Shown here: positions 1 through 64,000 of the stretch, in pieces
How the letters are laid out: each line of letters opens with the position of its first letter
Position numbering within the stretch: the stretch's first letter is position 1
From: Dehalococcoidia bacterium
GTDB taxonomy: Bacteria > Chloroflexota > Dehalococcoidia > DSTF01 > JACRBR01
NCBI GenBank assembly: GCA_015478665.1
Contig: JADMII010000012.1
Coordinates: 13,202 to 77,201 of the forward strand
DNA length: 64,000 nucleotides
Direction: 5' to 3'
The notes under the pieces: generated by a model
Database searches by the model: none
Told to the model about the DNA's origin: nothing
Seen by the model: the letters and a program-made list of their open reading frames with translations, nothing else
Translations under genes and position numbers: made by a program

Positions 1-43
1 GACGGGCGAGGGCGGTTCTGGCGGCGCCCGCCGGCGGCGCGCC

Positions 44-772
44 ATGACGCGCGTCAAGATCTGCGGCTGCATGCGCGCCGACGACGCCGTCGCGGCGGCG
101 GAGGCGGGCGCGGACTTCATCGGCATCCTCTTCGCCGAGAGCCGCCGCCGGGTCTCTCGCGAGGAGGCGGCGCAGATCGTCGTCGCCGTCGGCGCCCCCA
201 TGCGCGAGGTCGAGCAGGAGGCGCCGCCGGCCGCGCGCGCGGGAGGGGCGTCGAGCGTCGCGGAGTGGTTCACCTCGGGCGCGAGGGCGCTCGACCGGCT
301 GCTCGCGCGCAAGCGGCCGCTCGTCGTGGGCGTCTTCGAGGACCAGCCAATCGAGGAGGTGAACGAGATCGCCGACGATGTCGGCCTGGACCTCGTGCAG
401 CTGAGCGGCAACGAATCCTGGGACGACTGCCTGCTGGCGAACCGCCAGGCGATCAAGGTCATCCGCCCGCGCGCGGCCGCCTACGGCGACGAGCCGATGC
501 TGCTGATCGAGGGCGGTACCGCGATCGCCGTGATGCTCGACGGCAGCCGCGGCACCGGCGCCCACGCCGACCTGCGTACCGCCGAGGCGCTCGCCGCCCG
601 CTTGCCGCTCTGGCTCGCCGGCGGACTGACGCCCGCGAACGTCGGCGCAGCGATCGCGCTGGTGCGGCCGTGGTGCGTCGACCTCTCGACGGGCGTCGAG
701 ACCGACGGCGCGAAGGACCCGGCGAAGATCGCGGCATTCATGCGCGCGGTGCGCGACAGTGGCGGCGCCTAG
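44..772 (+). CDS. trpF: Phosphoribosylanthranilate isomerase (PRAI, TrpF-like)
   Basis: N-terminus MTRVKICGCMRADDAVAAAEAGADFIGILFAESRRRVS and later LDLVQLSGNESW match the PRAI fold signatures. An ATG lies at 44. Confidence 0.7.
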   Translation: MTRVKICGCMRADDAVAAAEAGADFIGILFAESRRRVSREEAAQIVVAVGAPMREVEQEAPPAARAGGASSVAEWFTSGARALDRLLARKRPLVVGVFEDQPIEEVNEIADDVGLDLVQLSGNESWDDCLLANRQAIKVIRPRAAAYGDEPMLLIEGGTAIAVMLDGSRGTGAHADLRTAEALAARLPLWLAGGLTPANVGAAIALVRPWCVDLSTGVETDGAKDPAKIAAFMRAVRDSGGA

Positions 773-929
773 CGGTTCCCCTTGAAGTGCGATCCGGATT
801 CAACGACGTCGTCGCCGGTGCGCGCCGCCGCCCCGGTGACCGCCGTCGTCAGCCGCATCTGCTGAAGGACTGCCTGCTCGCGTATCACGGCGCCGGCGGA
901 TCGATCAGCCTCTCGACCTGGCGCGCGCG

Positions 930-2849
930 TTACCCGGCGCCGTCCCGCAGCATCCGCGCCGTGGCGCGCAGGCGCGCGGTGCTGTCCGGCAGGCCGCCCG
1001 GCCGGTTGCGGGCAAGCCACAGCCGCTCGTACTCCGGGATCGCCGCATCGACGCGCTCCGCCGCGCGACGCAGCCCTGCGCGCACCGTGGCCCGCGAGCC
1101 GCCGTTCGCGCGCGCATACTTCGCCGCGCCGATCATCGCTCCGGCAGCGGCCAGCCCGGCGCCGCAGCGCAGCTCTTCGACGACGAGTTCAGCGTCGTCG
1201 CGCCGCATCGCCGCCGGGTCGAGGCGCGCCGCGAGCGCATGCAGCGCTTCCTCCGTGTCCTCGAAGCCGCCGGCGCGGACGCGATGCATCGGCCAGTCGT
1301 TCTCCAGAGGCAGGAAGTACATCTGGTGGAGCAGCGTCCCGTTGCGCGACTTCGCGCCGTTGATCTGGTACGCGTTGCCAAGGTCGAAGGCGACGCGGCC
1401 GCTGACGCCGCTCGGGTCGTCGAACGCATGCAGGCTCAGCGCGCCGGCGATGTCGATGTCCGCGCTCGCCTGTGTCGACCAGCCGAGGGCGGCGCCGTAC
1501 AGGTATCCGAGCCAGGGGACAGGGGTGCTTTGCATGTGTCCGTTGTCACCCCACTCCGTATTCAGCAGGCCGGCTGCCCGGTACCGAAGGCCGTTGACCG
1601 CGGCGCTGCGCATGTTGGCGACGGCGTTCCCGCTGCGGCCGATGAACGAGTTCCAGCCGCCGGCGCCCGGGCAGACGGAGAATGACAGCCCCGCCTTCGC
1701 GAACGCCTTGCCATCGACGTCGAACGGGTGGTCGTGCTCGTAGCCCCACTCGAGCACCGTGGCATCGCGCGGGATCTCGTGAATCAGCTCCGGGTGTTGC
1801 GTGACGATGTCGCCCCAGAACTGCATGGTGCGGCCGTACTTCTCGCACAGCGCGTGGATCTTCAGCAGAAAGTCCAGGTACACGCGGCCCGCACCTCGCG
1901 CCGCGACGGCTGCGCGGCTCTTGCCGAGGCCGAGGTCGAACGTCTCGTCGCAGCCGACGTTGAAGCGCCTGCTGCGGAAGTGCGGCAGCAGCTCCGCGTA
2001 CAGGCCGTCGATCAGCTCGAGCGAGCCCGGGTTCGCCGGGTCGAGCGTGAAGGGCGGCAGGCGCCCCCAGGGCAGGCGCGCGCCGCGCGGTGAGTCTGCC
2101 AGCGCGTTGTACCGCTTCTTCTCCAGCCAGCGCACCATGTGCCCGAAGCTGTTCTGATTCGGCACCAACTCGACGTGCCGCTCGGCGCAGTAGGCATCGA
2201 GCGCCAGGATCTCCTCGCCGGTGTACGGCGACGCGTCCTTCCAGACGCCGCGGTGACGCTCGTACGCGAACGTGTGCTCGATGTACAGCTGGAACTCGTT
2301 GACCTTCAACCCGGCGAGCATGTCGACGAGCGCGTACGTCGAAGCCATCGTCGGCACCTTGTCGCGGCTGACGTCGAGCATGACGCCGCGATGCGCGAAG
2401 TCCGGCCAGTCTTCGATGTGCAGCCGCGGCAGCCGCTTGCCAAACTGGCGGACCAGCTGTATCAGCGTCTGGAATGCGTAGAACATACCGGCAGCGTCGT
2501 GCGCCACGATCGCCATCCGCTCGTCACCGATGGTGAGGTGGTAACTTTCGCGCTTCGGTGAGGCTTTCGCGTCGATGACGGCGACCACGCCCTCGTGGTC
2601 CGGGATGCCGGAGGCGGCACGCACCTCCCATACGACGCCGGCATAGCGTTCGAGCGCCGACTGCAGGCCGTGCGCGCCTCGCCGCCCGTGCGCGACCGCC
2701 TCCGGCGCGAGGATGATCGTGCGCCGGCGGGCGAGCGAGAGCCAGCCGCCGCGCGGTTGGATGCGCTGCGGGACCGGCGCCAGAAGCAACTGCGTGCGCG
2801 GTGGCATGGCGCGATGATCGTACGCGGCGGCGGCGACGAGAGGAAGCAA
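930..2849 (-). CDS. Glycoside hydrolase family 20 beta-N-acetylhexosaminidase-like protein
   Basis: Contains RGVMLDVSRDKVP (GH20 RG-x-MLD-x-SR motif) and NVGCDET (catalytic H/N-x-G-x-D-E motif). A start at M15 (2806) is also possible. Confidence 0.6.
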   Translation of the reverse strand: MLPLVAAAAYDHRAMPPRTQLLLAPVPQRIQPRGGWLSLARRRTIILAPEAVAHGRRGAHGLQSALERYAGVVWEVRAASGIPDHEGVVAVIDAKASPKRESYHLTIGDERMAIVAHDAAGMFYAFQTLIQLVRQFGKRLPRLHIEDWPDFAHRGVMLDVSRDKVPTMASTYALVDMLAGLKVNEFQLYIEHTFAYERHRGVWKDASPYTGEEILALDAYCAERHVELVPNQNSFGHMVRWLEKKRYNALADSPRGARLPWGRLPPFTLDPANPGSLELIDGLYAELLPHFRSRRFNVGCDETFDLGLGKSRAAVAARGAGRVYLDFLLKIHALCEKYGRTMQFWGDIVTQHPELIHEIPRDATVLEWGYEHDHPFDVDGKAFAKAGLSFSVCPGAGGWNSFIGRSGNAVANMRSAAVNGLRYRAAGLLNTEWGDNGHMQSTPVPWLGYLYGAALGWSTQASADIDIAGALSLHAFDDPSGVSGRVAFDLGNAYQINGAKSRNGTLLHQMYFLPLENDWPMHRVRAGGFEDTEEALHALAARLDPAAMRRDDAELVVEELRCGAGLAAAGAMIGAAKYARANGGSRATVRAGLRRAAERVDAAIPEYERLWLARNRPGGLPDSTARLRATARMLRDGAG

Positions 2850-2971
2850 GGCTGCTGCCCGGCGACGGGCGCGCCGCCGCGAGCGCGATTCACCCGCTGG
2901 CGCCGCGGCGTCCCGCGATGGTGCCGTATGCTGTACGCGGGAGCGATCCTGCGAGCGAAGGAGGTGGTCTC

Positions 2972-4036
2972 GTGCGACTGGGCGTGCTCACCGGCGGCGG
3001 CGACTGCCCCGGGCTCAACGCGGCGATCCGCGCCATCGCGCATCGCGCGTGGATGTTCGGCGATCAACTGTATGGCTTCCGCGAGGGCTGGGCGGGCCTG
3101 CTCGGCGACGGCAACGCCTCGCTCCTCGGCCAGGAGGAGATCGCCGGCATCCTCCACCTCGGCGGCACGATCCTCGGTTCGTCGCGCACGAACCCGGCGC
3201 GCAGCGAATCGGAGATGCGCCAGGTCGAAGAGAACCTGCGCCGGCGCGACATCGACGGCCTCGTGACGATCGGCGGCGATGACACGCTGAGCGTCTCCGC
3301 GCGCCTGTCCGCGCGCGGGTTCGCCGTCGTCGGCGTGCCGAAGACGATCGACAACGACGTCCCGCACACGGACTACTGCATCGGCTTCGACACGGCGACC
3401 GACATCGTCGGCGAGGCGCTCGACCGCCTGCACACGACCGCGGAGTCGCACCGCCGCGTCATGGTGGTCGAGGTGATGGGCCGCGATGCCGGCTGGCTGG
3501 CGATGGTCGGCGGCGTCGGCGGCGGCGCCGACCTGATCATCATCCCCGAGGAGCGCTCGACGCTCGACGGCGTCGTGCACCACGTGCAGCATCGCATGGA
3601 GTCGCGCCAGTTCAGCATCGTCGTCGTCGCAGAGGGCGCGCAGGTCGAAGGGATCGAGTCGACGACATCGAGCTCGGTCGACCAGTTCGGGCACGCCCTG
3701 CTGGCGACGCGCGGCATCGGCACGCGGCTGGCGGAGGCGATCGAATCGCGCCTGGGCGTCGAGGCCCGGGTGACGGTGCTGGGACACGTGCAGCGCGGCG
3801 GCTCGCCTTCGATGTTCGACCGCGTGCTGGCGACGCGCATGGGCGCGACGGCCGTCGACTACCTGCACGAGGGCCGCGTCGGCGTGATGACGGCGATCCA
3901 GGGCCTCGAGATCGTGCCCGTGGCGTTCGCCGACGTCACCGGGCACAACCGCACCGTCGACCGGCGCTTCTTCCGGCTCGTCGAGCAGTTCAACACGGTC
4001 GAAGAGAGCGCCGCCTCGCACTCGCACCACACGTAG
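2972..4036 (+). CDS. pfp: 6-phosphofructokinase, predicted pyrophosphate-dependent (PfkA family)
   Basis: Carries GVLTGGGDCPGLNAAIRA, IGGDDTLSVS and VGVPKTIDNDV. The Asp in GGDD and the Lys in PKTIDND are the residues that distinguish PPi- from ATP-PFKs. A GTG start at 2972 sits behind GAAGGAGG, and the upstream part of the track ORF is Arg-rich junk. Confidence 0.8.
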   Translation: MRLGVLTGGGDCPGLNAAIRAIAHRAWMFGDQLYGFREGWAGLLGDGNASLLGQEEIAGILHLGGTILGSSRTNPARSESEMRQVEENLRRRDIDGLVTIGGDDTLSVSARLSARGFAVVGVPKTIDNDVPHTDYCIGFDTATDIVGEALDRLHTTAESHRRVMVVEVMGRDAGWLAMVGGVGGGADLIIIPEERSTLDGVVHHVQHRMESRQFSIVVVAEGAQVEGIESTTSSSVDQFGHALLATRGIGTRLAEAIESRLGVEARVTVLGHVQRGGSPSMFDRVLATRMGATAVDYLHEGRVGVMTAIQGLEIVPVAFADVTGHNRTVDRRFFRLVEQFNTVEESAASHSHHT

Positions 4037-4238
4037 CGGCGACGCAGTCTCGCCCGCTGCCGTTGCCGCGCACCCCGGACGTCGTCGCCGCGCGCCGGCA
4101 GCGCGAACAGGCAGGTGCGTGCCGTAACCGAGACGCGTGCGGCGGTCCCCTTAGGTGCGATTTCGCCGCACCAACCGTTCTTGCCTGATACACATCATCG
4201 AGCTCCTGCGCACACACTCCCCCCACAGGAGCGAGCAG

Positions 4239-5027
4239 ATGACCACGACATCGCGCACCCTCGTCGCGCAGATCGCGCTCAGCGCCGCCTTCGGTACCGC
4301 GCTGGCATGGAAGACCGCCCGCGCGCGCCGCACCGGCATGATCGCTGCCGGACGCGGCGCCAGCGCCACGGCCGAGGCGCCGGCGCCACTTGCCCGCACC
4401 GGCCTCAGGACCGCACCCGTCGCGTCGCCCGGCATCCAGGGGCGGAGCCTACCCGTGCGCACGGCCCACAAGGCCGGGCGGCGCCTACGAAGCACGTTCG
4501 CGCGACTGCCGGAGCCGGCGCGGCTCGCCATCGTCATCGTCGCCGCGGCGGTGATCCCGATCGTCGCCGGCATCGCCTACGCCGCAACCCGCGCAGACGG
4601 CACGCAGGCGCAGCGCAGCGGTCCGGCGGTCGTCGCGCCGGCAGCGACCGCGCCGGCGATTTCCATCGCCACGCCGACGCTCGCGGAACAGCTGCTCGAT
4701 GCACGGCGTGCGCTGGACCTCAGGGCTGCGCTCGCCGCCGCCGACGCCTACGCCACGCTCTTCGGCGCCTACCCGTCCACGGAGGGCCGACCGGCGACGC
4801 TCTGCGCAAACCCGGGCGACGCTGGCTGCGCGATCGTCCAGCATGCGACGGCGCTGTCTGTTTCCGACGGTCAGTTCCCGTACTGGTACGCCTCCGACGG
4901 CCGCTCGGTGACCGTGCTTGCGCGTGTGGCGTCGTCGCCGGCGTCGCGCGAGTGTCCGGCCGACCTGCCATCGGCGCTGGCCGGCGTGCCGGTGCTCTGC
5001 CTGCGGTCGGCCGTTGGCGGCCGCTGA
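4239..5027 (+). CDS. Hypothetical membrane-anchored or secreted protein
   Basis: The ATG at 4239 follows CAGGAGCGAG. A hydrophobic stretch LAIVIVAAAVIPIVAGIAYAA is present. No recognisable domain. Confidence 0.35.
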   Translation: MTTTSRTLVAQIALSAAFGTALAWKTARARRTGMIAAGRGASATAEAPAPLARTGLRTAPVASPGIQGRSLPVRTAHKAGRRLRSTFARLPEPARLAIVIVAAAVIPIVAGIAYAATRADGTQAQRSGPAVVAPAATAPAISIATPTLAEQLLDARRALDLRAALAAADAYATLFGAYPSTEGRPATLCANPGDAGCAIVQHATALSVSDGQFPYWYASDGRSVTVLARVASSPASRECPADLPSALAGVPVLCLRSAVGGR

Positions 5028-5139
5028 GCCGGCTGGCCGGTGGGCGACCTTCGGGCTGGCCCAGCCCGAATCCTGCAGCGCGCGAGGGCCATGGACCCGC
5101 TCGTGCGGGACGGGGCCGGCGGCCTGGCGCCGCTGCCGA

Positions 5140-5931
5140 TCACGCGCCAGGAGCGGCCACGTCTGCGCCTCCAACTGCGCCGGTGACCCAGCCCACCACC
5201 TGCGGCACGAGCGTCTCCAGCATGCGTCGGCTCAGCACCAGCCCCCAGTGCGAGGCCCCATCCACGCTGAGGTGCTCGGTCGACAGCTGCAGGCCATCGT
5301 AGCGGCGCCGCGGCCGCTGCGCGTCGGCCGTGCTCGTGACGATGAGCAGCGGGCAGGGAAGCGACGCGACGACGACGCCGGCCGCGCGCTCGTCGCGGGC
5401 ATAGCGCGATTCGCGGCACAGCGCCGCGAGCGCGGCCCGCCGCTCTTCGCCGTCGAGATCGTGCATCGCTGGCTGGTCATCCGGGTCCCGGCTGCCGATG
5501 CCGTACTCCTCCGGCCCGAACTCACCGGCGCGCAGCGGCAGCGACGGGTTTCGGGCGACGGCCGGCATGCTTGGCGCGAGGCCGACGCAGGCGACGGCGC
5601 CGCCGGCGGCCGCCGCCATCATCGACGCGAGCCCGCCCATGCTCCATCCGACGAGCACGACGGGGCGCGCGAGCGAACGCATCGCCTCGCGCACGTCGTC
5701 GGCGTAGTCCTGCATCGACGTGCGGGCGAGGTCGGCCGGCGGGCCGCCCGGGTGGCCCCGCAGCGCGACCGCGCGCGAGGTGACACGGCGTTCCGCGAGC
5801 GCGCGCTGCCAGTACGCCCAGACGGCGGCGGAGTTCGCGGCGCCGTGCACGAGCAGGAACGGCGGCAGGGCGGCGCTGTCAGGAGGACTGCCGGGATCGG
5901 TCTCGGTCGGCATGGTCAGCGGATGATGCAT
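5140..5931 (-). CDS. Alpha/beta-fold hydrolase
   Basis: Carries LLVHGAANSAAVW and the nucleophile elbow VGWSMGG. Confidence 0.7.
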   Translation of the reverse strand: MHHPLTMPTETDPGSPPDSAALPPFLLVHGAANSAAVWAYWQRALAERRVTSRAVALRGHPGGPPADLARTSMQDYADDVREAMRSLARPVVLVGWSMGGLASMMAAAAGGAVACVGLAPSMPAVARNPSLPLRAGEFGPEEYGIGSRDPDDQPAMHDLDGEERRAALAALCRESRYARDERAAGVVVASLPCPLLIVTSTADAQRPRRRYDGLQLSTEHLSVDGASHWGLVLSRRMLETLVPQVVGWVTGAVGGADVAAPGA

Positions 5932-6098
5932 TGAGTCAAGGCCGGCGCCGGGGCGCCGCGCGCTCGTCGTGCACGCCCGCGTAGCAGCTGTGCCGGCGAC
6001 GCGTGCGCATCGTTGTTGGCGCCCGCCGGGGTCGCGGCCCGCATGAGCCGGCGATGCGAGCGGGCTCGACGGTCAGCAGGGCAGCACTACCACCGCAG

Positions 6099-7271
<1,173 letters not shown>

Positions 7272-7402
7272 CGGGCTCTCGATCCCTCATGATATCAAAA
7301 CGCGAGCGGCGAAGACTCGGCAATTCGGGCCCTGCAGGAAATCCGGCGGCCGCATAGCGGCGTACTCACAGTGTCGACCGGAATCACGACGATGGAGGAC
7401 AC

Positions 7403-7996
7403 GTGAACGCACAGACGGCGCGCCGCCGGGCGCGGACGACGATCATCGGAGCGGCCGGGTTGGCCTTGCTGGCGGTCGCCGTCGCGGCCTGCGGCGGCGG
7501 CACGGGCAGCGGCGGCAAGACCGCGACGGCAGCCGCCCGTCAGCCGGCGGGGCAGAGCACGACTGCGCCGGCCACGACGGCCACTCCCCAGGCGAGCGAG
7601 ACCGCATCGGGCGATACCGCGGGCCAGGCGGAGACGATCACGGCGAAGCCGGTGCCGGCGAGCGGGCTCAAGGGCGTCGACGGCGCATCGCTGACGCAGT
7701 ACCTCACGGACGAGGACGGCAACACGCTCTACCTGTTCAAGAACGACGTCGCGAACAGCGGCAAGAGCGCAGTGCCCGCGACGATCGCGGCCAGCTGGCC
7801 GCCGGTAACGACGACGGGAGCGCCGGTCGCCGGCAGCGGCATCACCGCGTCGGCGCTGGGCACGTTCACGGGGCCGGACGGCAAGACCTGGGTGACGTAC
7901 AACGGCCGCCCGCTGTACTACTTCGCCGGCGACACGGCGCCGGGCGACACGAAAGGCGACGGCCTCGGCGGCATCTGGTTCGCGGTGGCGCCGTAG
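7403..7996 (+). CDS. Secreted lipoprotein, COG4315 / Yx(FWY)xxD-repeat family
   Basis: Signal peptide with lipobox [11 protein letters not shown]. Two YxFxxD-type repeats are present ([12 protein letters not shown] and [12 protein letters not shown]). Confidence 0.6.
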
Positions 7997-8053
7997 GTCA
8001 GCCGGCAGGCGCGAAGATGGACGGCCGGCGGCGGCGGTCCGCCTGCGCGCGCC

Positions 8054-9543
8054 TCAGTCCGGCGTGAAGACGTTCGTCTCGACGGCGCCCGCCGATCGCA
8101 CGTGGCCGTGCGCGCCGACGACCTCGGCCGCCGTCATCGCCTCGAGCAACGGACGCTCGGCCGGCGTATTGGCGATGAAGCGCCGGCCGTCGCGCAGGCG
8201 GCCGATGATGATCCCGCGCTCGGGCGCGCCATCGCGGTCGAAGAGCACCGTGTACGTTTCGACGGTAGCGTCGCCGTCCGGCGCCGCGGCGAACGATGGG
8301 TGCGGCTCGGCATCGACGGCGGCCTGGTCGACGGCCGGGTCCGCGCGTACGAACGGCCGGTCCGGCCGTCGCGTCGAGTAGACGCCGAAGGAGTGCTTCG
8401 TGACGTACCAGCCGTTGCCTGAGACGACGCCGATGTCGTCGCGGGCGTCGCGCAGCCTGCGCACCATCGCGGCGATGCTGTGGGTGACGTAGTCGTTCCC
8501 GGGGCCGCCGAAGTACGGCAGTCCGCCGGTGACCGTGAGCACGCGCGGATCATCCTGCGCGATGCCGAGCGCGTCGCGGCCGATCTGGACGGCCGACGGA
8601 AAGCAGCTGTAGAGGTCGATCTGCCCGACGTCATCGATGGTGATGCCGGCGCTCTCCAACGCCCGCCTGCCGGCGGCGCGGATCGCCGGTGAGCTGTGGT
8701 AGTCGACGCGCTCGGTGATGAACCAGTGATCCGTCGCCTCGCCGCAGCCCCAGAGGTAGACCCAGCGGTCTTCGGGCACGCCCAGCCGGCGGGCGGCGGC
8801 GACGCTCATCAGCAGCAGCGCCGCGCCCTGGTCGACGTCCATGATCGCGTTCATGTACTTCGGGTAGGGGAAGCCGATGTAGCGGTTGGTGGCATCGACC
8901 GTCGTGATCTCGTCGGCGGTTTTCGCTTCCGGGAACCAGGCGTACGGGTTCGCCGCGGCGACAGCCGAAAATGAAGCGCAGAGCTCGCCGAGCGCCGCGC
9001 GATGTTCATCGAGCGTGCGGCCGTAGTGCGCGCGCAGCGCGTTCTCGAACAGCGGGTAGATGTGCGTCGGGATCGAGGCGCCGTGCGCGCGTTCGATGTC
9101 GTTCGTGCCGTTGCGCGCGTCGCCCGCCTGCGGCACGGGCGTCCCGCGCGGCGACCAGCCGAGGTCGAGCGGCTGCTTCCGGGCGCGACGCAGCGAATAC
9201 ATGCAGTCGGCGCCGGCGATCAGCGTGATCTCAGAGCCGCCGAGCGCGATCTGCTCCCCCGCCTCGTTCACCTGCCACTGCGGCGTGTTCCCCCCGACGT
9301 GAGTGTAGACGGTGGTGCGCGGGGCCACGGCGAGCGCGCGCGAGAGGTCGGCCGGAGGATCCTTCGACGGCCAGGAGAGCACGTTGATCACACGCAACGC
9401 GTCGACGCTCTGCAGCAGCTCGGCGACGCCGGCGTCGGCCTCGGCCGCGCGCGATGCTTCGGCCATCAGCGCCAGCGGCTCGCGCGGGCGCTCGGCGCCC
9501 GGTCGCTGCGTCACCTGCCCGACGCCGACGATGATCGGCTGCC
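8054..9543 (-). CDS. Thiolase-like (SCP-x type) protein fused to a C-terminal DUF35/OB-fold domain
   Basis: QPIIVGVGQVTQR N-terminus, thiolase-like core (LYSCFP, GGLPYFGGPGN) and a C-terminal OB-fold-like tail. The track ORF start at 9793 is spurious because it reads through the tRNA-Glu on the other strand. A GTG at 9543 is proposed as the start. Confidence 0.5.
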
Positions 9544-9715
9544 TCTCGTCCACGTGGATATTGTGCCCGTCGTCCGGCCTTCGACCAAGCAGCGCGGCGC
9601 TGCGAAACGCGCGCAGGCATCGGCGCGGCCGCTGGCTGCCTGGCGGTGCACAGCACGACCGCCGGCCGTCGAGGCGGCCGTCGGCCCGCCAGACAGCCGG
9701 TATACTGCGCGGCGG

Positions 9716-9792
9716 GGCGCCATCGTCTAGAGGCCCAGGACGCCGCCCTTTCAAGGCGGAGATCGCGGGTTCGAATCCCGCTGGCGCTACCA
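9716..9792 (+). tRNA. tRNA-Glu (anticodon TTC), with encoded CCA
   Basis: GGCGCCATCGTCTAGAGGCCCAGGACGCCGCCCTTTCAAGGCGGAGATCGCGGGTTCGAATCCCGCTGGCGCTACCA. The acceptor stem GGCGCCA/TGGCGCT pairs. D-loop GTCTAGAGG, anticodon loop CTTTCAA, T-loop GGTTCGAATCC. Confidence 0.9.
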
Positions 9793-9921
9793 ACTCACCA
9801 GCTCGCGGCGGGAGTGCGATCGCCGTCTGCGCCCGGCGCTGCTGCCCTGGTTCAACTTCGCCGTGCGATCAGGAGACGACGCAGGCGAACCCGCGGGCAG
9901 CGCTGCCGGTACACTGCGCCG

Positions 9922-10278
9922 ATGTCCGACCACACCCTGCATCTGGTGCCGGCGGCCTACTTCCGCGACGGCGACCGGTCCGCGCCCTACGTGCCGGAGC
10001 GCTTCGATGATGACGGCTTCATCCACTGCACGGACGGCGCCGACGAGCTGGCCGCCACGGCCAGCCGCCGCTATCGCGACGACCGGCGCATGTACGTGGC
10101 GCTCGTCATCGACAAGCGCCGTGTGCGGGCGTCGATCCGCTACGAGGATGAGCGGCGCATCTACCCGCACATCCATGGCCCGCTCAACCGCGACGCGATC
10201 GTCGCGGTGATACCGGTGCTGCGGGCGGCGGACGGCGCATTCCTGGCGCCGGTGCTGGACCACACCGCGGATGGGTAA
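9922..10278 (+). CDS. DUF952 family protein
   Basis: HLVPAAYF...DGFIHCTDG...YVALVID...YPHIHGPLNRDAIVAV matches the DUF952 consensus. Confidence 0.65.
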   Translation: MSDHTLHLVPAAYFRDGDRSAPYVPERFDDDGFIHCTDGADELAATASRRYRDDRRMYVALVIDKRRVRASIRYEDERRIYPHIHGPLNRDAIVAVIPVLRAADGAFLAPVLDHTADG

Positions 10279-10669
10279 CTCCGACGCGGACGCGCCGCGC
10301 CCTGCATGGTTATGTCACGTCGAAACTGATCAGCTGCACATACCAACCAGCAGTAAATCCGTGGCGATCCGGAGCGGCTGTGGTATCATCGCGCTGTGAG
10401 GACGAAGGCGGTTGGATTCCTTGTACGACGCGGCGACCGACCAGGGCGGGCACAGAGGCCCGCCCCTGGCGTGTTGTCGCGGTCGCGCCGGCTCAGCATG
10501 CCGGCAGCGCCCGCCGGCGACGCCGGTCCCTCGACGCGCACGCATCCCGCTCCCGGGTACCGGCGCCCGGCGCCCGCCAGCGGGATGACGGCGCGGCCAT
10601 CGCTGCGGGCTCCATTTGCGGTCACCAACAGCCGCGCGGGCGGCGATGCGTTTGGACGAAGGACGTAGC

Positions 10670-11371
10670 ATGGAAGCGGCGGACCCGCGTCGGGGGCTCG
10701 CGGTCATCGCGAAGCAGGTGGCAGGCTGCCACGACTGCCCGCTCTACAAGGGCGCGACGAATCCGGTGCCGGGCGAGGGCAGCGCGACGGCCGAGATCAT
10801 GTTCGTCGGCGAGGGCCCCGGGTTCTACGAGGACAAGCAGGGGCGGCCCTTCGTCGGCGCTTCCGGGAAGTTCCTCGACGAGCTCCTTGCGTCGATCCGG
10901 CTCGACCGCAAGAGCGTCTTCATCACCAACGTCGTGAAGCACCGGCCGCCCAACAACCGCGACCCGCAGCCGGACGAGATCGCCGCCTGCAAGCAGTACC
11001 TCGACGCGCAGATCGAGCTCGTCGCGCCGGCCGTGGTCGTCACGCTCGGCCGCCACTCGATGCAGCGCTACTTCCCCGGCGAGGCGATCGGCCGCGTCCA
11101 CGGACAGCCCCGGCGCAAGGACGACCTCATCGTCGTGCCGATGTACCACCCGGCCGCGGCGCTGCACCAGCAGACGCTGCGCCAGGTGATCGAAGCGGAC
11201 TTCGCCAGGCTGCCGGACTTCCTGGCGAAGCTGCGCGGCGAGCCGGCCGCACGCACGGAGGTGCCGCCGCAGCTCCGCCGCGAGGCCGCAGCGGCGGCGC
11301 CCGATGCCGGCAGCGGCACAGCCGCAGCGACGGCGGCAGAGTCGGACGCACAGCAGATGCGTCTGCTGTGA
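10670..11371 (+). CDS. Uracil-DNA glycosylase, family 4 type
   Basis: GCHDCPLYKGATNPVPGEG, MFVGEGPG, GRPFVGASGKFLDELL and VVKHRPP are present. The ATG at 10670 follows GGACGAAGGACG. Confidence 0.8.
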   Translation: MEAADPRRGLAVIAKQVAGCHDCPLYKGATNPVPGEGSATAEIMFVGEGPGFYEDKQGRPFVGASGKFLDELLASIRLDRKSVFITNVVKHRPPNNRDPQPDEIAACKQYLDAQIELVAPAVVVTLGRHSMQRYFPGEAIGRVHGQPRRKDDLIVVPMYHPAAALHQQTLRQVIEADFARLPDFLAKLRGEPAARTEVPPQLRREAAAAAPDAGSGTAAATAAESDAQQMRLL

Positions 11372-11379
11372 AGGAGCAC

Positions 11380-13032
11380 ATGGCAGAGCAGCCGTTGCGC
11401 GTCATCCCCCTCGGCGGTCTCGGCGAGATCGGCAAGAATATGATGCTGTTCGAGTACGGCGAGGACGTCATCGCCGTCGACTGCGGGCTGATGTTCCCGT
11501 CCGAGGATATGCTCGGCATCGACCTCGTGATCCCCGACGTCGACTACATCATCGCCAACCGCAAGCACCTGCGGGCGATCTTCATCACCCACGGCCACGA
11601 GGACCATACCGGCGCGCTGCCCTACATCCTCAAGCAGATCAACGTACCCGTGTACTGCACGCCGCTCGCGCACGGACTGATCTCCGTGAAGCTGAAGGAG
11701 GCGCGCCTGCTCGCCAGTACGGACCTGCGCGAATTCAAGCCGGGCGACGTCGCCGAGGAAGGGCCGTTCACCGTCGAGCCGTTCCAGGTCGCCCACAGCA
11801 TCCCGGACTCCGTCGGATACGCCATCCGCACGCCTGTCGGCACCTGCGTCCATACCGGTGACTTCAAGCTGGACCACACGCCCGTCATGGGGCAGTCGAC
11901 CGACCTCGCGCGGCTCGCGCGGCTCGGCGAAGAGGGCGTGCTGCTACTGCTCGGCGACTCGACCTACGCGGAGATCGCCGGCTACACGCCGTCGGAGCAG
12001 TTGGTGGGCGAGTCCATCCTGCAGCTGATGTCGAAGGCCGAAGGGCGGGTGATCGTCACGACCTTCGCTTCGCTGATCGCCCGCGTGCAGCAGGTGTTCG
12101 ATGCCGCCGAGCGCACGGGCCGGCGCGTCTTCATCACCGGCCGCAGCATGATCGACAACGTGCATATGGCGCTCGAACGCGGCTACCTGCGCGCGCCGGA
12201 GGGCATGCTGGTATCGGTGCGCGAGCTGCCGCACGTGCCACACGGGAAGCTGGCCATCATCACCACGGGCAGCCAGGGCGAGCCGACCTCGGCGCTGACG
12301 CGGATGGCGAACCAGGACCACCAGCACGTGAAGATCGTCGAGGGTGATACCGTGATCCTTTCGGCGTCGGCGGTGCCGGGCAACGAGGCGCTCGTGCACC
12401 GGACGGTCGATAACCTGTTCAAGCTCGGCGCGAACGTGCTCTACAACCGCATCGCCGACGTGCACGTGCGCGGGCACGCGGCGCAGGAGGAGCTGAAGAT
12501 CGTGCAGTCGCTGGTGCGGCCGAAGTACTTCGTGCCTGTGCACGGTGAGTACCGCCACATGGTGCTGCACGCCCAGCTCGCGGAGTCGATGAACCAGGGC
12601 ACCGAGAGCTTCATCCTCACCGACGGCGACGTGCTCGAGCTGACCGCCGACAGCGCGCGCTACGGCGAGCGCATCCCGGCAGACTATGTGTACGTCGACG
12701 GCCTCGGCGTCGGCGACATCGACCACGTCGTGCTGCGCGACCGCAAGCACCTGGCGTCCGACGGCATGGTGGTCGTCATCCTGGCGATGGACAAGCAGAC
12801 GGGCCGCGTCGCCAGCCGGCCGGAGGTCGTGTCGCGCGGCTTCGTCGACATGGACGAGAGCGACTCGCTGCTCGAGCGCACGCGCGACGAGGTGCTGCGG
12901 ACGCTCGAGGGCGCCGACCACATCGTCGAGTGGGCGGCGGTGAACGCGCAGGTGAAGGACTCGGTCGCGAAGTTCCTCTACGACGAGACGCGGCGGCGGC
13001 CGATGGTGCTGCCGGTCGCGGTGGAGGTCTAG
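11380..13032 (+). CDS. rnj: Ribonuclease J
   Basis: LRVIPLGGLGEIGKNMMLFEY and the metallo-beta-lactamase motif ITHGHEDHTGALPY are present. The ATG follows AAGGAGCAC. The UDG stop sits 9 nt before this start. Confidence 0.85.
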   Translation: MAEQPLRVIPLGGLGEIGKNMMLFEYGEDVIAVDCGLMFPSEDMLGIDLVIPDVDYIIANRKHLRAIFITHGHEDHTGALPYILKQINVPVYCTPLAHGLISVKLKEARLLASTDLREFKPGDVAEEGPFTVEPFQVAHSIPDSVGYAIRTPVGTCVHTGDFKLDHTPVMGQSTDLARLARLGEEGVLLLLGDSTYAEIAGYTPSEQLVGESILQLMSKAEGRVIVTTFASLIARVQQVFDAAERTGRRVFITGRSMIDNVHMALERGYLRAPEGMLVSVRELPHVPHGKLAIITTGSQGEPTSALTRMANQDHQHVKIVEGDTVILSASAVPGNEALVHRTVDNLFKLGANVLYNRIADVHVRGHAAQEELKIVQSLVRPKYFVPVHGEYRHMVLHAQLAESMNQGTESFILTDGDVLELTADSARYGERIPADYVYVDGLGVGDIDHVVLRDRKHLASDGMVVVILAMDKQTGRVASRPEVVSRGFVDMDESDSLLERTRDEVLRTLEGADHIVEWAAVNAQVKDSVAKFLYDETRRRPMVLPVAVEV

Positions 13033-13035
13033 ACC

Positions 13036-15435
13036 GTGGCCGCAAGGACGCGCACGAAATCCGGCGCGCGCGGGCGCTCCGGCAAGGCGGCGGTGAAGGC
13101 GGTCGGCCGCCGCCGCTCCGGGCAGTCGGCGTACCAGACCGTGCACGATCTGCTGATCCGGCGCGAGAGTGTGGGCGTCGGGCTGTGGGTCATCGCGCTG
13201 CTGCTGATCCCGTGGGTGTCGCCGCTGCTACCGCCGCTCATCGACCTGCGCGACCGCGTCGTTTCGACCTTCGCGCTGCTCACGTTCGCCTGGATCGCGC
13301 TGCTCGCCTGGGCCGGCTGGCTCGTCGTCCGCGACGAGCAGGCGCGGCTCTGGTCGCGCTGGAAGCCATGGGCGGTCGGCGTGCTGGCGGCGTTGTTCCT
13401 GATGGGCTTCTTCGGCTTCTTCGCGCCGCGCTGGCACCTCGGCAACGTGCCGATGACCCGGCACAGCGCCGGCGGCGACATCGGCCGCGAGCTCGTGAGC
13501 AACCCGCTCGGCCTGCTGATCTGGCTCGCGGCCGGCATCGCCGCGTTCGCCTTGGCCGCGCCGGAGACAGCCGCGGCGGCGATGCGGGAGGCGCCGAACG
13601 CCGCCCGGACGGCGTGGGGCTGGCGCATCCCGCACCGCATCGGCCTGGCGACGAAGCGCGGCTTCGAGTTCATCTTCCCGACGCGCGCCACGCCAAAGGG
13701 CTCCGTGCAGGTGCCGCTCGAATCGGTGCTCTGGGCGCAGTCTTCGGGCGCCGCCACGGCGGACGAAGAGGACGCCAAGACCGACGAGGAAGCGGCGGTG
13801 CAGGCCTCACTCTTCCCGGAGCTCGACGCCGCGACGGAGGAAGAGGACGATGCCCCGAGCGTGACGGTCGACGCGAAGGGCAACCGGCGCTCGCGCGACG
13901 GCTGGCAGTTGCCGTCGATGGACGTACTGGCGGACAAGGCGCCCGTCGAGAACGGCCGCAGCGATAGCGCCGTCCGCGCCTCTGTCATCGAAGAGACGCT
14001 GGCGAGCTTCGGGGTCGATGCGAAGGTCGTGCAAGTGAACGAAGGGCCGACGGTCACGCAGTTCGGCATCGAACCGGGCTGGGACATCAAGACGCGCACG
14101 GTGATGGAGCGCGACCGCGACAACAAGCCGGTGCCTGACAAGGATGGCCGCCCGAAGACGCGTACCGAAGAAGTGTCACGCACGCGCGTCCGCGTCCAAC
14201 AGATCACGTCGCTGGCGAACGACATCGCGCTGGCGATGGCGGCGCCATCGATCCGCATCGAGGCGCCGGTGCCGGGGAAGCCGGTGCTGGGCATCGAAGT
14301 GCCGAACACCACGCTGGGCCTCGTGACGCTGCGCAGCGTCGTGCAGAGCGCGCAGTTCCAGAAGCAATCGTCGAAGAGCAAGCTCACGATCGCGCTGGGG
14401 CAGAGCGTCGCCGGCGAGGCGGTTGTCGCCGACTTGGCGCGCATGCCGCACCTGCTGATCGCCGGCGCCACGGGCTCAGGCAAATCCGTCTGCATGAACG
14501 CGATCATCTCCTGCGTGCTGATGCACGCATCGCCGGCGGAGGTGCGCTTCGTGATGATCGACCCGAAGCGCGTCGAGCTGTCGGCGTTCAGGCCGATCCC
14601 CCATCTCGCGTTCTCGAACATCGTCGTCGAGATGGACCAGGTCGTCGGGACGCTGCAGGCGGTGATCCAGGAGATGGAGGCGCGCTACCGCAAGTTCGCG
14701 GCGATCGCCGTGCGCAACATCGAGGGCTACAACCGGAGCCCGCGCGCCGGCGACAAGCTGCCGTACTGGGTCGTCATCATCGACGAGCTGGCGGACCTGA
14801 TGATGGCGGCGCCGTTCGAGGTCGAACGCCAGATCTGCCGGCTGGCCCAGCTCGCGCGGGCGACGGGCATCCACCTGGTCGTCGCGACGCAGCGGCCGTC
14901 GGTCGACGTGATCACCGGCCTGATCAAGGCGAACTTCCCAACGCGCATCGCCTTCGCCGTGAGCTCGATGGTCGACTCGCGGACGATCCTCGACATGGCC
15001 GGCGCCGAGAAGCTGCTGGGGCGCGGCGACATGCTCTACATGGCGCCGGACGCGGCGAAGCCGAAGCGCCTGCAGGGCGTGTACGTCTCCGACGAGGAGA
15101 TCGAGCGGCTCGTCGGCTTCTGGACGCAGGAGCGCTTCGCGGACATCGAGCGGCCGGTCTTCGACTCGCTGCTCGACGAGGCGAAGGCCGCCCTCGAGGC
15201 CGAAGGAGCGAGCGACGACATGTTCGAGCGCGCCAAGGAACTCGCGCTCGAGCACAACCGCGTCTCGACCTCGCTGCTCCAGCGGCGGCTGCGCATCGGC
15301 TACCCGCGGGCGGCGCGGCTGATGGATCTGCTCGAAGAAGCGGGCGTCGTCGGCGCGGCCGAGGGCGGCGGCTCGCGCGAGGTGCGCCAGGCCGAAGCAC
15401 GCACGCTGGATGTGCCCGAAGAGCTGCCGTTCTAG
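13036..15435 (+). CDS. ftsK: DNA translocase FtsK/SpoIIIE
   Basis: N-terminal TM segments, Walker A LIAGATGSGKSVCMNAIISCVL, and a C-terminal gamma/winged-helix domain. Confidence 0.85.
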   Translation: MAARTRTKSGARGRSGKAAVKAVGRRRSGQSAYQTVHDLLIRRESVGVGLWVIALLLIPWVSPLLPPLIDLRDRVVSTFALLTFAWIALLAWAGWLVVRDEQARLWSRWKPWAVGVLAALFLMGFFGFFAPRWHLGNVPMTRHSAGGDIGRELVSNPLGLLIWLAAGIAAFALAAPETAAAAMREAPNAARTAWGWRIPHRIGLATKRGFEFIFPTRATPKGSVQVPLESVLWAQSSGAATADEEDAKTDEEAAVQASLFPELDAATEEEDDAPSVTVDAKGNRRSRDGWQLPSMDVLADKAPVENGRSDSAVRASVIEETLASFGVDAKVVQVNEGPTVTQFGIEPGWDIKTRTVMERDRDNKPVPDKDGRPKTRTEEVSRTRVRVQQITSLANDIALAMAAPSIRIEAPVPGKPVLGIEVPNTTLGLVTLRSVVQSAQFQKQSSKSKLTIALGQSVAGEAVVADLARMPHLLIAGATGSGKSVCMNAIISCVLMHASPAEVRFVMIDPKRVELSAFRPIPHLAFSNIVVEMDQVVGTLQAVIQEMEARYRKFAAIAVRNIEGYNRSPRAGDKLPYWVVIIDELADLMMAAPFEVERQICRLAQLARATGIHLVVATQRPSVDVITGLIKANFPTRIAFAVSSMVDSRTILDMAGAEKLLGRGDMLYMAPDAAKPKRLQGVYVSDEEIERLVGFWTQERFADIERPVFDSLLDEAKAALEAEGASDDMFERAKELALEHNRVSTSLLQRRLRIGYPRAARLMDLLEEAGVVGAAEGGGSREVRQAEARTLDVPEELPF

Positions 15436-15511
15436 GCCCGCGAACCGCTGCGGGAGCGTGCGACCGGGCACGCCGGCCACGCGTGCGCCGGCAGACTGAT
15501 CGACGAGGCGC

Positions 15512-15781
15512 ATGACAGCCACCGAACGACCGGTCCTCGAAGCGACCTTGACGGAGCGGCTGCTGCCGGCCCACGACCCCGCACACGGCACGCCCGACCC
15601 CATGCTGCTGCGGACGCTGCGGCTGCGCATCGCGGGCGCGGAGGCGCGCTTCGAGCAGACGGACTACGGCCATCCCGGGCGCTTCAACGCCTGGGTGCCG
15701 CGCGGCATCGACGGCAGCCTGCAGGCGCGCGCGGCGGAGCTCCAGCGCGCGTGCGATGCTCTCTCCCGGTTGCTGCTCTGA
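15512..15781 (+). CDS. Hypothetical small protein
   Basis: ORF only; no motif. Confidence 0.15.
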   Translation: MTATERPVLEATLTERLLPAHDPAHGTPDPMLLRTLRLRIAGAEARFEQTDYGHPGRFNAWVPRGIDGSLQARAAELQRACDALSRLLL

Positions 15782-15955
15782 GCATCGAGACTGCCATCCG
15801 CGTCCGACATCCGCTGGCGCCGTCATCCCCTGTCGACGCAGTGACGAGCGCCGGCGGAGGCCAGCTGTAGTTCCCACGAGGTGGTGGGCACAAAGAGCGT
15901 GCCCGAGTCGGTGGCGCGGCCCCTACCCCGGCGACGAACGGCAACGCGGTGCCGT

Positions 15956-16047
15956 CAACAAGCCCCCAGCGCGAGTGGGCGGACGCTTGATGCTTCCCGT
16001 GGGCATAAGACAGCGAATCACAAGCCCCCGGCGCGAGTGGGCGGATG
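15956..16047. repeat. Two imperfect ~29-nt direct repeats (ACAAGCCCCCrGCGCGAGTGGGCGGAyG) spaced 63 nt apart
   Basis: Seen at 15956-15985 and 16019-16047. Only two copies, lying in the 440-bp gap between hypothetical ORF 15512..15781 and the large GT-C gene. Confidence 0.5.
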
Positions 16048-16223
16048 TCCGGGTCTCCACGAGTAACGACGAACGGACGATCGCCCTCGATGACTCCTCG
16101 ATGAGGACAATGCCAACCGCCCGCACACCGCACGTGGCGGCCTCACTCCGCTCGCGCGGATCCGTCAAGAACGTCTCCTGGAACTCCAGCCAGACCGCAT
16201 CGTCTCCGACCGCTCGCCGCTGC

Positions 16224-19200
16224 TTACGGCTGCAGGTCGCTCGCGGCGGCCGGAATGCTGACCGTCAGCCGGTAGACGCGCGCGCTCGTCGGGTCGACGA
16301 CGTACACCGCGCCGTCCCGCCCGACCGCTATGCCTGTCGGGTGCACGCCGGTGACGCCACCGCGGAACTGGTAGGCCCCGCGCTGCTTGCCGCTCCGGTC
16401 ATAGACGAGGACACGCTGGTTCAACGGGTCGGTCACGAGCAGCAGCTTGCCGCTGATCGCGAGGTGCGGCACCTGCACGCCCGCGCCGCCGGCGCCGGCC
16501 GTCTTGCGCGACGTGGCGCCATCGGCGCTGATCACCAACTGGCGCTTCTCGAAGTCGTCCATGTACAGCGTGCCGTCGGCGGCGATGGCGATGTCGGACG
16601 GCTGCACCGCCTTCACGTCGATGCCGGCGGTCGAGATCGGCAGCGTCTCGACGCCGCCGCCGGCCAGCGGAACGCGATAGACCGTGCCGCCGCTGGGCGA
16701 TGTGACGTAGGCGGAATCGCCGGCGACGCTCACACCCGACGCTGAGGCGAAGGCGCCATCGAACCGGCGCAGCACCTCGCCGGCTGTGCTGAGCACGAAC
16801 AGCGACCGCGAGCCGGCATCGAGCACGACGATGCGACCGTCAGCCGTCGTGTCGATGTCAGCGATCCGGCTTGCCGGCGTCTTGAGTTTGCGCACGCCAC
16901 CTGCCCGTGGGATGAGGAAGAGCGTGTCCCGCGCGCCCGTCACGATGGTCCCGTCCGTCAGCACGGCTATGCCGGCGGCTCCATCGGCTCCATCGACGAG
17001 CAAGCCGCCACCGGCCCACGTCGGGTCCGGCGCGAGGCTGACGAGCGCGGGCTGGACGTAGGCGGCGGCCGGCTCGAACTCGCTGCCGTCGGCGAGGCGC
17101 CAGGGACCACCGGGCGGCTGCAGGTAGAGCGCCCATGGCGCCGGCGACGCGTTCGCGTACTGGATGGAGACGACGTGCGGACCTCGCGCGAGCTCGACGC
17201 CGCCTTCGACGCGCCGCGGTGAGTGGCCGCCGCCGTTGTCTACGACCAGCGCATCATCGACGAACAGCTGCGCCGACGAGCCGCCATCGAGCGCGAAGCC
17301 GTAGGTGCCCGCGGCCGGCGCCGTGTAGGTGCCGCGATATTCGGCGCTCGCCGTGCCCGCTGGCAACGCGCCGACGGCGTACGGCACCCGCGCGATCTGT
17401 ACCGGCGGCGTGCTGAAATCGGAGCTCGAGCGGAAGAGCGCCTGGAAGCCGCGCGTCCCGGCGCTCGTCGCGTAGAGGCTGTCGGCGGCATCGGTCACCA
17501 CGCCGTCGATGTCGACCTGCGCCGACATCGCGCCGGCGGTCGCAGCGCCGGCGATGAGCCGGACGCGATGTTCGCCGAACGTGAGCGCCTGCGGGGGCGA
17601 CACGACTCGCCCGCTGCCCTCGATCACGCGCCTGCCGTCGATCTCGATCGCGACGGGCCCGGGCGACGCGAGCGTGATCCTCGTGTCGCCGGGGAACGAG
17701 GGCACCCAGAGGTACCCATCCCAGACGCCCGTCGCCACGCCGCCGGCGCGCAGATCGCCGGCTGACCACGCCCGCGCCGGCAGCGCCCGCGACGTCGATT
17801 GAGGCGCCGCCGCGATGTCGCTGCTGCCGTAGAGCGCGAACGGCAGCGCACGCGCCGCGTCGAGGTCCGACGCCGGAATCGTGATGCTGGTGAAGTACGT
17901 GCGACCGTAGGGGTCGACGTCATCACGGCGCTGCAGCCCCGGGTAGAGGCGCGCCAGCGTCGGGATGATGCCGAAGTCGCGCTGGTCGATGATCAGGAAC
18001 GCATCGCGCCTGCTGCGTGGAAGGACGATCTGCGTCGTCGGCGTGTAGACGCGCGTCGCCTTGCCGCGCGCCAGCACGCGGAACGCCGGCTGGGCGGCGA
18101 ACTCCGCCGTCACGTAGACATCGTCTTGTGCTGCCTGCCTGGCGGCGAGTTGTCCGACGTCCGTGAACACCGGGATGAAGGCGTCGTACACGGCCTGCGA
18201 CTCCGCCTGTCTGCCGAACAGCTGCTGGAAGTTGATGGCGGCGCTGCTGCCGACGAGCGCGACGGCGCCGACGGCGAAGAGCGCCGCGCCGGCGCGCGTC
18301 GGCGTCAGCGTGCGGTAGAGGAATGCCACGGCGAGCCCGACGAGGAGGTAGCCCGGCGGGATGGCACCCACCGTGCGGATGGCGCTGGGATTCTCAATGC
18401 TGATCGTGAGGACGCCGGGCACGAGCGAGAGCACGAACCAGACGGCCATCGACCCCCTCCGCCAGTTGCGCAGCGACCAGACGGCGACGGCCAGGCCGAG
18501 GACGAAGAGGGCGCCCGTGATCTCGTCGAGCATCGGCGCCTTGGGGAGGTTGTGGCGCCCGTTCCCATCGCCGCGCACGTTCATCATCTCGGCCGCCGCG
18601 CGGATGTTCGAGCGCAGCGGCTCGTACGTATCCTTCCGGTCGATCTCCCTGAAGACGCTGACGTCCCGCGTGCGCGCCAGGAACTTGTCCTGGTGGAGAT
18701 ACGCGAACTGCCCGAGCGGCGCGATGACGATGAGGAAGGCGACGCCATAGACGACGATCCCCGGGATGTTCCGGAGCACGAGGCGCCGCTCCGTGACGAG
18801 CACGTACGCCAGCATGAGCGCCATCACGATCGGCACCACCCGGAACGACGGGTACGAGTAGATGCCGGCGGCAAGTGAGCCGCCGGCAAGCGCGAAGAAC
18901 AGCTTCCGTCCCGTCTCCATGCCGCGGACGAAGAAGTAGACGGCAAGCACCGAGAACAGCGGCACCAGCGAGGCGTCCCAGGAGATCCGACTGAACGTCG
19001 TCGCGAAGCGCGAGACGGCGAGGAGCGCGGTCGCCACAAGCGCCGGCACGGGCCCGAGCAGCCAGCGCGCGAGGAAGTAGAACGCCACGACCGTGGCGAT
19101 CCCGGCGAGCGCCGGCACGATGCGGAAGGCGAAGACGGTGTACCCGAACGTCTTGAACGACAGCACCAACAGATAGGGGTACAGCGACGCGCGCCCGAAA

Positions 19201-19724
19201 TTCGAGTCGCGCCACACCGTGAGGTGGTCCTTGTCGATGATCGACAGTGCGTCGGCGCCGATCACGCCCTCGTCGTACCACAGCCCCGGCGGGAAGTGGC
19301 TGAACCGGAAGAAGCGGAAGAAGAGCGCGACGCCGACGACGCCGGCGAGCAGCACCAGCTCCCAGCGCAGCGAGAGCGCGGGCGGCGCCGCGCGTGAGGG
19401 CGCCGTCGGCGTCGCTTGCGCCTGCGATGCCGGATGCGCGAGCGCGAACGCCGCCGCCGCGAACAGCACAACTGCCGGGACGAAGCCCCAGGCGGGGTGC
19501 GGCGCCGGCGAGCCGACGGTGATCCCGAACTGGGCCGCGAGCGCGACGAGCACGCCGAGCACCGCCAGGATCGGCGCCGCCTGCTGCCGCGCGATGCGCC
19601 GTGCCCGGCCGGGGCCAGTGCCGCCGCCCGCTGTCGTCGCTGTGATGGACGTCCCGACGGACGACGCCGTGAGCGTGGAGCTGCTCGCGGCGTCCGTCGT
19701 GGCGTCTTCGATGCCGGGATCCAT
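16224..19724 (-). CDS. Polytopic GT-C-fold glycosyltransferase-like protein (PMT/ArnT-like) with extracytoplasmic PA14 and NHL-repeat domains
   Basis: The ATG at 19724 follows GGAG. The N-terminus is Ser/Thr-rich, followed by about 12 TM helices with a first-loop GLWYDEG (the DE motif of PMT_2/ArnT-type GT-C enzymes). A PA14-like segment (GTYGFALDGGSSAQLFVDDALVVDNGGGH) and C-terminal NHL-type repeats (VYVVDPTSARVYRL) follow. The track ORF extension to 21401 is an out-of-frame shadow over the ABC gene. Confidence 0.65.
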   Translation of the reverse strand: MDPGIEDATTDAASSSTLTASSVGTSITATTAGGGTGPGRARRIARQQAAPILAVLGVLVALAAQFGITVGSPAPHPAWGFVPAVVLFAAAAFALAHPASQAQATPTAPSRAAPPALSLRWELVLLAGVVGVALFFRFFRFSHFPPGLWYDEGVIGADALSIIDKDHLTVWRDSNFGRASLYPYLLVLSFKTFGYTVFAFRIVPALAGIATVVAFYFLARWLLGPVPALVATALLAVSRFATTFSRISWDASLVPLFSVLAVYFFVRGMETGRKLFFALAGGSLAAGIYSYPSFRVVPIVMALMLAYVLVTERRLVLRNIPGIVVYGVAFLIVIAPLGQFAYLHQDKFLARTRDVSVFREIDRKDTYEPLRSNIRAAAEMMNVRGDGNGRHNLPKAPMLDEITGALFVLGLAVAVWSLRNWRRGSMAVWFVLSLVPGVLTISIENPSAIRTVGAIPPGYLLVGLAVAFLYRTLTPTRAGAALFAVGAVALVGSSAAINFQQLFGRQAESQAVYDAFIPVFTDVGQLAARQAAQDDVYVTAEFAAQPAFRVLARGKATRVYTPTTQIVLPRSRRDAFLIIDQRDFGIIPTLARLYPGLQRRDDVDPYGRTYFTSITIPASDLDAARALPFALYGSSDIAAAPQSTSRALPARAWSAGDLRAGGVATGVWDGYLWVPSFPGDTRITLASPGPVAIEIDGRRVIEGSGRVVSPPQALTFGEHRVRLIAGAATAGAMSAQVDIDGVVTDAADSLYATSAGTRGFQALFRSSSDFSTPPVQIARVPYAVGALPAGTASAEYRGTYTAPAAGTYGFALDGGSSAQLFVDDALVVDNGGGHSPRRVEGGVELARGPHVVSIQYANASPAPWALYLQPPGGPWRLADGSEFEPAAAYVQPALVSLAPDPTWAGGGLLVDGADGAAGIAVLTDGTIVTGARDTLFLIPRAGGVRKLKTPASRIADIDTTADGRIVVLDAGSRSLFVLSTAGEVLRRFDGAFASASGVSVAGDSAYVTSPSGGTVYRVPLAGGGVETLPISTAGIDVKAVQPSDIAIAADGTLYMDDFEKRQLVISADGATSRKTAGAGGAGVQVPHLAISGKLLLVTDPLNQRVLVYDRSGKQRGAYQFRGGVTGVHPTGIAVGRDGAVYVVDPTSARVYRLTVSIPAAASDLQP

Positions 19725-19795
19725 GGCGCTCCGAACTGCGAATCTCGGGCAGAGTATACGGCAGGCGGACGCAGCCGCTGCGACCGCGGGTGCGA

Positions 19796-21622
19796 TCAGG
19801 CGCCGGACGCAGCCGCCGGCGGCACGCTCGTCTCCGCCGGCGTGTCGCGCTGCTGGAGGAGCCAGAGGCGGAAGTAGCGGCCGCGCCGCGCGAGCAGCTC
19901 GTCGTGGGTGCCCGTTTCGACGATCTCGCCGTGGTGCAGCACGATGATCCTGTCGGCGTCGCGGATCGTCGCCAGCCGGTGGGCGATGATGATGCTCGTG
20001 CGCCGCGCGGTCAGCCGCTCGAGGCTCTCCTGGATCAGCGCCTCCGTCTCGGAGTCGATGCTGGCAGTCGCCTCGTCGAGCACGAGCATGACTTCCGGGT
20101 CGAAGGCGACCGAGCGCGCGAAGGCGAGCAGTTGCTTCTGGCCGGTGCTGAGGTTGGCGCCGCGCTCGACGAGCTGGTGCTGGTAGGTGTGCGGCAGCTC
20201 GTTGATGAAGCGATCGGCGCCGACGAGGCGGGCGGCGTCGCGCACCCGCTCCATCGGGATCGACTCGTCGCGCAGGCGGATGTTCTCTTCGATCGTGCCG
20301 GTGAAGATGAAGGGGTCCTGAAGCACGAGGCCGATGTGCTTGCGCACCTGGTGCTGGCGGGCATGCGCGATGTCGATGCCATCGAGCAGGATGCGGCCGT
20401 GCTGCACGTCGTAGAAGCGCAGCAGCAGGTTGATCATGCTCGACTTGCCGGCGCCCGTCGCGCCGACGAAGGCGATGCGCTCGCCGGGCTCGATGCGGAA
20501 GCTCACGTCCTTCAGCACCCAGGTGTCCGGCACATAGGCGAACGACACGTGCTCGAACTCGACGGCGCCGGCGATCTTCTCCGGCAGGTCGACGGCGTCG
20601 GGTATATCCTGCACGCCCTCCGGCTCGTCCATCAGCGTGAAGATGCGCTCGAGGGCGGCCATCGCCTGCTGCAGGATGTTGAAGCGGTCGGCGATCTCGC
20701 GCACGGGGTTGTAGTACATCGCGACGAGCAGGATGAAGGCATAGAGGCGGCCAATGGTCAGCTGGTCGTTGAGCACGAAGCGGCCGCCGACGACGATGAT
20801 GATGCCGGTGGTGATCGCGCTGACCATCGCGACAACCGGCTCGAAGAGCGCGAACTGGTGCACGACTTCCAGGTTGGCGTCGAGCAGGCGCCTGTTGTGG
20901 ACGGCGAACTCCTGCCGGTCGCGACGCTGGCGCCCGAAGAGCTGGACGAGCAGGATGCCGCCGATGTGCTCGGCGACGAAGCCGTTGAGCCGCGCGACGT
21001 GCAGCCGCTGCCTCCGGAACGCGTTTCGCATGGCGACGGCGAACCAGCGCATGAGCACCGCGAGCACCGGCACGATCGCCAGGGTGATCAGCGCAAGCTT
21101 CCAGTCGATCACGAGGAGGGCGATGGCGACGCCGACGATCATGAACAGGTCGGCGATGATCGTGATCGCGCCGGCCGTGAGCAAGGCATCGAGCGCGACG
21201 ATGTCGTTCGTCAGCCGCGTCACCAGGCGGCCGACGGGATTCGCGTCGTAGAAGGCGATCGACATCCGCTGCAGATGGCGGAACAGCTTGAGGCGGATGT
21301 CGTTCATCACCTTCTGCGAGACCAGCACCATCTGCACCGACTGGACGTAGCGGAGGACAAACATGAGCACGAGGATCGCCAGGTACGCCGTGACGATCCA
21401 CCAGAGATCCTTCGTCGTCCCTTTGGCGACGTCACGGTCGATCGCCTGCTGCACGAGCAGCGGCTGCGCGAGCTGGAGGGCGGTGGTGATCAGCAGCAGG
21501 CTGACGGCGAGGAACACGCGCAGCCGGTGGACGCGCATGTGCGACCAGAGCCGGCTCACCAGCCGCTGGTCGTACGCCTTGCCGATCGCATCGTCCTCTT
21601 CGTTGTAGCCGTGGATCGCCAT
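19796..21622 (-). CDS. ABC exporter, fused permease/ATPase half-transporter (MsbA/type I exporter-like), subunit B
   Basis: Six-TM exporter domain plus an NBD with Walker A GATGAGKSS, the signature LSTGQKQLLAFAR, and Walker B LVLDEATASID. The ATG at 21622 lies 2 nt after the stop of the upstream ABC gene. Confidence 0.8.
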   Translation of the reverse strand: MAIHGYNEEDDAIGKAYDQRLVSRLWSHMRVHRLRVFLAVSLLLITTALQLAQPLLVQQAIDRDVAKGTTKDLWWIVTAYLAILVLMFVLRYVQSVQMVLVSQKVMNDIRLKLFRHLQRMSIAFYDANPVGRLVTRLTNDIVALDALLTAGAITIIADLFMIVGVAIALLVIDWKLALITLAIVPVLAVLMRWFAVAMRNAFRRQRLHVARLNGFVAEHIGGILLVQLFGRQRRDRQEFAVHNRRLLDANLEVVHQFALFEPVVAMVSAITTGIIIVVGGRFVLNDQLTIGRLYAFILLVAMYYNPVREIADRFNILQQAMAALERIFTLMDEPEGVQDIPDAVDLPEKIAGAVEFEHVSFAYVPDTWVLKDVSFRIEPGERIAFVGATGAGKSSMINLLLRFYDVQHGRILLDGIDIAHARQHQVRKHIGLVLQDPFIFTGTIEENIRLRDESIPMERVRDAARLVGADRFINELPHTYQHQLVERGANLSTGQKQLLAFARSVAFDPEVMLVLDEATASIDSETEALIQESLERLTARRTSIIIAHRLATIRDADRIIVLHHGEIVETGTHDELLARRGRYFRLWLLQQRDTPAETSVPPAAASGA

Positions 21623-21624
21623 CG

Positions 21625-23385
21625 CTACCTCAGTGCCTCGATGTTGTGGGCGTCGTCGTCGACGAGCTCCTGTTCGAGCCGCTGGCGGCGCGCGAGCCGC
21701 GCGTAGGCGCCGTCGCGCGCGACGAGCTCGTCGTGCGTGCCGCGCTCGACGATGCGCCCGTCCTCGAGCACGATGATCTGGTCCGCCCACTTCACCGCCG
21801 AGACGCGGTGCGCGATGACGACGGCCGTGCGGCCGGCGATGAACTCGCGCACGCCGGAGAGAATGCGCTCTTCGGTGTAGGCGTCGACGTGCGACAGGGC
21901 ATCATCGAGCACGAGCACGGGCGCCGTGCGGGCGAGCGCGCGGGCGATCGAGGCGCGCTGCTTCTGGCCGCCGGAGAGCGAGACGCCGCGTTCGCCGACG
22001 AGCGTGTGTATGCCCTGTGGCATCTGCGGCAGGTCGTTCGACAGCTGGGCGAGTTGCACCGCCTGGTCGAGGTGCTGAAGGTCCACGTCGCCGCCCCAGG
22101 TCACGTTCTCTTCGAGCGTCGCGGAGAAGAGGAACGACTCCTGCGGCACGAAGGCGATCGCCCGGTGCAGTTGCGCGAGCGGGATGTCGCGCACGTCGTG
22201 GCCGTCGATCGCCACGCGGCCCGAGCGCACGTCATAGACGCGCGCGATCAGGTTCACCAGCGTCGTCTTGCCCGAGCCCGTCGGGCCGACGATCGCCAGC
22301 GTCGATCCGGCGGGCACGTCGATCGAGATATCGTGCAGGACGGGGCGGCTGAAGTAGCCGAAGTTCACGCGGTCGAAGGTGATGCTGCCGCGCAGCGCCT
22401 CCACCTCGCGCACGCCGGGCGCATCGACAACGACCGGCTTTCGGGCGAGCACTTCCTCGACGCGCGCCATCGATGCGGCGGCCTGCTGGTACATGTTCAG
22501 CGTCCAGCCGAGGTTGATCATCGGCACGGACAACAGCACGACGTAGCTGTTGAACTGCACGAACTGCCCGAGTGTGATGGCGCCCGTCGCTACCTCGCGC
22601 GCGCCCATCCAGAGGACGATGACCGTGCTGAGGCCGATGAGCACGGCGAGCATCGGCCAGAGCGCCATCGACAGACGCGCCCAAGCGACGTTCATGCGCT
22701 CGAACGCGACGGCCTGCTTCTCGAAGGCGGCCGCCTCGTTCTCCTCCTGGACGTAAGCCTTGACGACCCGCGCGCCGGAGAAGTTCTCTTGGACGAAGGT
22801 CGTCAAGCTGCCGAACTGCGTCTGAACCGCGTGGTAGCGCTTCTCGACCACCTGACCCACCCAGACGAAGATCAGCGTGATCAGCGGCAGCGGCAGCGCG
22901 GCGATGAGTCCGAGCTTCCAGTCGATGACGAGCATGAAGGCGAGGCCGTAGATGAACAGCAGGATCGACCGGACGAGGTCCATCAGGCCCGGGCCGAGGA
23001 TCTCGCGGACGGTCGTGACGTCGTTGGAGACGCGGGCCATGAGGTCGCCCGTCTGGCTGTCCTGGAAAAACTTCTGGTCGAGGGACTGGATGTGCGCATA
23101 CACATCGTCCCGGAGGTCGTACTCAATACGACGGGAGGAGCCGCTGACGTAGTGGCGGGTGACGAAGCGGAGGGCGCTATCGGCCGTCTGGATGGCAACC
23201 GTGAGCGCGGCGAAGAGGACCAGCTCGCGGACGGGCTTGCCCTGCCGCAGGGAGTCGACGGCGAGGCCGAGGATGTAGGGCGCGGTGATGCTGGCGCCCG
23301 CCGCCAGGGCGAGCGCAAGAAGGCCGATGGTCATCCTCAGCCGGTAGCGGAGGACGTACGGGAACAGGCGCGAGACGAAGACCAC
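21625..23385 (-). CDS. ABC exporter, fused permease/ATPase half-transporter, subunit A
   Basis: Walker A GPTGSGKTT, signature LSGGQKQRASIARAL, Walker B LVLDDALSHVD. Confidence 0.8.
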   Translation of the reverse strand: MVFVSRLFPYVLRYRLRMTIGLLALALAAGASITAPYILGLAVDSLRQGKPVRELVLFAALTVAIQTADSALRFVTRHYVSGSSRRIEYDLRDDVYAHIQSLDQKFFQDSQTGDLMARVSNDVTTVREILGPGLMDLVRSILLFIYGLAFMLVIDWKLGLIAALPLPLITLIFVWVGQVVEKRYHAVQTQFGSLTTFVQENFSGARVVKAYVQEENEAAAFEKQAVAFERMNVAWARLSMALWPMLAVLIGLSTVIVLWMGAREVATGAITLGQFVQFNSYVVLLSVPMINLGWTLNMYQQAAASMARVEEVLARKPVVVDAPGVREVEALRGSITFDRVNFGYFSRPVLHDISIDVPAGSTLAIVGPTGSGKTTLVNLIARVYDVRSGRVAIDGHDVRDIPLAQLHRAIAFVPQESFLFSATLEENVTWGGDVDLQHLDQAVQLAQLSNDLPQMPQGIHTLVGERGVSLSGGQKQRASIARALARTAPVLVLDDALSHVDAYTEERILSGVREFIAGRTAVVIAHRVSAVKWADQIIVLEDGRIVERGTHDELVARDGAYARLARRQRLEQELVDDDAHNIEALR

Positions 23386-23525
23386 AGGGACGCCTTTGCG
23401 GATGGGTTACAGGTCCTAGTGTAGGGCACGACAAACGAGTTCGGGTAGAGTAGAATCATGGTGCTTACCCGAAGCCGGGATCGTGAGGATGACTTCACGT
23501 ATCGCTTGACACAGACAGGTGTTTC

Positions 23526-23556
23526 AGCTTATTTGAATCCCACGTTGGAGTGGGAT
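23526..23556 (+). promoter_or_regulatory. Candidate sigma70-type promoter for the ABC importer operon
   Basis: TTGACA, a 17-nt spacer, then TTATTT, lying in a locally lower-GC stretch about 35 nt upstream of the RBS GAAGGGAGA for the SBP gene. Confidence 0.35.
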
Positions 23557-23586
23557 CGCACCGTTCGTTGAAGGGAGACAGCGAAG

Positions 23587-25344
23587 ATGGCCGGAAGCTA
23601 CTGGGACAAGTTCACGGCGCAACGGGTATCGCGCAGGCGCGTGCTGCAGGGTGCCGGTGTCGCCGGGGCGGCGGCCGGCGCTGTGTTGATCGTCGGCTGT
23701 GGCAGCGGCAAGAGCTCGAACAACAACGGCACGTCGACGGGTTCGACGCCGGCAGGCGGCGGCACGCCGGCCGCACCGACGGGCTTCAGGCTCCTCAACA
23801 ACAGCGGCACGCCGAAGGCCGGCGGCAGCTACAACATCGGGACCTCCGTCGACTTCGACACCTTCGACCCGCATATCTCGATCGCCGGCGGCGTCGCCTA
23901 CTTCCCGCGGCTGTACAACGCGGTCATCAACCGCTCGCCCGTGGACAACAACTTCAAGTTCGATGACTTGGCGAGCTCGCTCGAACAGCCTGACAGCACG
24001 ACCTACATCTTCACGATGCGCGACAACGTGAAGATCGGCCCCAACAAGCTGGGCGTCCCCGAGCGCAACATGGACGCCGGCGACATCAAGGCCACCTTCG
24101 ACCGCATCAAGAACCTGCCGCAGGCGAACGCCTACGCCTTCGTCGGGCCGAACATCGCCTCGGTCGACGCGTCGGCCGACGGCAAGACGACGACGATCAA
24201 GACGCCAAAGCCCTACGGCTACTTCTTCTTCCGCATCGGCAGCGCGATCAACCTCATCGTGCCGAAGGAGCTGATCCAGCAGGCCGACAAGATGAAGTCC
24301 GCTTCCGCTGGCGCCGGCCCCTACGTGCTCAACCCCGGCGACTACACCGAGGGTCAGAACGCGAAGCTGACGAAGAACCCGAGCTACTACCGCAAGGACG
24401 AGAACAACAACAACGCCTCGCTTCCCTACCTGGATCAGATGACGGTGAAGATCATCGCCGACCGCTCGGCGCTGCGCACCGCCTTCCAGTCGGGCCAGAC
24501 GGAGCAGTACACGGCGCAGGACGTCAACGACGCGAACAGCCTCCAGCAGGGCGGCCCCAACTACACCGTCAACAGGGACACGACGAACACGTTCATCGCC
24601 TTCACGATGAACCCGCTGAACGCGCCCTGGAAGGATGACCGCATCCGCAAGGCGGCGAACTTCGCGCTCAACCGCCAGGAGTACGTCGACCGCGTCTACG
24701 CCGGCCAGGCGAAGCAGAACGGGCTGGTGCACTGGTCGCTGGGCGACTACGCCCTGCCGCCGAGCGAGCTGAAGACGCTGCAGCCGTTCGACCCGCAGCA
24801 GTCGAAGCAGCTGATCCAGGCGGCGACGGGCAACAGCACGATCGACATCACGGTGATGTGGCCGGACAACTCGATCATCGAGGAGCACAACCTGCACCTG
24901 CCGATCTGGCTGTCGCAGATGCAGAACGCCGGCTTCAACATCAAGAAGGACCCGCAGGCCTTCGCGACGTGGCTGACCAACTACACGAACAAGAAGTACG
25001 ACGCGAGCCTGGCGCTGAACCAGGTGTACGAGACCGCCGAGTTCGAGATGGACTTCGAGAGCAAGGAGGGCCCGGCGGGCAGCAACATCTACTCGAACGG
25101 CCTCGGCGCCATCGACCCTGCGATCGAGAAGGCGATCATCGATTCCAAGGCGATCACCGACCCGGCGGCGCAGGCGAAGGCGGTGCAGGAGGCGCAGCGC
25201 ATGATGTACGCCAAGGGCCCGATGTTCCTGCCGCTGGTGACGCCGTACGCGTTCACGCTGTTCCAGCCGTACGTGCACAACATCCCGAGCGGGATCGGCG
25301 CCGGTTCGGCGTTGTTCCTGAACACCATCTGGCTCGCGAAGTAG
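23587..25344 (+). CDS. ABC transporter substrate-binding protein, family 5 (peptide/nickel/oligosaccharide type)
   Basis: Tat-like RRRVLQGAGVAGAAAGAVLIVGCGSG signal/lipobox, then an SBP_bac_5-like body. Confidence 0.8.
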   Translation: MAGSYWDKFTAQRVSRRRVLQGAGVAGAAAGAVLIVGCGSGKSSNNNGTSTGSTPAGGGTPAAPTGFRLLNNSGTPKAGGSYNIGTSVDFDTFDPHISIAGGVAYFPRLYNAVINRSPVDNNFKFDDLASSLEQPDSTTYIFTMRDNVKIGPNKLGVPERNMDAGDIKATFDRIKNLPQANAYAFVGPNIASVDASADGKTTTIKTPKPYGYFFFRIGSAINLIVPKELIQQADKMKSASAGAGPYVLNPGDYTEGQNAKLTKNPSYYRKDENNNNASLPYLDQMTVKIIADRSALRTAFQSGQTEQYTAQDVNDANSLQQGGPNYTVNRDTTNTFIAFTMNPLNAPWKDDRIRKAANFALNRQEYVDRVYAGQAKQNGLVHWSLGDYALPPSELKTLQPFDPQQSKQLIQAATGNSTIDITVMWPDNSIIEEHNLHLPIWLSQMQNAGFNIKKDPQAFATWLTNYTNKKYDASLALNQVYETAEFEMDFESKEGPAGSNIYSNGLGAIDPAIEKAIIDSKAITDPAAQAKAVQEAQRMMYAKGPMFLPLVTPYAFTLFQPYVHNIPSGIGAGSALFLNTIWLAK

Positions 25345-25368
25345 CGCGGGAGCGGGAAGAGGCCGGCT

Positions 25369-26361
25369 ATGCAGACGTTCATTCTGCGCCGTCTGATGGT
25401 CGGGGTGGTGATCCTGATCTTCCTCTCCCTCGCAACGTTCGTGCTGCTGCACGTCGTCCCCGGCGATCCGGCGAAGTTGCGCTGCGGCCTGTCGTGCCAA
25501 CCCGAGCAGGTCGCGGCGATCCGGCATCAGCTCGGGCTTGACAAGCCGCTCTTCCCGATCTCGTTCAGCGGAAGCCTGCCATTCATCGAATTCGGGCCGA
25601 GTCAGTATGGCGACTGGGTGAAGAGCCTGTTCAGCGGCGATCTCGGCGTGTCGCAGTACTACCAGCAGCCGGTGGCGACGGCGCTGCAGAACCGCTTCCC
25701 GGTTACCTTCGAGCTGATGGTGCTGACGCTGATCCTCACGGTACTCATCGGCGTGCCATTCGGCATCGTCTCGGCGGTCTTCCGCAACTCGGCGGTCGAC
25801 TACCTGGTGCGGACGACGGCGATCCTCGGGCTCTCCGTGCCGAACTTCTGGCTCGGCACGCTGGTGCTGATCGTGCCGGTGGCGGTGTGGGGCTACTCGC
25901 CGCCACTCGGCCGCGTCATCTCGTTCAGCGCCGACCCCATCGGCAACCTGAAGCAGTTCGGACCACCGGCGGCGGTGCTCGCGCTCGCATCGGCTGCGGG
26001 GATCATGCGGCTGGCGCGCTCGTCGCTGCTGGAAGTGATGCGCCAGGACTACATGCGTACGGCGCGGGCGAAGGGGCTCAAGGAGCGGGCAGTGGTGCTG
26101 CGCCACGGGCTGAAGAACTCGCTGATCCCCGTCGTCACGGTGCTCGGCCTCCAGGTCGCAGGCCTGCTGGGTGGCGCCATCATCATCGAGCAGATCTTCA
26201 CCCTGCCCGGCCTGGGGCAGTACGTATTCCAGGAACTCCTGTACAAGGACTTCCAGGTGGTGCAGACGATGACGGTCTACGTCGGCGCGATCGTCATCCT
26301 GATGAACCTCGCTGTCGACGTGAGCTACGCCTGGTTCGATCCGCGTATTCGGTACTCGTGA
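25369..26361 (+). CDS. ABC transporter permease (DppB/OppB-like)
   Basis: ILRRLMVGVVILIFLSLATFVLLHVVPGDPA N-terminus and an EAA-loop region. Confidence 0.8.
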   Translation: MQTFILRRLMVGVVILIFLSLATFVLLHVVPGDPAKLRCGLSCQPEQVAAIRHQLGLDKPLFPISFSGSLPFIEFGPSQYGDWVKSLFSGDLGVSQYYQQPVATALQNRFPVTFELMVLTLILTVLIGVPFGIVSAVFRNSAVDYLVRTTAILGLSVPNFWLGTLVLIVPVAVWGYSPPLGRVISFSADPIGNLKQFGPPAAVLALASAAGIMRLARSSLLEVMRQDYMRTARAKGLKERAVVLRHGLKNSLIPVVTVLGLQVAGLLGGAIIIEQIFTLPGLGQYVFQELLYKDFQVVQTMTVYVGAIVILMNLAVDVSYAWFDPRIRYS

Positions 26362-26371
26362 GGGGCTGACG

Positions 26372-27328
26372 GTGGCGAAAGACATTGCAGTTGCGAGCCC
26401 TGCCTTCGGCGCGGAGGCGTTCCCGGGAGAAGCAGGCCGCTGGTCCAGGCTGGCACGGCAGTCGTGGGTACTGATCCGGCGGAACCCGCTCGGGTTCTTC
26501 GGACTGATGATCATCCTCGCGCTCGTCGTCATCGCCCTCTTCGGGCCGCCGACGCGCGTCTTCGGCTACAGCGTCTTCGGGCCCGGCTTCGCACCCTTCG
26601 GGTTGAATGAGTACACCGCTGGCCAGCCGAACGAAGGCATGTCGCTCCGGCACTGGTTCGGCACCGACCGCATCGGCCGCGACACGCTGAGCCGCGACAT
26701 CTACGGCGCCCAGATCTCGCTGTCTGTCGCCTTCATCTCCGTGCTCGGCGGCTCGGCGCTCGGCACGATCGCCGGCATCATCTCCGGGTACGCCGGCGGC
26801 ACCGTGGACTCGTTGATCCAGCGCGCGGTGGACACGGCCATCGCCTTCCCCGCGCTGCTGCTGCTGCTGATCATCGTGCAGGTGCTCGGGCCGTCGTTCC
26901 GGACCGTGGTGTTCGCGATCATGCTGGGCATCTTCCCGGGCGTGACCCGCGTCGTGCGCGGCGCGGCGCTGGCCGAACGCAATAATCAGTACGTGGAGGC
27001 GGCGCGCGCCATCGGCGCATCGACGCCGCGTATCCTCTTCCGGCACATCCTGCCGAACGTGCTGGCGCTGGCGATCGTCATCATGACGACGCTTCTCGGC
27101 GCCGCGATCCTCGCCGAGGCGTCGCTCTCGTTCCTCGGGCTGGGCATCCCGGAGCCGGCGGCCTCCTGGGGCCGCGATGTCAGCCAAGCACGAAACAGCT
27201 TCCCGATCAACGTGTCGGCGGCGTTCTTCCCCGGCGCGGCGATTGCGCTCACCGTCTTCGGCTTCAACATGCTCGGCGATGCCATCCGCGACATCGCCGA
27301 CCCCCGGCTGCGCGGCAGCCAGAGCTAA
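26372..27328 (+). CDS. ABC transporter permease (DppC/OppC-like)
   Basis: Typical BPD_transp_1 membrane domain. Follows the first permease by 10 nt. Confidence 0.8.
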   Translation: MAKDIAVASPAFGAEAFPGEAGRWSRLARQSWVLIRRNPLGFFGLMIILALVVIALFGPPTRVFGYSVFGPGFAPFGLNEYTAGQPNEGMSLRHWFGTDRIGRDTLSRDIYGAQISLSVAFISVLGGSALGTIAGIISGYAGGTVDSLIQRAVDTAIAFPALLLLLIIVQVLGPSFRTVVFAIMLGIFPGVTRVVRGAALAERNNQYVEAARAIGASTPRILFRHILPNVLALAIVIMTTLLGAAILAEASLSFLGLGIPEPAASWGRDVSQARNSFPINVSAAFFPGAAIALTVFGFNMLGDAIRDIADPRLRGSQS

Positions 27329-27339
27329 GTCCCGCCAGC

Positions 27340-27540
27340 AACTGTCGATTGGTGCCTGGTACTCGTGACCGGTTGCTGGTGACTGGTTACCGGTTTCCGG
27401 TTACCGGGACGGCGAGGAGCACGCAGTCCCCAATCCGCGGCTCTCAGTCACCGCTCGCCAGTCACCGATCACCAGTCCCCAGCTCCCGGCACAAGTCACC
27501 TCCCCACACCGGTGACGAGGGCCCAGTCACCAGCCACCAT
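27340..27540. repeat. Intergenic cluster of GTCACC/GGTGAC(C) and GGTTACCGG motifs
   Basis: At least 8 copies of the GTCACC/GGTGAC hexamer and nested GGTTACCGG palindromes within ~200 bp, upstream of the hydrolase gene. Confidence 0.5.
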
Positions 27541-27603
27541 GCTTGATTCTCGAGCGGGGCTGCCGTAACTTGGCCGCACGCGCCCCGAGAGAAGGAGCAG
27601 GCA

Positions 27604-28521
27604 TTGTCGGCCGAGCCGGTCTCGCGCTACTACATGTCGCAGCGACTCAAGCTGCATTACGTGGTCTGGGGCGATGAGGCGAACCCGCCGCTGCTCCTCA
27701 TCCACGGCAACCGCGACCACGCCCGCACCTGGGACGACGTCGCCGTGCAGCTGCAGCGCGACTACTGCGTCTACGCCGTCGACCTGCGCGGCCACGGCGA
27801 CAGCGCCTGGGCGATCGGCGGCCAGTACAGCCTGCCGGAGTTCGTGTTGGATGTCGCCGGGCTCGTGAAGGAGCTCGACCGCAGCCCGCTCACGGTGATC
27901 GGCCACTCGCTCGGCGGCGCCGTCGCGCTGGAGTACGCCGGCGTCTTCCCGGAGACGGTGCTCAAGGTCGTGGCGATCGAGGGCCTCGGCCCGCGCGTCG
28001 CCGAGCCGACGCCGGCATCGGTGCGCATGCGACGCTGGATCAGCGAGACGCAGGCCTTCGACAAGCGCAACCCGCGCCGCTACCCGTCGATCGCCGATGC
28101 CGAGAAGCGCATGCGCGAGGAGAACCCGCACCTGAAGGACGCGATGGCGCGCCACCTGACCATCCACGGATCCCGGGAGAACGACGACGGCAGCCGCAGC
28201 TGGAAGTTCGACAACTACGTCCGGCTGCACTCGCCCTACGAGTTCAACATCGCCGAGGCGCGCGAGATCTGGAACCAGATCCGCTGCCCCGTCTTGCTGA
28301 TCCGCGGCTCCGAGAGCTGGGCTTCGGACCCGGAGGCCGATGGCAAGGCGTCGTCGTTCCACACCTACCGGACGGTGCTGGTGAAGGACGCCGGCCACTG
28401 GGTGCACCACGACCAGCTGCGCGCGTTCATGGACGTCGTCTGGCAGTTCCTCGGCGAAGACTACGAGCCGGCGACGGGCGACGCGAGCAGCGCCAGCGCA
28501 CTCCCGAGCGCCTCGGCGTAG
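27604..28521 (+). CDS. Alpha/beta-fold hydrolase
   Basis: LLLIHGNRDHARTWD and the nucleophile elbow VIGHSLGGAVA. A TTG start follows GAGAAGGAGCAGG; an ATG at 27631 is an alternative. Confidence 0.7.
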   Translation: MSAEPVSRYYMSQRLKLHYVVWGDEANPPLLLIHGNRDHARTWDDVAVQLQRDYCVYAVDLRGHGDSAWAIGGQYSLPEFVLDVAGLVKELDRSPLTVIGHSLGGAVALEYAGVFPETVLKVVAIEGLGPRVAEPTPASVRMRRWISETQAFDKRNPRRYPSIADAEKRMREENPHLKDAMARHLTIHGSRENDDGSRSWKFDNYVRLHSPYEFNIAEAREIWNQIRCPVLLIRGSESWASDPEADGKASSFHTYRTVLVKDAGHWVHHDQLRAFMDVVWQFLGEDYEPATGDASSASALPSASA

Positions 28522-29570
28522 ATCGCCGGGTCGGCGTAGTCATCGAGCGCCATCGCGATGACCGATGCGTCGTCGCCGGGCAGGCTGGCGACCGTGCGGC
28601 GGGCCGGCGCGTCGTCCCACTGCTCGCGCACGTGCATGTGCGCGCTCTCGGCGTGCACCTCGACGCCCAGCGTCGCCTCGGACGTGCGGATGCGCACCTC
28701 GCGCAGCGGCGCGGCGCCGGCATCATCGTCGCGCGCGACCGTGAGCGTGACGCCGCGCGTGCGGTCGTAGAGCGTCGCCTCGATGCGCTCGGCACTGGTA
28801 TTGAGGTCGGCGAGCGACAGCCCCAGCCGCGACACCAGCCAGCCGGCGAGGAGCAGCGCCTCGCTGCTGAGCGAGCCGCCGCCGCTGGCGATCTCGATCG
28901 ACTGGATCTGCGATAGCTGCTTCACCCCCTCGCCATCGAAGAACTGCGCGATCAGCGCGCGCCACGAGGCGAGCCGCCCCCACGCCAGGTCCGAGAGCGC
29001 CAGCTCCCACCGCTGGCCGGCGCGCAGGACACGGTCGAACGTCCCGACGCCGTCGGCCTGGCCCGCGCTGTCGAAGATCAGGCGGTCGGCCGTGTCGATG
29101 AGCTCGCCGCTCATGCGGCCGCCGAGCTCCGGCCGGTCCATCAGCCAGACGACGACCGGCAGCTCCGGCACGAGCAGCCCCAGCACGGCTGATGCAACCT
29201 CCTGCTGCTCCCCGGCGCCCCCGAAGAGGCGCACCTCCTCGGCGCAGATGTGCGCGGCGCCGGCCGCCGGCCGCCAGCACAGGACGGCGATCGCTGCCCG
29301 GAGCGTCTCCTGCTCTGGACCGGCGAGCGCGAGAATGGCGCGGCACGGATGACGCTGTGGCAACAGGCGGACAACGCGCTCGAAGCGCTCGATGTCCGCG
29401 CGCTCGTGGGCGAAGGCGACGAAGTTCAGCACGCGCAGGCGGATCGATGACGCATCCTCGCCACCGGACGTGTCGCGCCAGATGCGCCGGAACTCCGCCT
29501 CGATGGCGGGCGGGTCCACGGCGATCTCGTGGTCTTCGAGTCGCTCGATGCCGGCTACATCCGGTGCCAT
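28461..29570 (-). CDS. opcA: Glucose-6-phosphate dehydrogenase assembly protein OpcA
   Basis: OpcA-like sequence throughout, positioned directly after zwf. The ATG at 29570 overlaps the zwf stop by 16 nt. Confidence 0.65.
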   Translation of the reverse strand: MAPDVAGIERLEDHEIAVDPPAIEAEFRRIWRDTSGGEDASSIRLRVLNFVAFAHERADIERFERVVRLLPQRHPCRAILALAGPEQETLRAAIAVLCWRPAAGAAHICAEEVRLFGGAGEQQEVASAVLGLLVPELPVVVWLMDRPELGGRMSGELIDTADRLIFDSAGQADGVGTFDRVLRAGQRWELALSDLAWGRLASWRALIAQFFDGEGVKQLSQIQSIEIASGGGSLSSEALLLAGWLVSRLGLSLADLNTSAERIEATLYDRTRGVTLTVARDDDAGAAPLREVRIRTSEATLGVEVHAESAHMHVREQWDDAPARRTVASLPGDDASVIAMALDDYADPAIYAEALGSALALLASPVAGS

Positions 29571-31087
29571 TCGCGTCCGTCCTGTTCGACGAGCCGCCGC
29601 GCTTCGTCGGGGCCCCACGTGCCGGCGTCATAGAAGCGAAGCGGCGACGCGCCCTGCAGCCACGCGTCGAGCACCGGCGTCAGCAGCTCCCACGACGCCT
29701 CGACGCTGTCCCAGCGCGTGAACAGCGTCGAGTCGCCGAGCATCGCATCGAGCAGCAGGCGCTCGTACGCTTCCGGCGGCTCCACCCCGAACGACGAGCC
29801 GTAGCGGAAGTCCATGTTCACCGGACGGACGTCGGAGCGCGTGCCCGGCACCTTCGCGCCGAAGCGCAGCGAGATGCCCTCGTCCGGCTGGATGCGCAGG
29901 ACGAGCAAGTTCGCCGCCGGGTCGATGTTGTCGCCGCCCATCTCGCGGAACAGCTGAAGCGGCGGCTTCTTGAACGTGATCACCACTTCCGTCGCCCGCT
30001 TCGGCAGCCGCTTGCCGACGCGCAGATAGAACGGTACATCGGCCCAACGCCAGTTCTCGATCATCAGCTTCAGCGCAACGTACGTCTCGATCTCGGACGC
30101 AGGCGAGACGCCGTCCTCCTCGCGGTACCCGGGCACCTGCTGGCCGAGGATCGCGCCGGCCCGGTACTGCGCGCGCACCGTCGCCCGCCCGACGTCGCCG
30201 ACCGGCAGCATGGCGCGGAACACCTTCGCCTTCTCGTCGCGGACGCCGTCGCCGTGCAGCGACGCGACCGGTTCCATCGCCACGAGCGCCAGCACCTGCA
30301 TCAGGTGGTTCTGCACCATGTCGCGCAACGCGCCCGACTCCTCGTAGTAGCCGCCACGCCCCTCGACGCCTACGGTCTCCGCGACAGACACCTGGACGTC
30401 GTTGACGTAGCGCCGGTTCCAGATCGGCTCGAAGATGCCGTTGCCGAAGCGGAAGACGAGGATGTTCTGCACCGTCTCCTTCCCCAGGTAGTGGTCGATG
30501 CGGTAGATCTGGCGCTCGCGGAAGACGAGGCCCAGGCTCTGGTCCAGCTTCTTCGCGGACTCGAGGTCGCGGCCGAACGGCTTCTCCACAACGAGCCGCG
30601 CCCAGCCGCCGCTCGGGCTGCGCGAGAGGTTCGCCTCGCCGAGGTGGTGGGCGATCTCGGCGTAGGCGGTCGGCGGCGTGGCGAGGTAGAAGAGGCGGTT
30701 GCCGCCGGCGCCATGCGCGCTGTCTTCCTTCTTCAGCCGTTCGCCGAGTCGCTCGTAGCCGGGCATGTCGCCGAAGTCCGAGCTGACGTAGTGCAGCGAG
30801 CGCGCGAAGCTCTCCCAGATGTCGTCCTGCAGCGGCTCGCGCGAGAACTTCGCGACGGCGTCCTTCATCGCCGCACGAAACTGCTCGTCGCTCCAGCCGC
30901 GCCGGGCGAAGCCGACGACGGAGAAGCCGCCCGGCAGCAGCCGCTCGCGCGCGAGATTGTAGAGCGCCGGCACGAGCTTGCGCGCCGTGAGATCGCCCGT
31001 CGCACCGAAGACGACGAGCGCGCAGGCGTCTGGCGTGCGCGGAAGGCGCAGGCCGGCGCGCAGGGGGTTGAGGGTCGAGGTGGTCAC
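29555..31087 (-). CDS. zwf: Glucose-6-phosphate 1-dehydrogenase
   Basis: LVVFGATGDLTARKLVPALYNL and RIDHYLGKE are present. The GTG at 31087 overlaps the gnd TGA stop (GTGA). Confidence 0.85.
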   Translation of the reverse strand: MTTSTLNPLRAGLRLPRTPDACALVVFGATGDLTARKLVPALYNLARERLLPGGFSVVGFARRGWSDEQFRAAMKDAVAKFSREPLQDDIWESFARSLHYVSSDFGDMPGYERLGERLKKEDSAHGAGGNRLFYLATPPTAYAEIAHHLGEANLSRSPSGGWARLVVEKPFGRDLESAKKLDQSLGLVFRERQIYRIDHYLGKETVQNILVFRFGNGIFEPIWNRRYVNDVQVSVAETVGVEGRGGYYEESGALRDMVQNHLMQVLALVAMEPVASLHGDGVRDEKAKVFRAMLPVGDVGRATVRAQYRAGAILGQQVPGYREEDGVSPASEIETYVALKLMIENWRWADVPFYLRVGKRLPKRATEVVITFKKPPLQLFREMGGDNIDPAANLLVLRIQPDEGISLRFGAKVPGTRSDVRPVNMDFRYGSSFGVEPPEAYERLLLDAMLGDSTLFTRWDSVEASWELLTPVLDAWLQGASPLRFYDAGTWGPDEARRLVEQDGREWHRM

Positions 31088-32001
31088 GTCCGCTCCGCGT
31101 CCGCGGCCTTCACGGCATGCCCGCCGAACTCGTTGCGCAGCGCCGCCTGCACCTTCGCGCTGAACGACGCATCCTGGCGCGACGAGAAGCGCCGCATCAG
31201 CGAGAGCGTGATGATCGGCAGCGGCACATCCTGGTCGAGCGCCTCCTGGACGGTCCAGCGCCCCTCGCCGGAATCCTCCACGAAGCCGGCGATCGTTTCC
31301 AGCCGCGGGTCGCGCTCGAACGCGCGCTCCGCCAGATCGAGCAGCCACGACCGCACGACGGAGCCGTGACGCCAGACGTCGGCCACCTGATGCAGGTCGA
31401 TGGCGAAGTTCGACCCGGCGAGCAGCTCGAAGCCCTCGCCGTAGGCGGCCATCATCCCGTACTCGACACCGTTGTGCACCATCTTGACGAAGTGCCCGGC
31501 GCCACTGCGCCCGACGTGCGCGTAGCCATCCGGCGGCGCCAGCGTCTTCAGCACCGGCTCGACGAAGCCGACCGCGTCGTCCGAGCCGCCGACCATCAGG
31601 CAGTAGCCTTCCTTCAGCCCCCAGATGCCGCCGCTGGTGCCGGAGTCGACGTACTCGATGCCCTGCCCGGCGACGAGCGACGCGCGGCGCGTCGAGTCGT
31701 GGTAGTTCGAGTTGCCGCCGTCGATGAGCACGTCGCCCTTCGTCAGCAGCGGCAGCAGCTGCGCGATCGTCGAATCGACGGGGTCGCCGGCCGGCACCAT
31801 CATCCAGACGGCGCGCCGCGGCTGCAGCTCGTCGACGAGCGCGCCGAGCGACGCCGCGCCCGTCGCCCCTTCGGCCACCGACGCCGCGACCGCATCGGCG
31901 CTGAGGTCCGAGACGACGACGCGGTGGCCCCCGCGTAGCAGCCGCAGGGTCATGTTGGCGCCCATGCGCCCGAGCCCGATCATGCCGATGTCCATCGTCA
32001 T
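31084..32001 (-). CDS. gnd: 6-phosphogluconate dehydrogenase, short (~300 aa, decarboxylating) form
   Basis: IGMIGLGRMGANMTLRLLRGGH NAD(P)-binding start and 6PGDH-like body. The ATG overlaps the pgi stop (ATGA). Confidence 0.8.
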   Translation of the reverse strand: MTMDIGMIGLGRMGANMTLRLLRGGHRVVVSDLSADAVAASVAEGATGAASLGALVDELQPRRAVWMMVPAGDPVDSTIAQLLPLLTKGDVLIDGGNSNYHDSTRRASLVAGQGIEYVDSGTSGGIWGLKEGYCLMVGGSDDAVGFVEPVLKTLAPPDGYAHVGRSGAGHFVKMVHNGVEYGMMAAYGEGFELLAGSNFAIDLHQVADVWRHGSVVRSWLLDLAERAFERDPRLETIAGFVEDSGEGRWTVQEALDQDVPLPIITLSLMRRFSSRQDASFSAKVQAALRNEFGGHAVKAADAERT

Positions 32002-33692
32002 CCTCCCCGCACGCCGGCGCCTGCGACCGCGGACGCGACGGCGCGCCGCAGCATCGCGAGGCCGGCGTGCATATCGGCGCCGAGATGCACGCGGAGCGCC
32101 GGCCGACCGTGGTCGTGCAGCGCCTGCAGGTCGCCGATGGCCTGCGCGCGCTTCAGCTGGCCGAAGGTGTACGTCTGACCGGGGATGGCGATGTCATGAA
32201 GGTCGCTGGAGGTGACCTGCAGGAAGACGCCCTTCGCCGGGCCGCCCTTGTGCAGCTGCCCCGTCGAATGCAGGAAGCGCGGCCCGTATCCCAGCGTCGT
32301 CGCAACGCGCCACGTATCACGCACGTCGCGACGAACCGCTTCGAACGCGTCGTGCGCCGCCGCGTCCGCCTCGACGTAGGCCGTGATGGCGAAATAATCT
32401 CCGGGCGCGAGTTGCCTCAGCAGCTCCGCGATACTGCCCTCGACGTCCAGATCGACTGCTCCGGCGCCGGCGCGGACGGCGACCGGCGCGTCGCCCAGGC
32501 CGGCGACGTCGAGCGTCTGCGTCCGCGCCAAATCGGCGAGGACGCGCCTCGTGTTGTCCTTCGACTCCTGCACGTTCGGCTCGTCGAACGGGTTGATCTC
32601 CAGCACCCGTCCGGCGACGGCGACGGCGAACTCCCAGCGGAAGAACTCCCGCCCAAGATCGTACGGGTCATCGAGGTCGACCGTGATCACCGGCTGCCCC
32701 TCACCGAAGAGGGCGCCGGCGATCGCGTCGAGCTCCGCGTTGTCGCCGCCTTCCAGCCGCATCCGCACGAACGCGCGGTCGTCGGCGTAGTGCCGCGGCG
32801 ACGCGAGCGGCTCGCCCGCTACCGGTACGATGCCGGTGCCAAGCTTGCCGGTGCTCTCGGCGATCAGCTGTTCGACCCAGAGCCCGAACGCGGCGATCGC
32901 CGGCGTCGCGATGAAGGTGCACTTGTCGCGGCCGCCGCGCGCGAGCTCCCCCAGGGCGGCTCCGAGGCGCAGCGCGTCGCTGCCCGCGAAGCGTCCGGCA
33001 TCGGCCGCGCGCTTCGCCGAGTCGAGCAGCCGGGCGACGTCGACGCCAGTGGCGGCGGCGGGCGCCAGACCGAAGTACGAGAGCGCGGAGTAGCGGCCGC
33101 CGATGTCGCCCGGGTTGGTGAAGACGCGGCGGAACCGGTGCTCGCGCGCAAGGTCCTGCAAGGGCGTGCCGGCGTCGGTGATGGCGACGAAGTTGTCGCC
33201 CGCTGCGTCGCCCTTCGCCTCGGCGACGAGAGCCTGGAAGTACGCGAAGAGGGACAACGGCTCGAGCGTGGTGCCGGACTTCGACGAGACGAAGAACAGC
33301 GTCCGCGCCGGATTGATCTTCCGCGTGACGCCGAGGATCGTCGCCGGATCGGTCGTATCGAGCACATACAGCAGCGGCCAGCCGCTGCGATGCGGGATGC
33401 TCTGGCGCAGGACTTCCGGCGCGAGCGAGCTGCCGCCCATCCCCACCAGCACGCAGGCGTCGAACTGCCCGCGCACGTCTTCGCCGAACGCGCGCAACTC
33501 AGCGACCTGGTCGCGCATCCGCGACGCGACATCGAGCCAGCCGAGGCGGTTGGCGACCGACGCCTGGCGCGCCGCGTCGTCGCCCCAGAACGCCGGGGAA
33601 CGGGACCATAGCGCGGCCGGCGCGCCGGCGGCAGTCAGCTGCTCGATGCGCCGCTCGACGCCGCCCGCGTGTTCGCCGAGCTCGAACTTCAT
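31998..33692 (-). CDS. pgi: Glucose-6-phosphate isomerase
   Basis: PGI motifs are present (VLVGMGGSSLAPEV, FVSSKSGTTLE). The ATG at 33692 overlaps the tal stop (ATGA). The 5' portion of the track ORF is a shadow. Confidence 0.8.
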   Translation of the reverse strand: MKFELGEHAGGVERRIEQLTAAGAPAALWSRSPAFWGDDAARQASVANRLGWLDVASRMRDQVAELRAFGEDVRGQFDACVLVGMGGSSLAPEVLRQSIPHRSGWPLLYVLDTTDPATILGVTRKINPARTLFFVSSKSGTTLEPLSLFAYFQALVAEAKGDAAGDNFVAITDAGTPLQDLAREHRFRRVFTNPGDIGGRYSALSYFGLAPAAATGVDVARLLDSAKRAADAGRFAGSDALRLGAALGELARGGRDKCTFIATPAIAAFGLWVEQLIAESTGKLGTGIVPVAGEPLASPRHYADDRAFVRMRLEGGDNAELDAIAGALFGEGQPVITVDLDDPYDLGREFFRWEFAVAVAGRVLEINPFDEPNVQESKDNTRRVLADLARTQTLDVAGLGDAPVAVRAGAGAVDLDVEGSIAELLRQLAPGDYFAITAYVEADAAAHDAFEAVRRDVRDTWRVATTLGYGPRFLHSTGQLHKGGPAKGVFLQVTSSDLHDIAIPGQTYTFGQLKRAQAIGDLQALHDHGRPALRVHLGADMHAGLAMLRRAVASAVAGAGVRGG

Positions 33693-34832
33693 GCGGCGCT
33701 TGCCTGCCGGATCTTCTCCGCCTTCGCCGCCGTCGTCGCCGTGATCTGATCGAACGACTTCGAGAATGCCTCGACGCCATCGCGCTGCAGCTCGTCGGTG
33801 ATTTCCGTGAGCGAGATGCCCTCGGCCTCGAGGTCGGCGAGCACCTGGAGCGCACCGTCGTAGTCCGCATCGATCGTGCGGCGGACGACGCCGTGGTCGC
33901 GGAAGGCATCGATGGTCTGCGGCGGCATCGTGTTCACCGTGTCCGGGCCGATCAGCTCCTCGATGTACTTGACGTCGCTGTAGGCCGGGTTCTTCGTGCC
34001 GGTGCTGGCCCAGAGCGGCCGTTGGATGCGGGCGCCGGCGGACTGCAGCTTGCGGAAGCGCTCGCCGGCGAAGACCTCGCGGAAGCGGCGATAGGCAACC
34101 TTCGCGTTGGCGACGGCAACCGTGCCGCGCAGGCCTTCGAGCTTCGCCCGCTGCTGCGCGTCGCTGGCTGCGGCCAGCTTCGCCTCGATGCGTTTGTCGG
34201 CGCTCGTATCGACGCGGCTGACGAAGAAGCTGGCGACGGAGTTGAGACCCGCGATGTCCTCCCGCGCCTCGGCGCGCCGCTCGAGGCCGCGCAGGTACGC
34301 CTCCATCACGCGCTCGTAGTACTCGACGGCGAAGAGCAGCGTAATGTTGATGTTCACGCCAGCGGCGATGCACTCCTCGATCGCCGGGATGCCGGCGTCC
34401 GTCGCCGGGATCTTGACCATCAAGTTCGGCCGGTCGATCGCCTTCCACCAGCGCTTCGCTTCGTCGACCGTCGGCTGCGTCTCGAACGCCTTCTCCGGCG
34501 ACACCTCGATGCTGACGAAGCCGTCGCTGCGCGCCTGATCGAAGACCGGGCGCAGGATGTCGCAGGCGTGCCGAATGTCGGTGATCGCGAGCTGCTCGAA
34601 GAGATCGCGTGGCGGCACGCCCGTGCGCACGAGCTCGGCGATCTGCACGTCGTAGTCGTCGCCGGCCTCGATTGCCTTCTCGAAGATCGTCGGATTCGCC
34701 GTGACGCCGCGGATGCCGTCGTCCGCGACGTAGCGCGCCAGGCCGCCGTCCTCGATCATGTTGCGGCGGATGAAGTCGAGCCACGGCGACTGCTGCTGCT
34801 GCGCGAAGAGTTCCACCATCGGATTAGCCATT
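33689..34832 (-). CDS. tal: Transaldolase
   Basis: [16 protein letters not shown]...[12 protein letters not shown]. The ATG at 34832 follows AGAAGGAGAATATCA, and the rpiB stop lies inside codons 2-3. Confidence 0.85.
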
Positions 34833-35297
34833 GATATTCTCCTTCTCTCCGGTGTAGCGCGACTCGATCGCCAGCACCTTGTTGAGACGCCGCACGTGCC
34901 GTTCTTCGCCGGAGAACCGGGCGCCAACGAACGCGCCCACCAGCTCGATCGCCAGCGCCGGCCCGATCACGCGCGCGCCGAGCGTCAGGATGTTCATATC
35001 GTCGTGCTCGACGCCCTGGTGCGCCGAATACGTGTCGTGGCAGACGGCCGCGCGCACGGCCCGGATCTTGTTTGCCGCCACCGACGCGCCGACGCCGCTG
35101 CCGCAGATCAGCACGCCGCGCTCGCAGCCCCCGCCGCGCACGGCCTCGCCGGCGGCCTGTGCATAGTCCGGGTAGTCGACCGGCGCCTCGCTGTCCGTGC
35201 CGAGGTCGACGACATCGTGCCCGAGGCGCCGCAGCTCGTCGATGATCGGCTGTTTCAGCGGGAAGCCGGCGTGATCCGCGGCGACAGCGATGCGCAT
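34824..35297 (-). CDS. rpiB: Ribose-5-phosphate isomerase B
   Basis: [12 protein letters not shown]...[16 protein letters not shown]. The ATG overlaps the tkt TGA by 1 nt. Confidence 0.85.
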
Positions 35298-37327
35298 CAG
35301 CGTCGCGCCCCGCTGAACTGCCCGACGAGCGCCAGCACGCGCTCCGTGACCTTGTCGGCCGTGAAGCCGAGTCGCTCCATCACCGTCTCTCCCGGCGCCG
35401 AGGCGCCGAAACGGCCGTCGATGCCGATGCTGTCGCCGCCATCGCCGACCCAGCGCTGCCAGCCAAGCGTCACGCCCGCTTCGACCGAGAGCCGCGCCTT
35501 CACCGCGGGAGGCAGGACGTCGTCGCGGTACGCCTGGTCCTGCGCTTCGAAGAGGTCCCACGCCGGCATGCTGACGACGCGCGCCCGCACGCCGCGCTCC
35601 GACAGCCGCGACTGCGCCGCGACGGCGATGCTCACCTCCGAGCCGCTGGCGATGATGACGGCGTCCGGCGTGCCGCTGCCGGGCGCGTCGCTGACGACGT
35701 AGGCGCCGCGAAGGAGGCCGCGCGCGCCGCCATCGGCCGTGCCCGCGAGCTGCGGCAGCGCCTGGCGCGACAGCGCGAGTAGCGTCGGCCCTTCGCGCTC
35801 GATGGCGACCTTCCACGCCATCACCGTCTCGTTGCCGTCGGCGGGGCGGATCACCGTCAACTCGGGGATCGCGCGCAGGGCCATCAGATGCTCGATGGGC
35901 TGGTGCGTCGGCCCGTCTTCGCCGAGGCCGATGCTGTCGTGCGTGAAGATGAAGATGCTGTGGTACTCGCTCAGCGCCGCCAGCCGGATGGACGGCCGGC
36001 AGTAGTCGCTGAAGGTGAGGAACGAGGCGCCGAACGGCAGCACGCCGCCGTGCGCCGCCATGCCGTTCACCGCGGCCATCATCGCGTGCTCACGCACGCC
36101 AAAGTAGATGTTGCGCCCGCCCGGCGCGTCCGCGCTCATCACGCCCTGGTCGCGCATGTCGGTATCGTTCGACCCGCCGAGATCCGCCGAGCCGCCGATG
36201 AGCAGCGGCACCCGTCCCGCCAGCGCGTTCAGCGCCTGGCCGGACGCCGCGCGCGTGGCGATCGGCTTGTCGGCCGGCGTGTACGCCGGCAGCGACGCAT
36301 CCCAGCCTTCGGGGAGGTCGCCGGCGAACGCGCGGGCCAGCGCCGCCGCCTCGTCGGGGTGGTCCTTCGCGTACGTTGCCAAGCGATCGTCCCAGGCGGA
36401 CTGCGCTTCGGCGCCGCGCGCGAGCGCCTCGTGGAAGTGCGCCAGCGCCTCATCCGGGACGAAGAAGCTCTTGTCCTCCGGCCAGCCGTAGAAGCGTTTG
36501 GCCGCGGCGACCTCCTCGGGGCCGAGCGGCGAGCCATGCGCCTTGCTGGAATCCTGCTTGTTGGGGCTGCCGTAGCCGATGTGCGTGTGCGCGACGATCA
36601 GCGACGGCCGCTCGTGATCCTGCTGCGCCATCCTCAGGGCGCGGTCGACCGCCTGAGCGTCCATCCCGTCGATGCGCTGCACCTGCCAGCCATAGGCCTC
36701 GAATCGCGTGCCGACGTCCTCCGTGAACGAGAGCGACGTCGGCCCGTCGAGCGAGACGAGGTTCGCGTCGTACAGGCAGATCAGCTTGCCGAGCTGCTGG
36801 TGGCCGGCGAGCGAAGCCGCTTCCGCCGCGACGCCCTCCATCATGTCGCCGTCGCTGGCCATCACGTACGTGTAGTGGTCGATGACGGCGGCGCCGTCGC
36901 GATTGAACGTCGCTCCGAGGAAGCGCTCCGCCATCGCCATACCGACGCTGTTCGCGAAGCCCTGGCCGAGCGGCCCCGTCGTCACCTCGATGCCCGGGAT
37001 GAGGCCGTGCTCGGGGTGGCCGGCGGTCGGGCTCTGCCACTGCCGGAACGACTTGATGTCGTCGAGCGTGATGCCCGGGTAGCCGGTGAGGTAGAGCATG
37101 CTGTAGAGCAGCATCGATGCATGGCCCGCGGAGAGCACGAAGCGGTCACGATCCGGCCAGGCGGGGTCGGCCGGATTGTGCTTGAGGAAGCGGTCCCAGA
37201 GCACATACGTCATCGTCGCCGCGCCCATCGGCATGCCGGGATGCCCGGAGTTCGCCTTCTGCACGGCATCGATGGACAGCGTGCGGATGGTGTTGATGCA
37301 CAGCTCGTCGAGGCGGGCGTCGGTCAT
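35297..37327 (-). CDS. tkt: Transketolase
   Basis: [27 protein letters not shown] and the TPP-binding regions; 676 aa. Confidence 0.9.
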
Positions 37328-37485
37328 GGTCGGCCCTTTCTTGCAGGCGCGATGATCTCGTCGACAAGGGGAAGAGGCGCTTGGGTGCAGCGTGATGGCG
37401 GAGGGGGCGCGGGCGCCGCATGGCGGGCTCGCCGGGTGCGGTCGACAGGCATCATGCCTCTTTCCGGTTGCGCGAGTTCCATCCC

Positions 37486-37496
37486 CAGTATAGCGC
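37486..37496 (-). promoter_or_regulatory. Candidate -10 element (TATACT) about 160 nt upstream of tkt
   Basis: The reverse strand reads GCGCTATACTGGGG. No strong -35. Position relative to the start of the seven-gene operon is appropriate. Confidence 0.2.
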
Positions 37497-37573
37497 GGGT
37501 AGGCCGAATCGCTGGCGCCGCGCGGAGGGCGACGAGGCTGCTCCCGGAACCGCGCCGGCGGTGGGCCGGGCGC

Positions 37574-37849
37574 CTAACCGAGGCGCGAGACGACGATGTT
37601 CGCCACCACCTCGAGCACGATAATCGCGATCAAGGGCGAGAGATCGAGCCCCAGATTCGGCATGAAGCGCCGGATCGGCTCCAGGATCGGCTCGGTGACC
37701 GCGTTCAGCGCCTCGATCAGCGGGTTGCGCGGGTCGATGCTAAACCAGCTGAGCAGCGCGCGGATGAAGATCGCCGCGATGAGCACCCAGAAGACCGCCG
37801 CGATCGCCTGCGACAGAGGACTATCGCCGCCCTGGGGCAGACCGAACAT
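37574..37849 (-). CDS. yggT: YggT family membrane protein
   Basis: A 91-aa protein with two TM segments and the YGGT-like sequence LIRALLSWFSIDPRNP. Confidence 0.65.
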   Translation of the reverse strand: MFGLPQGGDSPLSQAIAAVFWVLIAAIFIRALLSWFSIDPRNPLIEALNAVTEPILEPIRRFMPNLGLDLSPLIAIIVLEVVANIVVSRLG

Positions 37850-38650
37850 CTACGCTCCCAGCTCGCGCGAACGCGCGTAGGCCGCCATCACAGCCTCCAT
37901 GATAGCGCCGCGAATGCCGGCGTTCTCCAGCGCGACGATGCCCGCGGCCGTCGTGCCGGCGGGCGAGGTCACTTCGTTGCGCAGGACGGCCGGGTGCTTG
38001 CGCGTCGCCTCGGCGTACTGCGCGGAGCCGATGAAGGTCTGCAGCGCCAGCATCTCGGCGAGCTCGCGCTTGAACCCTACCTGGACGCCGGCATCGATGA
38101 ACGCCTCCAGCAGCAGGAAGACGAAGCCGGGGCCACTGCCGTTGAACGCGGTCGCCATGTCAAGGTAGCTCTCGTCCTCGACGTGCACCTCGCGGCCCAT
38201 GGCGCCGAGGATGGCGGCGATGCAGTCACGCGCCGGGCCATCGACCTCGGGCGTGGCGATCCAGACGCTCATTCCCTGGCCGATGGCGGCCGGCGTGTTC
38301 GGCATCACGCGCACGATCGCCGCGTGGCTGAGCGTGTGCGCGATTTTCGCGATCGGCACGCCGGCCATGATCGAGAGGATGGTCTGGTCGCGGCGGAAGC
38401 GGCCTTCGACGCGATGCGCCGTCTTCGCGAACTCCTGCGGCTTGACTGCGAAGATCACCAGTTCGGACGCGTCGACGACCTCGGTGAGGTCCGTCGTCGT
38501 GCGCACGTTGTAGCGGCTGCTGGCGGCGGCGCAGCGGTCGTCGTTGACCTCGGCGACGAAGACGTCTTCCGGCGCGACGACGTGCTTGGCGAGCGTGGCG
38601 CTGAGCAGCGCATCGCCCATGAACCCGCAGCCAACGAGCCCTACCTTCAC
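37850..38650 (-). CDS. proC: Pyrroline-5-carboxylate reductase
   Basis: MKVGLVGCGFMGDALLSA NAD-binding start and a P5CR C-terminal dimerisation domain. Confidence 0.85.
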   Translation of the reverse strand: MKVGLVGCGFMGDALLSATLAKHVVAPEDVFVAEVNDDRCAAASSRYNVRTTTDLTEVVDASELVIFAVKPQEFAKTAHRVEGRFRRDQTILSIMAGVPIAKIAHTLSHAAIVRVMPNTPAAIGQGMSVWIATPEVDGPARDCIAAILGAMGREVHVEDESYLDMATAFNGSGPGFVFLLLEAFIDAGVQVGFKRELAEMLALQTFIGSAQYAEATRKHPAVLRNEVTSPAGTTAAGIVALENAGIRGAIMEAVMAAYARSRELGA

Positions 38651-39357
38651 GTCTGCTCCCCTTGCGATCGAACCGCCACCGGCGGCCGCGCGCCGAACAT
38701 CGCTCGCCCCACACGCACCAGTGTCGCCCCTTCCTCGACCGCCACCTCGAAGTCGTCCGTCATGCCCATCGAGAGGTGCGCGAGGCCGATGGCGTCGCGG
38801 AGTCCGCGCAGCTCACGGAAGACCGCGCGCACGTCCTCCGGATTGTCGGCGCGTGGCGCCACCGTCATCAGCCCCACGAGCTCGAGATCCGGCAGCGCCG
38901 CGATGGCGGCGGCCAGCCCACCCACCTCGTGCGGCTCGACGCCGGCCTTCGTCGATTCGCCGGCGACGTTGACCTCGATCAGCACGCGCACCTGGTGCTC
39001 CGCATGGCGGCTGATCGCCTCGGCGAGGCGCAGCGAATCGACGGTGTGGAGTATATCAAAGGCATCCGCTGCAGCCGGCGCCTTGTTCGTCTGCAGGCGC
39101 CCGATGAAGTGCCACACCGGCGCCGGCGCGAGGCGGCTCAGCGCGTCGATCTTCGGCAGCGCCTCCTGCACGCGGTTCTCGCCGAAGTCACGCAGGCCGG
39201 CGTGGTACGCCGCGGCGACCGTCGCCGCATCGTGCGTCTTCGTGACGCCGATGAGCGTGACCTCGCGCGGCTCGCGGCCGCTTCGCTGGCAGGCAGCGTC
39301 GATCCGCGCGCGCACGGCCGCGATGCGGCCGGCGATCACGGCACCATCCGGCGTCAC
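38647..39357 (-). CDS. yggS: YggS-family PLP-binding protein (PLP homeostasis protein)
   Basis: VTLIGVTKTH (the PLP lysine) and alanine-racemase N-terminal-like fold; 236 aa. Confidence 0.8.
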   Translation of the reverse strand: MTPDGAVIAGRIAAVRARIDAACQRSGREPREVTLIGVTKTHDAATVAAAYHAGLRDFGENRVQEALPKIDALSRLAPAPVWHFIGRLQTNKAPAAADAFDILHTVDSLRLAEAISRHAEHQVRVLIEVNVAGESTKAGVEPHEVGGLAAAIAALPDLELVGLMTVAPRADNPEDVRAVFRELRGLRDAIGLAHLSMGMTDDFEVAVEEGATLVRVGRAMFGARPPVAVRSQGEQT

Positions 39358-40646
39358 GCGCTGCTCAGGGGCAGGCGCATCGTCACCGTGCTGCCCTTGC
39401 CCGGCTCGCTGCGAAACTGCAGCGAGCCGCCGTGCGCGTCCATGATCTCGCGTGCGATGGAGAGCCCGAGTCCGGTGCCGCCGAGCGCACGCGAGCGCGC
39501 CTTGTCGACGCGATAGAAGCGGTCGAAGAGGCGCGGGATCTCTGCCGTCGGCACGCCGACGCCAGTGTCGTCGACGCCGACGATCGCCTCGCCGCGCTCC
39601 TTCTGCGCGCGCAGGATGATGCGGCCGCCGGCGGGCGTGTACTTGACCGCGTTGTCCAGCAGGATCAGCAGCACCTCGCGAAGGCGCTCGGCGTCGGCGC
39701 GCACCATCAGCGCCCCGTCGACCACCGCATCGAACGTGAGACCGGCGTCCGATGCCAGGCGCGCCGCCGCGCGGCCGGCGCTTCGAGCCAGCTCGGAGAG
39801 GTCGACGCGCCCCAGCGACAGCTCGATCCCCTCCTGGTCGCTGCCCGCGAGCACGAGCAGGTCATCGAGCAGCCTGGTCATGTACTTCGACTCCGCCACG
39901 ATGTCCTCGACGGCGTCATCGTCGGGCGTGATCGCGGACAGCGTCTCGGCGTTGGTGCGGATCACCGTCAGCGGCGTGCGAAGCTCGTGCGACGCGTCGG
40001 CGACGAACTCGCGCTGCCGCTCGAAGCTGCGCCGCACCGGCCGAATGGCGATGCCGGCGACGACGAGGCCGCCGGCCGTCGCCAGCAGCAGGCCGACAAG
40101 ACCGCCGCTCGCCATGACGAGCGCCAGGATCCGCAGCGAGCGGTCGCGCGACTCGAGCGACTTACCGGTCTGGATGAAGCCGTCGAGCGCGCCCGAGCTG
40201 CTGTACACCGGCACGGTATGGATGCGCAGGTCGTGGCCATCGACGCGCGCCGAACGCCAGTCCTCGGCGCCGCTGCGCGCCTTGCTGATCGAGCCCTGGT
40301 CGGGCAAGCCGCCGAGCGGCACGTCGCCCGGGTTCGCCGCGATCGACCCGTTCGGGTTCACCAGCAGGATGAAGACGTCCGCGGAGCGGCCGAGCGCGGC
40401 GTTCGCGAGGACGCCGCGGATGTCGTCGCTGCTCAGGCCGATGCCACTCTGCTCGCCCTTGTCAGACGCCTCCGCCTGGTTGACGGCGGCGCGTGCCTGG
40501 TCGCTCACCTGCGCAACGGCGGCATCGACTTCGTCCGACAGCCGGCGGTCGACCCAAAAGAAGACGCTGACACCGATGACGACGAAGACGAGCGTGAAGG
40601 CGAGGACGTACCACGCCGTCAGCCGCCACCGCAGGGCCTCGAACAT
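39354..40646 (-). CDS. Sensor histidine kinase (TM-HAMP-HisKA-HATPase_c)
   Basis: Two TM segments, the H-box ADASHELRTPLT, and a G-box GGTGLGLSIAREI. Confidence 0.8.
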   Translation of the reverse strand: MFEALRWRLTAWYVLAFTLVFVVIGVSVFFWVDRRLSDEVDAAVAQVSDQARAAVNQAEASDKGEQSGIGLSSDDIRGVLANAALGRSADVFILLVNPNGSIAANPGDVPLGGLPDQGSISKARSGAEDWRSARVDGHDLRIHTVPVYSSSGALDGFIQTGKSLESRDRSLRILALVMASGGLVGLLLATAGGLVVAGIAIRPVRRSFERQREFVADASHELRTPLTVIRTNAETLSAITPDDDAVEDIVAESKYMTRLLDDLLVLAGSDQEGIELSLGRVDLSELARSAGRAAARLASDAGLTFDAVVDGALMVRADAERLREVLLILLDNAVKYTPAGGRIILRAQKERGEAIVGVDDTGVGVPTAEIPRLFDRFYRVDKARSRALGGTGLGLSIAREIMDAHGGSLQFRSEPGKGSTVTMRLPLSSA

Positions 40647-41331
40647 TTACGCCTTCAGCGTGTACCCCACGCCCCGCACGGTGCGGATGAGCTGGGTCTT
40701 GAACCCCTTGTCGATCTTGTTCCGCAAGTAGTGTACGTAGATATCGACGACGTTGCTCGCGAAGTCGCGGTCGTACTGCCAGACGTGGTCGAGGATCTGC
40801 GCCCGCGTCAGCACCTGGCCCTGGTGACGGAGCATCAGCTCCAGCAGCTGGAACTCCTTCACCGTGAGCTCGATCTCCTCGCCGTTCCGGATCGCGCTGT
40901 GCTTCGGGATGTCCAGCACCAGGTCCCCGGCGCGCAGGTGGCTGTTGCCGTTCGATGCGCGACCACCGCGGCGCCCGAGCGCCCGCACGCGTGCCAGCAG
41001 CTCGGCGACGGCGAACGGCTTCACCATGTAGTCGTCGGCACCGGCGTCGAGCCCCTTCACGCGGTCGCTGACGTCCGTGCGCGCCGTCAGCATCAACACC
41101 GGCATCTCGCTGCCGGCGCTGCGCATCTTGCGGCAGACGTCGAAGCCGTCCATCTCCGGCAGCATGACATCCAGCACGAGCACGTCGAACGGCTCCTCGC
41201 GCGCCGCTTCGAGCGCGCTGCGCCCGTTGCCGACGATCTTGACGGCGTGCGCCTCCTCCTCGAACACGCGCTTCACCGCCCGGGCGAGCCTCAGGTCATC
41301 TTCGGCGACAAGGATGTTCATGCCGGCGCAC
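40647..41331 (-). CDS. OmpR-family response regulator
   Basis: MNILVAEDD...VLVLDVMLPEMDG receiver and a C-terminal winged-helix (RTVRGVGY). The ATG at 41331 follows GAAGGGAGGTG. Confidence 0.8.
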
Positions 41332-41411
41332 CTCCCTTCAGCGGCCATTCTATACTGGTAAGATTGGACTTTCATTGGGCGATCATTGCGGCCAACACGC
41401 CGGCGCGCGGC

Positions 41412-41837
41412 CTACGCCGGACGGTGCAGCACGATCGTCGGCCGGCGAGCCTCATCGAAGCGCCCGAGCGCGCGCTCGCCGAGCGCCGTCAGCTCCGCCC
41501 GCGTGCGCGCGATGCCAACGAGCAGCGTCGCTGTCTCGACGCCCAGCGCGTCCTCCCCGGCCATGGCGATCTTCTCGGCCGCCGCATCGAGGAGCTTGAT
41601 GATGCCGGGGTACTCCCCGCGGGCGAGGTGGACGAAGGCCGCGGCGAGCTGGATCATCCCCTGAAAGAAGCGACGCTCGGGCCAGGGCGTCACCATCCAG
41701 AGGTCTTCCAGCGTCTCGTGCGATTCGAAGTAATAGCCGTCGTTGAACTCCTGGACGGCCTTGTAGAACTCGCCGAGCCGTGACGCCAGCTGCTCGTGCG
41801 TCAGGATCGGCTGGTTCCGAAGTGATCCCTCAGCCAC
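41412..41837 (-). CDS. DUF309 family protein
   Basis: FNDGYYFESHETLEDLW matches the DUF309 core. Confidence 0.55.
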   Translation of the reverse strand: MAEGSLRNQPILTHEQLASRLGEFYKAVQEFNDGYYFESHETLEDLWMVTPWPERRFFQGMIQLAAAFVHLARGEYPGIIKLLDAAAEKIAMAGEDALGVETATLLVGIARTRAELTALGERALGRFDEARRPTIVLHRPA

Positions 41838-41983
41838 CAGTCCTCTCGATCAGGCCGACACGGCGTCGACTACGTCGTGATGCTCTGCTCGCCGCGCAGC
41901 ACGACTGCCCTCGTGGGCCGCCGCCGCTGCGTGCGCTATTGTAACGCCGGACCCCGGCGTCGCGACCACGGAAGGGAGCATCG

Positions 41984-43015
41984 ATGAAGGCCGTCCGCAT
42001 CCACCAGCCCGGCAGCGTCGACAATTACGTCTACGAAGACGCGCCGGAGCCGGTCGCCGGCCCGGGCGAGGTGCGGCTACGCGTGCGCGCGGTCGCGCTC
42101 AACCACCTCGAGGCGTGGGCGGCGAAGGCGCCGCCGAGCGTCCGCTACGAGCGCCCGCGCATCCTCGGCGCCGACGTAGCGGGCACGGTGGAGAGCGTCG
42201 GCGCGGGCGTGACGTCCGTGCAGCCGGGGACCGACGTGATCCTGCATCCGGGCGTCAGTTGCGGCGTCTGCGAAGCGTGCCTCGGCGGTGACGACAACCT
42301 CTGCCCGCAGTATCGCCTGCTCGGCCAGGGTCGCGACGGCGGCATGGCCGAGCTCGTCGTCGTGCCCGCCGCGAACGTCTTCCCCAAGCCGGCGAACCTC
42401 TCGTTCGAGGAGGCCGCCTCGATCCCGCTCGTCTTCACGACGGCGCTGCACATGATCCTGACCCGCGCGCACCTGCGCTACGGCGAGAGCGTGCTGGTGA
42501 ACGCGGCGGGCAGCGGCGTCGGCGTCGCGGCGATCCAGGTGGCGAAGCTGCACGGGGCGCGCGTCATCGCCAGCGCCGGCTCCGACGGGAAGCTGGAAAA
42601 AGCAGCGGCGCTGGGCGCCGACGAGCACATCAACTACACCACCTCCGACCTCGCCGAGGAGGCGCGCCGGCTGACGGACGGACGTGGCGTCGACATGGTC
42701 GTCGAGAACGTCGGTGCGGCGATCATGGAGAAGAGCATCCAGGCGCTGGCGCGCAACGGCCGCGTCGTCACCTGCGGCGCCACGGCCGGCAACGACGCCA
42801 CGTTCAACGTCACGCGCTTCTTCCTCGCCCAGCAGACGCTCTACGGCTCGTTCATGGGGACGAAGGCCGAGATGCTGCGCTATGCTCCCTGCTTCGCCGA
42901 CGGCCGTCTCCGGCCCGTCGTCGACACGGTCTTCCCGCTCGCCGGCGCGCGCGAGGCGGTGGCGCGCCTGCTGCATCGCGAGCAGTTCGGCAAGGTCGTG
43001 CTCGTGCCCGCGTGA
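41984..43015 (+). CDS. Zinc-binding alcohol dehydrogenase / quinone oxidoreductase (MDR superfamily)
   Basis: GEVRLRVRAVALNHLE, GADVAG and the VNAAGSGVGVAAIQVAK Rossmann segment. Confidence 0.75.
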   Translation: MKAVRIHQPGSVDNYVYEDAPEPVAGPGEVRLRVRAVALNHLEAWAAKAPPSVRYERPRILGADVAGTVESVGAGVTSVQPGTDVILHPGVSCGVCEACLGGDDNLCPQYRLLGQGRDGGMAELVVVPAANVFPKPANLSFEEAASIPLVFTTALHMILTRAHLRYGESVLVNAAGSGVGVAAIQVAKLHGARVIASAGSDGKLEKAAALGADEHINYTTSDLAEEARRLTDGRGVDMVVENVGAAIMEKSIQALARNGRVVTCGATAGNDATFNVTRFFLAQQTLYGSFMGTKAEMLRYAPCFADGRLRPVVDTVFPLAGAREAVARLLHREQFGKVVLVPA

Positions 43016-43149
43016 TACCGACGGGGACGGGAACCGCGGATGACGCAGAGGGGATGGGCCGTATGTGCCATGCCCGTGCCACACGCCCGACCTCTCACGA
43101 CCCACGTTCCACGCCCCAACCTTGAGCTATCCCCCTACGATGCACGATA

Positions 43150-44154
43150 GTGCCCGTGGCCCCCGACGGGCCGCAGGGCAGGGAGGGCGTCGTGACGACG
43201 GACGTGGCCGGCATCACCCATCGCCAGATCGAGACCAACGGCATCTCGCTGCACATCGCCGAGGCGGGCGCGGGGCCGCTGGTGCTGCTGCTGCACGGAT
43301 TCCCCGAGTCGTGGTACTCCTGGCGGCACCAGATGCCGGCGCTCGCCGCCGCCGGCTATCACGTCGTCGCGCCCGACCAGCGCGGTTACGGCGGCACCGA
43401 TGCGCCGCCGAGCATCGAGGACTACGACATCCTGCACCTCGTCGACGACGCCGCCGGCGTGCTCGATGCCGTCGGCGAACGGAGCGCCGTCGTCGTCGGG
43501 CACGACTGGGGGTCCATGGTCGCCTGGCACTGCGCGCTGCTGAAGCCCGACCGCTTCCATGCCGTGGCGACGATGAGCGTGCCGTACATGGGCCGCGGGC
43601 CGATGCCGCCGGTTCAGCTCATGCGGCAGATGTTCGGCAACAACTTCTTCTACATCATCTACTTCCAGGAGCCGGACGTCGCCGAGGCCGAGTTCGAAGC
43701 GGACGTGCGGCGGACGATGCGCACGTTCCTCTACGTCGCCTCTGGCGATCTCGATGAGCCGGCTTCCTTCATGAACAAGCCGGCGAACTCGACGTTCCTC
43801 CAGGGCCTGCCGGAACCGAAGAAGCCGCTGCGCTGGCTGACCGAAGCCGACCTCGACTACTTCGTCGGCGAATTCGAGCGCTCCGGGTTCCGCGGCCCCG
43901 TGAACTGGTATCGCAACCTCGACCGCAACTGGGAGCTCACGCCGGAGCTCACCGACGCGAAGGTGCGACAACCCGCGCTCTTCATCGCCGGCGAGAAGGA
44001 CGGCGTGATGGCGTTCACGTCCATCGAGCCGATGAAGCAGCTGGTGCCGGATCTGCGGAAGCTCGTGATGATCCCCGGCGCCGGCCACTGGACCCAGCAG
44101 GAGGCGCCGGATCAGGTGAACAGCGAGCTGCTGGCGTTCCTGAAGGGACTGTAG
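43150..44154 (+). CDS. Alpha/beta hydrolase, epoxide-hydrolase-like
   Basis: LLLHGFPESWYSWRHQ (HGxP motif) and the nucleophile VVGHDWGS. Confidence 0.7.
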   Translation: MPVAPDGPQGREGVVTTDVAGITHRQIETNGISLHIAEAGAGPLVLLLHGFPESWYSWRHQMPALAAAGYHVVAPDQRGYGGTDAPPSIEDYDILHLVDDAAGVLDAVGERSAVVVGHDWGSMVAWHCALLKPDRFHAVATMSVPYMGRGPMPPVQLMRQMFGNNFFYIIYFQEPDVAEAEFEADVRRTMRTFLYVASGDLDEPASFMNKPANSTFLQGLPEPKKPLRWLTEADLDYFVGEFERSGFRGPVNWYRNLDRNWELTPELTDAKVRQPALFIAGEKDGVMAFTSIEPMKQLVPDLRKLVMIPGAGHWTQQEAPDQVNSELLAFLKGL

Positions 44155-44157
44155 GCG

Positions 44158-45075
44158 ATGCGCATCGGACTCGTGCTCGGCGAAGGCGCGACGATCGACG
44201 ACGTCGTCCAGAGCGTCGTGGACTGCGAGCAGGACGGCTTCGACAGCGCCTGGTTCAGCCACATCTTCGGCGTCGACGCGCTGACGATGATCGCGCTCGC
44301 CGGCCGGCGGACGACGCGGATCGAGCTGGGCACGGCCGTCATCCCCGTCTATCTGCATCATCCGTTCGCCATGGCGCAGCAGGCGGCCACGGTGAACGCT
44401 GCGATCGGCGGCAGGCTGACGCTCGGCATCGGCCTGTCGCATCAACCGGTCGTCGAGCAGATGTGGGGGCTGTCGTACGACCGCCCGGGCCCGTACATGC
44501 GGGAGTACATGTCCGTGGTGGGCCCGCTCGTGCGCGAGGGGAAGGTGGCGTTTCGCGGCGACGTCTTCCAGGTTGCGGCAGGGCTGCAGATCCCCGGCGC
44601 GACGCCGTTCCCGGTGCTCGTCGCCGCCCTCGCGCCGATGATGCTCCAGACGGCCGGAACGCTCGCCGACGGCACCGTCACCTGGACGACCGGCATCAAG
44701 ACCATCGAGACGCACGTGGCGCCCCGCATCAACGCGGCGGCGGCCGCCGCAGGTCGCCCGCAGCCGCGGATCGCCGTCGGGCTGCCCGTGGCGGTGACGG
44801 ACGACGCGTCGGCGGCGCGCGAGCGCATCTCGAAGGGCCTGCAGATCTACGGACAGCTGGTGAACTACCGGCGTATGCTCGACATCGAGGGCGCCGCCGC
44901 GCCGGGAGACATCGCCCTCGTCGGCGACGAACGGGAGCTCGAGCGCCAGGTCCGCGCGCTCGCGTCAGCCGGCGCGACCGACTTCAATGCGGCGATCTTC
45001 CCCGTCGGCGACGACCCGGGCGCCTCGATCGCACGCACGCGCGCGGTGTTGAAGGGGCTGGTGGGCCACGTCTAG
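44158..45075 (+). CDS. Luciferase-like monooxygenase (LLM) family oxidoreductase, possibly F420-dependent
   Basis: MRIGLVLGEGATIDDVV and a TIM-barrel LLM-like body; 305 aa. Confidence 0.6.
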   Translation: MRIGLVLGEGATIDDVVQSVVDCEQDGFDSAWFSHIFGVDALTMIALAGRRTTRIELGTAVIPVYLHHPFAMAQQAATVNAAIGGRLTLGIGLSHQPVVEQMWGLSYDRPGPYMREYMSVVGPLVREGKVAFRGDVFQVAAGLQIPGATPFPVLVAALAPMMLQTAGTLADGTVTWTTGIKTIETHVAPRINAAAAAAGRPQPRIAVGLPVAVTDDASAARERISKGLQIYGQLVNYRRMLDIEGAAAPGDIALVGDERELERQVRALASAGATDFNAAIFPVGDDPGASIARTRAVLKGLVGHV

Positions 45076-45097
45076 CGGACGGCGAGGGTAGAACGAC

Positions 45098-46678
45098 GTG
45101 GTAGAAGACGCGCGGATGACGGCGGTCGAGGCCGCGCCTCGCGGCGAGCGGCAGGCGCCCGGCGCGCCGCCACCGTTCGTGCGCGACCGCGGGGCCGGCG
45201 GCGATCTGGCGGCGACGCTCGCCCGCTGGATGAGCTTCGACCTGACGCGCCCGCTTGCCTTCGCCGTGCTGGCGCTACTCTACGTCGCCAGCCGGCTGCC
45301 GTTCATCGATAACGGCTACGGGACGAAGCCGGATGCCTGGCGCATCGCGCTCACGGGCTACTGGCTCTGGGACCGGCACGCGTTCTACCCGTCGCGGCTG
45401 CCCGGCTACCCGATCCCCGAGCTGTCGTACGCGGCGCTCTTCAACGGCAGCTGGATCGCCACGAACTCACTGACGATCGCCGTGGCGCTGGTGGGCGTCT
45501 GGTTCTTCGCGCGCATCGTCCGCGAGCTGAAGCTCCCGAATCCGGCGCTGCTCGTCGTCGGCTTCGCGTTCATGCCGCTGCTGTGGATCAACAGCATGAA
45601 CACGATGGACTACGCCTGGGCGCTCACCTTCATCCTCGGCTCGTATTACTTCCTGCTGCGCGACAACGACCTTGCGGCCGGCCTCATGCTCGGGCTGGCA
45701 GTCGGCTCGCGCCTGCCGTCCGCGGCGATGCTCGTCCCGTTCGTCGCCTACATGTGGCGGTCGGGCAAGCGCGACGAGATCCGCACCTTCCTCGTCTCGG
45801 TGATCGCCGTCGCGATGGTGGCGTTCTCGCCGGTCATCTGGAAGTACGGGCCGAGCTTTCTCAACTTCTACGACGCGAAGGTTGGCTATCGCGACGTGAT
45901 CCGGCTGCTGGCGAAGGATTCGCTCGGGCTCGCCGGCACCGCCGCACTGATCATCGCCACGCTCGTCTCGCTGCCGCGGCTGGCGAAGCTTCCCGGCGAC
46001 TTCGTGCGCGACAAGGACGTCATGACCTGGGTGCTGGCGATCGTCGTCGCGGCCGCCGTCTTCTTCCGCCTGCCGCACGAGGCCGCGTACCTGATCCCGC
46101 TCTATCCATTCGCCTACCTGCTCATCGGCAAATACTTCCAGCGCTGGGTGCTCGCCGGCGCCGTCGCCATCTTCCTGCTCTCCGGCTTCGTCGACTTCAC
46201 GACGACGACCCATCAGGTAAGCCTGGCATCGGTCAGCCGCGTACGCGTCGGCGAAGGCATGCTGCTCTCGAACCGCAACACCCAACGCGCGCAGATGACG
46301 TTCACCCGCCGAGTGGAGAACCTGGCGGTGCCGAACAACTCCGTCGTCATCGTCGGCTTCGTCTACCCCGAATTCGCCGTCTCGAACCGCAACCGCCTCA
46401 GCGTCGGCCTGCTCGAGAAGGACACGTCGGCGATCAGCCAGCTCTCGGACAAGGGCAAGACCTTCGACGCGACGCGCCGCATCACGTACGTCTGGCTGCT
46501 GACGTGGCAGGACTTCGAGGCGTATCGCAGGCAGGGCGCCCGCATCTACTACACGGTCGACGCCGACCGCAGCACCGAGGCGCTGTACGGCTACCGGCCG
46601 GGCCTCTTCGGCGGGACGCTGATCGATACGGGGAGGACGCCATCCGGCGAGCCCGACACGAACCGTACCCAACGGTAG
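45098..46678 (+). CDS. Polytopic membrane protein, GT-C-fold glycosyltransferase-like (PMT_2/ArnT/DUF2029-like)
   Basis: About 12 predicted TM helices with aromatic-rich loops; 526 aa. No soluble domain. Confidence 0.45.
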   Translation: MVEDARMTAVEAAPRGERQAPGAPPPFVRDRGAGGDLAATLARWMSFDLTRPLAFAVLALLYVASRLPFIDNGYGTKPDAWRIALTGYWLWDRHAFYPSRLPGYPIPELSYAALFNGSWIATNSLTIAVALVGVWFFARIVRELKLPNPALLVVGFAFMPLLWINSMNTMDYAWALTFILGSYYFLLRDNDLAAGLMLGLAVGSRLPSAAMLVPFVAYMWRSGKRDEIRTFLVSVIAVAMVAFSPVIWKYGPSFLNFYDAKVGYRDVIRLLAKDSLGLAGTAALIIATLVSLPRLAKLPGDFVRDKDVMTWVLAIVVAAAVFFRLPHEAAYLIPLYPFAYLLIGKYFQRWVLAGAVAIFLLSGFVDFTTTTHQVSLASVSRVRVGEGMLLSNRNTQRAQMTFTRRVENLAVPNNSVVIVGFVYPEFAVSNRNRLSVGLLEKDTSAISQLSDKGKTFDATRRITYVWLLTWQDFEAYRRQGARIYYTVDADRSTEALYGYRPGLFGGTLIDTGRTPSGEPDTNRTQR

Positions 46679-46980
46679 CCGAAGCTCCCGGACATCACGC
46701 AGTCTGTGCCAGCGCCTTGTCCTGCGCCTGCCCACGACCGTAGCCGATCGTCATTCGGGCAGACCGGGCCCGGGACGCACCTGCTTCGTCAGCAGCTCCG
46801 CTTCCAGAACGTGCCGCAGCGTCAGCGCCGACCGCTCGTTCGGCCGTGGCTGGGTCAAGTCGGAAGGCTGCGACGGCACGCTGGACGGCGTCGTCTCAGG
46901 TTGCGAATCCAAACAGCTCCTGTAGTTGGCTGGTTGGGCCAACACCACGCATCGCCTGGTACCGCGCAACCGAAGCGTCG

Positions 46981-48387
46981 TTACAACCGCCGCCGCAGCG
47001 TCAGGTAGACGCCTGAGCCGGCGCCGACGACCATGATTCCCAGCACCGCGATGATCGCGATCGTGATGCCGCTCGCGCCGCCACTGCCGGCGGCGCCCGC
47101 AGCGGCGGTCCGGGTGGCGTCGCCCGCGGCAGGGGCGGCCGTCGTCGTCGCGCCGGTCGTCGGCGCCGCGACGCGCGCCGGCAGCCCGACGGACTGGCGC
47201 CATGCGTTCTCGAGGCCGAGCTGGTCGAAGCCGTACACCTTGCGGTAGGCATCGTCCGGCGTCGAGCCATCCTTGAACGTCCGCAGCAGCTCAGCGAACT
47301 TCTCCGCGCCGCGCGCATCGACCAGGTACTTCACGATCGAGCCCGCTTCGCCGTAGAACAGGCCGACCGTGTCGCCGGTGTCGGCGGCGGCCGACGAGCC
47401 GAGCTGGAGAATCGAGAGGGCGCTGTTGCTCCGGATCGCGGCGGCGAGCGCCTCCTGCTGGCTGGCGAGCGGCTGCTTCTGCGAGAAGACGGAGATGCCT
47501 TCGGCCAGCCAGCTGGTGATGCCGTACGGCCCCTTCGTCGCCTGGCTGGTGACGATGTGCGCGACCTCGTGCCGCGTGGTATCGAGCGTATCGACATCAG
47601 TGGACACCATCGCCGTGTCCGAATAGACGACCTCGCCGAGGATGGTGACGCCGCCGCCGATGCTTCCGGGAGCGATCGCCGGCTGCATCTCCTCGGCCGT
47701 CGCATAGAGGAAGACCTTGACCGGGAACGTCACCTGCGTCTGTTCCAGCGCGCCGACGTCCCTCAGGGTCTGCGCCGCGGCCACGAGCACGGCCTGCGCG
47801 TCGGCCTGCGAGCCTGCGTAATAGTACAGCGTGACGTTGGCGCTCTTGAGCGTCTTGAAGGTGAAGCGCGTGTCCTCGTGGACGTAGAGCTTGTCCTGCG
47901 TCACCAGCCGGTCGCCGGACGCGTCGGTGATCTCCCAGTGGTAGGTGATGTTGGCGCCGGGGATGATGACGATACCCTGCCCGCTCGTCAGCGAGAAGCT
48001 GCACCGCACGGTGCCCGTGCCGGTGCAGTCGGCGATCGCCGTCGCGCCCGTCCCGTCCGGCGCGAGCGTGTACAGCAGGCGCACCTCCTTCGGCGCCGCC
48101 GGCGCCGTGAAGCTGACGCTGAAGGTGACGCCACGCGGGAAGTTGTTTCGCGCCTGGTCGCTCGTCACGACGATCGGCGAAGACTGCGCCCGCGCCGTCG
48201 TGCGCAGCGGCCCGCCGGGCATGATGAGCGCCACCGCCAGCACCACCGCCACTGCCACGACGGCCCGCGCGCAATCAGCAGCGCTCCGCCGGCCGCATGC
48301 AGCGCCGGGCCTCGTCGAGCCTCCCGCCTGCCGCCTCCACCGGCGCCGAAGGGGTGCGGCCGCCTCTCGTACCCACCGTGTGAGCAC
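46981..48387 (-). CDS. Secreted peptidase MA-like zinc metalloprotease with C-terminal membrane anchor
   Basis: Signal-like VVAVAVVLAVALIMP, an HExxH site (TRHEVAHIV), a Thr/Ala-rich linker and a C-terminal TM (ITIAIIAVLGIMVVGAG). The GTG start lies 4 nt after the prfB stop. Confidence 0.5.
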   Translation of the reverse strand: MLTRWVREAAAPLRRRWRRQAGGSTRPGAACGRRSAADCARAVVAVAVVLAVALIMPGGPLRTTARAQSSPIVVTSDQARNNFPRGVTFSVSFTAPAAPKEVRLLYTLAPDGTGATAIADCTGTGTVRCSFSLTSGQGIVIIPGANITYHWEITDASGDRLVTQDKLYVHEDTRFTFKTLKSANVTLYYYAGSQADAQAVLVAAAQTLRDVGALEQTQVTFPVKVFLYATAEEMQPAIAPGSIGGGVTILGEVVYSDTAMVSTDVDTLDTTRHEVAHIVTSQATKGPYGITSWLAEGISVFSQKQPLASQQEALAAAIRSNSALSILQLGSSAAADTGDTVGLFYGEAGSIVKYLVDARGAEKFAELLRTFKDGSTPDDAYRKVYGFDQLGLENAWRQSVGLPARVAAPTTGATTTAAPAAGDATRTAAAGAAGSGGASGITIAIIAVLGIMVVGAGSGVYLTLRRRL

Positions 48388-48390
48388 CGC

Positions 48391-49507
48391 CTAGCCCTCC
48401 ACCTCGACGTCCGCACCCACCTGCGCCTTCAGGTAGGCCTGGATGAACGCATCAAGGTCGCCTTCGAGCACGTCCGCCGCGCTGCTCGTCTCGAACCCGG
48501 TGCGGTGGTCCTTCACCATCTTGTACGGATGCAGCACGTAGCTGCGGATCTGGTTGCTCCAGCCGGCGCTGACGTGCTCGCCCTTGATCTTCGCCTGCTC
48601 CTCGGCGTGGCGCTCCAGCTCGCGCTCGATGAGCCGCGCTTCGAGCACGCGCATCGCCGACTCGCGGTTGCGGTGCTGCGAGCGCTCGTTCTGGCAGGTG
48701 ACGACGATGTTCGTCGGCAGATGCGTGATGCGGATCGCCGTCGAGTTCTTCTGCACATTCTGGCCGCCGTGGCCGCTCGCCCGGAAGACGTCGACGCGGA
48801 TGTCATCAGGGTTGATCTTCACTTCCGCCGCATCGCCGGCCTCGGGCAGCACCTCGACGAGCGCGAACGACGTGTGGCGGGCGTGGGCGGAGTCAAACGG
48901 CGACAGGCGCACGAGGCGATGCACCCCGCGCTCGCTCTTCAGGTAGCCGTAGGCGTGCTGGCCGCTCACCTCGATGGTCGCGCTCTTGATGCCGGCCTCC
49001 TCGCCCGGCATCAGGTCGATGACCTCTGCCGGGAAGCGGCGTCGCTCGCACCAACGCAGATACATCCGCAGGAGCATCTCCGCCCAGTCCTGCGACTCGG
49101 TGCCGCCGGCGCCCGCGTGGATGGCGATGATCGCATTGCGTTCGTCGTACGGTCCGGAGAACGCAAGCTCGAACTCCAGCCCGTCGAGCTCCTGTTCGAG
49201 GCCGCCGGTGTCGCGCGTGAGGTCGCCGGCGAGCGCGTCGTCGTCCTCGCCATCGGCCAGCTCGACGAGCGCCAGGAGGTCGGCGGCGCGCGCTTCGATG
49301 CCGCGCCACGTGTCCACCCGCTGGCGGAGCGCGGCGGCGCGCTTCATCACATCCTGCGCCGACTGCGGGTCGTCCCAGAAGCCGGGCGCCGCAGCCTGCT
49401 CGTCGAGCGCCGCCGCCTGTCGTTCGAGCCCGGCGATGTCAAAGACGCACCATGACGTGCGCGATGCGTTCGCGGAGGGCGATCAGTCGTTCGCGAAGCT
49501 CGTGCAT
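48391..49507 (-). CDS. prfB: Peptide chain release factor 2, with programmed +1 ribosomal frameshift
   Basis: Frame 0 reads ATG CAC GAG CTT ... GTC ATG GTG CGT CTT TGA C (MHELRERLIALRERIAHVMVRL*) and ends on the canonical CUU UGA C shift site. The +1 frame then continues DIAGLERQAAALDEQ...MMKRAA...SGHGGQNVQK (GGQ). The start follows GAAGGAG. The track shows only the post-shift ORF. Confidence 0.85.
49438..49444 (-). other. prfB +1 frameshift site (CTT TGA C) preceded by internal SD-like GGTG
   Basis: The plus strand GTCAAAG at 49438-49444 is CTTTGAC on the coding strand. Confidence 0.8.
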
Positions 49508-49574
49508 GTGCTGGTGCGCTCCTTCGGGCGAGAGTGAGCCGGTCGTCACATGGTAGCAGGCGGCGCGGCGGCGG

Positions 49575-49620
49575 CAGTTGGATGTCGGATGTCGGAGGTC
49601 GGATGGGAGAGGTCGAGCTC
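49575..49620. repeat. Short tandem/dispersed repeat GGATGTCGGATGTCGGAGGTCGGATGGGAGAGGTCG (copy 1)
   Basis: The core TCGGAGGTCGGA(G)ATGGG recurs, reverse-complemented, at ~54659-54690. Confidence 0.5.
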
Positions 49621-49699
49621 ATCGCACGACCAGCCGGCGAGCACCGCCGCCCGCGGCTTCGTCCGCCTCCCTCGATGAGCGTCCGTTCGCGGCGCCCGG

Positions 49700-50809
49700 T
49701 CATCGCCGTGTCTCCGTGTACCGCCGGCACTCGTCGATCACGGCGAGCGCGCCCGCTTCGCCCTTCCACTCCGTCACCGGCTTCCCCTGCCCGACGTACC
49801 AGGCGTAGATGCGCTCGCGCAGATCCGCGAGCGGCTCTTCCGGCCGGTCGGCGGCGACCGCGAGGAGCTTGTGGTCGCCGTCGCCGCGTTCGAGCACGTC
49901 GACCACGCGCACCTGCAGGCGCTCCCCTCGCTCACGCAGGCGCCGGTCAATGAGCATGATGTCGAAGAGCTCGTCATCGCCGGGGCAGATGATCTCCGCC
50001 GAGCAGCCGTAGTGCGTGAGCATCGGCTCCAAGTCGTGACGATACACGACGCGCTGCTCGTCAGAGAGCCACTCCCAGCGTCCGCGCTCACCGGCTCGCT
50101 GCTCGACCACCATCTCGAGCGTGGCGGCGAGCATCCGGCGCTTCGCCTCGCCGGCAATGCGATCGGCGAGGCGCGTCGGCTCCGGCGCGCGATAGCCGCG
50201 GGCGCAGCGCAGCACCCAGCGCTCCGCATCGTCGAGACCGATGCCGTTGCCGACGGAGACGAAGATCGAACGCACGCCCTCGCGTGTCCGCAGCATCGAG
50301 CCGATCAGCTCGCCGTCGTCGACGAGGTCGGCGCGCGAGCCGCGCGCCCCGGCAACCGTGCGCGGCACGCCGACCAGTCGCGTTTTGGCGACGCCGATCG
50401 TCGGGATGCCGAGCAGCACCCCGAGATGGCAGGCGAAGCCGAAGCGACGCGGGTGCGCGTAGCCGTGACCATCGACCATCAGCAGATCCGGCGGGTGCTG
50501 CAGGCGCTCGAACGCAGGCAGCAGCACCGGCGTCTCGCGGAACGACAGCAGGCCGGGGACGTACGGGAACGTCACCGCCGATTCCACCGTCACGCGCTCG
50601 ACCTCTTCGAGCGAGGGGTAGGCGAGCACGACGACCGCGCCGACCGCACGCCCATTGCGCTTGTCGAACGCGACGTCGCTGCCTGCTATGGACCGCACAT
50701 CGGTCTCCCGTACGGCGCCGCCGCGGACGACCCGCGGCGCGAGCTCGCGCTGCAGCCGCACGGCATCGGCCGCGGTGAGATCCCAGGGATGCAGCGGTTC
50801 AACGCGCAC
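49700..50809 (-). CDS. nfi: Endonuclease V (deoxyinosine 3' endonuclease) fused to a ~140-aa C-terminal domain of unknown function
   Basis: The N-terminal ~225 aa (GSDVAF, PYVPGLLSFRE, LLMVDGHGYAHPRRFGFACHLGV, IGVAK) are EndoV. There is no stop before a further 140 residues (EWLSDEQRVVYRHDLEPMLTHYGCSAEIICPGDDELFD...). Confidence 0.7.
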   Translation of the reverse strand: MRVEPLHPWDLTAADAVRLQRELAPRVVRGGAVRETDVRSIAGSDVAFDKRNGRAVGAVVVLAYPSLEEVERVTVESAVTFPYVPGLLSFRETPVLLPAFERLQHPPDLLMVDGHGYAHPRRFGFACHLGVLLGIPTIGVAKTRLVGVPRTVAGARGSRADLVDDGELIGSMLRTREGVRSIFVSVGNGIGLDDAERWVLRCARGYRAPEPTRLADRIAGEAKRRMLAATLEMVVEQRAGERGRWEWLSDEQRVVYRHDLEPMLTHYGCSAEIICPGDDELFDIMLIDRRLRERGERLQVRVVDVLERGDGDHKLLAVAADRPEEPLADLRERIYAWYVGQGKPVTEWKGEAGALAVIDECRRYTETRR

Positions 50810-50928
50810 GGCCGGGCCGTTCCAGCAGGTGTATGGCGTCAGCCGTCCGACCCGCCAGCAGCGGCGCCCGGCCGGTGAACCGAGGGAGGCGGCGCAGGCG
50901 CTTGTCCGCGTCGCACGCGATCACTACG

Positions 50929-51342
50929 ATGGGCACGGTGAAGCTTCCTCGGATGTTCGTCCTCCTGATCTTCGCGGCGCTGTTGGGCGCGGCCTGCGGC
51001 GTCGCCTTCTCGGCGCCGAAGCGCAACCGCACGTTGTTTCAGTCGCTGAGCGTGACCGGCGAACTGCGCACGGGCCAGCCGCTGACCGCGGCGCTCGCGT
51101 ACCAGCAGTACCTGCCGATCGAGATCGACGTGCGCTGCGAGGTACGGCAGTCGAAGAAGCTGATCAAGCCCATCGGCCAGATGAAGGTGCCCGCGTACCC
51201 GAACGGCAGCCCGACCGTGACGCCGTTCCCCGGCAACATCTCCTACGATTTTACCATCGACAAGGCAGGCGACTACTTCGTCGAGTGCTACACGCCGAGC
51301 GACAAGGACAACGCGATCCGCTATCCGTTCAGCGTAGATTGA
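50929..51342 (+). CDS. Small secreted protein, hypothetical
   Basis: Signal peptide MFVLLIFAALLGAACGVAFS; codon usage is coding-like. Confidence 0.3.
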   Translation: MGTVKLPRMFVLLIFAALLGAACGVAFSAPKRNRTLFQSLSVTGELRTGQPLTAALAYQQYLPIEIDVRCEVRQSKKLIKPIGQMKVPAYPNGSPTVTPFPGNISYDFTIDKAGDYFVECYTPSDKDNAIRYPFSVD

Positions 51343-51424
51343 GCGAGGAAGCACGCCGCTTGCAGCACCGCTGAACGGAGGATCCGGCGTCGAAGCATGT
51401 TCTCGCGGCGAAGAAGGGCTGACG

Positions 51425-51793
51425 ATGATGACGACGGAACACGACTTCGGTTGCGACGAGCAGCACACGGCACGCCAGCGCTGCAACGCGAACGCCTCGG
51501 TCGTCGCCGCCGCAGCGCCAGCGGCGGGAAGCGCCGAGATGCAGCCCCCCGAGCGGCGGGAAGCTGAGCCGGCGCGCCGCGCGGACGCTGCCGCCCTGAT
51601 GCCGACCGCCGGCATCGAGCCGCCGGAGCAGATGTTCGGGCCGGATGTTGACGCGCATGGCGCCGGCCTCGCCGATGGGCCGCTGGAGAGCATCGACACC
51701 AGCCGGCTGCCGACGCTGCCGCTGCTCGGCCTGGTGCTCGTCGCCATCGTGAGCATCGCGGTGGCGTGGCGCCTGGTCCGCGGCCAGCGATAA
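51425..51793 (+). CDS. Hypothetical small protein with C-terminal TM
   Basis: ORF with a C-terminal TM segment LPLLGLVLVAIVSIAVAW. Confidence 0.15.
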   Translation: MMTTEHDFGCDEQHTARQRCNANASVVAAAAPAAGSAEMQPPERREAEPARRADAAALMPTAGIEPPEQMFGPDVDAHGAGLADGPLESIDTSRLPTLPLLGLVLVAIVSIAVAWRLVRGQR

Positions 51794-51809
51794 CGGCGCC
51801 ATCCGGCGG

Positions 51810-53552
51810 TCAGGCGGCCGAATCCTCGCTCTGGCCGGGCGGCGTGAAGTCGTCGTGGTCGATGTGATCGTCGGAGATCAGGTGCGGCACGCGCACCTGC
51901 AGGTGCGGCTTCGAGTCCATCATCGCCGCGAATGCGACGACGACGACAGGGTCGAACTGCGTGCCGCTGTTCGCGGCGATCTCGGCCATCGCCGCCTCGT
52001 GCCCCATGGCAGCGCGGTAGGGACGGTCGGAGGTCATCGCGTCGTAGGAGTCGACGACGGAGAAGATGCGCGCATCGACGGGGATCTTGTCGCCGGCGAT
52101 CCCGAAGGGATAGCCGGCGCCGTCGTAGCGCTCGTGGTGGTAGAGGAGGATGGGCAGCGCCCCCTCGAGGAAGCCGACCTTGCCGACCATGACGCCGGCG
52201 AGCAGGGGATGCTTGCGCATCGCTTCCCACTCCATCTCGTTGAGGTCCTTCGGCTTCTTGAGCACGGCGTCGGGCACGCCGATCTTGCCGACGTCGTGGA
52301 GCAGCGCGCCGCGCTCCATATCGATCAGGCGGGGCTCCGGCAGCCCCATCTCCCGCGCGAGGTGCGCGGTGAGCTTGGCGACACGCTCACAGTGGCCCTC
52401 GGTGGCGTCGTCCTTCGTGTCGAGCGCCGCCATGAGCACCTTCAGCGTCGTGTCGTATGACGTCTCGAGCTCGTCGGCGTATGAGCGCACCTTGGCGAAG
52501 AGGAGCGCCTGCTCGACGGCCATCACCGCCTGGTCCGTGAGCTCCTCGACGATACGCCGTTCGTCTTCCGAGTAGGCGCCGATGGATGCCGAGCGGACCA
52601 GCGCGATGGCGCCGACGACGCGGCCGCGGAGGGCGAGCGGCACGCAGAGGACGGCCACCTGTCCCTCGGTCTGCAACTCCTCGCCGAGGAGGTAGGTGTA
52701 GGCGGCGACGGGCTGTGTGCTGACGATGGTCGTGTTCGTCGCGACGGCGCGGCGCAAGAACCACTCGTCGATGGCCCGCTGGTGCTGGTCCTCGCGACCG
52801 GTGGTCGCGTCGTAGGTCGCGCGCAGTACGAGCTCGCCGGTCTCCGCCTCGAAGAGCGCGAGGAAGCCGTACTGCGCGTGCGCCAGCTGGGTGACGTCGT
52901 GCGTGATCTGCGCCACGACGTCGTGCAGGTCGAGCGAGGAGCGGATCTCCTGTCCGCGCGTGTACATGAACTCGAGGCGACGGTGCTGGCCGGCGAGCCG
53001 CCGCATGCTCAACCAGAAGGCGCCCTGGACCAGCGTGTAGGCGATCAGCGCGATCACCATCGTCAGCATGATCAGGCCATCCTGCAGCGATGCGATCGCG
53101 TTGTCGACGGGCGCGGCGGCCCGGTCGACTTCGACGGTGAAGCCGTTGCCCGTGAGATAGCCGGCGAAGACGCGGCTGCCGTCGCCCGCGGTGAACCGCG
53201 CCGAGGACGCGCCGGGCGGGAGGCGGTCCGCCGGCATGGCGGCGCCGCGCGAGAACAGGAGCTCGCCGTCCGACCAGACGCGCACGGCGAGCACATCGCC
53301 GCCCAAGTACGACGTCGCGAGACCGGCGCGGCTCTGAAGCTCCTCCGCGGTGGGCGCGCTGCTGCCGGCGGCCAGCGCGTTGTGCAACGGCACGCCGACG
53401 AGGCCGCGCGTCGCGGTGGCGGCGTTCGCCTCGCCGGCCGTCGAGGCCAGCGTGCGGGCGAGGAAGGCGAACCCGCCCGCCAGCACGAGGACGAGCACGA
53501 GACTGACCACGGCGAAACGCAGGTGCGCCTTTGAGTTGGACTCGGAGTGCAT
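51810..53552 (-). CDS. Membrane sensor with GAF and HD-GYP domains (c-di-GMP phosphodiesterase-like)
   Basis: N-terminal TM, a periplasmic segment, a second TM, then GAF and an HD domain (HCERVAKLTAHLA...HDVGKIGVP...HHERYDGAGYP, the HD-GYP signature). Confidence 0.75.
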   Translation of the reverse strand: MHSESNSKAHLRFAVVSLVLVLVLAGGFAFLARTLASTAGEANAATATRGLVGVPLHNALAAGSSAPTAEELQSRAGLATSYLGGDVLAVRVWSDGELLFSRGAAMPADRLPPGASSARFTAGDGSRVFAGYLTGNGFTVEVDRAAAPVDNAIASLQDGLIMLTMVIALIAYTLVQGAFWLSMRRLAGQHRRLEFMYTRGQEIRSSLDLHDVVAQITHDVTQLAHAQYGFLALFEAETGELVLRATYDATTGREDQHQRAIDEWFLRRAVATNTTIVSTQPVAAYTYLLGEELQTEGQVAVLCVPLALRGRVVGAIALVRSASIGAYSEDERRIVEELTDQAVMAVEQALLFAKVRSYADELETSYDTTLKVLMAALDTKDDATEGHCERVAKLTAHLAREMGLPEPRLIDMERGALLHDVGKIGVPDAVLKKPKDLNEMEWEAMRKHPLLAGVMVGKVGFLEGALPILLYHHERYDGAGYPFGIAGDKIPVDARIFSVVDSYDAMTSDRPYRAAMGHEAAMAEIAANSGTQFDPVVVVAFAAMMDSKPHLQVRVPHLISDDHIDHDDFTPPGQSEDSAA

Positions 53553-53735
53553 GTGCCTTGCTCGGTGCTGCGGGATCTCTCGTTCTGTATCGGCCGCCGA
53601 CGCAACCCCCTGTAGCCCGCCGCGCCGCCCGGGCGCCCGCGCCTCATGCGACGAGACGGGCAGCAAAACCCGCATTACGTTCGTTCCATGCGAGCAGGAG
53701 CCGGGCCTGTGCCGAGGCGCTGCTATAGTGACTGC

Positions 53736-54569
53736 ATGCAGGACAAGCTCGCAGCCCTTCACCGCATCCTCCGGGAGATGGATTCCGTCATCGTCGCCTT
53801 CTCCGCCGGCGTCGACAGCACGTTCGTGGCGGCCGTCGCCGCCGACGTGCTCGGCGCGCGCGCGCTCGCGGTCACCGGCGTCTCCCCGTCCATCCCGCAA
53901 TCGGAGGTCGAAGAGGCGAAGGCGCTGGCCCGGCAGATCGGCATCCGGCACGAGCTGCTGCCGACGTCGGAGATGGACGTCCCTGGTTATGTCGAGAACA
54001 GCTCCCGGCGCTGCTACTTCTGCAAGACGGAGCTGTACTCCATCCTCGAGGCGCTCGCCGCGCGCGACGACTACGACTACGTCGCCGATGGCTGCAATCT
54101 GGACGACCTCGGCGACCATCGCCCGGGGCGGCTGGCGGCGAACGAGCACAAGGTGCGCAGCCCGCTCATCGAAGCCGGCCTGACCAAGGCGGAGATCCGC
54201 GAGCTGTCGAAGGCGCGCGGGCTACCTACGTGGGACAAGCCGGCGATGGCCTGCCTCTCGTCGCGCATCCCCTACGGCACGCCTGTGACAGTCGAGGCGC
54301 TGGACCAGATCGGGGCCGCGGAGGCGTTCCTGCGCGGGCTGGGGCTGCGGCAGTTGCGGGTCCGGCACCACAGCGAGGTCGCCCGCATCGAGGTTGAGCC
54401 GGAGCAGCTGGCGCAGGTCGTCGAGCATCGCGAGCGGATCGTGCGGCGGCTGAAGAACCTGGGCTACCGGTACGTGACGCTCGACCTCGCCGGCTTCCGC
54501 AGCGGCTCGATGAATGAGGGACTGGCGGCGGCCCGACCGCAGACAATTGACAACAGACCGCAGAGCTGA
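53736..54569 (+). CDS. PP-loop ATP pyrophosphatase, LarE-like (TIGR00268 family)
   Basis: PP-loop VAFSAGVDSTF and the conserved Cys in ACLSSRIPYG, as in sacrificial sulfur transferase LarE. Confidence 0.6.
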   Translation: MQDKLAALHRILREMDSVIVAFSAGVDSTFVAAVAADVLGARALAVTGVSPSIPQSEVEEAKALARQIGIRHELLPTSEMDVPGYVENSSRRCYFCKTELYSILEALAARDDYDYVADGCNLDDLGDHRPGRLAANEHKVRSPLIEAGLTKAEIRELSKARGLPTWDKPAMACLSSRIPYGTPVTVEALDQIGAAEAFLRGLGLRQLRVRHHSEVARIEVEPEQLAQVVEHRERIVRRLKNLGYRYVTLDLAGFRSGSMNEGLAAARPQTIDNRPQS

Positions 54570-54639
54570 CGCGGCCGGTGCGCCAGCGCCAAGAGGAAGA
54601 CCAACCAGCAAACAGCAACGGCAAAACCGGGCAATGGCC

Positions 54640-54760
54640 GCCCCCCGACTCCCCGTTCACACCCACCCATCTCCGACCTCCGACCTCCAGCCTGCAACCC
54701 TCGTCTGCTCCCTTTCACCTCCGCCCTTCATCCTCCATCCTCCAGTGGTCGAAGCTATGC
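54640..54760. repeat. ~120-nt polypyrimidine (C/T-only) tract containing repeat copy 2 (TCCGACCTCCGACCTCC)
   Basis: The top strand is almost exclusively C/T from ~54640 to ~54760: CCATCTCCGACCTCCGACCTCCAGCCTGCAACCCTCGTCTGCTCCCTTTCACCTCCGCCCTTCATCCTCCATCCTCC. Confidence 0.6.
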
Positions 54761-54780
54761 CAAGCGCAGGAGGTCAGCGT

Positions 54781-54981
54781 ATGCCCATCGTCCGCATCGA
54801 GATGTTCCCCGGCCGCACGCACGCCCAGAAGCAGGAGCTCGCCCGCGCCATCACCGAAGCCGTGGCAAACATCGCCCAGACCACTCCGGAGGCGACCATC
54901 GTCATCTTTCAGGACATCGCGCAGGAGAACTGGGCCCAGGGCGGGAAGCTCGCCTCCGACGACCAGGCGCTCTCCCGATAG
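54781..54981 (+). CDS. 4-oxalocrotonate tautomerase family protein
   Basis: MPIVRIEMFPGRT, with a catalytic Pro1 after the Met, and 66 aa in length. AGGAGG lies 8 nt upstream. Confidence 0.7.
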   Translation: MPIVRIEMFPGRTHAQKQELARAITEAVANIAQTTPEATIVIFQDIAQENWAQGGKLASDDQALSR

Positions 54982-55209
54982 GCCGCGCCGCCCCCACCGC
55001 AGATACTGGAGTGCGACACCGCTGCGGCGCGGAGTGCTACGCTGGATCGGAGACCTCGACGAACCCTCGCCGGCTCCCGGTCGTAACCATGTCAGATTGA
55101 CGACCGGGCCGCCGATCCTTTACGCGGCGGCGTACCAGCGAGGCATCCTCTGATATACTGCTACCAATGGGCGTACGCGCCCATGCGGGGGATAGGTTAG
55201 GACAACTTC

Positions 55210-57213
<2,004 letters not shown>

Positions 57214-57620
57214 CGGCGCGCCGGCGCGACAGCCACGGACGTGCGAGAGGGCTCCCACCGTGGGAGCCCTCTCCGCCTTCGCGACCAGCACTCCCGTATG
57301 CCAAACCGATCGCCGGCGCTCGCGCTACAGTTCGCTGCGCGCGGCCATCGCTGCGAGCTGGTCATGACGCGCTACTGATCGTGCCTCGTGACCGACGATG
57401 GAGCAGCCCCGAACCGGTATCGGCGCGCTCGCCACGTGCAAGCCGAAGATCCGCCGAACGGCGCGCGTCGGTGACCGGGGCGTGCGCCACCTCGAGCCGG
57501 ACGGGCGCGCGTTCATCGAAGGAATGGCGCACGCGCGTCGGTGAGCCCGCCAAGCCGCCTTCAGACCCGTCACTCTGGAATTGCCGCGCATGCATGACGG
57601 GCATGCGCCAGCCAATTTCG

Positions 57621-60600
57621 CTACTCCGTGAGACGGCGGTAGAGCGTCGGCAGGCGCCGCGGGAGTTGTTCGATGTCGGCGACGACTTCGTAGCCCATGT
57701 CTTCGCACATCTGGCCCAGGTAGTCGTGCCCTTCCTTGTCGACGGTGAGCGCGAACGGCGTGATGCCTTTGCGGCGCGCTTCCTGCAGCGCCTGCTTCGT
57801 GTCGTGGATCGCGTACTCCTTCTCCGTCCGGTCTCGGCCGTAGCCGTGGTCCTGCGGGCGCCCGTCGGACACGAGCATGAGGATCTTCACCTTGGCGTCG
57901 TACGCGTCGAGCTTCGCCGTCGCGTGGCGGATCGCCGGGCCCATGCGAGTCGAACGGATCGGTGAGACCTTGTCGATGCGCTTCTTCACCTTGTCGGTGA
58001 ACTGCTCGACGAGATCCTTGATCACATAGAACTCGACGTTGTCGCGCCCGTAGCCGCTGAAACCGTAGATGCCGTAGCTGTCGCCGATCGTCTCGAGCGC
58101 CTTGATGAAGAGCACGGTGCTCTCCTTCTCCAGGTCGATGATCCGCTTCGGCGGCGCGATCGACTGGGAGGCGCGCCGCTGCGCGAGCCACTGGAAGTAC
58201 TTGCGCGGGTCGTCATCGAAGTCCTCGTCGTCCATGTACTTCTGCTTGCGCTTCTCGATCTCTTCGTCGGTCGATGCGCTCATGTCGAGCAGGAAGGCGA
58301 CCGCGACGTCGCGTTCGACCTTGTTCCGGCGCCAGTAGATCTTGTCGGTGTAGCTGTGTCCCGCTTTGCGTTCGATCGCGTAGTCGATGACCGCATCCAG
58401 GTCGAACTCTTCGCCGTCGAGCAGCTTCTTGATCTTGCGGAAGAGCTCCGGCTTCAGCAGCTCGAACTGCTTGCGGGTCTCGTTGACCAGCGCGGCGTGC
58501 TCGCGCAGCGTGTCGTCGAAGTAATCCGCGCCGCCCTCTTCGAGCGGGCGCTCCTGCACCCGGCACCAGCGCGGCTTGTAGTCCGCCGCCCGGAAGTCCC
58601 ACTCGTCGTAGTAGAACGACTTCACTTCGACCGGCGGCTCTTCGTTGTCCTCGCCGTCACCGTCGGCTGCCGGCTGGCCGTCCTTGAGCTCCTTGTTCTG
58701 GTCGCCGATCGGCGTGCCGGCTTCCTTCTCGAGATTCGAGAGGAACAGCCCGAGCGTCGACGCCAGGTCGCCCTCCGCCATCGCCCCGACCGTGATCTCG
58801 ACGCTCTTCTCCAGCAGCTCCTTCAGCTGCTCCGGCGAGAGCGGCGAGAGCTCGCCGTTCTGCTCGACCTCGCCGTCTTTCAGCCGCAGCCGCATCAACA
58901 GCTGCACCAGCTCCGGCTTGAAGTCGCCCCGGAAGTCCACCTGCTCCGGGCTCTCATACGCCTGCTCCGCCCCCTGCGGCATCGGCGGCTGCGCGTCGTC
59001 GTCGGCGGGCCCCGGCGGCGACATCATCAGCTGCATCGACTCTTCGCTCACCGTCTCCCAGTCCAGCTGACTGAGCTCCTCCGGCGCGATGTTCGGCACC
59101 CGCGCGACGACGTCGTACAGCGACAGCGTCGCTTCCGCCGCGTCCTCGACGCGCGCGCCCTTCTCGCGCACCGCCCACAGCGTCTGCACGGCCTGGTGCA
59201 GCACCGGTTGCAGCGCCGCCGGCCAGACCATCGTCTGTGCGCCGTCCAGGCTCGCGCGCACAAGGTTCTCGACGAGGGCCTGGCGCAGCGGCAGTGCGTT
59301 CGGCGCCAGCCGCGCCTCGAGCTCGTTCTCCTGCGTGCGGCCCCAGGCGCGGCGGATGCCGCCGTACTCGCGCCGCACCAGCGTGTCGATGCGCGTGTCT
59401 TCAGTCAGCGCGAACAGGTCCGATGCCAGTTGGCGGTCGTCGAACAGGTCGAAGAAGCGCTCCATGTCCGTCATCGGCCCTGTCGCGCGCTGCGAACCCT
59501 TGCCCTCGGCCCGTCGCTCCTCCTCGCGCTCGCCGCGCCGCGACGGCAGCACGGCGGCATCGCGGCTGAAGCGGAACAGGAAGCTGCCGAACTCCAGGTG
59601 CGCCGCCTGATGCGTCGCGAAGACCTTGTACACGGAGAAGTTCTGGTCGCGGTCGATGAACTCTTCGACGAACTCCGGCAGGTAGACCGTCGTGCCCTCC
59701 GTGCTCGGCCGGTTCTCGCTCACCCAGCCGATGCCCTTCTCCGCCAGGTACGACACCGGGTTGATCGAGACGTTCGCGCCGGTGAGCGCCTTGCAGTACA
59801 GCCGCAGCACTTCGCCGACGCGGCTCAGCTCGACCCGCGACGACAGCTGCTGCAGCACCTCCTCGCCGCGGCCGGATTCCAGGCGGAAGTACGCCTCCCC
59901 GCCCTCGACGTTCTGCTCGAGGATGCGGTGCCCCGCGGCGTGCCAGTTCGCCAGCTCGGCGATCCGAATCCGCTTCAGCACTTCGGGCGAGCTCTTGAGG
60001 AACTCCATCGCCGCCGTCGGCGACGCCACCGCCAGCTCCTCCGCCATCGAGAGCAGGTCGTGGTGGGTCTGCTCCGGCACCGTCGCCAGCGCCGACGCCC
60101 CCTCGGCGAACAGGCCGTAGGCGTGCCGGCCGCTGCGTCGCGCCACCGCCGCCGCCAGCGCCAGGAAGCGGCCGCGCGCCGATGCCTCGATCGGCGCCAG
60201 CAGGTTCGGCGAGCGCTCGAAGCAAATCCGGACGTCGGCCCACGATGCTTCGCCGACGGCCGTCGCCAACGTCAGGAACGGCGCCCGGTCCGGCTTCGCC
60301 AGCGACGCGAAGAGGTGCGGCGCCGCGTCGAGGCACGCCGTCGCCAGCTCGTACGAGCGCTCGGCGACGGACTCGACGAGCGCCACCAGCCGCGCCATCT
60401 CGGCGAGCGGCAGCGCGGGCAGCAGCTTCGGGCCGGCGCCGAAGTACACCGTCGCCAGCGAGATCGACTTCCAGTGCCCCTTGTACAGCCGTTGCCCCAG
60501 CGCCGCCCACTCTGTGAGCCGCCGCTCATCGAGGAACGGTACGGACGCCGGGCTCGCCCTGAAGTAGGCGCCGGCGACGACCGAGGAGTACTCCGCGAGG

Positions 60601-60869
60601 TCGCGGCCGGCGTGCGCCCAGCGCCGAAACGACGGCGTCGGCAGCAGCCGCATCACCTCACCGGAGACCCCCACGTAGTCGATCGCCGCTTCCCACGACC
60701 GCAGCGAGTGAGCGGCGAGCGCGACGCACTCGTCGGTCCAGGCGCGGAAGTCCGCTTCGGCGAGCGCACCCCGCAGCTCGCCTGCGACGCGCCGGAACTC
60801 CGCCGCGAGCTGCGGCGAATGCGTCGCGAGCCTCGCCTCGACCTCCGTCAGATACGCATCGTCGATCAT
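57621..60869 (-). CDS. Large VWA-domain protein, CbbO/NorD-like (MoxR-ATPase partner type), orphan
   Basis: The C-terminal ~230 aa form a VWA with MIDAS LLDMSASTD (DxSxS). The N-terminal ~800 aa are uncharacterised and contain HQAAHLEFG. 1082 aa. Confidence 0.6.
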   Translation of the reverse strand: MIDDAYLTEVEARLATHSPQLAAEFRRVAGELRGALAEADFRAWTDECVALAAHSLRSWEAAIDYVGVSGEVMRLLPTPSFRRWAHAGRDLAEYSSVVAGAYFRASPASVPFLDERRLTEWAALGQRLYKGHWKSISLATVYFGAGPKLLPALPLAEMARLVALVESVAERSYELATACLDAAPHLFASLAKPDRAPFLTLATAVGEASWADVRICFERSPNLLAPIEASARGRFLALAAAVARRSGRHAYGLFAEGASALATVPEQTHHDLLSMAEELAVASPTAAMEFLKSSPEVLKRIRIAELANWHAAGHRILEQNVEGGEAYFRLESGRGEEVLQQLSSRVELSRVGEVLRLYCKALTGANVSINPVSYLAEKGIGWVSENRPSTEGTTVYLPEFVEEFIDRDQNFSVYKVFATHQAAHLEFGSFLFRFSRDAAVLPSRRGEREEERRAEGKGSQRATGPMTDMERFFDLFDDRQLASDLFALTEDTRIDTLVRREYGGIRRAWGRTQENELEARLAPNALPLRQALVENLVRASLDGAQTMVWPAALQPVLHQAVQTLWAVREKGARVEDAAEATLSLYDVVARVPNIAPEELSQLDWETVSEESMQLMMSPPGPADDDAQPPMPQGAEQAYESPEQVDFRGDFKPELVQLLMRLRLKDGEVEQNGELSPLSPEQLKELLEKSVEITVGAMAEGDLASTLGLFLSNLEKEAGTPIGDQNKELKDGQPAADGDGEDNEEPPVEVKSFYYDEWDFRAADYKPRWCRVQERPLEEGGADYFDDTLREHAALVNETRKQFELLKPELFRKIKKLLDGEEFDLDAVIDYAIERKAGHSYTDKIYWRRNKVERDVAVAFLLDMSASTDEEIEKRKQKYMDDEDFDDDPRKYFQWLAQRRASQSIAPPKRIIDLEKESTVLFIKALETIGDSYGIYGFSGYGRDNVEFYVIKDLVEQFTDKVKKRIDKVSPIRSTRMGPAIRHATAKLDAYDAKVKILMLVSDGRPQDHGYGRDRTEKEYAIHDTKQALQEARRKGITPFALTVDKEGHDYLGQMCEDMGYEVVADIEQLPRRLPTLYRRLTE

Positions 60870-61286
60870 GTCTCAGTGTATCGAGCGGCCGTCGTTAACC
60901 CACGCTTCGATACACATCAAGGACGGGACATGGCCGAACGCAGGCCGTCGGCGGTCACGAGATAACGAGCGGTGCGATCGCCCCATCGCCGCCGTCGCGC
61001 ATCGGACGGGAACTGGACCGAACGGTGAGGCGTAGACCATGGCTGAGCCGCCGGTCAGACTTGCACAAAAGGTGGAGTAGAAACGGAGGCAAGACCAAAC
61101 CCGGTCGGACTCTCCCAATGAGTGGTACAGAGATCGGGGGCAGGTCGTATGTCGACGTCGTCGTCGCGTAGCTCGTGTAGGGGCGGCCGTGCCGGTGTAC
61201 TGCGTGGCAGTGCTCGTGCGCGCGGCGGGGTTGCTCGTCTTGATCGTCTCGAGAGACTCCCGTCGGCGGTGCGAGCCAGCAGCGAA

Positions 61287-61560
61287 GTGAGGCGAACGGC
61301 GATCACGATCGGAGTCGACGCACACAAACGCGTCCATCAGGCCCTCGCGCTCGACGCGGACGGTCGCGAGAGCGGCCGGTGGCGCGGGCCGAATTCTCGA
61401 GCCGATTGGCGCCGCTTGCACCTCTGGGCCGGCGGGGAGCATGTCTGGGGGATCGAGGGCGCGTGGAGCCACGGGCGTGGTCTTGCGCAGGCGGCGGTCC
61501 GATCGATGGAGGGAATCTCATGGATGCCGAGAATAGCGCGATACGATGGTGGCGGTCACG
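61287..61560 (+). pseudogene. IS110-family transposase N-terminal fragment (truncated)
   Basis: AITIGVDAHKRVHQALALDADGRESGRWRGPNSRADWRRLHLWAGGEHVWGIEGAWSHGRGLAQA matches the DEDD N-terminal domain of IS110 transposases (IGIDxHKxxH...W.IE...G). The rest of the transposase is absent. Confidence 0.45.
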
Positions 61561-61789
61561 AGAACGAGCGCGAGGAAGCGACGAGAGCGATTCGTCCGTC
61601 CATGATCCCGAGGACGATCAAGAGTGCAAGCGCAACGCAGATTGACATCACCGATGCGAACGTCTGATTTACTCGGCGCATTGAGGATGAGACCCACGCT
61701 CCGAAGCCAACGGTGGCGATAACAAAGAGATTCTTGTCCTTTGTCGCTCCTGCTAAAACAATGAACGCAAGGCTGGATGCGAGCAGCAA
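61556..61789 (-). CDS. Hypothetical small hydrophobic protein in low-GC patch
   Basis: 77 aa with two TM-like segments, inside the ~300-bp lower-GC region 61540-61860. Confidence 0.15.
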   Translation of the reverse strand: MLLASSLAFIVLAGATKDKNLFVIATVGFGAWVSSSMRRVNQTFASVMSICVALALLIVLGIMDGRIALVASSRSFS

Positions 61790-61975
61790 GAGGTCGAAGG
61801 CCTGTTGTTGCCGCGTCTTAGGACATCTGGTAGGCCATTCAGGGCAGAGACACTACACTAGACGCGCCGGCCGGGAGCGATCGCGGCGCTGGCGCGGACG
61901 GCGCATGCGTCCCTCGATTGATCTCGGGCAGGTCGCGCAGAAGTCGCGAGCATGATCGTTTGATGAGGACGGACG

Positions 61976-62613
61976 ATGTCTCTCAAATTGTCGGTGGCGC
62001 TGGCTCTGGCAGTCACGGTGACGTTTGCCTCGCAAGCGCGGGTTGGTATCGCGCAAGAGAAGCCGGGCCTCGGCGGGTCGGCTGGGATTTCGGGCACGGT
62101 GACGTTCACGGATGGAAGGCCGGCGGCGGGTCGGCCCGTCGAGTGGCGACCTCGTGGCGATCCGAACGGTGGAAGCACGCTCCAGACGGACAACATTGGG
62201 TCGTATGCAATTCAAGGCTTGAAAGACGGCGAATATTTCGTCGGATACTTTCTACCGAGCCGTGTGCCACGCGATAAGAACCCGAACGTCGAGAAGGCTC
62301 CCGATGTCAATTCACCGGCATTTGATGACCTCGGTGTGCCGCTAATCCGGCGAGTATTGATTGTGAACGGAACATCGGTCAAAGGCGTGGACTTCGTTAT
62401 CACAGACACAGGAAACGAAAGCTTCGCCGGCCCTGACAGTGGAGGCGCTGCTCAGCCAAGTCTTCCGGCAACTGGTGCTGGTGCGGAAGCTCGCCCAGCC
62501 GACGCGGCCGCACCTGGCCGGCGCCAGGCGCGGCCGCAGCAGCTGTCGTCGGCATCATCATCGGTGCCAGTTCGATGGCGCTTGGAACGAAGTTGAGGCG
62601 TCGCAACGGCTAG
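61976..62613 (+). pseudogene. LPXTG-type cell-surface protein (CarbopepD_reg-like domain), sorting signal interrupted by frameshift
   Basis: Signal peptide MSLKLSVALALAVTVTFASQA, then GTVTFTDGRPAAGRPV (carboxypeptidase-regulatory-like), then LPATG at 62462-62476. The expected hydrophobic anchor and charged tail (AAAVVGIIIGASSMALGTKLRRRNG*) are encoded in a different frame, ending at 62613. Confidence 0.45.
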
Positions 62614-62761
62614 CACCGGGCTGCGCTACACCCCGAAGCGGGGGCAGTGCGCCGGGGAACGACGGTGTTCAACCGGAGCGCCGGTCGTCGCATCGCCGCC
62701 GTGGCACTCGCCGGCACCGCGACCCTATCGCCGATCCTGCCGTCCTCCGCCGCTGCAAACC

Positions 62762-64000
62762 CTACGCCGCGCGCGGCGGACGGCGGCGTGCGAGAGCGGC
62801 GGCGCAGGGCTCCGGCTCGCCGACCCAGAATCCCTGCGCGTAGTCGACGCCGTACTCCTCCAGCAGGCGCAGCGTCGCGTCTTCGGTGACGAACTCGGCG
62901 ATGGTGCGCTTGCCCAGTCCCGCCGCGACGGCGACGATGGCGCGCACGAGGTGCTGGTCCGTCGGGCTGCGCGGCAGCTCGCGGACGAAGCTGCCATCGA
63001 TCTTCAGGTAGTCGACCGGCAGGTTCTTCAGATGCGAGAACGACGAGAAGCCGACGCCGAAGTCATCGAGCGCGAAGCCGCAGCCGATCGACTTCAGCGT
63101 GCGGACGAAGGTCAGCGCCTCCTCGAGGTTCGCGATGGCGGCGGTCTCGGTCACTTCGAGGATCAGCCGCGCGGGGTCGACGCCGCGGCGCGCGAGCTCG
63201 GCCTGGATCATCGGCAGCAGCTGCGGGTCGGCGAACGCCTTGCCGGAGAGGTTGACCTCGAAGCGCAGCTCGTTCTCGGCGTGTGCCGCCAGCAGGCCGA
63301 TCGCCTCCCGCACCACCCAGCGGTCGATGTCCTGGATCATGCCGGTGCGTTCGGCAAGGTCGAGGAAGGCGCCGGGGAGCACGACGTCCTCGCCGCCCTC
63401 ATCGAGCCGCAAGAGCAGCTCGTAGCGGTCGACGGCGCCATCGGCGAGGCGGAGGATCGGCTGGGCGTAGAGCACGAAGCGGTCGCGCTCGATCGCCTCG
63501 CGGATGCGCTGGGTCCAGCCGATGCGTGACTCGATCTGCGCCTGCCAGTCGCCATCGGGCACGAAGACGCTGTAGCGGTTGCGGCCTTCTTCCTTCGCGC
63601 GGTACATCGCCAGGTCGGCGCGCGACAGCACGTCGTCGCTGCGCTCGCTGCCCTCGGGGAAGAGCGCGACGCCAATGCTCGCCGTGATGCGCAGCGGCGC
63701 GCCGGCGACGAGGAAGGTGTGGTCGCGGATGCGGTCGAGCAACTGCGCGGCGATCTCGGCGGCGGACTGGGCGTCGGTGCGTGGCAGGAGCACAGCGAAC
63801 TCGTCGCCGCCGAGTCGAGCGACGACGTCGCTGCTGCGCACTTGCTGGCGGAGCAGTTCGGCGAGGCCGGTGAGCAGGTCGTCGCCGGCGCGATGGCCGC
63901 GGCTGTCGTTCACGTCCTTGAACTGGTCGAGGTCGAGGAAGAGCAGCGCGCCGTCGACGCCGTAGCGCCGCGCCTCGCGGAGCTCCCGGTCGAGCTCCTC
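62762..64000 (-). CDS. GGDEF-EAL domain protein (diguanylate cyclase/phosphodiesterase), 5' partial
   Basis: GGDEF (ARLGGDEFAV) and EAL (YAQPI, EVTE, DDFGVG) domains. The reading frame stays open to the window end. Confidence 0.8.
   Translation of the reverse strand, partial: EELDRELREARRYGVDGALLFLDLDQFKDVNDSRGHRAGDDLLTGLAELLRQQVRSSDVVARLGGDEFAVLLPRTDAQSAAEIAAQLLDRIRDHTFLVAGAPLRITASIGVALFPEGSERSDDVLSRADLAMYRAKEEGRNRYSVFVPDGDWQAQIESRIGWTQRIREAIERDRFVLYAQPILRLADGAVDRYELLLRLDEGGEDVVLPGAFLDLAERTGMIQDIDRWVVREAIGLLAAHAENELRFEVNLSGKAFADPQLLPMIQAELARRGVDPARLILEVTETAAIANLEEALTFVRTLKSIGCGFALDDFGVGFSSFSHLKNLPVDYLKIDGSFVRELPRSPTDQHLVRAIVAVAAGLGKRTIAEFVTEDATLRLLEEYGVDYAQGFWVGEPEPCAAALARRRPPRAA

Follow-up and report, generated by a model that had tools for sequence, protein, structure and literature searches.

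Does the reading frame at positions 49700–50809, on the minus strand of the 64 kb stretch of DNA analysed here (64,000 nucleotides; the window), encode one protein in which endonuclease V (EndoV) is joined to a second domain and, if so, what is that domain and what might it do beside a repair nuclease? EndoV is among the most conserved repair nucleases. In an Mg-dependent reaction it nicks the strand on the 3′ side of deoxyinosine, or of another deaminated base, at the second phosphodiester, and the bacterial steps that follow the nick are still poorly defined. Bacterial EndoV is a single-domain protein of ~220–225 aa, whereas the chain encoded here runs on for a further 148 residues into a second folded domain. 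Escherichia coli Nfi and Thermotoga maritima EndoV (PDB entries 2w35 and 3hd0) were used for comparison.

The reading frame and its endonuclease V half

The gene and its parts are laid out as follows.

49700..50809, minus strand: whole gene, a 369-aa fusion of EndoV and a pyrophosphatase-like domain (ORF list; GTG start at 50809–50807, TGA stop at 49702–49700)
50147..50809, minus strand: endonuclease V domain, residues 1–221 (D45, PYVP wedge motif 82–85, E92, D113, K142, D216)
50126..50182, minus strand: connecting α-helix, residues 210–228, EPTRLADRIAGEAKRRMLA (DSSP on the AF2 model)
49703..50125, minus strand: family I inorganic-pyrophosphatase-like domain, residues 229–369 (Pfam, profile and fold comparisons)

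The frame is uninterrupted, and all of the peptide strings given in an earlier note on this DNA are found in it. The encoded protein is identical to the NCBI entry ‘MAG: deoxyribonuclease V [Dehalococcoidia bacterium]’ (P0011). The openness of the frame says little by itself, since the window is 69% G+C and carries long spurious ORFs in all frames. That the ORF is not a chance opening of high-G+C DNA follows instead from codon-position G+C of the coding type, conservation at the protein level and purifying selection in both halves. Codon-position G+C is alike in the two halves (GC3 of 0.87 and 0.89; GC2 of 0.43–0.50). Among the fusion relatives the EndoV half has a median pairwise dN/dS of 0.27 and the C-terminal domain one of 0.40, values that are, if anything, too high because dS is probably deflated by G+C-biased third positions. 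Both halves are under purifying selection, the C-terminal domain being the faster-evolving of the two by this measure.

Residues 23–217 match Pfam Endonuclease_5 (PF04493; E = 4.7e-69, 232.4 bits against a cut-off of 23.4) and residues 14–223 match the NCBIfam deoxyribonuclease V equivalog NF008629 (246.9 bits against a cut-off of 230). The alignment with E. coli EndoV extends to query residue 221, which corresponds to residue 214 of the 217 in the crystallised chain. D43, E89, D110 and K139 of the T. maritima enzyme align with D45, E92, D113 and K142 of the fusion, and T. maritima position 214 (His or Asp) is Asp in the fusion (D216), as it is in E. coli; D45, E92, D113, K142 and D216 are invariant in 47 fusions. 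The PYIP wedge of the T. maritima and E. coli enzymes is PYVP here (residues 82–85); in the same 47 proteins Y83 and P85 never vary, and P82 and V84 are each kept in at least 90%. The N-terminal half has the RNase H-like EndoV fold. By every family feature that can be computed from sequence, the N-terminal 221 residues thus look like an intact endonuclease V.

Past this complete domain the same frame continues for ~145 residues without a stop. The ORF list, the Pfam and NCBIfam limits and the E. coli EndoV alignment bear out what the earlier note had seen, an in-frame extra C-terminal domain of ~140 aa on EndoV, which is unusual in bacteria. The full-length AF2 model of the fusion has a mean pLDDT of 95.6 and a pTM of 0.91.

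Occurrence of the fusion in related genomes

The earlier note had named a frameshift joining two genes as the other explanation and related genomes as the place to look for the same fusion. The C-terminal domain was found at 18 loci in GTDB species-representative genomes, all of them Chloroflexota/Dehalococcoidia MAGs. At 16 of the 18, both domains lie in one frame and align end to end with the query (58–76% identity). The best 120 clusters of a 5.8-billion-protein collection contain proteins of 322–395 aa that are 58–86% identical, with query coverage of at least 93% in all but one, and PF04493 together with PF00719 had been precomputed for 41 of the 120 clusters listed. Fusion clusters number more than 120 in total and were independently assembled (sources NCBI, JGI, ENA and Logan).

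Frame breaks do occur in three relatives, and these are what speaks for an artefact of frameshift or assembly error in this contig. L010 has a break within EndoV, L020 has a single extra C after codon ~228 on a small contig, and L002, on a short metagenome contig, has a linker that is off by a net 13 nt; in both L020 and L002 the two domains fall in different frames. L010 and L020, however, sit in Microflora Danica (MFD) MAGs, which we take to be long-read assemblies, and the MAG carrying L020 also holds an intact copy, L017. The in-frame fusion recurs in separate assemblies, at 16 of the 18 representative loci and across more than 120 clusters, which makes the probability of an artefact negligible and refutes the frameshift alternative. 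L002 and L020 were also considered as an ancestral two-gene state; this was rejected, the net 13 nt and the one extra C being attributed to indels.

Several apparently separate C-terminal genes among the matches of 139–170 aa were rejected as such. P0002, P0003, P0004 (L001) and P0005 (L025) are fusions that a contig end has truncated, and EndoV C-terminal residues (EPTRLADR...AKRRM) stand in frame upstream of their tails. The ‘standalone’ match P0001 begins 20 nt away from the edge of its contig, and P0007 may be a truly standalone gene. A separate downstream gene in relatives, which the earlier note had envisaged, is accordingly missing from most of them, and what can be set on its side is at most the junction indels of L002 and L020 and possibly P0007.

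Gene order is kept across the lineage and runs from a secreted-looking unknown protein through the fusion to prfB and a peptidase MA protein; a GAF-HD-GYP protein is also among the neighbours. Given its in-frame recurrence in relatives, the conserved gene order and the purifying selection on both halves, the fusion is a real gene, conserved among uncultivated Chloroflexota (Dehalococcoidia) and so far restricted to this lineage.

Fold of the C-terminal domain

Whereas the earlier note could match the extension to no known domain, Pfam, hhalign and Foldseek place it in the family I inorganic pyrophosphatases (PPases), as a divergent member of that fold. Taken alone, residues 224–369 match PF00719 over profile positions 1–148 of 153 with a marginal score (25.1 bits against a cut-off of 23.5); within the whole protein the score is 20.8 bits, which is under the same cut-off. 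No NCBIfam PPase model matches the domain, and when the tail was compared with PDB chain sequences all of the PPase matches were sub-threshold (E of 0.13–2). An exhaustive HMMER search of 1.84 billion representatives gave just 30 relatives of the C-terminal domain at E ≤ 0.001, among them proteins of 154–165 aa with 31–38% identity that are clear PF00719 members (E of 1e-10 to 1e-23). A profile of the fusion tails and these intermediate relatives runs smoothly into canonical diphosphatases of 178–181 aa, and in hhalign the 47 fusion C-termini align with 46 canonical PPases at 97.6% probability (E = 2.9e-12, 134 columns).

A structure model of the tail by itself has a pLDDT of 92.5. When this model was compared with the PDB in Foldseek, the best 50 matches were all family I PPases (TM of 0.65–0.84), at an identity to solved PPases of 16–22%. 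The domain has the OB-type barrel and the two helices of the PPase fold. Residues 229–369 are therefore a complete, divergent family I inorganic pyrophosphatase fold. The domain is ~30 residues shorter than the soluble family I enzyme (E. coli PPA), the difference lying in the D97 loop and in deletions before and after helix A; E. coli PPA is free-standing, whereas the PPase-like domain here is joined to a nuclease.

Active site of the C-terminal domain

Conservation was mapped over 47 fusions (58–86% identity) in the numbering of E. coli PPA and its active-site residues. Three segments are listed first.

50069..50104, minus strand: EQRAGERGRWEW, residues 236–247, clade-specific first PPase strand and hairpin (E236, R244, W245 and E246 in 47/47)
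49958..49978, minus strand: DDELFDI, residues 278–284, counterpart of D65-x-D67-x-x-D70 (D278, E280, D283)
49868..49882, minus strand: DGDHK, residues 310–314, corresponding to E. coli D97...D102-x-K104 with the loop shortened by 3 residues

Position by position, E. coli PPA and the fusion correspond as follows, with the number of the 47 fusions that carry the residue.

E20: E236, 47/47
K29: replaced by R244, 47/47
E31: E246, 47/47
R43: R257, 31/47 (Q in 8, K in 5)
Y51: replaced by M263 (M in 44/47, F in 3)
Y55: Y267, 47/47
D65: D278, 47/47
D67: replaced by E280 (E in 41, D in 5)
D70: D283, 47/47
D97: approximately D310, 47/47, an equivalence that hinges on gap placement in the loop that is 3 residues shorter
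D102: D312, 46/47
K104: K314, 47/47
Y141: Y338, 33/47
K142: replaced by V339 (V/T/I/R), the lysine being lost

In the established PPase mechanism, the nucleophilic water is activated by metals bound to carboxylates, Y55 and K104 bind the electrophilic phosphate, and the leaving-group phosphate is bound by K29, R43, Y141 and K142. The metal-binding and general-base carboxylates of the di/tri-metal centre are retained at seven positions, each kept in 46–47 of the 47 sequences if the conservative D-to-E exchange at E280 is included. The full set of phosphate ligands (K29, R43, Y55, K104, Y141 and K142) is not. Read against the mechanism, the residues that are kept and those that are lost point to a C-terminal domain in which the catalytic engine is preserved and the leaving-group site is remodelled. 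The PROSITE-type PPase signature, which we take to be D-[SGDN]-D-[PE]-[LIVMF]-D-[LIVMGAC], had no match in a regular-expression scan of the six frames of the window; the site reads D-D-E-L-F-D-I. Because the signature is unmatched and K142 is lost, the domain is labelled pyrophosphatase-like, and a proven PPase is not claimed. The module for DNA-lesion recognition or partner recruitment that had been suggested in the earlier note was rejected, since the conserved positions belong to the metal centre of a metal-dependent hydrolase.

The junction

DSSP assigns helix to residues 210–228 and strand to residues 230–237 of the AF2 model, such that the last EndoV helix continues unbroken up to the first strand of the PPase barrel. 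Within it, each of R213, D216, A222, K223 and M226 is either invariant or kept in at least 90% of the 47 fusions. The continuous helix and the pTM of 0.91 suggest that the two domains are held in a fixed mutual orientation in the predicted structure. The nearly invariant Met226 lies exactly at the junction, where gene callers begin the ‘standalone’ fragments. The best reading is that it survives from the start codon of a downstream gene that was once separate. An internal translation start at this residue is possible. The gene itself probably arose from an nfi gene and a PPase-like gene downstream of it, by loss of the stop codon that had separated them.

Proposed function

Polymerases and ATP-ligases release PPi and are inhibited by it, and PPi also drives a nicked 3′ end into pyrophosphorolysis. 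The reading that we favour, with a fair measure of reservation, is that of a single lineage-conserved gene for a bifunctional repair enzyme, whose C-terminal domain would be an active Mg-dependent phosphoanhydride hydrolase with PPi as its likeliest substrate. PPi is put first because of the homology and because most of the ligands are kept. In such an enzyme the C-terminal domain would carry out Mg2+-dependent phosphoanhydride hydrolysis, the continuous helix would keep it in a set position on EndoV, and PPi would be removed locally, where the repair synthesis and ligation initiated by EndoV take place. Iyer et al. (2017; PMC5512222) have already put forward the clearing of PPi near nucleic-acid enzymes as a role of other type I PPase domains.

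A bulkier pyrophosphate-containing substrate, for example a nucleotide such as dITP, would be a serious alternative to PPi, given that the leaving-group pocket is altered (Lys142 lost, Arg43 variable, Tyr51 replaced by Met). Efficient hydrolysis of PPi by the domain is likewise not assured, since the lysine at K142 is gone, R43 and Y141 vary among the fusions, the signature is unmatched, the Pfam score is marginal and NCBIfam is blank.

It is unlikely, in our estimate, that the domain has a house-cleaning role, acting as a pyrophosphatase on deaminated purine nucleotides (dITP/ITP/XTP) and being a functional analogue of RdgB/ITPA. In that event one polypeptide would excise deoxyinosine and also destroy its precursor, blocking re-incorporation in repair synthesis. 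The conserved metal centre and electrophilic-phosphate site would suit such an activity, and the replacement of K142 by V/T/I and of Y51 by M, with R43 variable, is the change expected if the leaving group were no longer a bare phosphate. Family I PPases are, however, to our knowledge characterized mainly as PPi-specific. The nearest standalone relatives adjoin genes for a Zn-dehydrogenase and a polysaccharide deacetylase, with no repair genes beside them. On the other side, the dITPase RdgB and EndoV act against one and the same problem in E. coli, the source of the lesion, and EndoV nicking turns harmful there when RdgB is missing (PMC3288088; PMC1173102). Some distant relatives of the domain, short type I PPase domains like it, are fused to GNAT and DUF402, and for type I PPase domains fused to NUDIX a nucleotide-like substrate has been proposed (PMC5512222).

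We consider it quite unlikely that the domain is non-enzymatic and serves to assemble or position EndoV, either as an oligomerization scaffold or as a nucleic-acid-binding module of OB-fold type. Family I PPases of bacteria form hexamers, and the rigid helical connection and the high pTM would agree with a structural role, as would the partial loss of the canonical phosphate ligands and a set of conserved arginines specific to the clade (R238, R294, R301, R308 and R331). The PPase fold also has an OB-fold core (PMC5512222). Nine or ten residues of the catalytic centre are nevertheless invariant in the 47 sequences, which a purely structural domain would not need, and carboxylates clustered so densely disfavour the binding of DNA. 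Very unlikely, finally, is a fusion that is functionally meaningless, in which the cell's ordinary housekeeping pyrophosphatase happened to be joined to the nfi gene next to it and the cell tolerated the product. The position of M226, at the junction, suggests just such a simple loss of a stop codon between adjacent genes, and the neighbours (prfB, peptidase) are housekeeping genes that provide no repair context. Housekeeping PPases are strongly conserved, though, and this domain is only 16–22% identical to the solved enzymes, lacks K142 and fails the signature; its close family is tiny (30 representatives at E ≤ 0.001 among 1.84 billion), and the connector is a rigid conserved helix, unlike a loose linker.

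The genes around the fusion (prfB, peptidase MA, the secreted-looking protein and GAF-HD-GYP) gave no functional hint at the locus. A search by tblastn, motif scans and a canonical-PPase HMM in six frames found no second PPase, H+-PPase or RdgB in the 64 kb window or at any of the loci, a span that is too small for a conclusion at the level of the genome.

Comparison with known systems

Among EndoV fusions, the nearest precedent is a bifunctional AGT–EndoV protein from Ferroplasma acidarmanus (Kanugula et al., 2005, PNAS 102:3617), as it is cited in PMC7690668. Going by that citation, it too combines EndoV with a second, independently active repair-related domain in one polypeptide, but it is archaeal and carries an N-terminal O6-alkylguanine-DNA alkyltransferase, whereas the protein described here is from Chloroflexota and carries a C-terminal PPase-like hydrolase. 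The type I ‘InPase’ domains of phage polyvalent proteins and of NUDIX and GNAT fusions (PMC5512222) are similar in being divergent PPase domains within multidomain nucleic-acid or nucleotide proteins, and the same two roles, PPi clearing or action on a nucleotide-like substrate, are candidates for them. No EndoV partner is reported for these domains in that work. The phage-type domains lack the β-hairpin between strands 1 and 2, whereas the fusion domain keeps it (strands 244–248 and 253–258), and a Pfam scan of the fusion protein gave no match to PF18823. RdgB/ITPA, the Ham1 family of dITP/XTP pyrophosphatases, is unrelated in fold and sequence, and any analogy would be functional only, in dealing with deaminated purines alongside EndoV.

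No description of an EndoV–pyrophosphatase architecture was found in full-text literature searches, although databases contain numerous copies of the protein under the plain name ‘deoxyribonuclease V’. PMC13212565, considered as a report of an EndoV fusion, was set aside because it concerns endonuclease VIII. Both parts are of familiar kinds, and precomputed domain tables show the two together; as far as we could find, the combination of the two enzymes is apparently undescribed.

As a conserved and rigid fusion of EndoV to a hydrolase, the protein gives a ‘Rosetta-stone’ hint that the hydrolysis of PPi or nucleotides is tied to the repair of deaminated bases in at least one lineage. Were the bifunctional enzyme to clear PPi, as we favour, local control of PPi would matter for repair synthesis at EndoV nicks. 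Were it to hydrolyse dITP/XTP, the PPase fold would gain a new class of substrate and the sanitation of the pool would be welded to the excision of the lesion, a physical answer to the futile cycle seen in the rdgB/nfi genetics of E. coli, in which the excised lesion is incorporated again. The database label reads just ‘deoxyribonuclease V’, so that half of the protein is invisible to annotation-based surveys.

Domain junction and interrupted reading frames

The boundary between endonuclease V (EndoV) and the C-terminal domain of the fusion, a divergent pyrophosphatase (PPase)-like fold, falls between AKRRM and L, exactly at the codon of Met226.

50132-50134, (-), Met226 codon of the fusion

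This methionine is kept in at least 90% of sequences, and GAGG is found 11 nt upstream of its codon. Met226 appears to be a start codon left over from a formerly separate PPase-like gene; it could conceivably still serve as an internal translation start, yielding the free C-terminal domain.

The fusion is broken by frame changes in three related loci, listed here in the coordinates of each locus.

L002, 689-729, net 13-nt difference in the linker
L020, 3990-4010, one extra C after the junction
L010, 3494-3530, break inside EndoV

L020 and L010 come from Microflora Danica (MFD) metagenome-assembled genomes (MAGs), which we take to be long-read assemblies, and the MAG containing L020 also carries an intact copy of the fusion (L017). 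The three breaks are probably errors or pseudogenes; in L002 the fusion could genuinely have been split secondarily.

Neighbouring genes

Two genes lie downstream of the fusion, prfB immediately so.

48391-49507, (-), prfB (release factor 2)
46981-48387, (-), 468-aa protein, Peptidase_MA_2 domain at residues 204-400

prfB has the programmed +1 frameshift site in its classical form, CTT TGA C (49444-49438, -), and its ORF1 starts at ATG 49507-49505 with a GAAGGAG Shine-Dalgarno sequence ahead; the ORF list holds only the 319-aa second part (48391-49350). The 468-aa protein has a C-terminal Ala/Gly/Thr-rich region and a transmembrane segment; its gene, prfB and the fusion are syntenic across most related genomes.

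On the other side, the fusion is adjoined by a divergently transcribed ORF, and a longer ORF is found beyond it.

50833-51342, (+), 169-aa ORF
51810-54149, (-), 779-aa ORF, GAF domain at residues 406-546, HD-GYP-type HD_5 domain at residues 570-736

The 169-aa ORF gave no match to Pfam; its hydrophobic N-terminal segment suggests a signal peptide, and a counterpart occupies the same position in 15 related loci (38-61% identity). From its domain combination, the 779-aa ORF is likely to encode a cyclic-di-GMP phosphodiesterase. Its first ~190 residues as listed are Arg/Gly-rich and look non-coding, alignment to the homologue in related locus L003 begins only at residue 149, and the true start is probably downstream of the listed one.

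Distant relatives of the PPase-like domain

The PPase-like fold seems to have been recruited again and again into small-molecule or nucleotide contexts. Among more distant members of the short PPase-like subfamily to which the domain of the fusion belongs, the domain is joined to a GNAT acetyltransferase in P0148 and to DUF402 in P0156; the N-terminal regions of P0143 and P0146 (about 150-170 aa each) gave no identification. Standalone versions (loci L021 and L022) overlap with a Zn-dependent dehydrogenase gene and are followed by a polysaccharide deacetylase.

Follow-up and report, generated by a model that had tools for sequence, protein, structure and literature searches.

A long-form CbbO/NorD-type VWA protein of Chloroflexota, very probably the adaptor of a CbbQ/NorQ-type ATPase encoded elsewhere in the genome

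Introduction

Adjacency to an ATPase gene is typical of the CbbO/NorD family of VWA proteins and is not a property of the proteins themselves. A gene of this family that stands alone raises the question of whether its partner has been lost or is encoded elsewhere. To our knowledge, MoxR/VWA pairs are common and few have known clients, the short list including Rubisco, cNOR and fumarate reductase. Such a lone gene is present in the 64-kb stretch of Dehalococcoidia DNA analysed here (the window, meaning the whole stretch). The original prediction described its product as either an orphan adaptor, whose ATPase had disappeared through a neighbouring insertion-sequence event, or a VWA protein with a new function. 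Here we describe the homology, domain map, conservation and gene-order history of this protein, and show that a genome of its clade has kept cbbQ. The protein very probably serves as the adaptor of a CbbQ/NorQ-type AAA+ machine (MoxR class, AAA_5 plus CbbQ_C) and represents a long-form Chloroflexota subfamily, with its partner unlinked; the partner ATPase has most likely moved elsewhere in the genome in the whole lineage rather than been lost.

The VWA Gene and Its Neighbours

The locus comprises the following features:

57621..60869, minus strand: complete gene (ATG start) of a putative long-form CbbO/NorD-like VWA adaptor, 1082 aa, identical to NCBI MBF6600508.1
55210..57213, plus strand: ftsH, convergent with the VWA gene on its downstream side and in synteny with L128, the closest relative with flanking sequence
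60906..62760, no strand: non-syntenic upstream patch containing an IS110-like fragment, a low-GC stretch and a truncated ORF
about 61308-61484, plus strand: N-terminal fragment of an IS110-like transposase (PF01548, 16.7 bits, a weak match below the cutoff of 29)
61976-62596, plus strand: truncated ORF for a secreted CarboxypepD_reg/LPATG protein

MBF6600508.1, from a Dehalococcoidia MAG, is the same protein as that encoded by the ORF at 57621-60869. The GC3 of this ORF is 0.93, which identifies the minus strand as the coding strand and an overlapping 869-aa plus-strand ORF as its shadow. Composition and GC3 match the host, the gene is single-copy per locus, and dN/dS values of 0.12-0.33 against members of its clade indicate purifying selection. 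A scan for sigma-70 promoters and terminators around the gene yielded nothing useful.

The convergent ftsH on one side and, as a weak match, the IS110 remnant on the other had both been predicted correctly. The closest relative shares the VWA gene and ftsH with the window, and synteny stops at 60905, 36 nt before the VWA start codon. Upstream of this breakpoint, GC falls to 0.58-0.62 between about 61500 and 62500, versus 0.69 for the window. Expression of the window's VWA gene is not assured, because its promoter region has been replaced by the IS-associated patch.

As had also been predicted, neither flank carries an ATPase gene: a Walker-A scan and tblastn with two CbbQ sequences revealed no CbbQ/MoxR-like ATPase across the 64 kb of the window, which on the upstream side of the VWA gene extends for 3.1 kb. 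This absence and the breakpoint beside the IS110-like fragment are what would be expected of a true orphan, whose ATPase partner was lost (e.g., through an IS110-associated rearrangement), leaving a VWA protein that is a relic or works alone. That reading is nevertheless improbable, as the ORF is intact and under purifying selection, the parts predicted to contact the ATPase are its most constrained, and the gene-order history described below places the separation before the IS event.

The N-Terminal Region Is Largely a Standard CbbO Body

A Pfam search returned the VWA domain at residues 913-1059 as the sole match, while the N-terminal ~800 aa gave no match in Pfam or NCBIfam searches. NCBIfam returned nothing for the whole protein either, nor for a bona fide CbbO, and its silence is therefore uninformative on novelty. 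A homologue search, on the other hand, matched the N-terminal ~800 aa to 1092 representative clusters, and Chloroflexota contain hundreds of full-length (~1080 aa) relatives. The prediction of an uncharacterised N-terminus of ~800 aa thus stands with respect to Pfam and NCBIfam but not with respect to these clusters or to CbbO, to which homology begins at about residue 229. The N-terminal part is organized as follows:

60186..60869, minus strand: aa 1-228, extra helical-hairpin repeats (alpha-solenoid) outside the canonical CbbO alignment
59835..60185, minus strand: aa 229-345, helical repeats in common with canonical CbbO (CbbO 79 to about 190; hhalign and BLASTP)
58920..59834, minus strand: aa 346-650, alpha/beta plus helical domain in common with CbbO
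59586..59612, minus strand: aa 420-428, HQAAHLEFG segment, a family-wide CbbO-type motif

The reference for the profile-profile comparison was a 793-aa CbbO from a gammaproteobacterial cbbL-cbbS-cbbQ-cbbO operon (L038). Family columns 229-1079 align collinearly with CbbO 79-792 (hhalign probability 99.95 %, E 2.8e-38, 702 aligned columns), and BLASTP aligns aa 273-404 with CbbO 122-249 (E 1e-6). By this alignment, residues 229-1079 are a standard CbbO body, the HQAAHLEF motif included, and the idea of a novel 800-aa N-terminus is not supported; residues 1-228 are extra repeat copies, internal duplicates of the repeat at aa 286-329 that the CbbO body already has. HQAAHLEFG, which had been singled out as conserved, is indeed so, but it is not distinctive. 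The two proteins have in common the helical repeats, the H-x-x-x-H … E-D-A-R-I-D/E domain, a YDEWD hairpin, the finger, the MIDAS VWA domain and an LP-x-RLP C-terminal tail. Relative to CbbO, the VWA protein is lengthened in three places: repeat expansion adds about 150-230 residues at the N-terminus, the middle/linker region is longer by about 100 residues, and an acidic stretch of 24-33 aa is inserted behind the MIDAS loop.

Residues ~346-520 form a zincin-like domain in which a helix, T-H420-Q-A-A-H424-L-E, is followed downstream by E490-D491-x-R-I-D. It contains the sole stretch of the N-domain that aligns with NorD (aa 346-425 versus NorD 36-124, a match that is not significant), and its resemblance to the minigluzincins (proabylysin 4jiu, projannalysin 4jix, selecase 4qhf) is one of fold only, with no sequence-level match. 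Unlike in the minigluzincins, the catalytic Glu of HEXXH is replaced by Gln in the VWA protein (H-Q-A-A-H) and by Cys in CbbO, and the second His is variable in distant members. Judged by these residues, the protein lacks the HEXXH with catalytic Glu plus third ligand that defines a gluzincin metallopeptidase, and the zincin-like domain is most likely a non-catalytic scaffold.

The C-Terminal Module Corresponds to That of NorD

The remainder of the protein is divided as follows:

58623..58919, minus strand: aa 651-749, acidic, partly conserved linker modelled with low confidence (pLDDT <50)
58308..58622, minus strand: aa 750-854, beta-hairpin (750-775) and helical finger (782-850), from NorD alignment, model and Foldseek
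58254..58307, minus strand: aa 855-872, first VWA strand with MIDAS D862-M-S864-A-S866
58155..58253, minus strand: aa 873-905, family-specific acidic helical insert right after the MIDAS loop, a gap in the NorD and CbbO alignments
57696..58154, minus strand: aa 906-1058, rest of the VWA domain with MIDAS T974 and D1002
57624..57695, minus strand: aa 1059-1082, C-terminal helix/tail (…LPRRLPTLYRRLTE), from alignment to the NorD C-terminus

Among proteins of solved structure, the best match is NorD, the VWA partner of NorQ, at E 8.5e-35 for the single sequence and 8.1e-44 for the family profile; cryo-EM structures are available (9qh6, 9qhd-g; PMC13036017, PMC9976466). The full-length model was poor in the VWA part, so the C-terminal 348 aa were modelled separately; Foldseek superposed this model on the VWA domain and finger of NorD 9qh6_G with an E-value of 3e-20 and a TM-score of 0.74, covering the whole target. 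Together with the CbbO alignment, these matches bear out the prediction of a CbbO/NorD-type VWA protein with a DMSAS MIDAS motif (residues 862-866). Both NorD and the VWA protein follow the plan of N-domain, flexible linker and VWA domain, although NorD is only 638-646 aa long, versus 1082 aa here, and is without the insert after the MIDAS loop.

The linker at aa 651-749 matches in position the flexible linker of NorD (residues 242-393), which is essential (PMC13036017). The region at aa 750-871 aligned with NorD 354-474 in phmmer/hmmsearch comparisons, and the finger, located directly N-terminal to the MIDAS strand, is the counterpart of PdNorD 403-448, which in NorQD enters the ATPase pore. 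Across 58 members, P807, R811, D818, G819, E820, D825, Y845, W846, R847, R848, N849 and K850 are invariant in aa 750-854. The complete MIDAS (D862/S864/S866/T974/D1002) aligns to that of NorD and is invariant in 58/58 members, and the insert, modelled as helices 873-879 and 888-904, is conserved in the family. The end of the protein is in register with the ends of NorD and CbbO, and seven tail residues (L1069, P1070, R1072, P1074, L1076, R1078 and T1081) are invariant in the 58 members. The NorD C-terminus docks on the NorQ post-sensor-1 loop (PMC13036017); the tail of the VWA protein appears to correspond to it, and docking on the ATPase is predicted from this alignment. Within the unlinked clade, constraint is strongest on the MIDAS, the finger and the C-terminal tail (omega 0.01-0.13), with dN/dS values of 0.06-0.13 for the finger region and 0.01-0.12 for the tail.

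Gene-Order History of the ATPase Partner

In relatives 46-69 % identical to the VWA protein, nearly all loci carry cbbQ 0.9-5 kb upstream of the VWA gene and on the same strand, within a coaE-cbbQ cluster that encodes a CbbQ/NorQ-type ATPase. This cluster is missing from the flanks in the whole clade of relatives at least 75 % identical (~35 loci: about 25 from GTDB species and 12 from metagenomes, 10 of the 12 with at least 5.5 kb of upstream sequence), and none of the window-clade relatives has an ATPase gene within up to 10 kb upstream. Flanking genes differ among all members of this clade, the neighbourhoods being unrelated, and many of the loci keep a metallophosphoesterase gene close to the VWA gene. 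The unlinked state therefore predates the window's IS event. It had further been suggested that relatives might carry an ATPase gene where the IS fragment now lies; at this position, L128 has a DUF433/DUF5615 (toxin-antitoxin) pair and haem-biosynthesis genes, without an ATPase.

Complementary coaE-cbbQ-ppi loci without a VWA gene exist. With the CbbQ from one of the unlinked loci as query, we retrieved OY969567.1, a complete chromosome of 3,617,538 bp that carries a window-clade VWA gene at ~2.10 Mb and an intact coaE-cbbQ-ppi cluster at ~3.01 Mb, ~0.9 Mb apart. Its CbbQ has both Walker motifs, A and B, and an H2-insert motif (GRYLLEGGST) that in NorQ contacts the finger (PMC13036017); the NorQ form of this motif, GRxLLxxxxT, is present in the Dehalococcoidia CbbQ. 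The VWA gene of OY969567.1 carries four single-base frameshifts, which are probably assembly errors, since such frameshifts occur in other long-read MFD MAGs and in none of the short-read MAGs; that the gene is a pseudogene is a conceivable alternative. No CbbQ of the accession series MBF66… was among the matches listed, and we infer the presence of cbbQ in the window's own MAG from this same-clade genome. Gene-order history, the comparison with L128 and the same-clade chromosome together argue for a CbbQ-dependent adaptor with an unlinked partner and against an orphan created by the IS, the claim that the partner was lost through the neighbouring IS event finding no support, as cbbQ is missing from the flanks in every relative at or above 75 % identity.

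The changing neighbourhoods, different in every clade member, and the IS fragment and toxin-antitoxin pairs near the gene in the window and in L128 might also suggest a role in anti-phage defence or conflict, within a MoxR-VWA system, or mobile-element cargo. This is highly improbable: zero PADLOC models match the VWA protein and the ATPase gives only P-loop-level matches, from 46 to 100 % identity the gene is conserved vertically along with an operon of ancestral, housekeeping type (coaE), and the host-like composition and single copy noted above speak against cargo.

Candidate Clients

The closest characterised relatives of the protein are CbbO and NorD, and JGI pipelines label its relatives NorD or “NOR activation protein”. 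The protein could accordingly be a conventional CbbO (Rubisco activase adaptor) or NorD (cNOR FeB-insertion chaperone) with its client genes elsewhere, which we consider unlikely. Whereas CbbO sensu stricto is encoded with Rubisco, a Rubisco gene is nearby in 0 of ~110 loci of the subfamily and a Rubisco large-subunit gene in 0/80 metagenomic loci, a count that applies to the loci only. The operon of the subfamily is coaE-cbbQ-ppi-mpe-VWA instead; in the window's clade the VWA gene is, moreover, unlinked from cbbQ. Whereas NorD sensu stricto belongs to a nor cluster with norCB, nor genes are not nearby, and neither a PF00016 nor a PF00115 gene adjoins the VWA gene in the annotated contexts. 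In addition, the VWA module is 29 % identical to that of CbbO, and the protein is ~290 aa longer and has, next to its MIDAS site, an insert specific to the subfamily.

What the loci do conserve is coaE together with genes for a secreted cyclophilin and a metallophosphoesterase, and clustering of the flanking genes yielded no further conserved candidate client. The CbbQ of the Chloroflexota subfamily, encoded in an operon with coaE, is at least 68 % conserved; this CbbQ-type ATPase, encoded upstream in most of the subfamily, is 55 % identical to gammaproteobacterial CbbQ. A haem-copper oxidase was considered as a client on account of a COX operon beside coaE-cbbQ (L044/L129) and was rejected as a family-wide clue, COX genes being present in that lineage only. 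The client is probably neither Rubisco nor cNOR. The N-terminal body of this uncharacterised subfamily is mostly already known from CbbO, and the suggested VWA protein with a new function survives only in the narrower sense of a possible new client.

A Model for the Unlinked Adaptor

Gene order across relatives indicates that the ancestral arrangement was coaE-cbbQ-(cyclophilin)-(metallophosphoesterase)-VWA and that this cluster was split between the cyclophilin and metallophosphoesterase genes in a lineage that includes the window genome, so that the adaptor gene now stands by itself and the ATPase is, very probably, encoded at another site. In the complex predicted by homology with NorQD and CbbQO, one adaptor would plug a CbbQ hexamer by inserting its finger (aa ~782-850) into the pore, with its C-terminal tail sitting on one post-sensor-1 loop of CbbQ and its MIDAS (D862/S864/S866/T974/D1002) gripping an acidic residue of the client protein. 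The repeats and the zincin-like domain of the N-terminal part may determine which client is bound and/or offer the ATPase a second point of attachment, and ATP hydrolysis would pull or twist the linker, resulting in remodelling of the client.

Implications

A lone VWA adaptor gene need not imply a lost partner; here, gene order across relatives settled the question. The analysis defines a large, strongly conserved Chloroflexota subfamily that combines a long-form CbbO-like protein with a CbbQ encoded in a coaE operon, and our literature search found no description of a Chloroflexota coaE-cbbQ/VWA system. The pipeline label “nitric oxide reductase NorD/NorQ” on this subfamily may lead to false denitrification calls in metagenomes. 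If confirmed, the zincin-like shape of the CbbO/NorD-type N-domain would offer a structural handle on client recognition by such adaptors.

We tentatively suggest, as a possibility that falls somewhat short of an even chance, that coaE-cbbQ-…-VWA encodes a housekeeping MoxR/VWA remodelling machine of Chloroflexota whose client is neither Rubisco nor cNOR. If true, it would constitute a third functional branch of the CbbQO/NorQD family, in which a new client interface would be formed by the enlarged N-domain, with its repeats and pseudo-zincin part, and by the acidic insert at the MIDAS site. Its conserved association with coaE would then hint at a connection with CoA-dependent metabolism or another core process.

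The VWA Gene and Its Surroundings

The ORF was present as first noted at 57621-60869 on the minus strand, with an ATG start and a product of 1082 aa. Its GC3 of 0.93 identifies the minus strand as the coding strand; the long plus-strand ORF overlying it is a shadow, as is typical in 69 % GC DNA. The protein is 100 % identical to NCBI MBF6600508.1 ("VWA domain-containing protein", from an 80.8-kb contig of a Dehalococcoidia MAG). Pfam matched only a VWA domain at 913-1059, and the NCBIfam search gave no match; genuine CbbO likewise lacks an NCBIfam model.

The flanks agreed with the original description: ftsH lies downstream and convergent, and upstream the GC content drops over a stretch with a truncated secreted ORF and a weak match to the N-terminal part of an IS110 transposase. 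A CbbQ/MoxR-like ATPase gene was not found on either flank or anywhere else in the 64-kb window, and three large P-loop NTPase ORFs showed no CbbQ relationship by tblastn:

13033-15432, plus strand: large P-loop NTPase ORF, Walker A GATGSGKS
19799-21901, minus strand: large P-loop NTPase ORF, Walker A GATGAGKS
21628-23406, minus strand: large P-loop NTPase ORF, Walker A GPTGSGKT

Domain Architecture

Over its last 330 residues the protein matches the NorD proteins of known structure (phmmer E 8.5e-35; family profile E 8.1e-44). When residues 735-1082 were modelled (pTM 0.75), Foldseek superposed the result on the VWA-plus-finger chain of NorD in the NorQ-NorD cryo-EM structure (E 3e-20, TM 0.74). 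All MIDAS residues (D862, S864, S866, T974, D1002) are there, and 58 relatives show no variation in them, in the finger (about 782-850) or in the C-terminal tail. [quoted passage not shown] One element is found in the subfamily of this protein but absent from CbbO and NorD:

58155-58253, minus strand: conserved acidic helical insert, aa 873-905, directly behind the MIDAS DxSxS loop (…KRKQKYMDDEDFDDDPRKYFQWLAQRRA…)

Because it adjoins the client-binding site, its position suggests a subfamily-specific interface.

The preceding 800 residues, first described as uncharacterised, proved mostly ordinary. The reference was CbbO from a gammaproteobacterial cbbL-cbbS-cbbQ-cbbO operon, verified as bona fide CbbO by Pfam; against family columns 229-1079, it aligned over 702 columns (hhalign prob 99.95 %, E 2.8e-38), which together with the NorD match bears out the assignment as a CbbO/NorD-type VWA protein. 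The HQAAHLEF segment, first noted as conserved-looking, falls within this alignment and has the CbbO counterpart AAHCAAHMV; the EDARID motif downstream likewise corresponds to EDARIE. CbbO has no counterpart of residues 1-228. These consist of repeat copies: 12-73 resemble 89-150 (prob 96.9 %), and 61-104 resemble 286-329 (prob 93 %), the latter inside the CbbO-shared part. Relative to CbbO, the protein thus adds the N-terminal repeats, about 100 mid-region residues and the acidic insert. The full-length model is confident over 1-650 (pLDDT ~90) and predicts 18 helices over 1-345 and, after them, an alpha/beta domain. The N-terminal region is matched by 1092 representative clusters, many of 1000-1130 aa at just 27-50 % identity. 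It consists for the most part of a standard CbbO body with a repeat expansion.

Probable Unlinking from the ATPase Gene

The full-length family has 692 matches in Chloroflexota, the best 120 of which are 58-100 % identical. We gathered 126 related loci (L001-L034 and L039-L130) from annotated contexts, GTDB species genomes and JGI metagenomes; the GTDB scan also gave four CbbQ/CbbO loci of Gammaproteobacteria (L035-L038), which stand outside this set. In relatives 46-69 % identical, the VWA gene is preceded at a distance of 0.9-5 kb by a CbbQ/NorQ-type ATPase gene in the same orientation; of the loci with sufficient upstream DNA, three are exceptions. These ATPases (AAA_5 plus CbbQ_C) are 68-87 % identical to one another; coaE precedes cbbQ, and a secreted cyclophilin and a metallophosphoesterase often follow it. 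The coaE-cbbQ pairing is kept throughout the subfamily, to a VWA identity of 46 %. The dephospho-CoA kinase gene coaE stands directly ahead of cbbQ in L047 (9381-10912), L002, L004, L044, L046, L129 and most of L059-L127; in L047 the two genes overlap by 4 nt.

The flanks of all relatives at least 75 % identical, the clade of the window protein, lack coaE, cbbQ and cyclophilin. This holds for about 25 loci of GTDB species and for 12 metagenomic ones, 10 of which extend 5.5 kb or more upstream. In this clade the metallophosphoesterase gene often still lies 0-7 kb upstream of the VWA gene. Many contigs carry coaE-cbbQ-ppi (ppi, cyclophilin) without a VWA gene within 10 kb, the complementary product of a cluster split. 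A search for CbbQ homologues that started from one such locus led to chromosome OY969567.1 (3,617,538 bp), which has both a VWA gene of this clade, at ~2.10 Mb, and coaE-cbbQ-ppi, at ~3.01 Mb. Its CbbQ is intact, with both Walker motifs (A and B) and GRYLLEGGST as the H2-insert motif.

The VWA gene of this long-read assembly has four single-base frameshifts, and such frameshifts recur in other long-read "MFD" MAGs from this project (L022 10819-14065, L033, L034, L043); all copies in short-read MAGs are intact, with 0 frameshifts. The frameshifts are probably assembly errors of the homopolymer type in high-GC DNA. Within the unlinked clade, omega for the whole gene is 0.12-0.33 and falls to 0.01-0.13 in the finger, VWA domain and tail, in agreement with a retained partner. 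The "orphan" state is most likely a clade-wide unlinking from an ATPase kept elsewhere in the genome.

The IS110-Like Patch

Loss of the partner through the neighbouring IS event had been proposed instead. The closest relative with flanks, L128 (87 % DNA identity over the VWA gene, same 90 % protein cluster), matches the window over the VWA gene, the 36 nt ahead of its start and convergent ftsH. Further upstream, L128 carries genes for haem biosynthesis and for an acetyltransferase as well as a DUF433/DUF5615 pair, with no ATPase at the position in question. The remaining clade members show no flank synteny. The patch thus marks a rearrangement breakpoint at 60905/60906 that replaced the promoter-proximal flank and removed no partner gene. 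Since synteny ends 36 nt before the start codon, the native promoter region was replaced by the patch (60906-62760), and expression of the VWA gene may be altered in this genome. The low-GC patch contains:

61976-62596, plus strand: probable truncated sortase-type surface protein ORF, 206 aa, with signal peptide, CarboxypepD_reg-like domain (sub-threshold Pfam match) and LPATG, no membrane anchor being found behind this motif

Toxin-antitoxin pairs (DUF433/DUF5615, HicAB, PIN/PhdYeFM) occur at or near junctions of rearranged cbbQ and VWA loci, suggesting that small mobile cassettes tend to enter at such sites:

L128 7053-7741; L046 8334-8806; L047 15340-16066: small toxin-antitoxin pairs

Proposed Mechanism and Client

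By homology with NorQD and CbbQO, the protein would cap a CbbQ hexamer, its finger entering the pore and its tail sitting on a post-sensor-1 loop; the MIDAS site would hold a client, and the N-terminal domains would give specificity, the role proposed for variable N-domains of MoxR-associated VWA proteins (PMC9976466).

No Rubisco gene was found in 80 metagenomic loci, no nor or haem-copper-oxidase gene adjoining the VWA gene in annotated contexts, and no defence-system match by PADLOC. Clustering of flanking genes gave coaE, cbbQ, cyclophilin and metallophosphoesterase as the only conserved neighbours, and inspection of the products beside the VWA gene in the window (ADH, hydrolase, luciferase-like oxidoreductase, MA-type peptidase, RF2, endonuclease V, GAF-HD, GGDEF-EAL) revealed no candidate client. 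A divergent aa3-type cytochrome oxidase operon (COX2-COX1-COX4-COX3) adjoins coaE-cbbQ in L044/L045 (4749-8670) and L129/L130 (4757-8664). It is of interest because NorQD services a haem-copper-oxidase relative; as a family-wide client clue it was rejected, being confined to this one lineage.

JGI pipelines label the VWA family "nitric oxide reductase NorD/activation protein" and the ATPase "NorQ" without nearby nor genes. Denitrification could for this reason be inferred too often from metagenomes or metaproteomes; NorQ detection was interpreted as NO reduction in PMC6081418. The gene described here is real and constrained, and the VWA adaptor that it encodes, predicted to depend on CbbQ, belongs to an uncharacterised subfamily of long-form CbbO-like proteins.

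Follow-up and report, generated by a model that had tools for sequence, protein, structure and literature searches.

In the window (the whole 64,000-nt stretch of a Dehalococcoidia MAG that was analyzed here, with a G+C content of 69.3%), a short gene encodes a protein with an LPATG sorting motif, and the membrane anchor expected behind such a motif can be read only in another frame. Is this gene a frameshift pseudogene, is it broken by a sequencing error in a GC-rich run, or does it contain a slippery site (the three options that the initial annotation had left side by side), and does it imply a sortase elsewhere in the genome?

The Encoded Protein

The ORF as encoded (61976-62596, + strand) starts with ATG and specifies a protein of 206 aa; the same sequence is entered at NCBI as MBF6600509.1 (IVW36_08370), a “hypothetical protein” of a Dehalococcoidia MAG. 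Inspection of the sequence revealed a GAGGA Shine-Dalgarno-like motif 6 nt 5' of the ATG (61965-61969, +) and a hydrophobic N-terminus that is a predicted Sec signal peptide (MSLKLSVALALAVTVTFASQARVGIAQ, 61976-62056, +); the latter ends at a family-invariant Ala-Gln (A26 and Q27 are invariant across the 6 closest homologues). It is followed by a single transthyretin-like or CarboxypepD_reg-like beta-sandwich domain (62078-62410, +; residues ~35-145), which was assigned using PF13620, AlphaFold2 and Foldseek. PF13620 matches the window protein with E=5.6e-5 and 23.9 bits, below the gathering score of 32.3 bits, and precomputed matches to PF13620 are present for most homologues. In the AlphaFold2 model, based on a 15-sequence alignment, residues ~35-145 form an all-beta sandwich of seven to eight strands with pLDDT >90, with disorder in the signal peptide and in the last 60 residues. 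Foldseek matched the model to PDB structures of the staphylococcal UafA and SdrD B regions, Gram-positive pilins, the carboxypeptidase D/M regulatory domain and also the beta-sandwich of intradiol dioxygenase (E 6e-5 to 4e-3, prob ~1.0); the TM-scores were low because the query includes the disordered ends. For the window copy, the beta-sandwich assignment is weak by sequence and well supported by the AlphaFold2 prediction, and the ORF had been described correctly, coordinates included, in the initial annotation (signal peptide, beta-sandwich and LPATG).

A Gly/Pro/acidic spacer separates the beta-sandwich from the LPATG motif (62462-62476, +, frame 0), which aligns with the LPx[T/S/A]G of all homologues and fits the sorting-motif rule LP.T[GAND] (PMC12617251). 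Up to its stop codon, frame 0 reads SLPATGAGAEARPADAAAPGRRQARPQQLSSASSSVPVRWRLERS; the tail after LPATG is AGAEARPADAAAPGRRQARPQQLSSASSSVPVRWRLERS, a hydrophilic sequence rich in Arg and Ser. When the window was searched by tblastn with the 28 homologues described below, a single locus and no paralogue were found.

The Anchor in the -1 Frame

The -1 frame (codons at 62461+3k) reads SSPSRRGRTWPAPGAAAAAVVGIIIGASSMALGTKLRRRNG up to a stop codon at 62611-62613, and its end (RTWPAPGAAAAAVVGIIIGASSMALGTKLRRRNG, finishing at 62613) has the appearance of a sorting-signal C-terminus. It comprises a Trp codon (62515-62517, +) that matches the Trp located just before the membrane helix in most close homologues, a hydrophobic anchor (AAAAAVVGIIIGASSMALG, 62530-62586, +) readable in this frame only, and a basic tail, TKLRRRNG, with the stop codon (62587-62613, +). 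The best 19-residue Kyte-Doolittle mean is 1.97 for this tail vs. ~0 for the tail as encoded. Of the 858 ORF ends of the window (stop-delimited ORFs of 35 aa or longer, six frames, whole window), 3 have an uncharged hydrophobic 17-mer and, behind it near the stop, three or more R/K; this tail is one of them.

Among just these 3 helix and basic-tail ORF ends of the window is also the ORF at 51338-51790 (+), which has no Pfam match and ends in SRLPTLPLLGLVLVAIVSIAVAWRLVRGQR. Separately, a Peptidase_MA_2 protein (46984-48390, -) ends in APTTGATTTAAPAAGDATRTAAAGAAGSGGASG-ITIAIIAVLGIMVVGAGSGVYL-TLRRRL, i.e., a C-terminal helix with a basic tail, and carries an APTTG pentapeptide ~60 residues before its end; this C-terminus could be a simple membrane anchor or a second, non-canonical sorting signal.

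The Homologue Family

Word-indexed searches and an exhaustive profile search yielded 28 full-length homologues of ~180-230 aa, several of which are representatives of 50%-identity clusters. All 28 carry, in one frame, the motif LPx[T/S/A]G, a linker of 8-20 aa (with R-x-W, i.e., Arg-x-Trp, in most close homologues), a hydrophobic helix of ~20 residues and an Arg-rich end. In members that are more distant, LPxTG is replaced by LPxAG or LPxSG, variants that are known in staphylococcal proteins. Because all of the homologues are intact in one frame, the gene in the window belongs to a small family built like sortase substrates and has itself been frameshifted. Its hydrophobic segment and positive tail are out of frame with LPATG, whereas both are in frame in 28 of the 28 homologues; the window copy is therefore a disrupted, not a functional, LPXTG-type sortase substrate. 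The initial observation that anchor and basic tail lie in a frame other than that of LPATG was thus borne out by the homologues.

The profile search retrieved 6209 proteins at E <=1e-3, most of them giant and with 5-37 domain copies, and the stand-alone form of ~200 aa accounted for ~20 among the best 150 of the 6209 matches, which indicates that the passenger is a common module of surface proteins and that small anchored proteins of this kind make up a rare family. The source is known for four family members, all from Dehalococcoidia MAGs, namely, the window copy and the copies on contigs L002, L004 and L005 (the L004 and L005 proteins are identical). A scan of genome contigs found one true relative, the intact copy on L002, and a scan of metagenome contigs for further loci found none.

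The family falls outside any specific Pfam or NCBIfam model. TIGR01167 (LPXTG_anchor), a short model subject to harsh HMMER filters, matched 2 of 15 family members with E 0.13 or worse and, under the same filters, gave no match to the frame-repaired window protein at E up to 10; a scan of NCBIfam for curated sorting-signal models returned sub-threshold matches only.

Position and Size of the Lesion

A family HMM was built from the 28 homologues with the window sequence left out. The protein as encoded scored 235.0 bits, and the restoration of one base raised the score to up to 246.1 bits (a gain of 11 bits). Depending on the restoration site, scores formed a plateau of 245-246 bits for one base added after 62484 to 62508, were 241-242 bits at 62515-62535 (the GC-rich run to which the break had been attributed initially) and were 238.7 bits or less beyond 62539; among the other indel sizes scanned, none was better than restoring 1 or 4 nt. 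Furthermore, the G-R-T-W of the -1 frame just before the helix aligns with the R-x-W of the homologues. The HMM scores and the R-x-W alignment together point to 62484-62514 (+) as the likeliest lesion zone, with a net loss of 1 nt (or 4 nt) and a CCC run at 62494-62496. In tblastn searches with the homologues, the alignments go no further than 62476-62479, just past LPATG (26 of the 28 homologues listed).

Judged from these sequence comparisons, the lesion more likely lies 5' of the Trp codon than in the run at 62520-62545, with a margin of ~4 bits at which the exact base is not nameable. The initial annotation was thus right that the frame is broken, and its placement of the break in the GC-rich run GCGCCAGGCGCGGCCGCAGCAGC is probably ~20-40 nt too far downstream. 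A chance motif, as a further candidate, was ruled out by the homologue alignment, the HMM gain and the background rate of ORF ends given above.

The frameshift region also contains a 9-nt direct repeat, GCGGCCGCA, at 62504-62512 and 62530-62538 (26 nt apart). Both copies code for Ala-Ala-Ala, each in a different frame (frame 0 for the first, -1 for the second).

A Genuine Mutation or an Artefact

The sequencing run SRR12886061 stems from a biofilm of the Marsberg copper mine, and its data were produced from a Nextera library with MiSeq v3, assembled with metaSPAdes 3.14.0 and binned with MaxBin (PMC7849705). An independent Logan contig of this run agrees with window positions 60462-63016 without a single mismatch across 2555 nt. 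The two assemblies were made by different assemblers from the same Illumina reads; their identity argues against an assembler artefact, and the shared reads leave room for a systematic read error or for the choice of the majority variant in a mixed population. As to the error option of the initial annotation, a pure assembler error is therefore unlikely, and what is left of this option is a read-level error or a minority variant.

In its remaining form, the artefact explanation holds that the gene is intact and that a single base is missing from the reads, or from the consensus, for a region of the metagenome bin that is strain-mixed, GC-rich and possibly low in coverage. It is favored by the origin of the MAG from one MiSeq library that also underlies both assemblies, by the MaxBin binning, and by the state of the -1 frame tail, which shows no further damage (no stop, a perfect helix, RRR) and aligns with the homologues to its natural stop. 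The undamaged tail is compatible with either a very recent mutation or an error. The agreement of the two assemblers speaks against an artefact, as does the rarity of indel errors in Illumina reads; the longest homopolymer in the lesion zone is the CCC run.

The other genes of the window also argue against it. Most of the ~50 other ORFs have full-length Pfam matches, each inside one ORF (among them PFK, RNase J, FtsK, two ABC exporters, an oligopeptide transporter, G6PD, transketolase, transaldolase, a release factor, endonuclease V and FtsH); a few matches are partial (PGI, 6PGD and GH20). Judged from these Pfam matches, no second frame break was noticed among the ~50 ORFs, and the sole break falls in the sole atypical islet, beside an IS scar.

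This islet (60873-62650, 1.8 kb) has a G+C content down to 0.52-0.57 and no third-position GC signal. The codon-position G+C of the LPXTG gene is 0.67/0.57/0.60, i.e., its GC3 is 0.60 vs. 0.93 in both flanking genes, which encode a VWA protein (57621-60869) and a GGDEF-EAL protein (62762 to beyond 64000). The 1.1 kb 5' of the gene (60873-61975) show no coding signal; they contain, directly 5' of the frameshifted gene, a remnant of the N-terminal (DEDD) domain of an IS110-family transposase (61254-61529, +, within the 181-aa ORF 61122-61667; PF01548 E=0.0064; tblastn against annotated IS110 transposases E 5e-6 to 1e-3) that lacks the C-terminal half. The atypical islet and the IS scar agree better with an accessory gene that was acquired recently and is now decaying than with a random error.

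Taken together, we consider the locus to be probably a frameshifted copy within a small, uncharacterized family of ~200-aa proteins, in which a lineage-specific mutation, and not a recoding signal, has disrupted a gene that seems to have been acquired recently. That the frameshift is genuine, i.e., present in the DNA of the organism rather than in the reads, is likewise probable, as we infer from the above; an error or a minority allele at the locus is a possibility of clearly lower weight, and the artefact explanation as set out here is somewhat unlikely, although stronger than the alternatives that follow. With the homologues in frame and the Logan assembly identical, the pseudogene option of the initial annotation (a pseudogene or an anchorless variant) is the best reading.

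The intact homologues differ from their surroundings in codon usage, too: on L004 (10001-10609), GC3 is 0.76 vs. ~0.9 for most neighbours, and on L002 (1116-1739), it is 0.72 vs. 0.92 in one neighbour and 0.61 in the other. It may be a general trait of the ~200-aa family to be mobile or poorly matched to the codon usage of its hosts.

Elsewhere in the window, a contiguous pentose-phosphate cluster (28464-37573, -) encodes, by rising coordinate, OpcA, glucose-6-phosphate dehydrogenase, a short-form 6-phosphogluconate dehydrogenase, a PGI-like protein, transaldolase and transketolase. A very large ORF (16227 to ~19800, -) combines PMT_2 glycosyltransferase and PA14 domains, and its stop-to-stop frame continues into the adjoining ABC-transporter gene. 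The ORF at 45092-46675 (+; 528 aa) has a strong coding signal (GC3 0.93) and no Pfam match at E <=1e-4.

Comparison with Known LPXTG Proteins and the Sortase Question

With LPXTG proteins such as SdrD, UafA and the Gram-positive pilins, the window protein shares a signal peptide and a beta-sandwich passenger and, after frame repair, an LPATG that lies in the final 50 residues and precedes a hydrophobic segment and an Arg-rich tail. Unlike the classical LPXTG proteins, members of the family have a single small domain and a total length of ~200 aa, and unlike classical LPXTG signals, they have a longer linker between motif and helix (8-20 aa, often with R-x-W). The host class also sets the family apart from monoderm LPXTG systems, since it is Dehalococcoidia, for which our searches found no studies of sortase anchoring. 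As for the passenger, the PF13620 carboxypeptidase regulatory-like domain is the best Pfam match and carboxypeptidase D/M is among the structural matches; the window domain stands alone, forming part of neither a repeat array nor an enzyme.

Anchorless alleles of LPXTG proteins that arose by a premature stop codon or a frameshift exist, e.g., the truncated, secreted InlA of Listeria monocytogenes. As in such alleles, a surface protein that is intact in other respects is deprived of its retention signal by a point lesion upstream of or within the sorting signal; in contrast to InlA-type alleles, the window copy keeps its LPATG and loses the helix and tail alone. One could go further and regard the family as defining a sorting-signal variant (LPx[T/S/A]G, a long R-x-W linker, a helix and an RRR tail) that is restricted to Dehalococcoidia or Chloroflexota and read by a sortase that has escaped study, with the window copy as a natural anchorless allele (a secreted form or a switch). 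We regard this as doubtful, and the frameshifted, decaying gene copy described above is the reading that we retain.

A sortase was not found in the window: the motif [TSA]LxTC, which covers the sortase active site TLxTC, is absent from all window ORFs of >=70 aa, and the sortase model PF04203 had no match in the ~55 window ORFs scanned. Near the homologues, no sortase is encoded within 10 kb on L004/L005 or on the 3.1-kb contig L002. Genes for housekeeping sortases usually lie apart from those of their substrates, and the lack of a sortase gene in the window or beside the homologues is therefore not evidence of its absence. A sortase elsewhere in the genome, as the initial annotation had expected, is a reasonable supposition. 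On sortases in Dehalococcoidia/Chloroflexota, the texts checked (PMC1586193, PMC12617251) contained nothing relevant, and publications naming both sortase and Dehalococcoidia were, judged by their titles, unrelated.

Insertion and Programmed Recoding

The frame could also have been broken by an insertion instead of a deletion, i.e., by 26 nt bounded by the GCGGCCGCA repeat. The spacing of 26 (= 2 mod 3) agrees with the observed shift, and the excision of one repeat copy with the spacer yields LPATGAGAEARPADAAAAAVVGIIIG, a clean reading of motif, helix and tail. However, this repair scores 239.6 bits vs. 246 for the one-base restoration (6.5 bits worse) and deletes the R-x-W element of most close homologues, and a 9-nt GC-rich repeat of Ala codons is unremarkable at 69% G+C. 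We consider such an insertion improbable.

Least probable of all, and hardly to be expected, is that one gene gives rise to anchored and anchorless forms by programmed -1 ribosomal frameshifting or transcriptional slippage, because, although the shift is -1 and both frames are open for >30 codons across the junction, the shift is absent from all 28 homologues (so nothing is conserved on which selection could act), no X_XXY_YYZ heptamer occurs in frame 0 at 62477-62520 (all in-frame heptamers inspected) and the longest homopolymer is 3 nt (CCC). Programmed recoding is thus not supported, and the slippery-site option of the initial annotation was dropped. The preferred explanation is a net loss of 1 nt (or 4 nt) in a gene that seems to have been acquired recently.

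Proposed Mechanism and Biological Meaning

The following scheme draws on the architecture of the family and on established knowledge of sortase substrates, from which both sortase processing and its physiological consequence are extrapolated. The members would consist of a Sec signal peptide, a transthyretin-like beta-sandwich, a Gly/Pro/acidic spacer, LPx[T/S/A]G, a linker, a membrane helix and an Arg-rich tail. Intact members would be exported in a Sec-dependent manner and held in the membrane as precursors by the helix and the basic tail; a sortase would then cut between Thr and Gly of the sorting motif and join the Thr carboxyl group to an amine of the cell envelope. Descriptions of the best-known Dehalococcoidia say that these bacteria have no peptidoglycan wall. 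With a net one nucleotide lost, likeliest within 62484-62514, translation of the window copy would leave the anchor frame, and the product, with its hydrophilic Arg/Ser tail and no retention signal, would not be displayed on the surface but released or degraded.

LPXTG genes with frameshifts or truncations are common, and the feature itself is ordinary: the observation was correct, and an ordinary inactivating mutation is the most likely cause. The GenBank record MBF6600509.1, entered as an intact hypothetical protein of 206 aa, should be flagged as frame-disrupted. The locus illustrates clearly how a compositional islet can contain an IS scar together with a decaying acquired gene, and the small, uncurated LPXTG-type family to which this gene belongs, found in uncultured Dehalococcoidia, hints at sortase-type surface display in this class.
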